From: Macrostomum lignano
Taxonomy: Eukaryota
DNA: 64,000 nucleotides
Direction: 5' to 3'
NCBI GenBank assembly: GCA_002269645.1
Contig: NIVC01001938.1
Span: 124,001 to 188,000 of the forward strand
The notes under the pieces were generated by a model, which had not been told where the DNA came from, made no database searches, and saw nothing but the letters and a program-made list of their open reading frames with translations. Position 1 is the first letter of the stretch. Each line of letters starts with the position of its first letter. A program made the translations under genes and the position numbers. Positions 1 through 64,000 of this stretch are shown piece by piece.

Positions 1-29
1 TTAAATTTACTTTGGTTCACTTTGGTTTA

Positions 30-155
30 AGTGTCTATGGTCTCGTATTACTGGTCTGGTTTTAAGTGTCTATGGTCTCGTATTACTGGTCTGGGTTTAA
101 TTGTCTATGGTCTCGTATTACTGGTCTGGGTTTAATTGTCTATGGTCTCGTATTA
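30..155. repeat. ~35-bp tandem repeat (GTGTCTATGGTCTCGTATTACTGGTCTGGGTTTAA), ~4 copies
   Basis: Directly visible reiteration at the window start, next to the Crypton 3' flank. Confidence 0.85.
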
Positions 156-439
156 GTGGGGGCTCCGCCCCCACACCCCGGCAAGGGGACTGCGTCCCCT
201 TGACCCCTGCTTCCTACCACTCTTACTGTGTGCAAGAATGAATCCAACAACACTGCAATTTCCACACTCTGACTCGTGTGTCTCGTGCGCACTCGTGCTT
301 TTTGCCATAGACGCACTCGTTAGAGTGCGGAAATATACCATTGTCGTTTGACCACAGCGTGCAGGAATGATTTTTTCGATTTATTATCGTGCAGGAATGT
401 CTGTGTCTATGGTAGAAATCACTTGACATACGTTAGCTT

Positions 440-471
440 ATCGTGCAGGAATGACTTCATTCCTGCACGAT
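440..471. repeat. Perfect 15-bp-arm hairpin (ATCGTGCAGGAATGA-ct-TCATTCCTGCACGAT) in the Crypton 3' flank
   Basis: Arms are exact reverse complements. The CGTGCAGGAATG core recurs near 359, 388 and 2279. Confidence 0.85.
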
Positions 472-606
472 TTAACAATTTATTTTTACCTGGTAGAAGC
501 AACTGAATATGTAATCAATAACAATATGGAAGAACAAAAAGGATAATAAGTGGAACTAGGGAAACATTTAATGAGTCTATAGACCTACTCACACCCCTCT
601 CGGCAT

Positions 607-2203
607 TTACTCGAAAATAAACTGCACAACATTCGTTTCGCCGTTTGCCAAAATCTTCATCCGCTTAGTGGGGGCTGCTACAAGTGTGGTGGTCGATTCT
701 TCAACAACCAGTGACTTCTTGACAGTTGACATTGACGCTGATCCGCACGGGTCGGTAGTCGCAACAGCCCTTGTAGGAGCGTCGCTCAGGGCGCACGGGT
801 CGGTAGTTGTAACAGCCCTTGCAGGAGCTTCGCTCAATGTAGAACTTGGTGCCGGCATAGTTCCAGCTAGAGCGACTGTCAGCTGATCACTCATCCCTGC
901 CATGATCGAGTCCCTCTTCTTGCCTCTCCGGATGTATCGTTCTACCGACGCGCTATTCTGTGAATAGAGGTGGTGTTTAATAAATTCCTTGTCCATGTGT
1001 CAATAAACTTACTAAGAATAAAGAATTGCTCACCTTGTGACCTGTCACCTTCGCAATTTTTTCGACAGAAAAGCCAGCTTCATGCAGCTCCGTAACAACT
1101 GTAGGTCGCACACAATGCGGAGTGTACAGCTTGGACAGGTTAGCATTCGAAGAGATCTTCTTGAGCAACGGCCCCAAAGTGTTGATTCCAACTGGTACTT
1201 TGGTGTACCAGATGCCATCCGCATTCACTCGTGGTTTCGGACGCAGAAAGAAGTCCTCCTGATTCCAACCCGGCACGGCAGTAATTTTCGACAAATAAAG
1301 CTGGAAGGCCTGAACTGGACAGTGCCTTGACTCCGGCTTGGCCACCATCAAGGCCTGTTTATTGTCGTCGCAGAGTCGCATGTCACTCAAGCCTTTTACA
1401 TTCTTTGAGGTGCTGCCTTGCAACTCGATCGCCATAGCTCCGTTTGATAGGGCCTTCTCTCGGAATGAACGAACAGTGAGACCTCGTAGCCATTCTCTGC
1501 CGCGATTGCCGAAATAAAATAACACATTGAAATATACCTCTTCTTGCAAACGTGTTGGAGTGCTTCTGTCGAAGTAAGAAGCAAGCTTGACAAGGTCGTC
1601 CGACTCAATGGCTTCGTAATGCTGCACTCGACCACCGGACTTCAAATACGCATTGCAAACATTCTTCACCATCAAATTCGCGCTATGAAAAGCCTCGTGA
1701 GCGATGATATTGAGGCCACGTAATTTCATAAAGTACCTGAACAGTGCGGCTCGAATTCCTACGATTGTATTCGGCGAATAGAAGCTGCCGTCTGACTTAC
1801 GCAGAGTCGCATAGAAGTAGCGGACCCATTTGGCAATTTATTCCACCGAAGCAGTCGCGTAATCCACTTTTACATTATTCTCCGCCAACCAGGCCGTCAA
1901 GCGGTTGATCACAGCTTTCTCCTTAGAGACAGTCGAATGACATTCGTTGTCTCGTTCCAGTTGAGCGGCCAGACTTTCCAATTCGTCAAGGTTACACAAG
2001 GTTTCCGGATCCGAGCTGAAAAGTTTCTCTAATTCCTCGCTGAACGTGCAATCCGCTATCAGTGCAGTCAAATAGTCGCCCGTCCTCTCAAAGTTGCTGG
2101 ACACACTTTCAATAAACATTTCGTCGCCACTTAATCCAGACACCGTAGCGTAGCGAAAATCAATTAATGGAGGATTCAGAGCCGAGTCGATTACAGACGC
2201 CAT
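607..2203 (-). mobile_element. Crypton-type tyrosine recombinase (DUF3504-like) gene, one intron, one premature stop
   Basis: ORF 1838..2209 and ORF 977..1729 are in the same frame, separated by one TAA at 1840-1838 (..ASVE*IAKWVRYFYATLRKSDGSFYSPNT..). YR-like motifs: FYFGNRGRE, WYTKVPVGINTL, YTPHCVRPTVVTEL..GF..IAKVTGHK. A 76-nt GT-AG intron (1033-958; AAG|gtgagc..ttcacag|AAT) joins VTGHK to NSASVERY, supplying the catalytic Tyr. Stop at 609-607. Confidence 0.85.
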
Positions 2204-3067
2204 AGTCAATAAGCTTTATACACTTTTCTATAAACTCTCCACTCAATTTTCATCTCTTCTTAACGTTTCTCGAAAACCGTGCAGGAATGACTTTGTCTAT
2301 GGTCAAAAGACAATGATTTTCCTACACGCAATTGCGCACTCGCCATTGACGCCATTGCCATTGCCATTGCCATTGACTCGCCATTGCCATTGACGCACTC
2401 GTTTTCGTGTAGGAATATTACATTCTTCTTGGGCAAACTAAAATCGAATGCAGCTTTCGGAGATTAGTCCATGGCTCAAGCTGGGGATCATAATAGGACA
2501 TGGTTAGGCATCAGTTCCCTTGGGAAAAATAGATTGCTCTGTTTTGTCAAACTAGATAGCAAAAAATTGGTATAATATTCGCGCACTGTGAAGAGACGTT
2601 AAGCCTGAGGGCAAATATTTGCAATCCTGCTGCGCCGGAACTTTGTCCACGCAGCTCTGCAGAACACTCTAAATAACTGGGGGTGGGACTGCATTTGTCA
2701 GAGTAAAATTTGTTTGCCAATTCTACATTCTCGTGAGCGCAACGAGTGTGCGGTATGCTATTGGTCGTCTAATTAGACTATATACGTAGCAATTAGTGCT
2801 ATATGCTTGTTAGGAACTAAGAGAGAAATTCATTTTATTGGTAATTCTTAGAAGCAGCTAAACCGGCTCTCTAATATGTACATGGCAGTGAGTGTTGCAG
2901 TTAGCACAGCGTCAAGTGTAAATTTGCCAAAATGCAGTCTCGTTATAGGCGTGAAACCGTGTCGTGCGTTTCGTGTCCGCCCGAGCTGAGTTTGCACCGA
3001 ATTAATGAACTTTTGGCCATAAACATTCTCAGTAGGCGGGCAATCTCGTTTCAACTGGCTGAATATA

Positions 3068-3978
3068 CCTTTTAACATTTTTTGGACATAAGTGAAGTTT
3101 ATTTAGCCTTTGACCAGCTCAGTCCTAGAAAAGTGAGTTTGATTTAGTCAGCACTCGGGGTTTACCATAGACTATAGTAAAGAAATAAAATCGATTTAGT
3201 CAAGTTCCGCTAAATTCAAATTCAAATTGAAATTCAAATTAAAATTCGTTTGAAAAGTTACGAAAGTGAAACTTTTCAAAAGTTTTTCAAAAGTGTACAC
3301 TTTTGAAACTTTTCAAACTTTTGTTTTCAAAAGTGTAACAAAAGTGTAACTTTTGTAACTTACAAAAGTTACAAAGTGAATTTTATTTAGTCGTTAGCTT
3401 TGATAAGATACATGTACGAGTAGTTAAACAAGAACAATACAAACAAACACAGACACAACAAATTATTGTTACGACGCTTCACTCTTCAATTCAATCAACG
3501 ATGTCTTCCCATGGCAATGTAGCGGGGTATGTACCGAAGGCTCTCACGATGCCAGGCTTCGCAGTGAGGCTGTGTGACAGCTGCCATATACTGGCCTCCA
3601 GTTCACGCTCAAGAATGCGGGCGCGGTGTTCTTGTAGAGTTCTGGTGTTCTGGCAGACTGACGTTGGATGTTTAGCTGTCTCCCTGGTTGCTGCCAATCG
3701 GCATTTCCAATAAAGGCGTCGATGGGTCTTCGCCGGTCCTGCTCAGAGATGGTGACTCTGCGAATGCCTGCAGCTGCCGCCATGAAAATAAAATTCACTT
3801 TGACTAAAATCTTGTCATGGAAGGGTTTAAATACGTGGCACTTAACTAAATCGAGTTCATTTCTTTACTATAGTTTATGGTAAACCCCGAATGCTGACTA
3901 AACCAAACTCTTTTTTCGAGGACTGAGCTGGCCAAAGACTAAATAAACTTCACTTATGTCCAAAAAACTGTTAAAAGG
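3068..3978 (-). mobile_element. Internally deleted Tc1/mariner-like DNA transposon with ~140-bp TIRs
   Basis: 3068-3205 and 3841-3978 are ~90% reverse complements, and both ends are flanked by TA(TA). The internal minus-strand fragment ISEQDRRRPIDAFIGNADWQQPGRQLNIQRQSAR resembles the N-terminal HTH of IS630/Tc1-mariner transposases. No DDE domain is present. Confidence 0.7.
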
Positions 3979-5139
3979 TATATAACATGTATATTACAAT
4001 GTGACAAATCTATGTATGGCGCCACAGCTATGCGGTGCCCAAGCAGGTTACTGACAAGCAAGCCTTTTCGTTCAGGTCATTTCGTTCGAAAGGCAAGAAA
4101 GACACTTCGTCTTTTTCGCGCGTTAGATTTTTTATTGTTTCTTATTTGTCTTTGCGTAATTTGTCTAAATTATTTAATTCCAATTTTTTAAACTATAAAA
4201 TACGCAGTAAGAGAGACTAGTAGGTTTTATTTAAGCTTAGATAGCGTTAGGCCGTACGAATAGCTGAGCATTTGCCATGCGACTCACATTTACACAGATC
4301 TGTATAAATCTATAATATTTAGCATTTAGTTACCATGAGGAGTTGTACCATGACTACGTGGCTATCGGGCGGGTTGATATTCGATTATTGCCATAGACGA
4401 TTTCATTTTGGCCCGAAAAGCATGGCCGATAATGGATTATTTCCTTTATTCTTTCTCTATAGTTGAACTGTATAGTTTCTCACTAAATCATTCTGTCTAT
4501 GGTTGAAATGTGGTGGCTTCGCCCCCACACCACCATGCCCATATTCATCAATGCAGCTCATACGCTCGTACAACTCAGTCACATAGTCTATGGCACAATT
4601 ACAGTATTACCCAGGCTTTAAGGGCGATAATGGGAAAGCCAGAGGGTGCCGAAAATCCCCCAAATTTGAATGGTATGGTAGCCCCGGACGAGTGTCTATT
4701 GTCGCGCGAGTTTTTATGTATCCCCCACTTGCCCCGGGCGAACGTCTATGGTCTCAGTGTAAATTTCATTTATTTGCATCGGTGCAAATAAACGGTTTAT
4801 TTCACTCGCCCAAAGACAATATTAAAACGCTGCTTCTAACTGCTCACTTGGCTACATAGAGAGAATTGTCTGAAACAGCAAATTTCACTTTTATTTTCTT
4901 CAGCAAATGACCTTCAATATATAGGCTTTGTACGCACCTCCAGAATGAAACTTTTAAGGAGGTAATTTAGATCAATCTTCGACAGTTCGCTGATCTCCTT
5001 CAAACCATTAGCGAGGATCCACCTCCAGTGCACCAGGCCGCTTTCTTCGTTTCGTGCCATTCAATATTCAATATTTCTCAGTCCTGCTACAGTTGTATTT
5101 AACGAATGTAAACTAACAAAACCAACAGCAAAATGAAGT

Positions 5140-5570
5140 TCAGCATAGTAAGAAATAGAAGCCTTTTCTAAGCACTCCCTCAAAGACGATTTCAACAGTG
5201 TTAGTGTTACCGTTGATGTTAAGCCTCCTTTTCTTTGCAGGATTAGCACTCACTACGTTGCTTTGTTCCATAGCTTCAACAGAGCGTTCAGGCTCGGTTG
5301 CAATGAACGGACTTGATGACTGACCACAAGAAGACCAGAAGTGCACTTTAACATGGTCTTGTACGTCAAACTGAATATAGCGCTCAATAGCTGTCGAAGA
5401 GTGTCCTGTAACATGAGCGACGTCCTCTCTAGCGAAGCCAGCACGGTGTAGAGTACTTGCGCAAGTCTTGCGTAGAGACTGATTAGTGTACCTTTCAGTC
5501 ACTCCAGTTAGGGGAGCCGTTAATTCACGAACAATACCATCCAAGCTGTGCCGGCCGACGGGTGCAACTA
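5140..5570 (-). pseudogene. 5'-truncated Crypton-type tyrosine recombinase fragment
   Basis: PVGRHSLDGIV..YTNQSLRKTCASTLHRAGF..DVAHVTGHSSTAIERY matches the YR C-terminal box. The tail KKRRLNINGNTNTVEIVFE parallels KRMKILANGETNVVQFIFE of the first Crypton. Confidence 0.75.
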
Positions 5571-5625
5571 CCAGCAGCAGGATTCGTTGCAGCGGATTAT
5601 TTACTTTCAAAATATCTTAACACTA

Positions 5626-5840
5626 CACATTTTACGTTCAATTTTTATCAAAGTCCAGTTCTAAAAAAACTAGCGGAAATTCAATTCAGTCAATTCAGAC
5701 TGGGGCCCAGTCTAACCCCAGCTCAAAACATTCTAACCGAAGTAAGGTTTAGCCATAGACAAAATTATCCTCAGTCTGAATTGAATTTCCGCTAGTTTTT
5801 TTAGAACTGGACTTTGATCAAAATTGAACGTGAAAAGGTG
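5626..5840. mobile_element. 215-bp MITE with ~64-bp TIRs and TA TSD
   Basis: CACATTTTACGTTCAATTTTTATCAAAGTCCAGTTCTAAAAAAACTAGCGGAAATTCAATTCAG is mirrored at about 5776-5840. TA at 5624-25 and 5841-42. Confidence 0.8.
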
Positions 5841-6358
5841 TAAATCTAAGTCGTCTTGCATTGTAAAATGTTACTATTATGTAGGAGACGAAAAAAATGG
5901 ATGAACTGCTGCAGTTAGATTCACAACACTTTAGCCACTCAGTCACATGGCTTGCGCCATAGACTAACTGTACTGGATATTGATGCGTCTTTTGGCTTTC
6001 AGTAGGTTAAATATTTTCTCTTCCTTTCTCCAAGTATGTCTATGGAAAAAAGCGCTCACTAGGAAAACGAGGAGAATGTATACATCTCCATATGAACCTC
6101 AGTAGAAAAGTTCGGACTATCGTGAGACATTTATAAAAGCCAAGGACCACTGAAGTATAACAGGATGTAAAACTCAAAGCTCGTGTCATTTTTATGGGCC
6201 AATTTCCCGGAAAACATACACTGCGGTGCAAAGATCGGAACAATCATTTTTATCACAAAATCAATGATTTTATTTGATCTGGGGGAGTAGGGCTTTACGT
6301 CCTGTTATGCCACAGTGTCATCCTTGTCTCACAAATAGAGTTTTATTAACAGTGCCAG

Positions 6359-7591
6359 CTACAGCTTGCATTTGAGAATTGGCAAAATTGACGATATGTT
6401 TAAACTGCAGGCCAGATCCATGCTGTCCGAGTAGCTCAAGTGCAGGAACCTGTGCACCGTGTACGAGCTCTTCGGAATGCGCTTCGTCTGGAATTTTTGA
6501 CGAATCAGACGCTTGCAGTGGCGACGTTGAACTTTTAGAAGCTTGTCCGGCCTCTGGCAGAACTTGATCAGCTTCTTGGGAACGAATACCTCGTCCCAGA
6601 TGGGCTGGAATGCGTCACCCCTGGCCAGCATGTTGCCGCACCAGTCGGCTGGCTGGCTGCTCGGCTTCAGCGAGGCATATCGTTTGTAGAATGCCTGCAG
6701 CATTATGGGCCCGGTCACCATTACCGCGTCGAAGTGGGTCCTGTTCACTCTCCTGGCCCAATTCCGCTCGAACCATTTCGGCCAGTTCTTCAGCACGAAG
6801 CTCAGGAAGCTGTGATTCGCTCGGCTCATCATCACCGCATTCGATATCATCGAGGTTAGGTTGAAAAGGAACACTGGATGCTCTATTGGCTCCTGACTCC
6901 ACACGGCTGACTCACAGTCGAAGTTCGGAGTCAGCCCCGCTTCCTGAAGCTGCGACGGTCTCAGCAGCGGTGTCGGATCTCGAAGCAGCTCCACATCCGT
7001 GTCGATGTACAGACCGCCGACGTGGTGCAGCACGACCAGACGGCCGATGTCCGATCGCTCCAGCCCGTTGACCAGCTTGCGGTAGCTTTGAACAAGGTAC
7101 GGATAGTGCTTCGAGATGAGCTCGGAGATCTGCTTGTCGTCCCAATGCATGAAGTACCAGCGGTCAGCGAGGAATCCGTCCGTATTCGAGCTGTTTCTGT
7201 CAGCGCTGCTGCTATCGTTGAGTCTGACATCGAGCAGTCGCCTCCATGAGCGCACAATGGGAACCAGCTTGGCTGGCACTCGACCGTCTTTGCTGGTCCA
7301 GTGCACCAGCGGCGGGATGGAGTCCGGGAAGCGGTAGGGCAGCTCGCCACAAGTTCGACTGAAGGGTGAAGGCGTTAGCCGTGTAATGTTTATCGTTGAG
7401 TTGTCCGCGGGATCCGTGTCATCGAGACATTCGATGGGCTTAAAGAACTTTTCCGCCATTAAATTCGTAAGAAGAAGCAGATTGAATGCAGATAGCAGCG
7501 TCAGAATGAGCAACATGCTTCGGCTTTTGCCGGGCCTTGTCCAACGGATAAGCATTCTAGTATTAGAAACAGCGATGTAATCTGTAAACAT
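6359..7591 (-). CDS. GT32-family (DXD sugar-binding, OCH1/SUR1-like) glycosyltransferase, copy 1
   Basis: 410-aa open frame with an N-terminal TM anchor (MLLILTLLSAFNLLLL), IPPLVHWT, RSDIGRLVVLHHVGGLYIDTD (DXD), ISNAVMMS and TGP motifs. The true start may be Met at 7555, or splicing into the acceptor at 7582. Confidence 0.85.
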   Translation of the reverse strand: MFTDYIAVSNTRMLIRWTRPGKSRSMLLILTLLSAFNLLLLTNLMAEKFFKPIECLDDTDPADNSTINITRLTPSPFSRTCGELPYRFPDSIPPLVHWTSKDGRVPAKLVPIVRSWRRLLDVRLNDSSSADRNSSNTDGFLADRWYFMHWDDKQISELISKHYPYLVQSYRKLVNGLERSDIGRLVVLHHVGGLYIDTDVELLRDPTPLLRPSQLQEAGLTPNFDCESAVWSQEPIEHPVFLFNLTSMISNAVMMSRANHSFLSFVLKNWPKWFERNWARRVNRTHFDAVMVTGPIMLQAFYKRYASLKPSSQPADWCGNMLARGDAFQPIWDEVFVPKKLIKFCQRPDKLLKVQRRHCKRLIRQKFQTKRIPKSSYTVHRFLHLSYSDSMDLACSLNISSILPILKCKL

Positions 7592-8804
7592 TTAGTAAGA
7601 TCTTCCAGCGAAGTCGGTCGAGCTGATTTGTAATAACACGTATTTATTTCATGTAAGAGCAATGCGATTGGTTTAAAGCTGCGGCTTAAATTTTCGATCT
7701 TAAGACAGTAGTTGAGAATACATCATCATTGAGCACATATAGCGCTATACTGTATTTTGAGTCCTAAGCAAATTCTTGTATTTACCAAACTATAAGCTGT
7801 TCGCCGTCTCAGTATGATATTTGTTCTCTGCACAGTTAGTTCCAAATGAAGGCAAACTATAATGAATGAGTCACAGTTTATCTGCATATTTGCATTACTG
7901 TATGTCTTCTTTCGAACTGCAATAGATGAGCTGCTGCAGTCTCGATCGAGCGTGCATCCATACGTAAATTCTTTTAAGATAACCTTCGCTTGGAAGCTCT
8001 AACTCGTTCGGTAAAAAAACACAGGTCGAGAGTGTTTGTCTACGCCACGCCCTTAATTACAATTATTTTAGCCTATCCATATATAGACTGTAAACGGCGG
8101 TATACCGTGTATACATGTACAAATCCGGCATTTTATTTCGGCACGTATTGTTACTGCCCAAGCGATAATGCCGAAAGAACTTGTAACTTAATTTTTTAAC
8201 TCGGAATTATGCTATCAACTCTCCCCTACATTGTAATCTCCGTGGGAGAGACTTTATGCCGATAGTCTAGTCTTTTAGTCTTCCCTGGTCGTGTGGTGTC
8301 CCCTTAGTGTTTTTCATCTTTTGCGTTGCAATCTCCTCCATGAATTTCCCCTAAAGAGCCGTATTTAAAAATTCATAAGTACGAGCGTATAAGAAAGTTC
8401 AAACGTTTCTGTAATTTTCTAAATCAAAGCCATATAAAGTTATATTTCCATAAGTTTGTAATTCGGCAGTTTGTGGCGGCCGTTCGACTGCTGCGTGAGC
8501 CAGACCTTCCCCATTGGGCTCGGCGGCACGGAGTCGTCCGTGTCCAGCTCCAACGCCGAGACAGCCGACGGCGATGTCGTGAACTCATTCGAAACAAACC
8601 TCATCGACCGTTCAATGGACACGACACGATACCACTGTCCAGTACCTGTTCGTGTCTAATCTGGACGCTGGAATCTGCGTTTTTAATCTCAACTCGATGA
8701 AGATTGTGGCGCATCGCGCTGAGATGGCGTTTTTTGTTGCTTCATGTTTGCAAACAAGTTTGTATTTAATGAAATATTGCTGAGCTGCTTTGGTCTGACT
8801 GGTA

Positions 8805-9648
8805 GGCTTTTAGCACCAGGGGCGCCAGAACCAGGGGCGTCAGCACCAGAGGCTTTAGCACCAGGGGCGTCAGCACCAGAGGGTTTAGCACCAGGGGCGC
8901 CAGCCCCAGGGGCGCCAGCACCAGGGGCGCCAGCCCCAGGGGCGCCAGCACCAGGGGCGCCAGCCTAATTTTTCCTGGTACGACATTTTTCCACCTTTGC
9001 GATCATCACGGCGCTCGTTGCGAAGCCGCACCTTGTCACCAACTTTGAAGTCGCAGAACTTGGCCGCTCCCAGTCGCTGCTGGTGTGTGCGCACCATGAT
9101 GCGCCAGCACCAGGGGCGCCAGAACCAGGGGCGTCAGCACCAGAGGCTTTAGCACCAGGGGCTTTAGCACCAGAGGGTTTAACACCAGGGGCTTTAGCAC
9201 CAGGGGCTTTAGCACCAGGGGCTTTAGCACCAGGGGCTTTAGCACCAGGGGCTTTAGCACCAGGGGCTTTAGCACCAGGGGCTTTAGCACCAGAGGCTTT
9301 AGCACCAGGGGCTTTAGCACCAGGGGCTTTAGCACCAGGGGCTTTAGCACCAGGGGCGCCAGCACCAGGGGCTTTAGCACCAGGGGCTTTAGCACCAGGG
9401 GCTTTAGCACCAGGGGCGCCAGCACCAGAGGCGCCAGCACCAGGGGCTTTAGCACCAGGGGCTTTAGCACCAGGGGCGCCAGCACCAGGGGCGCCAGCAC
9501 CAGGGGCGCCAGCACCAGGGGCGCCAGCACCAGGGGCGCCAGCACCAGGGGCGCCAGCACCAGGGGCGCCAGCACCAGGGGCGCCAGCACCAGGGGCGCC
9601 AGCACCAGGGGCGCCAGCACCAGGGGCGCCAGCACCAGGGGCGCCAGC
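8805..9648. repeat. 15-bp GC-rich minisatellite (GCACCAGGGGCTTTA / GCACCAGGGGCGCCA) in two blocks
   Basis: Blocks at about 8805-8964 and 9098-9648. Each is followed by the same ~135-bp unique segment (8965 and 9649), i.e. a local 684-bp tandem duplication. Confidence 0.9.
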
Positions 9649-9960
9649 CTAATTTTTCCTGGTACGACATTTTTCCACCTTTGCGATCATCACGGCGCTC
9701 GTTGCGAAGCCGCACCTTGTCACCAACTTTGAAATCGCAGAACTTGGCCGCTCCCAGTCGCTGCTGGTGTGTGCGCACCATGATGCGCTGAGCTCGGCGA
9801 ATTCAGCGATACAGTCGAAGCTTGGTTCGCGCGCGCTCTTCATCCTTGATGCGCAGCCAGTCACGATCCAGTCGAGTTTGGCTCTAGGTAGCGCCTGTCT
9901 GCCGATCTCCACCAGCGAAATCGGAAGGAAGAACAGCAGTGTGCTCAGTTACTCGGGAAT
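9649..9960 (-). mobile_element. Degenerate Ginger/Gypsy-like integrase C-terminal fragment
   Basis: Minus frame reads IRRAQRIMVRTHQQRLGAAKFCDFKVGDKVRLRNERRDDRKGGKM, resembling the region before the GPY/F motif (AQ..Q..Y....F.VGD.V.L.N.RR..RKGGK). Part of it is duplicated at 8965-9097. Confidence 0.55.
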
Positions 9961-12057
9961 GCCGACGTAAGAATTGGATAGCAAATAATGAAAAATCTCA
10001 TTTAGCTAGCCAGTTGCCATTGTATTGTGGTCAGCAATGAATAATTTTTTTATTTAGGACTTGTGACTTGGTGCACGTCAATCAAATAAAGCTGAATTCT
10101 ATTGCTCGGCTAAGTCTTGGCTCTAAAACCCACCGATTCTAACGTAAATCAGTGAGTTGAAATTCAGATTCAGAACATTGCGTCACCAGTATATTTCAGA
10201 GCTACTTCATAGTGCTGCAAGACCTAGCTGGGGCTTAAAGCTTAAATACAGTGGGGTCGAACTAAGCTGTCGTAGCGTAAGTTTGATCATACGTCGGAAC
10301 TTTTACTTAGTTTTAGTTTTAGTTAAGAACGATCTTATCTTACGATGGCTCTATGGAACGGGCCCAGTGTAAATTGCCTGCGCTAATGTGCAAGGTGCGT
10401 GTAGGTTTGCGATGCGAAAGTGTGCTCACCGAACGTGTAAGTGGGGGAGGGTACCAGTAAGGGAGAGACTAGAAAGTCCGACTATGATGTCGTGACTTGC
10501 GCTGCAGTCTCCCCTAGGGACGATCGGGCTGCATGAAAACACCTGTGCAAACCCCTCGTCCCCTAGACTTTATCCGCCTCTGGATGGTGCGGTAGCTGAC
10601 GTTGCGGCCAAGATTATCTAGACAGCAGGCTCGGATTGTTTGAAGGTACTGGCCGCCACCAGTCACCTGTGAAGGAGTACACCCGGTAGAAATTCCCACT
10701 AATGAGACGGGACTTCCGGTCTGTAACAGACGAAGGTTCTTGACCCCAACTGCCCGATGAAATGGCCGAAAAAGGGACTATATGCGAGGCCATGCAAGGA
10801 CAGTCTAGTCAGTGCTGGAAACGAGGATTATTTAGTTAAATTCGGCTCATACTCGGTGATCTTCCCCTCTGATCCTCATCTTCTATTCCATGCCCTGCGA
10901 CAGTCGCACTCAATACCACGTCTCATAGTAAATAAAGCAGACAGAAGCGAACGAGGTGAATAGCTATAAATACCCTGAACAGTGTTGGGCAAAGTTCCGG
11001 CACTTCCGGCAAGTATTTGTAGTTACTTCTGGCAAGTAACTAAAAGTAACTTTTAGTACCGGAAGTTACTTTTTTTAAAGCGGCACTTTTTCGGGTTCTT
11101 TTTTTAGAACGCCGGACTTTGGTAACGGAATTGTTACTTTTTGATAAGTCCGGTCATCCGGTACTTGAAAATGAAATTTTAGGTGCCAAACAGCCATTTA
11201 GCACTAAAAATTTTCAAAAAGCGAAAAATTTTCACCAAAATCCTCGTAGTAAAATTATAAAAAGGTAAAAAATTGATCCCAGATCATGTGGTTTTATTAC
11301 TTTTTAAGTTAAAGAACGTTTTAAGCACCATATTGAATCATAGAATGAAGTAATTATTAGTAACTACTATTTGCTGAAACAAGACACATTCAAAATAATA
11401 AAATCCTTGTTTAACAACCCCTTGGAAGTTTTCTAACCAGGATAACTAGCAGTACATCTGGACGCTACACTCGCGATTCGTGGAACATTTTTGAAGGCCG
11501 ATTTCTTCATTTCAATGTTCGTGCAGGACGACACGAGTGATGCATTCTAAAGGTGTTTTGACTTTTAACAGGCTAAATTTTCTAATTGCAGCGCAAAGGC
11601 ACTAAGCAAGTTATTTAAAGTCTTGTGCGCTGGTCCATCTAAATTAAATTCCAGCCATTTGTTGTCCGGTATCCTTTTTGTTAATTGTTAACTGGCATTT
11701 CTAAGGCTGACAGAATATTATTTTTGATTCTAAATGGCTCAGCAGTACAAAAGTATACTTACACTACTGTAAAAATATAGCTGCTGTAAAACTACAGCAA
11801 AATACCACAGTAGGGCGACAAGAATGGCCCGCACAAACTAAAAGTCGAGCCTAAAGTATTCTACACTGATCATTGTGACACATCTATTGGACAAAAATTA
11901 TCTCCATACATACTTCTGATGAGTCAGAATCAACATTTGAAGATCGGCCTCTAAAAGTTTTTCTGCGAATCGCGACTGTATCGTCCTGGTGTACTGCTAA
12001 TCTTTGTTTAAAGGTGTCATTTATTCACTCAAAGGGGATGTCAACTTAAGCACCAGA

Positions 12058-13275
12058 ATGGAGCCCGAAGTTCAGCTCCGGACCAAACCGACTGAAATCG
12101 ATAACTTGTCGGCCCAGACGACTAGAATCGCCGAGACATCCCATCCGGCTCCCTTCCTTGGGGTCCCAGGGGATAAAGGGGATAAAATGGGGATCTCATG
12201 TCAACTTAAGGCTCTGGAATGGAGCCCGAAGTTCAGCTCCGGCCCAAACCGACTGCAATCGATAACTTGTCGGCCCAGACGACTAGAATCGCCGAGACAT
12301 CCCATCCGGCTCCCTTTCTTGGGGTCCCAGGGGATAAAGGGGATAAAATGGGGATCTCATGTCAACTTAAGGCTCTGGAATGGAGCCCGAAGTTCAGCTC
12401 CGGCCCAAACCGACTGCAATCGATAAGTTGTCGGCCCAGACGACTAGAATCGCCGAGACATCCCATCCGGCTCCCTTCCTTGGGGTCCCAGGGGATAAAG
12501 GGGATAAAATGGGGATCTCATGTCAACTTAAGGCTCTGGAATGGAGCCCGAAGTTCAGCTCCGGACCAAACCGACTGCAATCGATAACTTGTCGGCCCAG
12601 ATGACTAGAATCGCCGAGACATCCCATCCGGCTCCCTTCCTTGGGGTCCCAGGGGATAAAGGGGATAAAATGGGGATCTCATGTCAACTTAAGGCTCTGG
12701 AATGGAGCCCGAAGTTCAGCTCCGGACCAAACCGACTGAAATCGATAACTTGTCGGCCCAGACGACTAGAATCGCCGAGACATCCCATCCGGCTCCCTTC
12801 CTTGGGGTCCCAGGGGATAAAGGGGATAAAATGGGGATCTCATGTCAACTTAAGGCTCTGGAATGGAGCCCGAAGTTCAGCTCCGGCCCAAACCGACTGC
12901 AATCGATAAGTTGTCGGCCCAGACGACTAGAATCGCCGAGACATCCCATCCGGCTCCCTTCCTTGGGGTCCCAGGGGATAAAGGGGATAAAATGGGGATC
13001 TCATGTCAACTTAAGGCTCTGGAATGGAGCCCGAAGTTCAGCTCCGGACCAAACCGACTGAAATCGATAACTTGTCGGCCCAGACGACTAGAATCGCCGA
13101 GACATCCCATCCGGCTCCCTTCCTTGGGGTCCCAGGGGATAAAGGGGATAAAATGGGGATCTCATGTCAACTTAAGGCTCTGGAATGGAGCCCGAAGTTC
13201 AGCTCCGGCCCAAACCGACTGCAATCGATAAGTTGTCGGCCCAGACGACTAGAATCGCCGAGACATCCCATCCGG
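12058..13275 (+). repeat. 161-bp tandem array (~7.6 copies) inside the left TIR
   Basis: Units start at 12058, 12219, 12380, 12541, 12702, 12863, 13024 and 13185. About 1.6 inverted copies lie at about 17211-17463. Confidence 0.95.
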
Positions 13276-13959
13276 TTTCAAGTGACGAAGCTCTATTCAA
13301 TTCGAATATCGCATTAGCGGGTGTATTTTATTTCAGCTATTATACATTGATTGTTAAGTAATAAAAATGATTTGCTCGTATCGAAACCTGTTAAAAATGC
13401 TGATCTGGAAACTCAGTTTGAAAAAATTAACTTGTAAATTCGTTTGGTTATTAGTAAGCAGAACTTTTGACGATAAACCGAAACCATGTATATTGGTAAA
13501 ATAAAGAATATCACGCAAGGCTGTACAAGTTATGACGTAATGGATACAAAGCATATCATGCAAAGCTGTACAAGTTATCAAAGTAATAAAAACAAAGCAT
13601 GTCATGCAAAGCAGCACACGTTTTTAAGCAAATAAAGTAACGCCTCTCACGCAAAGCTTAGTAAAATCATAATTGCAAAAGTTTCTCAGTCCTAAGAAAC
13701 GGTTTTTGGGTTTAAGTTCTTTGCTTCAGTAAAAAATACTTCCAATTTTTAGTTAATTGTGAGTCTAAAAGAAATTGAAACAACTAATTCAAAGCTTTTG
13801 TTATTTGATGTCAGTCTGAATTATCTTCACATGTAACCTATGGTACGTAAAGAATGCGTGAGATGACATTGTTTCTTAATCTGCATGTCCTTTAAAATCT
13901 GCAATACAAAACGTACAGTACACTCGCTTAAAACAATTGTATTTTCGCTAAAAATGCTT

Positions 13960-16896
13960 TTACGAGTTTAAAAGTGCAACGAGCACGATGCACTCAGGCT
14001 CACGTACGAACGGGTTATAGTCTGACGTAACTTTCATGTCGTCAATTCTCGTCCACACACAGCTCAGTACGCTTGCTGTGAAATGTCCCGATTTCAGTCG
14101 GTTTCCATGGTGTGATATTGTGGCCACTGGCTTACCAAGTGTAGAAACACCCCCTGACCTTGAAGAAAAGCTTACAGGAGTTTGAAGCTTAAGGTGGCCA
14201 TCCATACTAGCACGATCAAGATATATCAGGGTAAACTTTCCAGGTGTTACTACGATCTCTTGATTACAATCGCCCAGGCAATTGGCGTCCGAACATTTCA
14301 CTACCTGAGGAGCGACAAAAGCGCAGAAGATTTTGTCTAAACTGACAATTGAGCGCTCAAATTGACAGAGAGGAATGCAAATCACTCTGTTATCGATTGT
14401 GCCAACAGGAACTTCAGCACTTGTGCGCTGGCAATCCCGACAAGTTTGAATGAGTGAAAATTCTGTGAAAGCATCTGATGACAGAAATTCCAGATGTATT
14501 AGAAGCGTTTGAACAAATTCGTTGACGCAATGGTGCTGATTTGTTTGAAATGAATCTGGATGTTGCAACCGAACTGCCGTTAACAGTGGAGTGACTGTTG
14601 CAGACCGCTGTTGCATCTCCGTCAGAAGACGAAGCAGCTCTCGATGGACTTGGTCGTTGCTAGTCTCTTTTAAAATGCATCCATTAGAATGCAGGCAGAG
14701 AAACAATTGCACTGCTGCATTTGCGTAGCACTGCAGGCCATTATTTGGCAACCCAAATAACTTCTTCGGCGAATTCAATGAACCAGTAGCATTTGAACTG
14801 TGCCTCTGTTCATCTTGCTGCGATTCAGCACTGTCTCTGCGAGGTGCATTTGGAGCTGGATGACCACCAGATTGATCATTGTAAAGATTGGCAATCAGTG
14901 CTTTTGGCAAAGCACTGTCAATAAATCGGAAGCTGCTGCCGCACATGTTGTAGCTTTCGGGGTGATATGCATAACAGCCTAGCATTCTAACCACAGCCAT
15001 AACATGACTGTCACACCCTGCTGTCCTGCTTCCGGCCTTTGAGGATGAAAAGTAGCCATGCAGACGCAGCAGCCCCGAGTCACGAAATCCGAATCGGTTA
15101 CCACTTGCAGTTTCGCAAATACGAAGGACAACTCGGTAAGTTTTTGACCGATGACGGGAATGAAGAACGGCTAAATATATCCAAGATGGCCTCCATTCTC
15201 CAAACTTACTGCTCCACCCCTTTGGTGGCGCTCGCTGATGAAACTTCCAGCATTTTAAATGGCTTGGCAGTTCAGAAATCAACAATTCGAAATCGCGCCA
15301 CGAGTCTCCAGCGTAGCTACTGAGCACCTCATGAACTCTGACGTTTTCGATGTAGCGTTTTGACTGAAGAACGTGGTATGGGCCGATGCTAAGCTCTTCC
15401 AGATTTCTTTCGTCAACGCTGGGGAACCCTGAACTTTCAGGGTCCAGGGGATCCACTGCTGTCCATTTTCGGGTAGAACTCGTTGGTATTCGAGTCAAAT
15501 CGCAATTGTACTCAAGTTGCTCAATTTCGTCTAGCTCATTCGCAATGAAAAGACGTTTAGCAAAGTTCCGTCCGTATTCGAACATGGAGCAATCTGACCA
15601 TGACGGCGGCAGACTCCTTGTAGCTTGAAATCCTGGATGCGAACGGTTGAATTTTGCCATGGAGTTTTCAATAACAACATCGAGCCGGCTGCGTTCGGTA
15701 AACTCTGGGGCATGTAGCCATTGGTACGGCTCCTGTCGCTCATTTATGCATTTGTCCTGCTTGATTGCAGCAAAGCTACATTCTACGAGATAACGGAAAA
15801 GCGTAGCGCAGCGACTTGTATTTGCTTCGATTGATGTAAGCTTTCCTGGTATTGATCGGTCACCAACAGGAGCCTCATTATTTACAAATTCAAACTGCTC
15901 GTTTAGAACTCGGTCACCTGGACTGGTCGGAAATAGAAGCGTCGTGCAGCCTTTACTATTAGTCTCTATAAAGTCGCGGAAGTTAACCGAAGTTGGTGAA
16001 CAAAGTTGGTGGCTGTAACCTTTGTCGAAAATGCCAATAACGTGATAATCTTTCTGTACAGAGCACAGAATGCGCAACAAAATGGGCTCTATTAGTCCTT
16101 CAGCCTCCATGTCAACTTGCATTGCAGTCAAATTCCCATCGCCAATTGTTGGCGAGATAGCGGCGGTAAGGGGAGCGGTGTAGATAATTTTTCCTCTACT
16201 GTTGACAACCGCCATTTTTTTGTTCACATTCATTTTCTTGCCGGAAAAGTAAGTTCGAATTTGCGTGTGGTGTGAGCTGCTCTTAGGGAGATAAAAGTAA
16301 GTATGATCACCCACTAGAAGAACAAGCTTCTTGCCTTTGAGTAGTGTGTGAAATACACCGAGAATAAATTGATCGCGTACTACATTTTCCTCAAGCAGAG
16401 TCTGAATCGGAGTCGACGCTATCGACCTCGGTTGATATGGATCCCGTAGGTACTGCTCCTTGGCAATCTCCCAAAAAATGTCGCATGCTCTTTGGGCAGA
16501 AATGTTGAAATCGAAAGCTAATGATTGAAAGCTGCAACCTTGGCGAAGCTTCTTCAGGTACAAAAATATTCGAGATGGCTTTGTCAAAATACGAAGGCGA
16601 GATACTTCTGGTAACATTTCTGAGAAGCTATCGAAATCACTATAGCTAAGACCGCAAATACGTTTGAACTCCTTCTCATATGCGTTTCGTGGAAAAAGGT
16701 TTGGGTTCAAAAAAACTTTCACATACTTACCACCGACCGCAAGAAACTGAAGCGCCTCTCGTGCGTTTCTCGGAGGCGCGAAGGCTCCAGACGATTCAGA
16801 TGAGCAGCGACCACATCTAGTCGTTTCGAGATGTCGGTTCAAATTGGCTGCTTTGCTGAATTGATGACCACATTGAGAGCAAGTAAAATCGGACAT
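13960..16896 (-). CDS. Transposase (C2H2 ZnF + HTH + DDE_Tnp_4-like + SWIM-like) fused to a ubiquitin-specific protease (peptidase C19)-like domain, 978 aa
   Basis: ATG at 16896. CSQCGHQFSKAANLNRH (C2H2-like); LFLYLKKLRQGCSFQSLAFDFNIS-type HTH; catalytic candidates VGDHTY (16308), IFDKGY (16026), RYLVECSF (15783); SKAGSRTAGCDSHV (SWIM-like). C-terminal GLPNNGLQCYANAAVQ Cys box, CRDC/CSDANC, HHGNRLKSGHF His box and WTRIDD. Confidence 0.85.
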   Translation of the reverse strand: MSDFTCSQCGHQFSKAANLNRHLETTRCGRCSSESSGAFAPPRNAREALQFLAVGGKYVKVFLNPNLFPRNAYEKEFKRICGLSYSDFDSFSEMLPEVSRLRILTKPSRIFLYLKKLRQGCSFQSLAFDFNISAQRACDIFWEIAKEQYLRDPYQPRSIASTPIQTLLEENVVRDQFILGVFHTLLKGKKLVLLVGDHTYFYLPKSSSHHTQIRTYFSGKKMNVNKKMAVVNSRGKIIYTAPLTAAISPTIGDGNLTAMQVDMEAEGLIEPILLRILCSVQKDYHVIGIFDKGYSHQLCSPTSVNFRDFIETNSKGCTTLLFPTSPGDRVLNEQFEFVNNEAPVGDRSIPGKLTSIEANTSRCATLFRYLVECSFAAIKQDKCINERQEPYQWLHAPEFTERSRLDVVIENSMAKFNRSHPGFQATRSLPPSWSDCSMFEYGRNFAKRLFIANELDEIEQLEYNCDLTRIPTSSTRKWTAVDPLDPESSGFPSVDERNLEELSIGPYHVLQSKRYIENVRVHEVLSSYAGDSWRDFELLISELPSHLKCWKFHQRAPPKGWSSKFGEWRPSWIYLAVLHSRHRSKTYRVVLRICETASGNRFGFRDSGLLRLHGYFSSSKAGSRTAGCDSHVMAVVRMLGCYAYHPESYNMCGSSFRFIDSALPKALIANLYNDQSGGHPAPNAPRRDSAESQQDEQRHSSNATGSLNSPKKLFGLPNNGLQCYANAAVQLFLCLHSNGCILKETSNDQVHRELLRLLTEMQQRSATVTPLLTAVRLQHPDSFQTNQHHCVNEFVQTLLIHLEFLSSDAFTEFSLIQTCRDCQRTSAEVPVGTIDNRVICIPLCQFERSIVSLDKIFCAFVAPQVVKCSDANCLGDCNQEIVVTPGKFTLIYLDRASMDGHLKLQTPVSFSSRSGGVSTLGKPVATISHHGNRLKSGHFTASVLSCVWTRIDDMKVTSDYNPFVREPECIVLVALLNS

Positions 16897-17795
16897 TACT
16901 AGCAAGTATAAAACGCAATCTGCAACAAATCTGCACCTGTCATAAAACTAAGTAAGAAAAACTGACCAAAACCTTAACTTCATTAATATATCACTTAAAA
17001 TATATCACTTAAACTAATGCTACAAATACTTGACGCACAGTATCAAAAATCTCTCGCCTAAAGTGGTCAAATCAAAACCGCGAAAACATTCTCAAAAATC
17101 CGGAAAAATTAAACGACGGAAATATTACAATGCAAACAATATATAATAGCTAAAATAAAATACACCCGCTAATGCGATATTCGAATAGAATAGAGCTTCG
17201 TCACTTGAAACCGGATGGGATGTCTCGGCGATTCTAGTCGTCTGGGCCGACAAGTTATCGATTGCAATCGGTTTGGTCCGGAGCTGAACTTCGGGCTCCA
17301 TTCCAGAGCCTTAAGTTGACATGAGATCCCCATTTTATCCCCTTTATCCCCTGGGACCCCAAGGAAGGGAGCCGGATGGGATGTCTCGGCGATTCTAGTC
17401 GTCTGGGCCGACAAGTTATCGATTGCAGTCGGTTTGGTCCGGAGCTGAACTTCGGGCTCCATTCTGGTGCTTAAGTTGACATCCCCTTTTGGATGCGATA
17501 ATAGCAAAAACATTATGTGGCATCTTTGAGGAATAACAGCATGTTTAACTCTAGACCAACACATGTTTTTGTTTTTTTCACGAAGACATGTTTAAGTACT
17601 TTTTAATTGGCGGTTCTTTAAAATTAGAAAGGACCGGTAGCGGAAGTACCGGAAGTTACTTTTTTTTAAAGTACCGGTACCGGAACAAGTGCCGGAAGTT
17701 ACTTTCCTTGGAACGGGAAGTTACTTTTTCAGAGTAACTTGCCCAACACTGATTACTGGCCATAAACCTGGCCTTAACCGCTCGGTTAATTATTA

Positions 17796-18282
17796 CACCA
17801 TTTTACCCTCGATTTTGAACAAGGAGAACTTCGAAACTGACAAACTCCTCTTTAATATTGATACTCTATGGTCGGGCACTCAAAATCTACAATCAATATT
17901 GACAGATCAAGCTTCAATTTTGACAAACTCTGGTTCAATTTTGACAATGCACGTTTAGTCAACTTCTCCTGGGAGAGTTCGGTAACAAAGTAATCCAATG
18001 AAAGCCTGAACGGGGCTGAAGTGAGCTGTGCAAAATCAGCTTATTCTGACTTTGCTTTTTGGATCTACAAGTATTGATAAAATTTATTTTTCTCCATCCT
18101 TTACACACAGACTAAAATAGCCTGACTGGTTGGGCTGCAAAGTCCGATTCTATTTTGAAATTGAAGCTTGATCTGTCAATATTGATTGTAGATTTTGAGT
18201 GCCCGACCATAGAGTGTCAATATTGAAGAGGAGTTTGTCAGTTTCGAAGTTCTCCTTGTTCAAAATCGAGGGTAAAATGGTG
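17796..18282. mobile_element. 487-bp MITE with ~135-bp TIRs and TA TSD
   Basis: CACCATTTTACCCTCGATTTTGAACAAGGAGAACTTCGAAACTGACAAACTCC.. is mirrored at the right end. TA at 17794-95 and 18283-84. Confidence 0.85.
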
Positions 18283-18574
18283 TAAGACGGAATTAATTTA
18301 ACGGCGGTGTGCCTTTGGCATTCATAAGAAAATTCGATTTACGAATACGGTACTGGCGGCTGCGAAGCAGTTTTGTACTGAGCCAATGGTTTTTTGGCCA
18401 TAGATATTCTCAGTAGACGGGCTCTCGTGTGCACATATTCTATATATTACCTAGTTGGGCCTAGCAGCGCGCCTCCAGCCGCCGCAGCCGCAGCGCGAGA
18501 ACCCCGGGGTTAAGACCATAGACTATAAATTCTGCTGTTTTCAAGCAGCATTACATGCAGTAGCAGCAGCAGCA

Positions 18575-18910
18575 GCAGCAGCTGGAAGCCGGACCGAGCA
18601 CACGGCGGTCTGCCAACTCCGAGCCGGTGCCTCAATGCTCGCCGCCGAGGTCCGACATTGTTTCGGCCTGACGGACTCCCCGCTCTGTCAGGACTGCGGG
18701 GCACCGGACTCGAGCCTGCACGCGATCTACAACTGCCCGAGGGGGGACGCGCACCGCATTCGCCTGGTCGGCACTGAAGTGGAGCGCCTCCTCACCGAGC
18801 CGGGCTTGGCCCTCTCGCTCCTCCGGAGCATGGGGCGTTGGCCCCCGTCCATCTCGGCGCCGCCGCGCCGCTAGACGAGCGCTGAAGAAGAAAGGAAGAA
18901 AGAAAAAGCA
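18575..18910 (+). mobile_element. 5'-truncated non-LTR retrotransposon 3' end
   Basis: AVCQLRAG..LTDSPLCQDCGAPDSSLHAIYNCP is the CCHC-type knuckle typical of LINE ORF2 C-termini. The stop is followed by a GAA/A-rich tail. Confidence 0.65.
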
Positions 18911-18943
18911 GCTAGTGTCCGCTCTGTGGGGCGCTACATACAT

Positions 18944-19101
18944 GCGCAACCTTTGGAATCACCCGGCCGTTTCTATTGGCAACGCACACATGTAAGTCGC
19001 TATTGGCTGAGAGCAGTCACGTGACTACTATTCCGTCCAATAGCGACTTACATGTGTGTCAGTTGCCAATAGAAACGACCGGGTGAATCCCTAGGTTGCG
19101 C
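18944..19101. repeat. Long imperfect palindrome (~63-bp arms) centred on AGTCACGTGACT
   Basis: GCGCAACC..ATGTAAGTCGCTATTGG pairs with CCAATAGCGACTTACAT..GGTTGCGC. An outer IR pair with an ACCCCGGGGT core lies near 18490-18512 and 19188-19215. Confidence 0.75.
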
Positions 19102-19533
19102 CCAAGCATGGCGGCTCAGCCCCCGCCATTTTGACGCAGCAGCGTCAAGGCGTGACAGGAAGAAGAAGAAGAAGCTAGTTTCTGTGCCCCTAACCCCGGG
19201 GTTTTCGCCCTGCGGCCGCTAAATACATTAGTGACGCATCTACATATAGGTAATATAGAATATGTGGTTGTGCGTTTGAAACCTCGCCTTTTAAGTTTCA
19301 AGGCTAACTTAAACCGCTACCCAACAACAACCTCGTCAGTGGCTCGATAACTCCCAACAATATGCACAGTGACACACTGCACATGCACACTATAGTGAAT
19401 ATATAATCAAACAAATGGCAATGTGGACAGTTGTGGGTTGGGCACACTCGCAAAATCTATTTTGTAAGTACAATTCAAATGCCAATTCAAGTGACAGAAT
19501 GCCAATCGTCAGAACTTTGTTGCATTTTGTGCA

Positions 19534-20855
19534 TTAAACTTTGCAGCGGAAAATTGGTACAATCGAGGAGATTCGAATGGAATTACTAAAATTATTTTCG
19601 CGATAACTCAAATGCATAAACTTGTGCACTGTGTAAGAAGTATTTGGAATCTGCTTCAGCTCAAGATTTGATATCGTTAATGGGCTGCAAAACTGCTTCT
19701 GCAGTTTGGAAAGTTTTTCAGGCTTCGCGCAGGCGGTTTTCAATCTTTTTGGCACGTAGGCCACGTCATTCAAAGGATGGAACGCCCCAGGCTCTGCCAG
19801 CATGTTGCCGCACCAGTCGGCAGGTCGGTCACTCTGCTTCAGTGCCGTGTACTTCTTATAGAATTTCTGTAGCATTACGGGTCCCGTGACGTGCACTGCG
19901 TCAATGCTTTTTCTACCCCTCTTCTTGGCCCAATTCTGCTCGAACCACGGCGGCCAGTTTGTTAGCACGAAGCTCAGGAAGCTGTGATTCGCTCGGCTCA
20001 TCATCACCGCATTCAAAATCAGTGCCGGAAGGTCGAACGGGAAAGCGGCGTGCTCTATTGGCTCCTGACTCCACACGGCTGACTCACAGTCGAAGTTCGG
20101 AGTCAGCCCCGCTTCCTGAAGCTGCGACGGTCTCAGCAGCGGTGTCGGATCTCGAAGCAGCTCCACATCCGTGTCGACGTACAGACCGCCGACGTGGTGC
20201 AGCACGACCAGACGGCCGATGTCTGATCGCTCCAGCCCGTTGACCAGCTTGCGGTAGCTTTGAACAAGGTACGGATAGTGCTTAGAGATGAGCTCGGAGA
20301 TCTGCTTGTCGTCCCAGTGCATGAAGTGCCAGCGATCTGTTGAAAAGCTGTCTACGTCCTTGTTACTTCCGTTAGTGATGCTGCCATTGCTGGTGCCGAA
20401 GTCTTGCAGATTATTTGACTTGAGCAGAGCCAGTTGGTCACCTAAGTGTTTATTATAAGATGTTAATAGTCTGTAAAGTTCACTGCCTAAACGGATAGAA
20501 TACTCGTAAGCTAGTGTTGTAAGAGCAAATTTGGTGACAAAAGTCACGGACAGAGCCAGACCTGCAGAGAAGTTCCTGCTGTTATTGATTCTGACATTCA
20601 GCAGTAGCCTCCAGGATCGCACAATGGGAACCAGCTTGGCTGGCACTCGTCCAGACTTGCTGGTCCAGTGCACCAGCGGCGGGATGGAGTCTGGAAACAA
20701 TTCCTGAGTACTGATTATGTCGCTACAATTCCTAAGGCTGTCCAGGTTCACATCGTACTCGTATGTGACAGTCTCCCAGGTGGTGCTAGTGAAACCAAGA
20801 AACAGGTACAGCGCGGAAGCAGAAACCAGAAAGGAGAACACGGCGCGTTTGGCAG
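19534..20855 (-). CDS. GT32-family glycosyltransferase, copy 2 (main exon)
   Basis: Same motifs as copy 1 (LYVDTD). Phase-1 acceptor aaatttcag| at 20856. Candidate first exon 21900-21873 (MLVWRHRTT, CAG|gtaggt). Possible 120-nt in-frame intron at 20561-20442. Confidence 0.85.
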
Positions 20856-21259
20856 CTGAAATTTGTTTTTAAGTAGCAAGAATCGTACGTTTTTCAATGA
20901 TTTACAAAGGGGTAATAAATATAAAGAAAGCGACTAATTAAAAATAGTTAAGTTTCACTAATGTCTCAATAGGTCTCTTAATGAGCTTTCCTCTCTTTAC
21001 TCCCTCTTCGGTGTCTCGATAGGGCCACCGATAACCCCAATCCAAAAGTCTCTTGGTGCGGCATTGGCACTGTCTCTCGCTGGGACCTGATAACCCTATC
21101 TATCGATGATGCACTCATTCTGCATATTCAGAAGTAGGCACTGTAGGCTAAAAAATTTCATTTGGTGATTCAGCTGTCACAAGAGTTCATCAACCGGTTG
21201 GTGATCAAAGTGCCGCGCAGGGTCCGGCGCCACCAGGGGGGCAAGCTGAGGGCATGGCG

Positions 21260-21805
21260 ACCACTCAGATGAAATGGCACCCACTCAGATGAAATGGCAC
21301 TCACTCAGATGAAATGGCACTCACTCAGATGAAATGGCACCCACTCAGATGAAATGGCACTCACTCAGATGAAATGGCACCCACTCAGATGAAATGGCAC
21401 TCACTCAGATGAAATGGCACCCACTCAGATGAAATGGCACCCACTCAGATGGAATGGCACCCACTCAGATGGAATGGCATCCCAGTCAGATGAAATGGCA
21501 TCCCAGTCAGATGAAATGGCACCCACTCTGGTACCCCAGTCAGATAAAATGGCACCTACTCAGATAAAATGGCACCCACTCAGATAAAATGGCACCCACT
21601 CAGATGAAATGGCGCCCACTCAGATGAAATGGCACCCACTCAGATGAAATGGCACCCACTCAGATGAAATGGCACCCCAGTCAGATGAAATGGCACCCCA
21701 GTCAGATGAAATGGCACCCACTCAGATAAAATGGCGCCCACTCAGATAAAATGGCACCCAGTCAGATGAAATGGCACCCCAGTCAGATGAAATGGCGACC
21801 CCTCA
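21260..21805. repeat. 20-bp minisatellite (CCACTCAGATGAAATGGCAC)
   Basis: About 27 visible tandem units. Confidence 0.9.
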
Positions 21806-22779
21806 GAGTAGAGAAAGGTATAAAGCAAAAAGCATGTTTATAATCGTTTTATAACTGCGAGTCAATACCTACCTGTCGTACGATGCCTCCATACTAGCAT
21901 TCGTTGAAGTCTGAGCCACATCAATATTGCCACATCAAGATAGATACAGAGAAAGATAAACAGGAGCTAATGACAGTCTCAGACTTGAAGTTACTTATGA
22001 GTGCAGTTCTAGAGACGAACCGTAGTTCCGAACAAAATATAACGCTGTCGTATTTCTATAGCCTATAGGGGTTACTAAAATCTAGAATTACAAATGAAAT
22101 AAGTCTTCTGCTCTTAGCCCAGCTCTCTGATTCTGTACGCAGCGAGAAAGGGCTTTAGGCGTGCTATTCCAATTGGCTCTGATCCCCTATAGTCAAAGAG
22201 ATGGGACAGGCTATGCGGGTGGGGGACGGAAAAATTCCTAGACAAATTTTGAGGCAGCCCAGCCCCTCAGTGGAATCTTTCAGTGGGGAGTGGGTCGTCC
22301 CTCCTCCACACTGTACATTCGTCGATGTACATTTGCGCTCCCCACTTGAGGCCCCCCAGAAAACCTTTCCACGAGGCTTAGCTTAGCCCACGCTCCGCCA
22401 ACCCCCCCCCCCCACAAGCCCACATCCTATCTTACGCTTTCACTATACGCAAAGGGACGCTATGCATTGAAGACTAAAATTATTTATCATCATTGGACGA
22501 TCGAGGTGGAAGTTGGAACAAATGAAATCTTAATCAGGAGACTTATAGACACAGGAATCCCAGGCTACAGGGACAGGGAGTGACGCTAAGAGACCAGGCA
22601 TGGTCATCAGGAGTGCAAAAGAGATCGCCCTATATCATTACAGCTCATCCTGCCTCCCTGCATCTCTCTACCTCCCTACATCCCTCCCTACCATCCTACA
22701 CTTATCCGACTATCCCCACCTCCCTACATATCTCGCAGCCTCCCGAGCCCCATCGGCAAGCAAAAAAACATGGCGCTCC

Positions 22780-23700
22780 CTCAACTGAAATGGCATTCCC
22801 TCAACTAATGTTGAACTCCCTCAACTGAAATGCCATTCCTTCAACTAAAATAGCGCTCTTTCAACTAAAATGACGCCTCTCAACTGAAATGGCACTCCCT
22901 CAACTAAAATGACGCTCCCTCAACTGAAATGGCACTACTTCAACTAAAATATCGCTCTCTCAACTAAAATGACGCTCCTTCAACTGAAAAAGCACTCCCT
23001 TAACTGAAATGGCACTCGGTCAATTAAAATGGCACTCCCTCAACTATAATGGCGCTCCCTCAACTGAAATGGCACTCCGTCAACTAAAATGACGCTCCCT
23101 CAACTGAAATGGCACTCCCTTAACTGAAATGGCACTCGGTCAATTAAAATGGCACTCCCTTAACTGAAATGGCACTCGGTCAATTAAAATGGCACTCCCT
23201 CAACTATAATGGCGCTCCCTCAACTGAAATGGCACTCCCTCAATTAAAATGGCACTCCCTCAACTAAAATGACGCTCCCTCAACTGAAATGGCACTACTT
23301 CAACTAAAATATCGCTCTCTTAACTAAAATGACGCTCCCTCAACTGAAATGGCACTCCCTCAACTATAATGGCACTCCTTCAACTGAAATGGCACTCCTT
23401 CAATTAAAATGGCACTCCCTCAACTATAATGGCGCTCTCTTAACTGAAATGGCACTACCTTAACTAAAATGACACTCAACCTAACTAAACTGGCGCTCTC
23501 TCAACTTAAATGGCACTACCTTAACTAAAATGACACTCAACCTAACTAAACTGGCGCTCTCTCAACTTAAATGGCACTACCTTAACTAAAATGACACTCA
23601 ACCTAACTAAACTGGCGCTCTCTCAACTTAAATGGCACTACCTTAACTAAAATGACACTCAACCTAACTAAACTGGCGCTCTCTCAACTGAAATGGCACT
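22780..23700. repeat. 20-bp minisatellite (CAACTGAAATGGCACTCCCT and variants)
   Basis: About 45 diverged units sharing the GAAATGGCAC core with the 21.3-kb array. Confidence 0.9.
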
Positions 23701-24399
23701 TATTTAAATGAAATTCCGCCAAGGTTCGCCATAGCTCGTACCGCTAATGAAAACAAAGTAAAAAAATTGGATAGCAACCAAGACCGACAAAATTACGCTT
23801 CCGTATTAAATTATATGGGAATTTTTCTGAATACTCGTAGCTTAACTTAAAATAAAGTGAGAAACTTTATATCTACTTAGAAAAAAATTGTATGTTCGCT
23901 GTGTACGCAAAATGCATTACAAAGATCGGGATGTCTTGATTTTCGACAAACGAATATAGCAATAGTTTTCCATTGTAAAAAGCAGCTCAGATATTCAAGT
24001 GCAGCTAAGCCAGATGTGAAAACTCGTTAAAAAATTGCTTCGTCACGTGCTATTACTAGCAGTAGTAGTAAAATACAGTCTTTTCTTTTTGCGAGCAAAA
24101 TTATGATTAAGAATTTCGATTGTACAGTACAATTGTCCTACATGTACAATTAGCTTTTGAATCATTAAATTTCATTAAATCATTAAATCATTAAATTTGA
24201 ATCATTATGTACATTAAAAATCCATTTAATCAACAAAATAATATTAGAAGGTATTGCTTTTAGCTTCCGAACAATTACAATTAATTCTAATAAAAAAGCT
24301 ATAAAATGTACACACTTCTATTGATCCTTCAACTGTCAAAATTTGCTCACATGTATACTTAGTATCCCGTTAGCACCAACCTTGATAATAACGCTTCTG

Positions 24400-25950
24400 T
24401 GTCTCTTAGTGAGAGCCCCTATCTCTTTGGTGTGGGCATCTCTGTCTCTTTGGTGTGGGCATCCCTGTCTTTTGGTGTGGGCATCTCTCTCTTTGGTGTG
24501 GGCATCTCTCTCTTTGGTGTGGGCATCTGTCTCTTTGGTGTGGGCATCTCTGTCTCTTTGGTGTGGACATCCCTGTCTCTTTGGTGTGAGCATCTCTCTC
24601 TTTGGTGTGGGCATCTCTCTCTTTGGTGTGGGCATCTCTCTCTTTGGTGTGGGCATCTGTCTCTTTGGTGTGGGCATCTCTGTCTCTTTGGTGTGGACAT
24701 CCCTGTCTCTTTGGTGTGGGCATCTCTCTCTTTGGTGTGGGCGTCTGTCTCTTTGGTGTGGGCATCTCTCTCTTTGGTGTGGGCGTCTGTCTCTTTGGTG
24801 TGGGCATCTCTGTCTCTTTGGTGTGGACATCCCTGTCTCTTTGGTGTGGGCATCTCTGTCTCTTGGTGTGGGCGTCCCTGTCTCTTGGTGTGGGCATCTC
24901 TGTCTCTTGGTGTGGGCATCCCTGTCTCTTGGTGTGGGCGTCCCTGTCTCTTGGTGTGGGCATCCCTGTCTCTTTGGTGTGGGCATCTCTGTATCTTTGT
25001 GGGTGCATCTGTCTCTTAGTTAGGTACCCCTGTCTCTTGGTGTGGGCATCCCTGTCTCTTGATGTGGGCATCCCTGTCTCTTGGTGTGGACGTCCCTGTC
25101 TCTTGGTGTGGGCATCTCTGTCTCTTTGTGTGGGCATCCCTGTCTCTTGGTGTGGGCGTCCCTGTCTCTTGGTGTGGGCATCCCTGTCTCTTGGTGTGAG
25201 CATCCCTGTCTCTTGGTGTGGGCATCCCTGTCTCTTGGTGTGGGCATCCCTGTCTCTTGGTGTGGGCATCTCTGTCTCTTTGGTGTGGGCATCCCTGTAT
25301 CTTTGTGGGTGCATCTGTCTCTCAGTTAGGTACCCCTATCTCTTGGTGTGGGCATCCCTGTCTTTTGGTGTGGACATCTCTGTCTCTTTGGTGTGGGCAT
25401 CTCTGTCTCTTTAAAGTGGGCATCTCTGTCTCTTGGTGTGGGCGTCCCTGTCTCTTTGGTGTGGGCATCTCTGTATCTTTGTGGGTGCATCTGTCTCTTA
25501 GTTAGGTACCCCTGTCTCTTGGTGTGGGCATCCCTGTCTCTTGATGTGGGCATCCCTGTCTCTTTGGAGTGGGCATCTCTGTCTCTTGGTGTGGGCGTCC
25601 CTGTCTCTTGGTGTGGGCATCCCTGTCTCTTGGTGTGGGCATCTCTGTATCTTTGTGGGTGCATCTGTCTCTTAGTTAGGTACCCCTGTCTCTTGGTGTG
25701 GGCATTCCTGTCTTTTAGTGTGGGCATCTCTGTCTCTTTGGTGTGGGCATCCCTGTCTCTTTGGTGTGGGCATCCCTGTCTCTTTGGTGTGGGCATCCCT
25801 GTCTCTTTGGTGTGGGCATCTCTGTATCTTTGTGGGTGCATCTGTCTCTTAGTTAGGTACCCCTGTCTCTTGGTGTGAGCATCCCTGTCTCTTGGTGTGG
25901 GCATCCTTGTATCTTGGTGGGTGTACCTGTCTCTTGGTGGGCGGCCCAAT
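24400..25950. repeat. 18-22-bp complex minisatellite (TCTCTTTGGTGTGGGCATC..)
   Basis: Dense tandem reiteration that explains the many spurious ORFs at 24.3-26 kb. Confidence 0.9.
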
Positions 25951-26227
25951 CTATTAGTTGGGTACCCTGTCTCTTTTTGTGAGGACCCTGGCCAAGAGTT
26001 GACAAAAGTTGAGCTCTGTCATTCGTCAATTTTGGTTACCTCTTTTATTCAGTTTTTAAAGAAGCGCAACTATTGTAATATTGCAATGGCGAATGGAGGG
26101 TCGACACCCTGGCTCCTTCTGTGTACACCACACGGTTACTTTAGGACACTCTGTATTCCACAACTGACTCGTTTCCTCATACGAAATTCATGTTAATGCA
26201 CATTATGTACAAGAATATGTGGTCGAA

Positions 26228-27276
26228 TTATAATCTGCAACCGAAAATCGGTAAAATCGATGATATAGGCGAAGTTGCCATGCGCAATCTGCCCCTGTAG
26301 CTAAGATGCATAAATCTGTGCACAGTAAAAGAGCGATTAGGAATCTGTTTCGTGGAAAACTTTGTGCCATTCAGACGCTTGCAGTGACGACGCTGCAATG
26401 GAGACAGCTTTTCCGCTTTTTTGCACAGCGACTTTAGTCTGTCAGGAATCCATGCCACGTCCCAGATGGGCTGGAAGGCGTCTGCCTCGGCCAGCATGTT
26501 GCCGCACCAGTCGGCAGGTCGGTCGCTCTTCTTTAGAGCCGTGTACTTCTCGTAGAATGTGTGCAGCATTCTGGGTCCCGTGACGCGAAATGCATCAAGA
26601 TGAGATCGAAAGACTTTCTTGGCCCAATTCTGATTGAACCATGCCGGCCAGTTCTTCAGCACGAAGTTCAGGAAGCTGTGTTTCGCTCGGCTCATCATCA
26701 CAGCATTCGAAATCAGTGCCGGAAGATTGAACGTGAAGACTGCGTGCTCAGTAGGCTCCTGACTCCACACGGCTGACTCACAGTCGAAGTTCGGAGTCAG
26801 CCCCGCTCCCTGAAGCTGCGACGGTCTCAGCAGCGGTGTCGGATCTCGAAGCAGCTCCACATCCGTGTCGACGTACAGACCGCCGACGTGGTGCAGCACG
26901 ACCAGACGGCCGATGTCCGATCGCTCCAGCCCGTTGACCAGCTTGCGGTAGCTTTGAACAAGGTACGGATAGTGCTTCGAGATGAGCTCGGAGATCTGCT
27001 TGTCGTCCCAGTGCATGAAGTGCCAGGCCTGGATTCGGCTACCGTTACTCAGCCGTGCCCAGGAGCGCACAATGGGAATCAGCTTGGCAGGCACTCGGCC
27101 GTCTTTGCTGGTCCAGTGCACCAGCGGCGGGATGGAGTCCGGGAAGCGGAAGGGCAGCTCGCCGCACTGCCACTTGTAGCTAAAAATCGACTGCGAAGTC
27201 CAGTTTGCGCTGAGCAGGCAGAGCAGCACCGACGCCACCACCAGGATCAGGAGGAACGATTTCCACTTGTTGGCTG
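26228..27276 (-). CDS. GT32-family glycosyltransferase, copy 3 (main exon)
   Basis: Same motifs. Tandem NAGNAG acceptor (cccag|cag|CCAAC) at 27277/27274. Candidate first exon 27505-27460 (MPSQKLKFPCCCLST, G|gtaagt, phase 1). Confidence 0.85.
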
Positions 27277-28304
27277 CTGGGATTTTATTTGAAAAAGTTT
27301 TGCTTCATTTATAAATTACGAAACAGAGCTGTGTATGGGCTTAAAAGATGATGGTCTCTCGGATTCCCAAGTTTTAGGTTTGTTTTTAAGTTCAGTTTTT
27401 CTCAAGCTCAACTATTGTACGAGCATAAGTGATGTGTTTAAACAAAGGCGGCCACTTACCAGTACTCAAACAACAGCATGGAAATTTTAACTTTTGGCTT
27501 GGCATTCACTTTTGAAAAAAATGATTACGCTATGGTGGTCAATTTCAATCGTCTCGTGTGTGACACATGTAAGTAAAGCAGCCATGGACAGCTAGTGAAA
27601 AATTGTCCCTTAAACACTAAAATACTCACAATTCTGGCAGTAGCACGAAAAGCTTCTGTCGGGGTCAGAAAGAGAGCATGCTACTGCACAGAATGTACTG
27701 TCCATTTTTGTGACCTCTGTGCACAACGATGAAGAGAGAAGAGAGTTTGCTTGTTTGCGCGTGTATGACTGTGCTCGCCAGTCCAAGGCTTGCTGAAAAC
27801 TGCGCTTTGTGTGTCAATATGCTCTCTTTCTCCTTGGTATTGTTAGACTCCGAGACTCCTCTCTATAGAATGCCAGACAAAGTTGCTGAGTAAGAGTTCC
27901 TACCCCGTTAATTACTGAGTTTGTTCAGTACGTGAGGCATGCCCATGAATTATTTTGAATGTACACGTATAAGCGTGAATTCATGACTTGTTACAGCCAG
28001 TTGAAAGTATACTTAACAACATCCTAGACCTGCAGTGGGCCTGGGCTAGAGTTGGAAAACCTGTGCCATTGCAATGTGGTGAGCTGAAGTCAGTCAGAGG
28101 TTTTCAATATTGCCGAGTGTACATTGCATTAAGCTTTCACCCGGATCATACGCGCATTATTGTTCTAACTGTGCAAATTAGGTATGGCCAGAAGTCTGGG
28201 AGGCAGGATTTTCTTCTTGACGATGCCTCTAAACAAAAAAGCAAAGTTCTCCATTCGAGAATTTAGCGCATACTTTTATTCGATTATCTAATATCCATGC
28301 TACA

Positions 28305-28450
28305 TTATCCATTATCTATCCATTATCCAATCATACATTATCCATTATCCAATATCCATGATCAATCATACATTATCCATTATCCAATATCCATGATCCA
28401 TCATACATTATCCATTATCCACTATCCATGATCCATGATACATGATACAT
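28305..28450. repeat. Short ~35-bp tandem repeat (TACATTATCCATTATCCAATATCCATGATCCATCA)
   Basis: 3-4 visible degenerate copies. Confidence 0.6.
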
Positions 28451-29143
28451 TACAATTTTTACATTAGATTTAATTATCAAACGCGCAAGTCGAGGGTGCC
28501 GATTTTTTTATGATTTATGATACGAGCTTTGTATTTAATTAATACAATAAAAGGAAAAATTGCACAATTGGCATAAATAAGTGAATAACAATATTATGTT
28601 TCGACGCAATATTTAGCTAGTTCCATTCTGGGAACTGGGAACTGGGAACTGCATCGGAACCCTGACTAGATTGAAAGATTTTTATCGTTTATAAAGTTCG
28701 ATTGCTTATTTTCGAGAGCATCCTTTCGGGCCGCATATGGTAGAACAACTCCGGGGATATGTCGGGCTGGATGACGAAGCCCACATGTTAACCACAGATT
28801 TATTTATCCGTGAGTCTGCAACTGGAAATGGATTGCATGATCTGTACTGAATACGAGTTATTGGTGTATATGCTCGAAAAGTAAGATCCAGAGAAACTCT
28901 AAAGCATTTACCAAAAATAAGAAGTTGAAGTCGATATTTAATTTAAACTTCAAGTCAACAATAAGCAATACGTGACGTGTAAATGTCCAATGTACAACCG
29001 ATATAAGTCCACCTGCTAGGTGCTAGCGAACTAAAGCTACAAATTGCAGCAGTTACGGTGAATACTCGTACGTGTTTGAATTGAAAATCAAGAACGGAGA
29101 AAAACTGCAAATAAATGAGCATATCTCAGATACTGTAGCAAAT

Positions 29144-30237
29144 TTAAACATTACACTTGAGAATTGGTAATATTTCCGACATTGCAGTTAGGCGTAAAAA
29201 ATATCTTCTGTAGCTCATATGTAGAAACCTATGAACCGTGTACGAGCTCTTTGGTATCTGTTTCTGCTTGAACTTTGCATCAGCCAATCGCTTGCAGTAT
29301 TGCCGCTGCAACAAATTCAGCTTGGCAGCATTAGAGCACACTTCCTTCAATCTTGCCGCTCCGTAGTACAAATCGCTGAGGGGCTGGAATGTGTCCTGTT
29401 CCGAGAGCATGCTGCCGCACCAGTCCTTGGGGCGGTCACTCTGCTTCAGCACTGTATAATTATCGTAAAATTTCTGCAGCATCAAGGGTCCCGTCACCTT
29501 TATCGCATCATTGACTGATCGTCTTGTGGCTTTCTCCCAATTCCGCTCGAACCATGATGGCCAGGTCTTCAGTACGAAGCTCAGGAAGCTGTGATTCGCT
29601 CGGCTCATCATCACAGCATTTGAAATCAATGACTTATTCATATTGAATATGAAAGTTGGATGCTCGACTGGCTCCTGACTCCACACGGCTGACTCACAGT
29701 CGAAGTTCGGAGTCAGCCCCGCTCCCTGAAGCTGCGACGGTCTCAGCAGCGGTGTCGGATCTCGAAGCAGCTCCACATCCGTGTCGATGTACAGACCGCC
29801 GACGTGGTGCAGCACGACCAGACGGCCGATGTCCGATCGCTCCAGCCCGTTGACCAGCTTGCGGTAGCTTTGAACAAGGTACGGATAGTGCTTCGAGATG
29901 AGCTCGGAGATCTGCTTGTCGTCCCAGTGCATGAAGTGCCAGCGGTCAGTGGGGAATTCGTCAGCATTCGAGCTGTTTCTGTCAGCGCTGCTGCTATCGT
30001 TGAGTCTGACATCGAGCAGTCGCCTCCATGAGCGCACAATGGGAATCAGCTTGGCTGGCACTCGACCGTCTTTGCTGGTCCAGTGCACCAGCGGCGGGAT
30101 GGAGTCCGGGAAGCGGTAGGGCAGCTCGCCGCACTGCCACTTGTAGCTAAAAATCGACTGCGAAGTCCAGTTTGCGCTGAGCAGGCAGAGCAGCACCGAC
30201 GCCACCAGGATCAGGAGGAACGATTTCCACTTGTTGG
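29144..30237 (-). CDS. GT32-family glycosyltransferase, copy 4 (main exon)
   Basis: Same motifs. Phase-1 acceptor atattcag| at 30238. Candidate first exon 32846-32825 (MSACLTF, C|gtaagc) lies beyond the GATA array. Confidence 0.85.
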
Positions 30238-30284
30238 CTGAATATTGGGGAGTTCATTTGCGGAAAATATTTGTTCTATCTAAT

Positions 30285-32731
<2,447 letters not shown>

Positions 32732-34084
32732 CTCTGCAAAAAATTTTTGTCCTGAAATCTCATTTAGAAAATCTTGACAAGAAAAATGCATAATAAAAAT
32801 ACATAATTGTTTTAACCTGCTTACGGAAAGTCAAGCAGGCAGACATGCACCCGATAGAGCGATCCTTTTCACATGCAATTACTGGCACAAGCTGTTTCAA
32901 TACTAGCTAGAACTGATGAAACTGTGTGCCTCTCTGTACACGTAGCTCTGTGCGCGTCAGCACACGTTTATTTATTATTACCTGCTCGCGCTTGGACACA
33001 GTACGAGGGTACAAATGCTTTTATTGTTCAATGCCTCAGTACAGTTAGACAACCTATGAGGTCTCAGTCAGCTAGCTGCTGTTACAGGGAGGGACAGTGG
33101 CTGCTGATTGGCTCTTTCTCTCTTTACAAAGTCGTACCCAGAGCTAAGAGTTTTACATTAACAGTCATACGTTAACTTCTTTAGGCAAAAAGTAGAGTCA
33201 AGTTTAGTTTATAAAAAGGACTGCGACGACAGCTAACTAAATATGCATGATTCCAGCCTGCCTGCAGGGCGTCAGAATCAAGCAAAATCAAGCAAAGCCT
33301 GACTAGCTATTCGAAGTCGTGAGGCATAGCAAGACCAGGGACTTTTAAAGCTAGCACCACTAGACTGCTGGAAGCTAGAATAAAACGCACAAATCAAATA
33401 AACTAGTTCTTTCGAGTTAGGGCAACTGGGGATAGGGAACTGGGGGGAGAGCAGGGAAACCGACAAACGAATAGAAATGCACAGGGCATTAATATGTGTC
33501 GCGACTTTCCTAGTCATTTCTTAGTTCACCTTCACTTGTCTCTGTTTACTCCGTTTTCTCTCTCTCTGTCTAGCTCAATCTTGTTATTCTTATCTCTCTC
33601 TCCCTTGCTGCGTTCTGATTGGCTCTCCGTTCTCGCCTCTTTCCTCAGTCGCGCACTCCACCCCCTCTCTTTATTATTCTGGGCTCAACCCCCCAAAGTT
33701 AAATGTTCTATAAATATATCGGTTTGGGCCCTGCGCCCACTTACTGCTCATCCTGCTCCTTCAATTTAACTCCAATTAAATACTCTTTAGTTTAGTATTT
33801 TTTCTACAATATGTGCTCGTTGTATGTACAATTTAAGAAATTATTCACCCTCCTAACCCCCAGATCCTCCTTGCTTCTCTGCGAAGCACTGACAAAGAGT
33901 ATATGATGCCTTGCACCGTGCAGGTTGCCCCTTAAATCACAAATCCACACTGCTATCATTTCCAAGAGCATGCTTCAGTACAAGCTTTAAATGCTGCATA
34001 TATGTTCAGCCTACTGTTGATGGTGTCTACTGTCTAATGCTCAACTCGAGCAACCACGGAATCTGGAGTGAGCCTCCGCAGCCA

Positions 34085-35010
34085 GCCTCTACAAGAAGCA
34101 GCTCTTCTTGAGAAATGGAAGCGAGCAAACCTGAGAATACTTTGAGCCGGCGAAGTTCTCCAAGATTTGCCCTCGCGATTTTTATTCCAATGACTTCATT
34201 GAAGCATCGGCGGATACCAACGTCACATGCAATAAGAGAAGAAGCGAGTCGCTGTCAAGGAGTTTTCTGAAGCCTGGAGCGGTTCCATCCATCTTCCGAG
34301 AACGCTCCTATCTACTTGTGATCTGACAACAAGGCACCGCGAGCAACAATTGACATTGTCTGAGCGCATGGAGTTGGAGAGAGAGCTGGAATTGGAGTCT
34401 TTCTGGAAGCTGACTTTATTGCTGAGACGGACCTTCAGGAGATTCAGCGCTAGCTGGAGCAGGAAGCAAGCACGCCAGCTGGATTTAAGACGGCTATCCA
34501 ATACAACAGGCTCTTGGCTCTACCGTCTATATGCTAGAGACAGTCAGTGTGTCGTGTTTCCTGCTACAACTGCCTAGCCGAAGGCCTTTCCGTCACGCAT
34601 GGAGTTAATGGACTGCCACGAAAAGCAAGCATCAGCGACTTACTGACTGGAGGAAAAGCTTTGACTCCCAAGTCCCAGTCAGCTTGTGAATCCATTATCC
34701 AGAATCAAGAATTAAACTAAAGATTCCTGCAAGGCTGAGTTTTCACCTGAGACCAAGGTCGCCAGTCTGCTGGATGCGGTGTGCAAGACCTCTTGGAGGC
34801 AGCAGAAGGGCTGACGGACAATCGGACTGTGAGCTTTGCCCTGGAGCAGCTGAAGCTGAGCAGGAAGTCATCATGCATCATGAGGTACTCCAAGGATCTC
34901 CTTGTGCTCTCCTACTTAATCTAATCCATCAGGATACAAGACCGTGCTTGAGCAGGACGTCATCTGCCTCTCATCTGATCGCACGCCGAGGTCCATAACT
35001 GCAAGAGTTG
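34085..35010 (+). pseudogene. Degenerate THAP / P-element-like transposase relic
   Basis: Frameshifted THAP domain (LLEKWKRAN..FEPAKFSKIC..DFYSNDF..LKPGAVPSIF, about 34085-34300). A later segment FALEQLKLSRKSSCIMRYSKDLLVLSYLI*..GYKTVLEQDVICLSSDRTPR resembles THAP9/P transposase N-terminal regions. Multiple stops and frameshifts. Confidence 0.6.
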
Positions 35011-37045
35011 GATCTTCAAGCGGCGCGGCCTTTACAGCCAAGGCTACTTTGCGCTGCTGAGAGTTTCAAAGCTGTTAACTCTGCTACATCTGCTACATCT
35101 GTAACATCTGCTACAGCAAGGAAGCAAGGACTGGCGAACTTTGTGTCTGTTGCGAATATTTTTGCAACCACGGCAAAAATATGTCTATGTCCCTTTAAAC
35201 TACTGACAGACTTGTCTCAAACGCCGTTGGCTTAATTAAATTTTTCTTGCAATTTGCATGGTCGGTCTTCCTATTGAATGCATTGAGAGTGGTTTATCTT
35301 GGGAACATAAGATCTATGCTCGAGTTTTATATTCCGCATGCGTGCATTTACAGGTATATGTACCATTGCATCTATATGCACATGTATGAACCTGGGTGCA
35401 TTTATATAAACTTACTTGCTTGCCTTTTGTTTATCTCTATGTCTATGGGCAAGACCGAATCAACTGCTGCCAAATCATTGATTCCTGCACGGTCACGAGT
35501 GCTAGAGCGCACACTCGTGCATGATGTTCTTCGCTCACGAGTGAACGTGAAGGAATACCATTATTGGATGAGTCATCGTGCAACAATGCACAAAACCGTG
35601 CAGGAATGCATTTCTACGCCTAATGCTTTTTCAGTGAGATTTTACCATAGATAGACATTCCGTTCCTGGACGCAAAAGCGTGCAAGAATGTCATTCCTTC
35701 ACAGAGAATAAGCCGAAAATGCAACGCAGAGAGAAGTTAAAGATTAAGATGCAGCTCAGAATGCATGCTGAAACCAGGAAGCAGGACAACGCAGAATGCA
35801 ATGCTCAGAATGGCTGCATCGCCAGGCAACCTCCTCCGCTGTAACAGCCACGCCCAGCGACTCTCTCGCCACCCGCTCCAACAACATAGACCTCCATTCC
35901 TCCTGGCTGATGCCGCCGGGGGCACCTGCTTCCTCTCCGACAACGTCCGGCTGCGTCAGGCGGCTTTTGATTGCTGCCTTTAGCAAAGAGTTGGCGAATT
36001 TTGCCGCATTCAGGAGTGGCGAGTACGGCGGCATTGATGTGCAGCGAAATGCGGTGCTGAGGCTGCTGCGGAATGCGAGCCGCGCGGTGGAAATGTGGCC
36101 AGTCCATCAAGGGGCCATGCACACTGTCACATTTGCATGGCCCTCGCTGCGTGGAGACAGTTCGCAAGACTTTCGTCCCTTTCAAACTGCGGCCCTGGGA
36201 GCGTCTTGTCCATAAATTGAAGGCCATCCAAAAATTGATGAACTCGTCGTCCACTTCCGTACACTTCTGTATTGAGGAATTCCCGCGTCTCGTTGTCAAC
36301 CTACCAGCTCGCGTCCTTTCGGCCGCCTCGTGGCAACGACTCATCTCTTCCCTCCTCCCTGTGCAGCTTTATGATCCGGTGGGCGGATGCCCTCGAGCAC
36401 CCTAGCAGCATTTTTGACAGAGGCGCCACCGTTCACCGTGTCTTTGAGCCGGCTTTCGATCAGCAGAACTCGCAGGGAGTGCGATTTCGTATGCAGAGAG
36501 TGGGGTTACGAGCTAGGCGAAATGACAGTAAATGTCAAATTCTCAATTTGCTTGTCGAACTGTCAATGTCTACTTGTATGTCTATATCCTTGCCTATTTC
36601 TATGCCTATTTCTATATTAATATCTATGTCTATGCTGACCAAAAGCTTTAAGTTATTGTCGAGGCGAACGACGCGAGCAGGGGACCACTAAATGCGTCCT
36701 GCAGGAATTCCAAACCATATAAAGTGAATTAAGCCTTTCTTACTTCGTTTCTTTTGCCCGTCCAAATGATGATTTTTAACATTGACCATCAACATGTTCG
36801 AAGTCGTTTTGGCTATTATAGACAAATGAATAGACAAGGAAGACATAGGATTTTTTCCAACTTGGCCCGGTCTTTCTGATCGACATAACAAGTATTTCAA
36901 TTGTAATGGAAGTACGAACGAAGGTGGAAAAAAGGGAAGTTGTTTGTCTTGTTACTATTCTGTTTATGTTTATGACACAGTTTGGCTAATGTAAGTCAGA
37001 AAAGTCATGGCTAAGTAATAACAGTCTTAAGTGGAATCAGTAACA

Positions 37046-38305
37046 CTAAATTGTACAAGTAAGTATAGGAACTATAGACGAAAATGAGACAGACATAAAC
37101 ATGCGCTCTCTATAGCTTAAGTGCAAAAAGTTATGCAAAGTAAATGTACTGTCGGGAATGCGCTTCGACATAAAATCGTCTTTAGCCATTCGCCGACAAT
37201 ATTGCCGTTGTCTCTCATTCAGCCGGCCAGCATCTGAGCAAATTTGCCGCATAATCCTTGGCAGGTAGCCCCAATCGCTGACTGGCTGGAAGGCCTCCGG
37301 TTCAGCCAGCATGTTGCCGCACCAGTCGGCAGGTCTGTCGCTCGGCTTCAGCATGGTGTACTCATCGTAGAATGACTGCAGCATCTTTGGCCCAGTCACT
37401 AAAACAGCATCATCGACTGTTCTTTGTGTGATATTGGCCCAATTCTTCTCGAACCAGGACGGCCATTTCATCAGCACGAAGCTCAGGAAGCTGTGATTCG
37501 CTCGGCTCATCATCACAGCATTCGAAATCATTGAATCAATATTGAATATGAATATTGAATGCTCTATTGGCTCCTGACTCCACACGGCTGACTCACAGTC
37601 GAAGTTCGGAGTCAGCCCCACTCCCTGAAGCTGCGACGGTCTCAGCAGCGGTGTCGGATCTCGAAGCAGCTCCACATCAGTGTCGATGTACAGACCGCCG
37701 ACGTGGTGCAGCACGACCAGACGGCCGATGTCTGATCGCTCCAGCCCGTTGACCAGCTTGCGGTAGCTTTGAACAAGGTACGGATAGTGCTTCGAGATGA
37801 GCTCGGAGATCTGCTTGTCGTCCCAGTGCATGAAGTGCCAGCTCTCTGAGCTGGCCTTGTTGACGTTGTCATTAGTTAATCGTCTCCATGTGCGCACAAT
37901 GGGAATTATCTCACTAGGAACTCGGCCGTCTTTGCTGGTCCAGTGCACCAGCGGCGGGATGGAGTCTGGGAACTGGGAGGGCAGCTTGCTGCAAGGCAGC
38001 CCGTCTGGCAAATTTGATTGCGCAGTCTTCTTAGCAGGAATCCGACCGCAGTCTGTTTTGGGTCCGCAAGACTGCTCCAGTTCAATTCTGACCAGACTGG
38101 GAAGCACTTTCAATGCCACAACCAGCAGCATTATAAGCAGCAGACCGCGAATTCGTCCTTAATTTTTTCGCAGATGGGGGGGGCAATTCGCTTTTTAAAT
38201 CTATTAAAGTACAAGAACAGACTACGGTGCATGTATACATGTAAAGGCGTAAGTCTGCTGAATGTTGCAACGTGACATTCAAATTTACTCACCGATGTTG
38301 TCCAT
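37046..38305 (-). CDS. GT32-family glycosyltransferase, copy 5 (two exons)
   Basis: Exon 1 38305-38293 (ATG GAC AAC ATC G|gtgagt), 135-nt intron, exon 2 38157-37046 (attaag|GA CGA ATT). Gives MDNIGRIRGLLLIMLLVVAL followed by the GT32 motifs. Confidence 0.85.
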
Positions 38306-41300
38306 TCGGCAGTTGTTGATGTGTCTACGAATGGTCATTTCGACGTGTTCACTGCCCAGGAACCGTGAGAGATTCCTATCTTTCTTTCTTTAATTAACAA
38401 ATTTCGCTTCTTTCATCAAGAAATTATTCATTTACTTATATTTCCACCAGTTGTCACATGCAATTGTCCCGCAGCTGGAATTGTGTGTGTTCCTCTTTGC
38501 TGCCTGATTCAATAAAAAGCATATAGACAGAGTCATTTATAGTAAGTGTGAGATCCAAGCAATATAGTGTTAGCACTAGCTGCCTGAACAAAACCATTTT
38601 TTCACCGGAAGCGAAGCACATTATTTTTTCCACACCTGCTGTTAAAAAAAAACTATTTCTTTAGATTTTTTCCTTGATTACAGCAATTAGTTGATTATGT
38701 AAAAAGTTATTGGAGGAACAAACTTCCGCTACAGGCTTTAAGCTCGTAGTCACTGCTCTATTTGTAGTCGTATCTCTCAAATTACAATTTTAGTGCAGTG
38801 ATGGGTTTCGACCTTCCAGCCCCCTTGTGGGGAAGCCTTCGGGCCTCAGGTCTCAGAAATAAATCAGTTAGAGTCCTGGCCCCCCACTCCTGTCAGATGG
38901 TCAGCCCCATGGTAGCTTGATCGTGTGGCGAGCAGTCTAGGTCCTATAGCTAAGAGAGGGACAGCGAGAGACAAGCAGGGAGAATTTTGAAGGTAGAAAT
39001 TTGTTAATCCGCAGATTAGCCAACTCGCTGCCACCAGCCCGTATGTCCTGGCTCACCACACCGGGACTCTCGAAATCGGGCTTCCGACTAGAGGGGGCTT
39101 TGCACTTACCTGCCAACTAGTGTCTTTTTGCTGTCAATCTCGAAGTCATAGCCGATGTTAAGGGACACTGCTGGGACTTGATCGCATTGGCCATGCAGGT
39201 ACAGAGGGGACTTGTGCAGGGGATTCTTGCAGTGGCGAGACTATGGGGTAGCTACATGTACTATTACATTGCTAAATACGAGGAATTGTACTTTTGGCCT
39301 TCAACGCGCCAACTAGCCTCTCATAGCGCTGATGATAGACTAACTCGAACATCAGAGACCGCATGATTCGTCACCCGAGCCGCTTGGCTAACCTAGAGTG
39401 CACAGAGTACATCTCTGGAGCCGATTCTGCACTACTGGCAGTTTCGCTAACTGATTTGATAGATTGATCGACTGAGAACTGCCTTGCCATTGGTCCACTG
39501 TGACCGGCGCCTACTAGCTTAGCTATTCATCTGAGCCATCGGCGAACAAAGAAATGAAACCGATAAAATAACTGTTAGATTTAACCTTCTCCTTAGATCG
39601 CTTCACACCTCAGATTGAATTGGAGTTTTAGACTACTAGCAGTATTATTGAATGATTTCTGCCTCAGTAACAGCACTACTGAACAAAACGAGCAAAAGTG
39701 TGCGCCTAATCCAGCTACTGAAACAGGGGACAGATAAGGAATCACCCAATCAAGCAAGTCTAGGCAGCCTCTCACCCAACCAATCAGAAACTCAACAGCC
39801 GGAGACCAGGTAATCCACAGTGACCGAATCGGCTTAGTGCTTCGCAGCTGTAGACCCGGGATGATGCTGATGTCGCAATCTTCGCTGATAGCTAGCAGGT
39901 GATGCTCTTCACTTTGATGTTCGCTGCTGATGACCGGGGGGACTCGTCCTTGATGATGATGGGGGGAAGTCGCAATCTGGGGATCAAGAAGCGACGGTCA
40001 GTTCCTGGCCGGTGGAGCCAAGGGTAGCACCCGGTCGCCAGAAGGTTTGCAGAGGTAACACCCGGAAAGGGGGGGGTAGCACCCCGAAAGGTGCCGTCCG
40101 AGCGGGCCAAAAACTCCGGTTTAAATAGCCGCCAACTGGACCGCAGTTTGTTATAATGGGACACGTCGATTCTGATTGGCTGAGCCGATTTGTTAAAATG
40201 AGCGTCGAATTTTCTGATTGGCTAAGCTTGTTGCTACCCAGAATCACGTGACCGGGAGATCCTATCAGTTCCCTCGGGGTCGTAAAAACATGACAGGTGC
40301 GGCCATAAATCAATCAAAATCGCAACAAAATGATTTATGACTTTTTGCGTAGAATTGACAAAAGTTAATGAAAAAATATACATTAGAAAGCTCTTATTAA
40401 ATAGAAAGTGAAGATAATGAAGAGAAATCGCTAATCGCTAATCCAAACGTACTTTTAGGGATAAAACTCATAGCTGTCAAAACTGTCACACGCTTGAGTG
40501 AACACGAACAATAGGCCCAGACCTCATAAATCTTGATGGCCTGTCAAAATGATGAGAAAAAAGCTACCGCCCGCATCCTCTCAGACCATCTGGCGCCCGC
40601 CTCAACACTGAGTGAGGCGCAGGTGGCTGTCAGACCAGCTTAGAAAGCGATGATTTATGACCCAAAAAGCTGCGCCTATGTTATTATGACTACTAGTATG
40701 ACCAAACATTATATCCTGTGTAGATTCTATGACAATTCGCAGAAAAAGGATAAAAATGCCCATTGCCCACTGTTAGTAGGCTAGTAAGTTCAGAGCACAT
40801 ATGTGCTAGCGCGGGATTTGGAAAAAAGTGCGTCCTCATCTGATGCAGCGCAATGTACATAGCAAAAGTTGCCGAGGGGTCACCCCCACTGCATGGCAGA
40901 GACATTTCCTGCATGAATGAATATATAACATTAAAAGCTGTAATACATGTATATTACAGAAGCTGTAGCGCCCTAATCGACGGCAAAAGTACATGTATCG
41001 ACGTCGGCCGACGTTCCCAACGTCCATCATCGTCGAATTAAAATATGTACGTTTACATTAAACCGGCGGATATCGACGTCATACGTCAATATACTGTGAA
41101 AATAATTAGAGACCTACGGATTACGACGTCATGCGTCGGCTGATCGAACGTTGGTGGAATGTAAAAGTACATATTTGTCAGCGACATCGATATAGACTTC
41201 GAGAACGTCGGCCGACGTCGAATTACTGTACGGGTAGTTTGCCTCTGTTTTGGCGCCCTATTGGATTGTAGTTGTTTGGTATATATAGCTTAATCCCCTT

Positions 41301-43614
41301 AAAAATTTTCTGAATCCATCCCTGTTTCGATTACACATAAATTTCTAGTCAATTGGCTTGTTGGTTGAAGCTTATTCACAGATCTACATTGTAATTCAGG
41401 CTGTGCATGCACACGTACATGTACATGTATAAAGTTTTAAGATGTGAATTTTCCGATTGACTCTCTGAAATAATTGTCTGCGGCGGTGAGGCCCACACAA
41501 TTGACGCTATAGCTTCACGTGTACAAAGTAGGATGCAGCTTTTCTCGAAACAGAATCCAAAGCCTCTAGAAGTCATGTGGACTGAAGACAATAATGCATG
41601 GATGCGAGGCGTTTCTTCTAGAAATCGACTCTGATCATCGAGATATAGCTATACACCCTTTATGGTGGTTGCCCTTGCCTTTTTGAAGAAATTAAAACGT
41701 TTCTCGTAAACGTAATTAATACTCGTAATTAAGAAATAAATGTTGGACACAACGTGCTCTGTATTTGCACCTGATGCAGCTCCCAACAACGCGCTCTGAT
41801 GGTCCGCGCTGGAACTCCGCCCCTGAGCGCTTACCCTGCGCTATGCGCTATGCAGCGCCGTCAGATGAACACGGACGACCCTGGGTCGTGGTGCGCCCGT
41901 CCTTCTGGTCCTGCATGGCCCAGCTGCTGCAGGGGCCGAAAGAGCAATTGCGCCCCGTCCAGGCCCAAGCACACTGCTGCCACTAACGGACTGCATGTGC
42001 CTCTCATCGCTGACTTACAGGCGCTTGAGCTGACCCCTCTCTGGCAACTGCTGCCTGGCCCCCTCCGCCTGTTCTGCGAGCGCGTGCGCGCAAGGGGCCT
42101 GCCTCTCTGGATCCTAATAGAAAGGCGATCAGTATATATACGAGTATATATATATGTATGTGCATGCATGTAACAGTATAGTTTCTCGCGTTCTGAAGTA
42201 TAGAAATTTTCTCTGAGAAAGATAAAATCTTTTACGTATAAAATTTTACTTAATTTGATAACTATGTCATGTATGGAATCACAGTGTGAGTGATACTGCA
42301 ATACTTTTATGAATTCTGGTTAATTTATCAATATTGCCGTGTCCAATCTACGCTCGTACATGTACATGTATTTAGACTCTTCTCCAAGTAAAATTATTTT
42401 TATTTTTGGGGCTTTTTTATTTTGTTTTATTATTTTTTAAGAAATTGATGTAAGGAATATTACATTAGGGGTTGCACAGATCGTTAACGTTCGGAAAATT
42501 TTATTTTAGAAGTTTAATTAGCATTATTAATATTATTTTTATGTCGATTGAAACATTCAAACTAGAATAGCATTTTTGCGCCTGCTGTGATCATGGTCAC
42601 ACATTTTGTTAAATTTGATTAAATTTTTTTAAAAGTTCGAATGCAACATTGAATTCAGAAATTCAACTTGATCATGCGCAGAATATTGCACAATTTCATA
42701 AATGATGTGCAAAACTGCGCTAGGCCCTAGCAAGATATCCGTCCGTGTATGAAATTTACGAGCCTTCTATTCTTAAACTAAATTCAATGAAATCGACAAC
42801 ATATTTTTAATATTAATAACGATTAAAATTGCATGTGCCATAGATATAAGATAAGTCCTTGTTAAAGTGTGAATTTAGTTATAAGTTATTATAATTATAA
42901 CTTAGACTAGGGTTAAGGATCCAGGTCAGGTAGTATTTTTAAAAATCAACATGACATGACAACAAGGCTAAGATATATGGGCATATTTGGCTATCTAAAT
43001 ATAGACTATTTAGATAGCCAAATCTAAATTTTATGCAAATAGGATAGGCCTAACTTGAACCTTAAATTTGCACTATCTAATAGGCCTACAATCCTATATA
43101 TACTAGTGTTCTCATGTTTCTGCCATTATGCCATGGTATAAGCCTATTGTATTTACAGTATAAGGTAGCCTATGCATAATTAGGTTATTACTTTTTGCTG
43201 GCATCCCAGGATCTTGTGACATTATGGTTAGGGGCCTAGGCCTAATATAGGGGCCTGGTTAATGTCAAGATTAATTTCTAGTCCATAAGTCCAAGGCCAA
43301 ATAATAGATTTACTAAGCAATTATAAATCTAAGTAAGACAATTAATATCATTTTTAGAATACATGGGTCTAGGATAGGTGGTAGGGTTATGATCACAATA
43401 TTTGCTAGAATCTTAGTTGGTGCATGTCTAGGCTAAGGTGGCTATACACTAAGTAAGGTAGCCACAATACAGGCAGTGTTCTAAATTATGCCCAGCTTAT
43501 GCAAACAGAAAAAACTTTAATTTTTTAAAAATTATTATAAGCAAGGCTTATTCTATAACTAGACTATAGGCCTAGTTAAACAATTATTGGCCTAATTATC
43601 AATAATAGTATTGG

Positions 43615-44993
43615 GCACAGGACATTTCGTCCAAAGGGTATGACATTTTGTCCAATGGGAAATGGGAATGACATTTTGTCCAATATACAAATTTTAGTCT
43701 AATCAATGTATTTTAGGTGAGGGTGCATTTGAGTGTATAGCAATGCATTGTAGTAGCATTGCAGTAAAACTTCAAGTATTTAAAATGGTACATATAGGCC
43801 TAGCATGCCATTGCCATAATAATAATAGCTTATAGGCTTCATAAAATATAGCATTGCATTAAAACTTCAAATAGTAAAATGGTACATATAGAATGCCATG
43901 TTAATGCAAATGTTAAGCAGGAAATGCATCAGGTTTGACAAATTTTGACAAGTAAATATGGCTCATGGACTTCAGGAAGCTATCAGGGCTAATTTGTCCA
44001 TTTTTTAGAAGTTGCCTGAAAGTCTTTGTTCTTTCTCTAAAATTACACCTATACATGTATTGTACACTATACTGTAAGCTTTAACCTTAAGGCTTAGGCT
44101 TGACTTATGTTCTGTTGTATTATCATTGATGAGTACAAAATAGCTGCTGATGGAGCTAGTGCGACTGCTGCCCCAATTCAACAAGGAGCTACTGATAGAG
44201 CTAGCGCAACTGCAGCCTTAATTCAACAAGGAGCTACTGACAAAGCTAGCGCAACTGTAGTAATAATTCAATATAGAGCTGCTGATAGAGCTAGCGCAAC
44301 TGCAGCCCAATTGCTGCACTTATTGCATGCCACAGCTTCTTGTCATGGCAATATAGACTTTTTGCACCTGATGCACTCATTGTCCAACATTGTAATTGTA
44401 ATTTTGGCTTAGTGTGTCAAAAGGTGACTCATGGAATTTATACTACATGTACAACATCCAAGCTAGACTAGCACTACCACTTAAATAACAACATGCACCA
44501 ATAGTACAACAGCTATAGAGGGGTTGAGTGGCGGAGCATAATAAATCCCCCTCTTGGCCAAATTTAGGTGTTTTCCAAGGCACATCTAGTTTGTACACTG
44601 CCTGATAACAAGAAAATCAGGGCAGATGTATACCTAATGGGCATTCTTGAATGGGCCTTGAAATGCCCAAAGCAACCCCAGCAAACTAACCAACTTTACA
44701 TAACTGTATTGAACACTCGCTACCCATTTTCTTTACACCCACTTTACTCCACTCTCAAATGTACATGAAACTACATGTACATATTTCAGCACTAGTCACA
44801 ATGAACCCTTCACTGAATGTACCCTTTTAAACAATGAACACTTCAATTGATTAGACTAAAATTAACAAAATTTTCAGACAAAATGTTGTGCCCATGGGAC
44901 AAAATGTTGTACCCTTTGGCTTTGGAGGAAATTTTGTGCCCTCAGATAAAGTGTCCTGGACAAAATGTCCCTTGGATGAAATGTCGTAGATTC
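43615..44993. mobile_element. Degenerate TIR element with GACATTT(T/C)GTCC subterminal repeats
   Basis: The left cluster of GACATTTTGTCCAA repeats is mirrored by GGACAAAATGT repeats at 44870-44990. TAGTCTAATCAAT / ATTGATTAGACTA form an IR. Confidence 0.5.
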
Positions 44994-45583
44994 ATAGTAT
45001 TGACTATTAGTTATTCATAAGCTAAGCCTATCCAAAACTAGATACTCATAGTTTGGCAAATAAGATATAAACTCATAGAAATTAAGATAAAACTAAGACT
45101 ATAGAGGAAGTGATAAGGGAGAGCTTTTATTTCTATACCTTACTTTCTTTAGCCTTGCCTTGACTTCAAAGCAGTAAGAAATATGTTTGCCTTGTGACCA
45201 CATTGGACTGTGGCTATGGTCACCTTGACCTTAGTCTATCACTTCTAGGCCTAAAGTCTAACTGATGTCTCAATCTCAATTTTTTAATTGTGAGAATGCC
45301 TTTTTGAGAAATTCTCAAAATTTATAAAATAGGCTTGGAATTCAAGAAGTTGAGCAAAAATTCATTTAATATAGAAAGTATAAAAATATTGTAAAAATGC
45401 AATGCCATATTGAGAATATCCTCAGCCTAATTGACAGCAATTAACTGACAGCAAATGAGTCAATGTATATAAACTAAAGTATAGCCTGCAGGCCCTTGGC
45501 AGTGACACCTTTGAGCTCTAGGCAAAAGGCTCTAGCTTTGCATATGCTTGAATTAAATGCAGCCTTGAAATAGTTGTTGTTAA

Positions 45584-46229
45584 TAGTGTTCCACCATAGC
45601 TGTAGCTATGGCTACAGGATCCTACAGCAAATATAGTAAAATAGGTGCCTATGGCAGCTATAGATATGTCTACAGCAGCTAGCTCCTCTTATAGATACAA
45701 CTACAGAAATATGGTAGTTGCTGTCACTTTCTGTAGATTCCCATATCCATAGTTATTAATTTAAAAAAATTGAAAAAAATATTAGAAACAGGTAGAGTAA
45801 AACAAAGATACTTTAGTAAACTGTATTATTAACTTAGAAACTTATAGAATATACCTAATAAAGTACAATAAAAAACACTAGCAAACTCTAATTTTTTTTA
45901 ATGTGAAAAAGTTTAGCATTAGTACTTTCAGTAATGATTAAGTATTTTTGTTCTATAAAAAGACAAAATATAATCTTACAAAGGCAATCAAGTGTTTCTT
46001 TTATTTCCTAACTTAATTTGCAGATGTTTAAGCACCAGGTTATCTCCTTGATTTAAAATATTTTGTTTTCTAGACTTTTTGTTAAAACCATGGCTACGGC
46101 TACAGGAACTACAGGAGTTTGGTAATATCGGGGTCCCTACGGCTATGGAATACAGAGAATTGGAATAACCCATAGTTTTGCTTACGGCTACAGCTATGGT
46201 ACATGGACCCGCCTTATGGTGGAACACTA
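45584..46229. mobile_element. MITE-like element with 15-bp TIRs (TAGTGTTCCACCATA)
   Basis: Exact reverse complement at 46215-46229 and internal GCTACAG/CTGTAGC repeats. No TSD identified. Confidence 0.55.
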
Positions 46230-47020
46230 ATTATTAGCCACTAGTACATTTTATGCATGCAAAACTGGACCCTACCATTGCCAATGCTAAGCGTCAGGTT
46301 GCAGTAGTTTGGGCATAGCCTGAGCAGGTTGAGTTAGGATAGCAGCTTAGTTAGACAGCTAGCAGCAGACACCATAAAACTCTCTTAGCCAGCTTTCAAG
46401 TACTTTTTTCTGACAATGTGGTTGTATATATGGTTGACAATGTTGAGATTCCACTAGCACTTGGTGCCTTGCTAGTCTTAGGCTAATGTTTCTTATGGGA
46501 CCCTGAGCCACCAAGAACTAGGGGCTGCTACTGCTAGAGCAACAGAGACTATGGCTGCTGAGTAATAAATAAAATATAATATAAGATGACAAAGACATAT
46601 ACTTATACCATAGGCTAAATTTTATATATAACTTATCATAAGTATTAGAAAAATATTCTTTTTTATTATATGCAAAATGAAAGTTCTCAAAAAAACTATT
46701 TAAAATTATTGCTTAATCTTGCTTTAAAACACAAATCTGATCTTGGATATAGGAAATTTTTAAGATAAGAGTATAATTATAGTTTGTCTGTCTTTCACAA
46801 TTGAACTTCAATATGGCTATTTAAGATGGTTATTTAAATGTCTATTTATTAATATACTAACCTTGCTTAATGCTTTGTTCAATGAAGTGTACTTGTTTTG
46901 CCTACTAATAGTAGTGCCTTAAGGACAATGCTAAGTTGATAATGTCATGACATACGTTTTGACACTAAAAACCCTGTCTATCAAAGTGCTTTATAATCAT
47001 CAATTTGCATGTAACAAACA

Positions 47021-50000
47021 ATGCAAGCAACAGTGGAATCTGAGCAAGCAGGATGCGCTACCTCTTCCGGGTCTGATGAGCAGGATTGTCAAGACGACTA
47101 TGATGACGACTTTGACGATATTGACGATGCAGAGCTGGCTAGGATTAGCGGACTGGCTGACTCATTAGATCGGCTCTGCGTCAGCACTGCCAGCGGTCAG
47201 CAACCGCAGGCTAAGCTGCTCGATCAGCATCAGCGCCTGGTTGATCTCAGTGATCGATTTGTGAAACCCGATAGGAGAACTCGGGATAAAGCTGATCGGG
47301 CGACCACTGATAATTGCTTGGATCAGCGCAGTTTGCGGGTCATGTTTAAATTGCTGCAACAGGGTGTGCTGACCAATATTGAAGGCTGCATTAGCGCCGG
47401 CAAAGAGGCAAATGTTTACTATGCTATTAGTCCCGAGTATGGCCATCTGGCCATTAAGGTGCGACATAAGTATTTTTGTATTGTCCTGTCTTTGACTACT
47501 TTGAGAATAAAAATCGCTTCTTGAGCCACTAAATTTCTATGAAAATCACAGCTTAGTAAGGCCTACTGGATAACCTATTTTACACTCGCCCCGAAGCGGT
47601 CCATGAGTATCGCCCCTAAACTCCAATGAGAATCGCCCCTAAACCCCAATGAGAATCGCCCCTAAACCCCAATGAGAATCGCCCCCTAAACCCCAATGAG
47701 AATCGCCCCCTAAACTCCAATGAGAATCGCCCCCTAAACCCCAATGAGAATCGCCCCTAAACGCCCCAAAATCTCATCCGTTCTCACGAATCAACTGCCG
47801 CAGGTGTACATGACGTCAGTAATGCCATTCAAAAATCGCGACAAGTACATGATAGGCGACCGCAGACTTCGTCACGGTGTCGGCAAGCGCTCCTGGAAGA
47901 AAGTTAGCAAATGGGCCGAGAAAGAATTTCGCAATCTGCTTCGAGTTGCTCAAGCCGGCATACCGGCGCCAAAACCGATCAAACTCAAGGGAGTTGTGCT
48001 GCTCATGACGCTTATTGGGGAGGATGCTGACGCTGCGCCCAAGTTAAAGGATGTAGATAGCGATGATGCTGAGCTGTGGCACAGCCTGTATTGGCAGGTA
48101 AGCTCGTGTTATTATAATGAAGGACTCTGAGTAGATTATTACACTGATAATGAAGGACTCTGAGTAGATTAGCACACTGATAATGAAGGACTCTGAGTAG
48201 ATTAGCACACTGATAATGAAGGACTCTGACTAGATTATTACACTGATAATGAAGGACTCTGAGTAGATTATTACACTGATAATGAAGGACTCTGAGTAGA
48301 TTATTACACTGATAATGAAGGACTCTGAGTAGATTATTACACTGATAATGAAGGACTCTGAGTAGATTATTACACTGATAATGAAGGACTCTGAGTAGAT
48401 TATTACACTGATAATAAAGGACTCTGAGTAGATTATTACACTGATAATGAAGGACTCTGAGTAGATTATTACACTGATAATGAAGGACTCTGAGTAGATT
48501 ATTACACTGATAATGAAGGACTCTGAGTAGATTATTACACTGATAATGAAGGACTCTGAGTAGATTATTACACTGATAATGAAGGACTCTGAGTAGATTA
48601 TTACACTGATAATGAAAGACTCTGAGTAGATTATTACACTGATAATGAAGGACTCTGAGTAGATTATTACACTGATAATGAAAGACTCTGAGTAGATTAT
48701 TACACTAATAATGAAGGACTCTGAGTAGATTATTACACTGATAATGAAGGACTCTGAGTAGATTATTACACTGATAATGAAGGACTCTGAGTAGATTATT
48801 ACACTGATAATGAAGGACTCTGAGTAGATTATTACACTGATAATGAAGGACTCTGAGTAGATTATTACACTGATAATGAAGGACTCTGAGTAGATTATTA
48901 CACTGATAATGAAGGACTCTGAGTAGATTATTACACTGATAATGAAGGACTCTGAGTAGATTATTACACTGATAATGAAGGACTCTGAGTAGATTATTAC
49001 ACTGATAATGAAGGACTCTGAGTAGATTATTACACTGATAATGAAGGACTCTGAGTAGATTATTACACTGATAATGAAGGACTCTGAGTAGATTATTACA
49101 CTGATAATGAAGGACTCTGAGTAGATTATTACACTGATAATGAAGGACTCTGAGAACACTGATAATGGATATTCAGCTCATAAATTAGTTCAAGCCTGTT
49201 CAGTGATCCATTTAAACTCCTCAATCCCATTGCCAGGTTGTGGGCAATCTGCGAACCCTTTACCAGCAGTGTCGCCTGGTACACGGAGACCTCAGCGAAT
49301 ACAATTTGTTATACAACGCTGGCCAAGTAATCTGGATTGATTTCTCCCAATCCGTTGAGCACGAGCATCCGCAGACTTTTGCATTCCTTAGAGCGGATTG
49401 TCGCAATGTGAACGCATTTTTTAGTCGGAAACCGGTTCGAATTCTGTCCGATCAGGAACTATTCGAGTTTATCACCGATCCGACTATCACTGTGGAGAAT
49501 TGTGAACGGTGCCTGGCAGCTCTGCAAGATGTTGCCAATGGGCGGGAACAGCCTCCTGATGTGGATGGGGCGTTTCAGGTGCGGACTGTGCTGTGGAATA
49601 TTTAATTATTTTCCATTGTCTATGAGTGAGATTCTACCCACCTTCCATTGTGTATGGGTGATATGCTACCCACCTTCCATTGTCTATGGGTGAGATGCTA
49701 CCCACCTTCCATTGTCTGTATGTGATATGCTACCCACCTTCCATTGTCTATGGGTGATATTCTACCCACCTTCCATTGTCTATGGGTGATATTCTACCCA
49801 CCTTCCATTGTCTATGGGTGATATGCTACCCACCTTCCATTGTCTATGGGTGATATGCTACCCACTTTCCATTGTCTGTATGTGATATGCTACCCATCCT
49901 CCATTGTCTATGGGTGATATGCTACCCATCCGCCATTGTCTATGGGCGAGATGCTACCCACCTTCCATTGTCTATGGGTGATATGCTACCCACCTTCCAT

Positions 50001-51474
50001 TGTCTGTATGTGATATGCTACCCACCTTCCATTGTCTGTATGTGATATGCTACCCACCTTCCATTGTCTATGGGTGATATTCTACCCACCTTCCATTGTC
50101 TATGGGTGATATTCTACCCACCTTCCATTGTCTATGGGTGATATGCTACCCACCTTCCATTGTCTATGGGTGATATGCTACCCACTTTCCATTGTCTGTA
50201 TGTGATATGCTACCCACCTTCCATTGTCTGTATGTGATATGCTACCCACCTTCCATTGTCTGTATGTGATATGCTACCCACCTTCCATTGTCTATATGTG
50301 ATATGCTACCCACCTTCCATTGTCTGTATGTGATATGCTACCCACCTTCCATTGTCTGTATGTGATATGCTACCCACCTTCCATTGTCTGTATGTGATAT
50401 GTGATATCTATGTCTGTATTGTCTATAGGTGAAATGCTACCCACCTTCCATTGTCTATGGGTGAGATGCTACCCACCTTCCATTGTCTATGGGTGAGATG
50501 CTACCCACCTTCCATTGTCTATGGGTGAGATGCTACTCACCTTCCATTGTCTATGGGTGAGATGCTACCCACCTTCCATTGTCTATGGGTGAGATGCTAC
50601 CCACCTTCCATTGTCTATGGGTGATATGCTACCCACCTTCCATTGTCTATGGGTGAGATGCTACCCACCTTCCATTGTCTGTATGTGATATGTGATATCT
50701 ATGTCTGTATTGTCTATAGGTGAGATGCTACCCACCTTCCATTGTCTATGGGTGAGTTGCTACCCACCTTCCATTGTCTATGGGTGAGATGCTACCCACC
50801 TTCCATTGTCTATGGGTGAGATGCTACCCACCTTCCATTGTCTATGGGTGAGATGCTACCCACCTTCCATTGTCTATGGGTGAGATGCTACCCACCTTCC
50901 ATTGTCTATGGGTGAGATGCTACCCATCTTTTGGCAGGTTATTCACAATAAACACAAATTTACTGATTCAACCGCCAGTCTGCATCATCTTCCCAATCTC
51001 CAGGGAGTGCACATACCCCGCCGCCTCGAAGAGGTGCTGCACTACGAGCGAAACGCACTGCTATTGCGCCAGGGCAAGCTGACCCAGCACGACCTGCTAT
51101 TCGCCACCGTATCCGGTATGAGTCACGATTTAAAAGGACCGAAACGCACGGCTGGCTTACTGAGCGACTCGGGCGATGGCGATGCTAATGATGAGTCAGT
51201 GGTTCGGTCTGAGAACAATCCGCCAGCTGATGATGAAGCTGAACATGCGACAGCGTCGGAGTCTGGATCGTCTGTCACATCATCGGCCGATGAAGCTGAG
51301 GAGGACGATGGCGTGAATCGACCGTCCGGTCAGCAGCAGAAGCGGCCGCCCAATGAGACCACCGAGGAGAGGAAAGCTCGCAAGCAGGCGTTGAAAGCTG
51401 AGAGGCGCGAGAAGCAGAAGACCAAAGTGCCGAAGCACGAGAAGAAAAGGCAGACTAAGGCTAAGAAAAAATAG
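47021..51474 (+). CDS. RIOK1: Serine/threonine-protein kinase RIO1 (4 exons, ~514 aa)
   Basis: Exons 47021-47458, 47804-48097, 49237-49578 and 51004-51474, all joined in phase 0 by GT-AG introns. Motifs: DKADRAT, GCISAGKEANVY, AIK|VYMTS, WAEKEFRNL, LVHGDLSEYNLL, IDFSQSVEHEHP, basic tail ERKARKQALKAERREKQKTKVPKH. Confidence 0.93.
47600..47770. repeat. 23-24-bp minisatellite in RIOK1 intron 1
   Basis: ATGAGAATCGCCCCTAAACCCCA, about 7 copies. Confidence 0.85.
48112..49165. repeat. 33-bp minisatellite in RIOK1 intron 2
   Basis: TAATGAAGGACTCTGAGTAGATTATTACACTGA, about 31 nearly perfect copies. Confidence 0.95.
49615..50930. repeat. 32-bp minisatellite in RIOK1 intron 3
   Basis: ATGCTACCCACCTTCCATTGTCTATGGGTGAG, about 40 copies. 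Confidence 0.95.
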
Positions 51475-51544
51475 GGCTAACAATGTTCTTTTGGGGGCTT
51501 GTTGGTTTCTTACATTAACGTAAGCTGTGCGACTTAGTCAATTC

Positions 51545-52190
51545 CTCAGTTGCTGGGCCACGGCCAGCCTCCCAGATCCTCAGTTGCTGGGCCACGGCCA
51601 GCCTCCCAGATCCTCAGTTGCTGGGCCAGCCTCCCAGGTCCTCAGTTGCTGGGCCAGCCTCCCAAATCCTCAGTTGCTGAGCCATCCTCCCACTCCCAGA
51701 GTGTCAGTTGCTGGGCCAACCTCCCAGAGTGTCAGTTGCTGGGACAGCCTCCCAGATCCTCAGTTGCTGGGACAGCCTCCCAGATCCTCAGTTGCTGGGC
51801 CAGCCTCCCAGATCCCCAGTTGCTGTCCCGGCTTCCCAGATCCCCAGTTGCTGTCCCAGCCTCCCAAATCCCCAGTTGCTGGGCCAGCCTCCCAGATCCC
51901 TAGTTCTGTCCCGGCTTCCCTGATCCCCAGTTGCTGGGCCAGTCTCCCAGATCCCTAGTTGCTGTCCCGGCTTCCCTGATCCCCAGTTGCTGGGCCAGTC
52001 TCCCAGATCCTCAGTTTCTAGGCCAGTCTCCCAGATCCTCAGTTTCTGGGCCAGTCTCCCAGATCCTCAGTTGCTGGGACAGCCTCCCAGATCCCTAGTT
52101 GCTGTCCCGGCTTCCCTGATCCCCAGTTGCTGGGGCATCCTCCCAGATCCCTAGTTGCTGTCCCGGCTTCCCTGATCCCCAGTTGCTGAC
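51545..52190. repeat. ~28-bp minisatellite downstream of RIOK1
   Basis: CAGTTGCTGGGCCAGCCTCCCAGATCCT variants. Confidence 0.9.
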
Positions 52191-52589
52191 TACAGTACAG
52201 CTCATTTCCCAGGTAGCGAAGCACCGTTACTAGCTGGATAAATAGATTCGCTTTGAGAGTAGAATATAGATTTAAGCGACGTAACTGGAAATGTGTCTAC
52301 CTTCCTGTGTATATAGGAATCTATAACATTTTTCGCATATTATTGATAACCTGCATTGAGTACCGCTCATTGTAACTAGCCAGTCGTTGTATTTCTATTC
52401 GTCTGTCTTCTTAGATCTGTTTGGCTAAAATATACGCTGGTTTGTTTGTTGCTCGTTGAGTCATTAGCAGCCTGTATTGTTAGTTTAGAGTGATAAATTC
52501 TTGACCTACGAGTTTGAGTCTCCTTTTTGAATTTTACTCTGCTTTAGTTTATTCTCTTGTACTTTAAAAGCGTGTTTTATAGTCGAAGT

Positions 52590-53210
52590 TCCCACCCAAT
52601 CCTGTCACTACCCTTTTCCCATCCCAGTCCTGTCACAGTGTACCTTTTTCTCACCCCAATCCTGTCACAGTACCCATTTCCCATCCAATCTTGTCACAGT
52701 AGCCATTTCCCACCCCATCCTCTATCCCAGTACCCATTTCCCACCCATCCTCTATCCCAGTACCCATTTCCCACCCATCCTCTATCCCAGTACCCATTTC
52801 CCACCCATCCTCTATCCCAGTAGCCATTTCCCACCCCATTCTCTATCCCAGTACCCGTTTCCCACCCAATTCTCTATCCCAGTACCCATTTCCCACCCCA
52901 TCCTCTATCCCAGTACCCATTTCCCACCCCATTCTCTATCCCAGTACCCGTTTCCCACCCAATTCTCTATCCCAGTACCCAAATCCCACCCCATCCTCTA
53001 TCCCAGTACCCATTTCCCACCCCATCCTCTATCCCAGTACCCAAATCCCACCCCATCCTCTATCTCAGTACCCATTTCCCACCCCATCCTCTATCCCAGT
53101 ACCCAAATCCCACCCCATCCTCTATCCAGTACCCATTTCCCACCCATCCTCTATCCCAGTACCCATTTCCCACCCAATTCTCTATCCCAGTACCCATTTA
53201 CCACCCCAAT
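52590..53210. repeat. 30-31-bp minisatellite upstream of ASCC3
   Basis: CCATCCTCTATCCCAGTACCCATTTCCCACC variants. Confidence 0.9.
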
Positions 53211-53337
53211 CGTCTGTCAGAGTACCTATTTCCTACAAATCTATGTCTCTAGCCCAACATTTTTTTTCGTTTTCTCTTAACAAATGGGTTTCGAGAAACT
53301 CAGGCTTTACAATCACAATTTGATGCTAATTAGCAGC

Positions 53338-56300
53338 ATGCCTCATCCTAGTCCGTCAGCATCCGTTCTGCCTCGCTTCACAACAGCATTGCGCGTGTTT
53401 TCTAACGCTGATGAACAACAAGCAGACGATCGCGCATTGCCAGTCAGTCCCGCAGTACTGGCCAATGACGATCTTGATGCTAAACGTCGTTGGCGTTTTG
53501 AACGCGCTCAACAGAACGCACTCGATTGGCCTAAACTTTTAACTAGATTAAAGTCTCGAACTAGTTCAACAGGCAATTTAAACAAAATAGCGGACGATGC
53601 TGATGCATTGTTGAGATCCGCTGTTGGCACCGACTCGCCAGACTGGCGCGTTAGTTGCGCGCAATTCTTTATGAGCGCTTGCCGTCCATTAGAAGCCACG
53701 CTGAGAATGCGAGACCAGCTCAAACGGAACACCGGATGCTCAGACACGGCACTGATTGATCGAACTATAGCAGCCTGTCGCAGATTAGCAGAAGCTGTTG
53801 GTCCAGATTGGAACGAAGCGATAGATTCTGTTGATGTTAAAAATGGAGACGTTGATAAATCGGACTCAACTGAGACTATGTTTGGTCAGACTGTTAAGTT
53901 CAACGATGCTCTAACAGATTTCGATGCAAAGAATTCTGCCGACGTTGAAGAGTACAACGAGAACTTTTTTGCCGCCCCAGACGAGGGCGACAATGTGCCG
54001 TCTTATATACAGAATTTTTCGCTTGCTTATAAACCACAGCAATCTAAGCAGCAGACTACTGAGTTGAGTAGGCAGTCTGTTCAGTATAATCTAAATTGGC
54101 TAGCTGCACTGACAGGCGCGGAGCTTGCTGAACCAACAGCTGCCGTGCTTGAATCAGCCGGCAGCGATGACTCTATTCAAAATGAACTATTAGAGCTGCT
54201 CGGATTCGAACGGATCGAAGTGATTGCCGAGATACTGGAAAGTCGGACTAAATTTCTGCAGCAGCGAAATCTTGCCGATGAGAAACTTGACGACAAGGTG
54301 AGAATGAGAACAAGATTGAGTATCCTATATTAAGCTGCGATGATGCGGAAGTTGAGCCATAACTTAGTCCGATATAATAGAAGCGAATTATCATAGCGGC
54401 AGTTTCGCCATTTTTTCAGGCCGGTGCAATGAGGTTAAAATCAACTTTACCATTTTCCGTTGGTGTATAAAATGGGATTTTAGATTATTGAGATCCCCTC
54501 AGCTTGCTATAGAATATTTTCCTCAATTCATTTACGATACTACATCTACTTACTAAATGATAGATTGCGCACGATTGCAATCGCAAAGTGGAAAACAGTA
54601 GGTCACTGTCTGCAATTTCTAGACATATGGAAATTTAATCATCAGGACGATATCAAATGCAAAACATCTAGCAGGTTGCCTGAAGCACCTTTTTGAGTTG
54701 CTATCGATATAGCTTTACATCAGTCGTCTTTAATTAAAGATGTTATACGATTTACCTAACGAATGGCGTCCTATACGCCTAAAAATATACGTTGGGACCC
54801 GCATTTTTGCTTTGAAAGATTCAAAGATTCAAGATAAGTGGTGTATGTGTATTGCAAATTTGGGTGCAGCAGAAAAGGTTGTTATGCCCGTTAAAGGCGT
54901 TACCGTGAAAAAAAATCGCTAAAGAGTCTTTGCAAGCAACTTACTAGTTGACTCTAGAGACTGGAGCGACTCTTGCGACTTTTTTAACGACTAAAACGAC
55001 TGCAATGCGACAGAGAGGCGACTGTTGAGTCCCATGAGCGCATTACGTGAGTTGCAGAATTAGTCAGAGTCGCGAAAATAGACGTTGTAGCGCTTGACCT
55101 TCTACTAACTCAGTAGACTAAATGCAAAATGCGATTCTAATTCATTAAGTGACGCAACCCCGTGATTCTACAGCGACTCTAACACGCATCAGATATGACT
55201 CTACGACTTCAGAGTCATTATACTTCAGTAGAAGCGCCACAGGGTCACTTGCGTCGCCCCAGAGTCCTTTCAGAGATAAAGATAATAGAACGCCTCGAAT
55301 TGACATAGGCGACTCTTTGACGACTTTTTGGCGACTTGTACCATGACATCTCGTCGTTCTCAAGTCGTCTAGAGTCACTTCTTTCCTATTTACAAGTAAC
55401 CTGTGCTACCTGCAACGACTCAGGCGACGCAAGGGATTCTGGGACGCTTCTCGGCCTAGGTACAGTTTTCATCGGGTAGCTATTGTACTTCTATTATAAA
55501 ATAACATAATATGCATCATACTACGCAGCTTGGCTAATCAAACTGATATAAACAGGTGACAATTCTAAAAAAAGTAAAAGGCGATAAATTCTACATAAAA
55601 AAATTATGCTGGATAGTTTTTTTCTGAACGAAACATGATTTTTAATCTCATGGAATGCTTCTTAATTAGAGTAGAAAAAGCACTAATTGATCTCTTTCGT
55701 GAGAGAAAGCTTTAAAGAAAATAATGGGATATCAGTTAAGCAACGGGGTGGAGCCAAAACAGTGGGGAGTCCAAGAAAAGACACGATTTCTGGTCTTACT
55801 ATTGACAGAAAGCATACATGCGCAACAGTCGGCCGATCCGGCCGACCGTTTTGGCGGCCAACCAAGGTAAGTCGCAAAAATGCCCAGCCCAAAAACAGAC
55901 GTAGTACTAATTATATGACGAGGCATTAAGCCCTTATAAGACACACATAGTTACTCCTGCCGTCTACCCAAAATTGCGTAAATTTTGCTTTAGGGTTTCA
56001 TTTACATGTAAGTCGCATTTTGGCCAAAAACTACGTCGCATTTCTGTTAAAACTAAGTCGCACGGCCGACAAAATTTTGGAGGTTGCGCATGTATGACAG
56101 AAAGCGTGCACAAAAATTGATCGCATCCCCAGAGAGATCCGACAGCCGCCGAGGACCAGTTGATTGACAGTTTAATATCCAGCCAGCAGGCTCACGCGCG
56201 CAGCTACGCGGAGGGCCCCAAAATGCCTACGGGTCCCGGTCGCTTGGCTGGCACCAATGCTCGCTATCCGTTTGTATTCGACGAACTTGCTGACGCTCTG

Positions 56301-59300
56301 CGTCGATCCGCTTATATTGCTGGCGCTTCCGTGATGCTACCGTCTACGGCTACGCAACGATCGACGCCGAAATTCGACGAAGTGACCCTGCCGCCTAGCT
56401 CGGCCAAGCCCACTCACGTTGGCGCTAATCGGGTGCCGCTAGCCGAACTAGACGAGCTGACCCAGCGAGCCTTTCCCGGCACTAGTCATCTAAACGCTAT
56501 ACAAACTGTAGTATTCGATTCCGCTTATAAGACTAACGAGAATTTGTTGATCTGCGCCCCAACTGGCGCCGGTAAAACTAACATTGCTATGCTCACTGTT
56601 CTGCACGAGATCAAACAAAACATTGGACCTGGCGGCGTTATTAGACGAGACGATTTTAAAATTGTCTACGTCTGCCCTATGAAAGCTTTGGCAGCCGAGA
56701 TGACCGCCAATTTTGGTAAACGTTTGGCACCGTTGGGCCTCACAGTTCGCGAGTGCACCGGCGATATGCAGCTAACTAAAGCTGAGATTGCTCAAACTCA
56801 AATGCTGCTAGTAACGCCAGAGAAATGGGATGTGTTGACTAGAAAATCCATTGGCGACGTGGGACTCACTCAACTAGTGAAGCTGCTAATTATTGACGAA
56901 GTTCACCTGTTGCACGACGAGCGCGGTGCTGTGATTGAGTCTATTGTGGCTCGCACGCTTCGTCAGGTGGAATCGTCGCAAAAAATGATTCGAATTGTTG
57001 GCTTATCGGCCACTCTGCCTAATTACCTGGATGTTGCCCAGTTTCTCAGAGTCAATCCATACAAGGGTTTGTTCTTCTTTGACGCCAGGTTCAGGCCCGT
57101 GCCGTTGGGCACTAGCTTTGTTGGTATTAAAAGTACAAATATTATGCAGCAACAGCAGGACTTTATGGACGTGTGCTTTGATAAGGTGTGTATATCTTTT
57201 CGCTCTTGAAAGTGTTTCATTTCGCAGTTGCTTTAATAGCTTTACGAGTATTTATAGTTTCCGTTACACTTCTTTAAGATCGCATTGCTTGTACTAACCT
57301 TAACGTTTGGCCGTTAAGGGTAGCTTGGGGTCACTCCCATGTATCCCACCTGTGATTAGCTTGGGGTCACTCATATGTATACCACCTGTGATTAGCTTGG
57401 GGTCACTCCCATGTATCCCACCTGTGATTAGCTTGGGGTCACTCCCATGTATCTGACCTGTGATTAGCTTGGGGTCACTCCTGTATTTCACATATGATTA
57501 GCTTTGGGTTACTCTCATGTATCCCACCTGTGATTAGCTTGGGGTCACTCCTATGTATCCCACCTGTGATTAGCTTGGGGTCACTCCTGTATTTCACATA
57601 TGATTAGCTTTGGGTTACTCTCATGTATCCCACCTGTGATTAGCTTGGGGTCACTCCTATGTATCCCACCTGTGATTAGCTTGGGGTCACTCCTGTATTT
57701 CACATATGATTAGCTTTGGGTTACTCTCATGTATCCCACCTGTGATTAGCTTGGGGTCACTCCTATGTATCCCACCTGTGATTAGCTTGGGGTCACTCCT
57801 GTATTTCACATATGATTAGCTTTGGGTTACTCTCATGTATCCCACCTGTGATTAGCTTGGGGTCACTCCTGTATTTCACCTATGATTAGCTTTGGGTTAC
57901 TCCCCATGCATCTTACCTGTTAATAGCTTGGAAAAATCCCGAACAGAAGTTTAGCTTGGGATTCCATTATATATGTATGTATCTGAGATCTGCGTATAGT
58001 TTGACTGTTTGCAGGTTAAGTAGACCTGACCGCGGTTAGTACGCATTTTCTGCATCTTCTAGTTAAAAACGGTCTACCTTGTAAATGACAAACTCAGGTA
58101 GTGGAGCAAGTGCGCCAAGGCGAACAAGTGATGGTGTTTGTCCACTCGCGCCCGGAGACTCGCAAGACGGCTATTCGTCTCCGCGAGATGGCCAGAGAAT
58201 CTGGTGCTATTAAATACTTTTTACCAGCCGATCCAAACACCTCAGACTATGGCCGCGCGCTCAAGGAGGTGGGCCGGTCGCATAACCAAGCCTTCAAAGA
58301 GCTGTTCGCAGACGGATTCACCATTCATAACGCTGGCATGCTGCGGTCGGATCGCAATCTAGCTGAGAAGTACTTTGCCCAGGGCATGATTCGATGCTTA
58401 GTGTGCACTGCCACCTTAGCCTGGGGCGTCAATCTGCCAGCTCACGCGGTTATTATCAAGGGTACACAAATCTACAACGCTGAAAAGTCCACTTTTGTCG
58501 ATCTTGGCATCCTAGATGTGCAGCAGATATTTGGCCGAGCTGGTAGGCCACAGTTTGACAAGGTCGGCTATGGCACTATTATTACTACTCACGACAAGCT
58601 TAGCCGCTACCTGACACTCATGTGCAGCAGGAATCCTATTGAGAGTAGCTTCATGATTGGCTTAGCCGACAATCTCAACGCTGAAGTTGCCCTAGGCACC
58701 GTGGCTAACACAGAGGAAGCGGTTCGTTGGCTTAGCTACACTTATCTGCACGTTCGGATGAAGCTTAATCCGCTAGTGTACGGAATTAGTCCCAATCAGT
58801 TTGCTACGGATCCTAATTTGGAAAATCACCGACTTGCTTTGATCACGCTGGCGGCTAGAAAGCTGGATAGCGCCAGAATGATTCGATTTGATGAACGAAC
58901 TGGCTATTTGGCTAGCACCGATCTGGGCAGAATTGCCAGCCATTTCTATATTAAATTCAACACTGTCGAAGTTTGGAACGATGAATTGTCCGCTCTGTTG
59001 CCTAATGAAAAAGTTCTGTCTGTTGTGTCCAAGTCTAAAGAATTTGAGCAGGTCAAAGTGCGCGAGGAAGAACTGCCGGAATTGGATCAGGCTGTGCATA
59101 ATTCTTGTCAGTTTTCCACTGGCGGAGTTGAGAATAGCGAAGGAAAAGTAAGTGAGAGATTGTGTGGGGCTATGGTAGATTGTGTGAGGCTAGGGTAGAT
59201 TGAGAGAGGCTAGGGTAGATTGAGTGGGGCTATGGTAGATTGTGAGAGGCTAGGGTAGATTGAGTGAGGCTAGGGTTGGCTTGTGTGGGGCTAGGGTAGA

Positions 59301-62300
59301 TTGTGTCAGGCTAGGGTAGATTGTGTCAGGCTAGGGTATATTGTGTCAGGCTAGGGTAGATTGTGTCAGGCTAGGGTAGATTGAGTGAGGCTAGGGTAAG
59401 ATTGAGTGAGTCTAGAGTAAGATTGAGTGAGGCTAGGGTAGATTGAGTCAGGCTAGGGTAGATTGAGTGAGGCTAGGGTAGATTGAGTCAGGCTAGGGTA
59501 GATTGTGGGGAGCTATGGTAATAAATAGCAGAGAAGCTAATCAGACTGCAAATGACGCTGCCATTATACCAGAAACTGCCAAATCCCCTCAGGTGAGCGC
59601 CCTACTCCAGGTGTACATCGATCGCCAGTCGATAGAAACAGCTTCTCTCGTATCCGACCAAGCCTACGTGGTGCAGAACTGCTCCCGAGTAGTTCAGGCC
59701 CTATTCGAGTACTGCATGCGCAAGGGCTGGCCACAGGCCGCCAGCAGCCTGCTGACCTGGTCCAAGTGCATCAACAGACGCCTGTGGCCGGATGCTCACC
59801 CGTTGAGACAGTTCGACGGCGGCCTGCTCAGGTGGGACATTGTTGACAAACTGGAACGGGCTGGTCCGGCGGCTAACAGTGTGGAAGCGTTGCGCGAGAT
59901 GCCGAGGGCCGAGCTAGACGCAATTATTCGATTGAGAGGCTACTCTGAGGATGTGCGTAGGTTGGCTTGGAATTTTCCGCTAGTCGAATTGGAGGCAGCG
60001 TTTCAGCCGATTACTCGGACTATTCTGCGAGTTCGACTGGAGGTGCGGCCTCATTTTCATTGGAACGATCGAATTCACGGAAAGGTGAGTTGTTGCTTAT
60101 GTTCAATGACGTCATCGCTGTATCATTGACCAGAGATGTCATGGAATAGAATGTTAATTAGCGGGACATTTCAATATATGACTATATTAATATTCTTATA
60201 ATATTAATTAATAACTATATTATTCATATCATTAACTCACTGGTAGCCTCATAAACTAACTAGTAGCGTCATAAACTAACTAGTAGCCTCATAAACTAAC
60301 TAGTAGCCTCATAAACTAACTAGTAGCCTCATAAACTAACTAGTAGCCTCATAAACTAACTAGTAACCTCATAAACTAACTAGTAGCCTCATAAACTAAC
60401 TAGTAGCCTCATAAACTAACTAGTAACCTCACAAACTAACTAGTAGCCTCATAAACTAACTAGTAGCCTCAAGAACTAACTAGTAGCCTCATAAACTAAC
60501 TAGTAGCCTCATAAACTAACTAGTAGCCTCATAAACTAACTAGTAACCTCACAAACTAACTAGTAGCCTCATAAACTAACTAGTAGCCTCAAGAACTAAC
60601 TAGTAGCCTCATAAACTAACTAGTAGCCTCATAAACTAACTAGTAGCCTCATAAACTAACTAGTAGCCTCATAAACTATAGTAACCTCATAAACTAACTA
60701 GTAGCCTCATAAACTAACTAGTAGCCTCATAAACTAACTAGTAACCTCACAAACTAACTAGTAGCCTCATAAACTAACTAGTAGCCTCAAGAACTAACTA
60801 GTAGCCTCATAAACTAACTAGTAGCCTCAAGAACTAACTAGTAGCCTCAACATGAACCAACTAGTAACCTCATAAACTAACTAGTAGCCTCAAAAACTAA
60901 CTAGTAGCCTCATAAACTAACTAGTAGCCTCATAAACTAACTAGTAAACTCATAAACTAACTAGTAAACTCATAAACTAACTAATAGCCTCATAAACTAA
61001 CTAATAACCCCATAAACTAACTAGTAACCTCAAGAACTAACTAGTAGCCTCAACATGAACCAACTAGTAACCTCAAGAACTAACTAGTAGCCTCAACATG
61101 AACCAACTAGTAACCTCACAAACTAACTAGTAGCCTCATAAGCTAACTAGTAGCCTCATAAACTAACTAGTAGCCTCAAGAACTAACTAGTAGCCTCATA
61201 AACTAACTAGTAACCTCATAAACTAACTAGTAGCCTCATAAACTAACTAGTAGCCTCATAAACTAACTAGTAACCTCACAAACTAACTAGTAGCCTCATA
61301 AACTAACTAGTAGCCTCAAGAACTAACTAGTAGCCTCATAAACTAACTAGTAGCCTCAAGAACTAACTAGTAGCCTCAACATGAACCAACTAGTAACCTC
61401 ATAAACTAACTAGTAGCCTCATAAACTAACTAGTAGCCTCATAAACTAACTAGTAAACTCATAAACTAACTAGTAAACTCATAAACTAACTAGTAAACTC
61501 ATAAACTAACTAATAGCCTCATAAACTAACTAATAACCCCATAAACTAACTAGTAACCTCAAGAACTAACTAGTAGCCTCAACATGAACCAACTAGTAAC
61601 CTCAAGAACTAACTAGTAGCCTCAACATGAACCAACTAGTAACCTCACAAACTAACTAGTAGCCTCATAAGCTAACTAGTAACCTCACAAACTAACTAGT
61701 AACCTCACAAACTAACTAGTAACCTATCTAACTAAGTACTAACTAGTAGCCTTGCTAGTAACCTAAACTAGAAATATCAGTAATTCGCATGCCCGAAAAA
61801 AAGCCTGATTACAAAAAGTGTATTTTTCAAAAAGAATTCGTACCAAGGAAGATCTGGAAGGAAATATCTATTTCATCAATATCAATATAGTACAGAAAAA
61901 TAAACAATAGTGAAAACTTTCGTAGCTTGCCTACTTACACTAGTAGTCTGTTGCAAATGCGTCTATCTCCGATCTGTATATTATATTACTTATTATTTGA
62001 ACTTTCCCAGGTTGCCGAATCTTTCTGGGTGTGGGTTGAGGACACCGACAATCAGCACGTGTACCACAGCGACATGGTGCAGCTATCGCGCAAATCTGTA
62101 CAACGCAACGAGCCGGCTGTTCTAGCTTTCACCATACCGATATTTGAGCCGCTGCCTACTCATTACGTCATTCGATGCGAAAGCGAACGCTGGCTACACG
62201 CCGGCGACACCTACGTGCTCAGCTTCAAGCACCTGCGCCTGCCGCAGAGCCATCCGCCGCATTCCGAGCTGCTGGACTTGAATCCCCTACCTGTTAGCGT

Positions 62301-62657
62301 GCTGAAGGCGCCTCAATTTGAGTCCATCTGCTCCTTTACTCACATGAACCCGGTGCAGACTCAGGTATTTCACGCTGCTTATCACACCGATTGCAACCTG
62401 CTGGTTGGCGCCCCGACTGGCAGCGGCAAAACCTTCATCGCCGAGCTGGCCATCTTCCGGGTGTTCAAAACCAAGCCGGGCCTCAAGTGCGTCTACATTG
62501 CGCCGCTGAAAGCGCTGGTCAGGGAGAGGATCAACGATTGGAAAAAGAAACTGGAGCCTATGAATAAGAAGGTGAGGTGGCGACTGGTAGATTGCTGAAT
62601 AGATAGATAGATGGATAGATGGATAGATAGATAGATGGATAGATAGATAGATAGATG

Positions 62658-62720
<63 letters not shown>

Positions 62721-62777
62721 GGATAGATAGATAGATAGATAGATAGATGGATAGATAGATAGATAGATAGATAGATG

Positions 62778-62855
<78 letters not shown>

Positions 62856-62868
62856 CAGATAGATAGAT

Positions 62869-62907
<39 letters not shown>

Positions 62908-62948
62908 GGATAGATGGATTAGATAGATAGATAGATAGATGGATAGAT

Positions 62949-63033
<85 letters not shown>

Positions 63034-63063
63034 CAGATAGATAGATAGATAGATAGATAGATG

Positions 63064-63098
<35 letters not shown>

Positions 63099-63228
63099 GG
63101 ATAGATGGATTAGATAGATAGATAGATAGATGGATAGATAGATAGATGGATAGACAGATAGATAGATAGATAGATGGATAGATAGATAGATGGATAGATG
63201 GATAGACAGATAGATAGATAGATAGATG

Positions 63229-63283
<55 letters not shown>

Positions 63284-63316
63284 GGATTAGATAGATGGAT
63301 AGATATAGATAGATAT

Positions 63317-63349
<33 letters not shown>

Positions 63350-63392
63350 GATAGATAGGTAGATAGATAGGTAGATAGATAGATAGATAGAC

Positions 63393-63431
<39 letters not shown>

Positions 63432-63980
63432 AGGGTTGATAGATAGATAGATAGAAGGGTTGATAGATAGATAGATAGATAGAAAAGACACACACAATTG
63501 ACTATTCACCTCTCCCTCAAAGCCACCCCGTCCACCGATCCCAGGTTGTAGAGCTCACTGGCGACGTCGCGCCCGACATGAAAGCCGTGGCCGCAGCCGA
63601 CCTGATCGTGACCACTCCGGAGAAATGGGACGGCTGCTCCCGCAGCTGGCAGCAGCGCCAGTACGTGCAACAGGTGGCGCTGCTGGTCATTGACGAGATT
63701 CACCTGCTTGGCGAGGACCGCGGCCCTGTGCTAGAAGTTATCGTGTCACGTACCAATTTTATTTGTTCTCACACGAAGCGCCCAGTTCGAGTTGTCGGTT
63801 TGAGCACAGCTCTGGCCAATGCTCAGGATTTGTCCGACTGGCTGGGCATCAGGGAGTCGCTGGGCATGTACAACTTCAGGCCCTCTGTGCGCCCGGTTCC
63901 GCTGGAGGTGCACATTCAGGGCTACCCGGGGAGGCACTACTGCCCCAGGATGGCGTCTATGAACAAGCCTGCGTTTCAGG
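53338..63980 (+). CDS. ASCC3: Activating signal cointegrator 1 complex subunit 3 (tandem Ski2-like helicase), partial; continues beyond window
   Basis: Exons 53338-54297, 56133-57185, 58098-59147, 59593-60084, 62011-62571 and 63545-63980 join in frame. N-terminal [13 protein letters not shown] resembles the ASCC3 start. First cassette: [32 protein letters not shown]. Sec63 region. Second cassette: [19 protein letters not shown]. The start codon is the least certain part. Confidence 0.92.
57315..57925. repeat. ~36-bp minisatellite with a 106-bp higher-order repeat, ASCC3 intron 2
   Basis: CCTGTGATTAGCTTGGGGTCACTCC.. monomers. The variant TGTATTTCACATATG recurs at 57482, 57588, 57694 and 57800. 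Confidence 0.9.
59158..59515. repeat. 20-bp minisatellite in ASCC3 intron 3
   Basis: AGATTG(T/A)GT(C/G)AGGCTAGGGT, about 17 copies starting just after the donor. Confidence 0.9.
60240..61765. repeat. 20-bp minisatellite in ASCC3 intron 4
   Basis: CTAGTAGCCTCATAAACTAA, about 75 copies. Confidence 0.95.
62597..63485. repeat. Imperfect (GATA)n microsatellite in ASCC3 intron 5
   Basis: About 890 bp of AGAT units with GGAT/AGAC variants. Confidence 0.95.
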
Positions 63981-64000
63981 GTGCGCCACTGCTGGGCGGA

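What the first reader, a model, noticed from the sequence alone, without database searches (positions are those of the whole stretch)
13960..16896. DDE transposase fused to a deubiquitinase (USP/C19)-like domain with an intact-looking catalytic triad
Seen: one uninterrupted 978-aa ORF inside matching TIRs. It carries a C2H2 finger, an HTH and three spaced acidic residues (D16308, D16026, E15783). After a short low-complexity linker comes a ~260-aa domain with a Cys box (GLPNNGLQCYANAAVQ, Cys 14730-14728), two Cys-pair motifs, a His box (HHGNRLKSGHF, His 14085-14083) and WTRIDD (Asp 14043-14038). Known: these are USP/peptidase C19 signatures; Ulp1 and OTU proteases are known cargo of some transposons (MULE, Ginger, Zisupton, Helitron). 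Inference: I do not know of a described PHIS-group transposase carrying a C19 USP. It could deubiquitinate and stabilise the transposase itself, or remove chromatin ubiquitin (e.g. H2Aub) at target or element loci, acting as a self-encoded anti-silencing module.
Basis: partly seen in the sequence, partly recalled or inferred. Interest (0 to 1): 0.87.

Follow-up and report, generated by a model that had tools for sequence, protein, structure and literature searches.

The report
Spy transposon with deubiquitinase-fused transposase
This is a very young, probably still mobile Spy-type cut-and-paste DNA transposon, most likely in the flatworm Macrostomum lignano, whose transposase has a complete ubiquitin-specific protease (USP) domain fused to its end; the combination is conserved and apparently undescribed for Spy elements, though transposons carrying deubiquitinases are already known.

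Summary
Window 13960-16896 (-) is one 978-aa ORF. It contains a weak C2HC-like finger, an HTH, a DDE core (D197/D291/E372), a cysteine/histidine C-terminal transposase region, a fast-evolving linker and a 265-aa USP domain (N718, C723, Zn-ribbon cysteines, H938, D952/D953).

- **USP domain:** Pfam UCH scores above its curated cut-off. An AlphaFold model (pLDDT 94) matches USP2, USP18 and USP46.
- **Element type:** The element spans 12034-17486. It lies exactly between host AAA and TTT with no target-site duplication, and two exact empty sites exist elsewhere in the genome. That is the defining signature of Spy (PHIS superfamily).
- **Age:** Twelve intact copies differ by 0-6 nt.
- **Conservation:** Two diverged subfamilies in the same genome keep the USP domain and its catalytic residues despite saturated synonymous divergence; one of them is a full-length intact fusion. 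At least eight distant clusters from marine and other metagenomes also keep the fusion.
- **Origin:** The transposase-linked USPs form one clade, which fits a single old capture.

The function is inferred, not shown: an active deubiquitinase tethered to the transposase, most likely protecting it from ubiquitin-dependent turnover.

Novelty is moderate. Published Spy transposases (~700 aa) have no such domain. However, OTU, Ulp1, VTD and UCH domains are known in other transposons, and a 2010 paper mentions one Trichomonas IS5-type transposase with a C19 domain.

The parts
12031..12033 (.). Host AAA half of the AAATTT target site, immediately outside the left terminus.
   Evidence: All 12 termini from 8 copies are flanked by AAA. 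The empty sites read CACTCAAATTTTGGATG.
12034..17486 (-). Complete autonomous Spy-type DNA transposon of 5453 bp. The coding strand is the minus strand.
   Evidence: Identical 33-nt termini sit at both ends. The boundary is shared by all copies. The joined flanks are found uninterrupted elsewhere in the genome.
12034..13363 (.). Left (3' of ORF) inverted arm: the terminal inverted repeat followed by about 8 tandem 161-bp units. Each unit contains a near-copy of the terminal sequence, so they are candidate transposase-binding sites.
   Evidence: the repeat finder family D1 and pairs I1-I7; sequence read.
13960..16896 (-). Single ORF of 978 aa plus stop: the transposase-USP fusion protein.
   Evidence: Twelve genomic copies have the same intact ORF.
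16813..16887 (-). N-terminal C2HC-like zinc finger (aa 4-28). The match is weak.
   Evidence: Pfam zf-C2H2 scores 18.6 bits, below its cut-off. Relatives P0004 and the L047 upstream ORF carry clear C2H2 fingers.
16471..16587 (-). Helix-turn-helix DNA-binding motif of PHIS transposases (aa 104-142).
   Evidence: HTH_Tnp_4 scores 22.7 bits. The motif aligns with the HTH of DDE_Tnp_4 proteins in hhalign.
15781..16308 (-). DDE catalytic core, from D197 through D291 to E372 (R368-x3-E372).
   Evidence: hhalign probability 100%, E 7e-45. D197 aligns with DGTY, D291 with DRGF and E372 with VE. D197, G293, R368 and E372 are invariant in alignment A6; D291 is not listed among its invariant columns.
14857..15636 (-). 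C-terminal transposase region (aa 421-680) ending in a SWIM-like G-C-x-x-H motif (C628/H631).
   Evidence: It is conserved down to the 480-aa DDE_Tnp_4 relatives. One relative has a weak SWIM hit. pN is 0.23.
14761..14856 (-). Low-complexity linker (aa 681-712).
   Evidence: It evolves nearly neutrally (pN 0.64 against pS 0.87). It cannot be aligned between subfamilies.
13963..14760 (-). USP / peptidase C19 deubiquitinase domain (aa 713-978). It contains the Cys box (N718, C723), the Zn-ribbon cysteines (C819, C822, C868, C873) and the His box (H929, H938, D952/D953).
   Evidence: Pfam UCH scores above its cut-off. The AF2 model has pLDDT 94.1 and pTM 0.91. Foldseek matches USP2, USP18, USP46, USP35 and USP21 at E~1e-17 with TM 0.72-0.76. 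The family profile matches PDB USPs at E 1e-51.
17123..17486 (.). Right (5' of ORF) inverted arm: the terminal inverted repeat plus about 2 tandem 161-bp units.
   Evidence: the repeat finder D2 and I1; sequence read.
17487..17489 (.). Host TTT half of the AAATTT target site.

Best explanation
The region is an autonomous, very recently active Spy-group (PHIS superfamily) cut-and-paste DNA transposon.

**Shown here**
- Its single ORF makes a ~700-aa Spy-type transposase (finger, HTH, DDE core, Cys/His C-terminal region).
- A flexible linker joins this transposase to a complete USP-family cysteine deubiquitinase.
- The transposase inserts the element exactly between AAA and TTT without duplicating the target.
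- The USP domain has the fold and all catalytic and zinc-binding residues of active USPs.
- It has been kept under purifying selection through subfamily divergence in this genome and in distant relatives from marine and other metagenomes.
- It appears to derive from one old capture.

**Inferred**
- The domain is an active isopeptidase that travels with the transposase.
- It most likely acts in cis, stripping ubiquitin from the transposase or transpososome so that it escapes proteasomal turnover or other ubiquitin-dependent restriction.
- Because it is tethered to DNA-bound transposase, it may also remove ubiquitin marks from chromatin or repair factors at the donor and target sites.
For: **Identity as an active transposon**
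- The ORF is intact.
- Identical termini and arms are present.
- All 12 termini abut AAA, and none of 4 complete copies has a TSD.
- The joined flanks occur 100% identical over 300/300 nt at two other loci with an intact AAATTT.
- Subfamily B, only 56% identical in protein, has the same AAA|GGGG...CCCC|TTT ends.
- This matches the published definition of Spy (PMC4122938; PMC11304231).
- Twelve intact copies differ by 0-6 of 2934 nt.

**Transposase homology**
- hhalign against DDE_Tnp_4 proteins gives E 7e-45 with the DDE residues aligned.
- Relative P0009 passes the DDE_Tnp_4 cut-off.

**USP domain**
- Pfam UCH scores above its cut-off.
- The AF2 model has pLDDT 94, and Foldseek matches USP2, USP18 and USP46.
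- The catalytic Cys, His and Asp and four Zn-ribbon cysteines are conserved across 29 sequences.

**Selection**
- Synonymous sites are saturated (pS 0.79-0.93). USP pN is 0.38 against 0.64 in the adjacent linker.

**Breadth and origin**
- Fusion relatives are P0008, P0019, P0023, P0039, P0041, P0072, P0077 and P0136.
- Nine of ten transposase-linked USPs form a clade with 97/93 support.

**Precedent for the proposed role**
- Authors have suggested that the VTD and OTU deubiquitinases of Helitrons protect proteins needed for transposition (PMC9741609).
Against: - No biochemical or expression data exist. Catalytic competence is inferred from sequence and a predicted structure whose alignment includes canonical USPs.
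- The USP part evolves faster than the transposase core (pN 0.38 against 0.20). dN/dS could not be quantified because dS is saturated.
- Several related transposases (P0004, P0006, P0007, P0009) appear to lack the domain, so it is not essential for transposition in this lineage.
- The substrate is unknown. It could be the transposase itself, chromatin, repair factors, or a ubiquitin-like modifier.
- Placement inside the Spy clade against reference Spy sequences was not possible.
Confidence: 0.6

Rival explanations
1. The USP is an active deubiquitinase whose main substrates are not the transposase but local chromatin or DNA-damage-response proteins (for example H2A/H2B-Ub, PCNA-Ub or RNF8/RNF168 products). 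The DNA-bound transposase would deliver it to the element or to the excision and integration sites, where it would blunt silencing or steer break repair.
For: The domain is tethered by a flexible linker to a DNA-binding enzyme that makes double-strand breaks. Bao et al. proposed that transposon Ulp1/OTU domains act on DNA-repair pathways (PMC2836005). The fold and catalytic residues are intact.
Against: Nothing in the sequence points to a histone- or PCNA-specific USP. The Foldseek hits (USP2, USP18, USP46, USP35, USP21) do not discriminate between substrates. No chromatin-reader domain is present.
Confidence: 0.25
2. The domain works mainly as a non-catalytic ubiquitin (or ubiquitin-like) binding module, or as a protease specific for another modifier (ISG15-, FUBI- or NEDD8-like). 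It would be used for recruitment rather than for removing ubiquitin.
For: USP18 (ISG15-specific) and USP36 (FUBI) are among the structural matches. The fish tandem arrays that score well against the domain include an NCBI entry named USP18-like. The QQDAxEF box is altered to Q-H-C-x-x-E-F in much of the transposon clade (sequences).
Against: The catalytic Cys, His and Asp and the oxyanion Asn are conserved in all fusion lineages examined. Pseudo-enzymes usually lose them. Invertebrates have no known ISG15.
Confidence: 0.1
3. The USP part is passenger DNA: a host gene fragment picked up by chance (transduplication), or an assembly or annotation chimera with no role for the element. Alternatively, it is a self-processing protease that merely cuts itself off the transposase.
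For: Transposons do capture host fragments. Some relatives lack the domain. The window copy has an SGG in its linker.
Against: The fusion is in frame and intact in 12 copies and in subfamily B at 56% identity. A third subfamily also keeps an intact USP domain, in a deletion derivative. At least 8 metagenomic clusters below 50% identity carry the fusion as well. USP pN is well below the linker's while pS is saturated. The USPs of the fusions form their own clade, apart from host-like USPs. The SGG is absent from subfamilies B and C, so there is no conserved cleavage site.
Confidence: 0.05

Closest known systems
Spy transposons (PHIS superfamily), e.g. silkworm Spy and cgSpy/cvSpy (Han et al. 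2014, PMC4122938; PMC11304231)
   Same: Both insert precisely between AAA and TTT with no target-site duplication. Both have TIRs beginning GG, sometimes long (up to 691 bp), and a single ORF. The transposase part is about 700 aa with an N-terminal HTH and a DDE_Tnp_4-like core. Both show signs of recent activity.
   Different: Published Spy transposases are described as a DNA-binding domain plus DDE only, and most ORFs are 650-716 aa. This one has an extra ~300 aa (linker plus USP), a weak N-terminal finger, and arms made of 161-bp tandem repeats. Spy has been reported only from Arthropoda, Cnidaria and Mollusca, whereas this host is apparently a flatworm. One listed Hydra element (Hyvu-Spy-1) has a 963-aa ORF that nobody has commented on.
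Trichomonas vaginalis XP_001314237.1: transposase_11/DDE_Tnp_1 (pfam01609) plus Peptidase C19, mentioned in Bao, Kapitonov & Jurka 2010 (PMC2836005), citing Gladyshev & Arkhipova 2009
   Same: It is an IS4/IS5-type DDE transposase domain combined with a C19 ubiquitin hydrolase domain in one protein. This is the only prior mention of this kind of architecture that I found.
   Different: It is a one-sentence remark about a protist protein. No element structure, target site, conservation or phylogeny was given. Whether it is homologous to the lineage described here could not be tested, because neither the sequence nor the genome was available.
Helentron/Helitron-encoded deubiquitinase-like domains (OTU, VTD, UCH) (PMC9741609; PMC11417382)
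   Same: These are transposon-borne papain-fold ubiquitin proteases fused to or next to the mobility enzyme. UCH (PF00443) was reported as stably included in HLE2 elements. My search found a PIF1-helicase-UCH protein (P0099).
   Different: They are rolling-circle elements with a RepHel enzyme rather than a DDE transposase. In the USP tree, P0099 lies outside the clade of transposase-linked USPs, so it looks like a separate capture.
Ginger1 transposases with C-terminal OTU or Ulp1 domains; Ulp1 in Mutator-like elements (PMC2836005)
   Same: The layout is the same: a DDE cut-and-paste transposase with a cysteine (iso)peptidase of the ubiquitin/SUMO system fused at the C-terminus.
   Different: The transposase superfamily differs (retroviral-integrase-like or MULE) and so do the protease clans (OTU, C48). 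These elements make TSDs.

Membership tests
Spy group of the PHIS superfamily | [quoted passage not shown] | tested here: met
   All 12 termini are flanked by AAA, and none of 4 complete copies has a TSD. Two exact empty sites and paralogous sites read ...CAAATTTT.... Subfamily B has the same ends.
Spy group of the PHIS superfamily | DDE transposase homologous to IS5/PIF-Harbinger/ISL2EU (DDE_Tnp_4-type core with R-x3-E) | tested here: met
   hhalign probability 100%, E 7e-45 over 462 columns, with D197, D291 and E372 aligned. Relative P0009 passes the DDE_Tnp_4 cut-off. The window protein alone does not reach the Pfam DDE_Tnp_4 threshold.
Spy group of the PHIS superfamily | Terminal inverted repeats and a single ORF, with no Myb/SANT or YqaJ second gene | tested here: met
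   The TIRs and arms are shown. The only other ORFs inside the element are read-throughs of the 161-bp repeats.
Spy group of the PHIS superfamily | Phylogenetic placement within the Spy clade relative to reference Spy, ISL2EU, Harbinger, Pangu and Nuwa transposases | not testable with these tools
   No reference Spy protein sequences were available.
USP / peptidase C19 (Pfam UCH PF00443) | Significant match to the family profile | tested here: met
   The match scores 37.5 bits against a cut-off of 23.9, E 2.6e-9, covering profile positions 2-237 of 254. The family profile matches PDB USP15 and USP2 at E 1e-51.
USP / peptidase C19 (Pfam UCH PF00443) | Cys box with the catalytic Cys and oxyanion Asn; His box with the catalytic His and a downstream Asp/Asn | tested here: met
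   N718, C723, H938 and D952/D953 are present. The Cys, His and G-H positions are invariant or nearly so in the 29-sequence alignment, and they are retained in every fusion relative read.
USP / peptidase C19 (Pfam UCH PF00443) | USP fold (thumb, palm and fingers with a Zn ribbon) | tested here: met
   The AF2 model has pLDDT 94.1 and pTM 0.91. Foldseek matches USP2, USP18, USP46, USP35 and USP21 at E~1e-17, probability 1.00, TM 0.72-0.76. Four Zn-ribbon cysteines are conserved. This rests on a predicted structure, not a solved one.
USP / peptidase C19 (Pfam UCH PF00443) | Ubiquitin isopeptidase activity | not testable with these tools
   This needs recombinant protein and Ub-AMC, Ub-probe or di-Ub assays.

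The most novel reading that the evidence does not exclude
The USP-bearing elements form an old, previously unrecognised subgroup of Spy transposons spread across animals and marine eukaryotes. Their transposase carries its own counter-defence enzyme. This would be a deubiquitinase delivered to the element and its target sites to erase ubiquitin marks used by the host to degrade the transposase, silence the element, or signal the double-strand break. That would make ubiquitin removal a general requirement that different transposon classes have met independently with USP, OTU, VTD and Ulp1 domains.
Probability: 0.25. Interest if true: 0.8.

Novelty: new variant of a known kind. Interest (0 to 1): 0.6.

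Why it matters
**A tractable test case.** Transposons of several unrelated classes have repeatedly acquired proteases of the ubiquitin/SUMO system, but nobody has shown what these domains do for the element. Here the protease is physically fused to a simple single-protein transposase. The family looks active now, and the host (apparently Macrostomum lignano) is a flatworm in which transgenesis works. Spy transposases have also already been shown to jump in human cells. A clean wild-type versus Cys-to-Ala versus USP-deleted comparison of transposition rate and transposase stability is therefore feasible.

**Other consequences.**
- It extends Spy elements to a fourth animal phylum.
- It shows that a large family of such fusions exists in marine metagenomes but is essentially absent from annotated protein sets.
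- For tool builders, a transposase that carries its own stabilising deubiquitinase is a natural design worth testing.

Tried and rejected
- **Word-indexed protein searches.** The search with the whole protein found nothing. The search with an 8-sequence profile found only one metagenomic fragment. The exhaustive representative search was what worked.
- **First structure prediction.** With a 3-sequence alignment it was poor (pLDDT 52) and was not used.
- **Single-sequence phmmer against PDB.** It found only zinc-finger noise.
- **dN/dS.** It could not be computed as a ratio because synonymous sites are saturated between subfamilies. Among the 12 young copies there are only 17 variant codons (14 non-synonymous, 3 synonymous), as expected for neutral decay after insertion.
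- **Ends and target sites of the metagenomic relatives.** I tried to find them, but contigs L042-L049 show no convincing terminal inverted repeats and probably end inside the elements.
- **Self-cleavage at a GG site.** I rejected this because the SGG in the linker is not conserved.
- **A domesticated host gene.** I rejected this because of the TIRs, the copy number and the empty sites.
- **Literature.** Searches for USP/UCH together with a DDE transposase found nothing specific, apart from the passing remark in PMC2836005. The cited source paper (Gladyshev & Arkhipova 2009) is not held.
- **Databases.** Repbase and Dfam were not available.
Full report
**1. The observation**

Window 13960-16896 on the minus strand is a single open reading frame of 978 codons.
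- D197, D291 and E372 in the transposase part.
- C723 in GLPNNGLQCYANAAVQ.
- The cysteine pairs C819-x2-C822 and C868-x4-C873.
- H938 in SGHF.
- D952/D953 in WTRIDD.

Pfam gives UCH (PF00443) at 37.5 bits against a curated cut-off of 23.9 (E 2.6e-9, residues 715-958). HTH_Tnp_4 (22.7 bits) and zf-C2H2 (18.6 bits) both fall below their cut-offs. The single sequence gives no DDE_Tnp_4 hit. The finger is C-x2-C-x12-H-x5-C, and it loses its last ligand in one subfamily. It should therefore be called a weak, C2HC-like finger.

**2. The element and how it inserts**

The ORF lies between two inverted arms. The same 33 nt, GGGGATGTCAACTTAAGCACCAGAATGGAGCCC, occur at 12034 (+) and at 17486 (-) and nowhere else in the window.

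Each arm is an array of 161-bp tandem units that each repeat a near-copy of the terminal sequence. There are about eight units on the left (12034-13363) and about two on the right (17123-17486).

I fetched other genomic copies and aligned twelve termini. Identity begins at AAAGGGG in every case and the flanks are unrelated. In four complete copies there is no direct repeat of flanking bases. The structure is AAA|GGGG...CCCC|TTT.

Joining 150 nt of each flank of the window copy and searching the genome gives two loci that match 300/300 nt, plus some forty paralogous sites at 80-91%. At these sites the sequence reads ...CACTCAAATTTTGGATG... with nothing between AAA and TTT. So AAA and TTT belong to the host, nothing is duplicated, and the insertion is absent from otherwise identical sequence.

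This is the defining behaviour of Spy transposons (Han et al. 2014, PMC4122938). It was confirmed for 116 intact Spy elements listed with AAA/TTT targets, and for their TIR primers beginning AAAGG (PMC11304231).

A second subfamily in the same genome (locus L035) is only 56% identical in protein. It has the same ends (AAA|GGGGATGTGAACTTAAG...CCCC|TTT) and the same 161-bp repeat architecture.

**3. Copies, age and host**

A six-frame search of the window's genome finds at least 12 full-length intact copies at 99-100% protein identity, many decayed or partial ones, and diverged subfamilies.
- The 12 intact ORFs differ by 0-6 of 2934 nt (mean 0.11%). Four are identical. The 17 variant codons (14 non-synonymous, 3 synonymous) are nearly all private to one copy, the pattern of a very recent burst.
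- Complete copies measure 5292, 5453, 6258 and 7062 bp. They differ by whole numbers of 161-bp units.

The genome has 764,410,778 bases in 5269 contigs. The published Macrostomum lignano Mlig_3_7 assembly has 764,424,962 bases in 5270 scaffolds (PMC5730564). The difference is one scaffold of 14,184 bases, about the size of a mitochondrial genome. I therefore infer that the host is this flatworm, but I did not test it by sequence. The species is a neopolyploid (PMC10733133). This would explain why two exact empty copies of the target region coexist with the filled one.

**4. The transposase part**

An exhaustive profile search of 1.84 billion representative proteins returned 1023 hits. The closest are ~650-1100-aa proteins from ENA, JGI and Logan metagenome contigs, several of them from TARA Oceans samples. 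More distant hits are ~480-aa proteins that Pfam recognises as DDE_Tnp_4 plus HTH_Tnp_4.

A profile-profile comparison of the two groups gives probability 100% and E 7e-45 over 462 columns. The alignment runs from the HTH through the catalytic core to a C-terminal G-C-C-x-H motif. It places D197 on the DGTY aspartate, D291 on the DRGF aspartate and E372 on the R-x3-E glutamate.

The family has an insertion of roughly 35-40 residues between the second D and the conserved proline, relative to the published PHIS spacing. Without the USP part the protein is about 690 aa, the size reported for active Spy transposases.

**5. The USP part**

A first model from three sequences was poor. With a 29-sequence alignment of the domain, the AlphaFold model of residues 703-978 has mean pLDDT 94.1 and pTM 0.91.

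Foldseek against the PDB returns only USP catalytic domains at the top: USP2, USP18, USP46, USP35, USP21, USP15, USP30 and USP7. These score E about 1e-17, probability 1.00 and TM 0.72-0.76. The sequence profile hits solved USP15 and USP2 domains at E 1e-51 over its full length.

In the alignment, the catalytic Cys and His, the G-H of the His box, the oxyanion Asn and the Zn-ribbon cysteines are invariant or nearly so. At ~265 residues it is a minimal USP core.

One caveat applies. The alignment contains canonical USPs, so the model shows that the sequence is compatible with the fold. It does not show that the enzyme is active.

**6. Is the fusion maintained?**

Yes, on three levels.

*Within the genome.* Subfamily B (988-aa intact ORF) keeps the full fusion. 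A third subfamily (~45-50% identity) keeps an intact USP domain in a deletion derivative, though its full-length copies examined are interrupted. Both keep the catalytic residues.

*Substitution pattern.* Between A and B, synonymous sites are saturated (pS 0.79-0.93). Non-synonymous differences per site are 0.20 in the DDE core, 0.23 in the C-terminal transposase region, 0.33 in the N-terminus, 0.38 in the USP domain and 0.64 in the linker. The USP domain is thus under purifying selection. The constraint is weaker than on the catalytic core but far from the near-neutral linker.

*Outside the genome.* Proteins P0008 (1048 aa), P0019 (955), P0023 (1119), P0039 (1842), P0041 (1639), P0072, P0077 and P0136 combine the same transposase with a C-terminal UCH domain. 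Each represents a different cluster at 50% identity. Several are multi-copy across samples.

*Trees.* In a tree of USP domains, nine of the ten transposase-linked ones, plus five short fragments, form a clade with 97/93 support. This clade is separate from host-like USPs, from a PIF1-helicase-UCH protein and from fish USP18-like arrays. Only the very long-branched P0008 falls outside.

In the transposase tree the USP-bearing members are spread through the whole ~700-aa clade. They are interleaved with members that lack the domain, although some of the latter may be truncated by contig ends. The simplest reading is one old capture followed by losses, but this is not proven.

**7. How it most likely works**

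*Shown.* This is a Spy-type element with intact ends and an intact ORF. It inserted recently and precisely. It carries a USP domain with a complete catalytic and zinc-binding apparatus, kept by selection.

*Inferred.* The domain is an active isopeptidase that goes wherever the transposase goes. A deubiquitinase fused to a protein will first act on that protein and its partners. My preferred mechanism is therefore cis-protection of the transposase or transpososome from ubiquitin-dependent degradation or inhibition. This is in line with what has been suggested for the deubiquitinases of Helitrons and herpesviruses (PMC9741609).

The main rival is action on chromatin or repair factors at the break sites, as Bao et al. 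speculated for Ulp1/OTU domains. A binding-only role, or specificity for another modifier, is possible but disfavoured by the conserved triad. Passenger DNA, a chimera and self-processing are effectively excluded by the conservation data and by the lack of a conserved GG site.

**8. Comparison with what is known**

The element meets every defining feature of Spy that I could test. Phylogenetic placement against reference Spy sequences could not be done.

Published Spy transposases are described as a DNA-binding domain plus DDE, about 700 aa, from arthropods, cnidarians and molluscs only. None is reported with a protease. One Hydra entry with a 963-aa ORF deserves a look.

Ubiquitin-system proteases in transposons are well known:
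- OTU and Ulp1 fused to Ginger1 transposases, and Ulp1 in Mutator-like elements.
- OTU, VTD and UCH in Helentrons.

The closest precedent is a single sentence in Bao et al. 2010. It notes a Trichomonas vaginalis protein with a pfam01609 transposase domain and a Peptidase C19 domain. I could not obtain that sequence or the cited source.

I therefore rate this as a new variant of a known kind. It is a USP-bearing branch of Spy, documented here with its ends, target site, activity, conservation and phylogeny. It is not a categorically new system.

**9. Verdict**

The novelty claim is tempered and the function remains to be tested. Interest is 0.6: the case is solid, experimentally tractable and somewhat surprising, but it sits within an established theme.

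Noticed in passing
window 12034-13363 and 17123-17486; loci L027, L028, L033, L035: The arms are arrays of 161-bp tandem units, each carrying a near-copy of the terminal 35 nt. The number of units differs between copies (elements of 5292, 5453, 6258 and 7062 bp). The 161-bp architecture is conserved in the 56%-diverged subfamily B. The units may be multiple transposase-binding sites.
   Followed up: partly
window 11884-12033 and 17487-17636; G000 C1789:114709-115008, C51:463206-463505: The element sits inside another repeat family: the joined flanks hit about 40 loci at 80-91%. Two loci are 100% identical empty sites. This is consistent with a hemizygous or subgenome-specific insertion in a neopolyploid genome.
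   Followed up: partly
window 6359-7591, 19534-20868, 26228-27304, 29144-30253, 37046-38158 (all minus strand): This is a cluster of five paralogous single-exon ORFs of 358-444 aa (read stop to stop) that share long identical stretches. The one tested carries a DXD glycosyltransferase motif (Pfam Gly_transf_sug, 41.5 bits). It looks like a local tandem gene expansion.
   Followed up: partly
window 977-1837 and 5140-5616 (minus strand): These are ORF fragments with DUF3504 and weak Phage_integrase matches. They are probably remnants of a tyrosine-recombinase element of the Crypton/DIRS kind.
   Followed up: partly
window 30284-32755 and 62287-63554: These are very long (TATC)n-type microsatellites, about 2.5 kb and 1.2 kb, with extreme GC and AT skew. 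Further low-complexity arrays lie at 8965-9732, 24325-26018, 48012-49177 and 52531-53323.
   Followed up: no
window 17793-17920 / 18158-18285: A 128-nt inverted repeat, 98% complementary with arms 237 nt apart, lies about 300 bp outside the right end of the element. It may be a small MITE-like insertion.
   Followed up: no
window 53281-62598 (plus strand): These are exons of a Ski2/Brr2-type helicase gene (DEAD, Helicase_C, SNRNP200 winged helix and Sec63 domains), ASCC3/SNRNP200-like. ORFs at 47015-47524 and 50884-51474 gave no tested family match.
   Followed up: partly
locus L023 (G000 C3474:52299-53720): An internally deleted derivative of the third subfamily keeps an uninterrupted 473-aa frame. 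It joins a piece of the HTH region directly to the transposase C-terminus and an intact USP domain. This is a possible non-autonomous element that still encodes the deubiquitinase.
   Followed up: no
proteins P0099, P0011, P0013, P0024: P0099 is a PIF1-like helicase fused to a UCH domain, which looks Helentron-like. Proteins of the fishes Antennarius striatus and Pempheris klunzingeri, and of a pocket gopher, contain 6-10 tandem USP domains. One cluster member is named USP18-like.
   Followed up: partly
loci L047 (202-1944) and L042 (1568-2932): In the metagenomic relatives, a second ORF lies just upstream of the transposase-USP gene. The 580-aa one has C2H2 fingers, like the N-terminal extension of P0004. 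The 454-aa one has no Pfam match. These may be separate exons or a second gene.
   Followed up: partly
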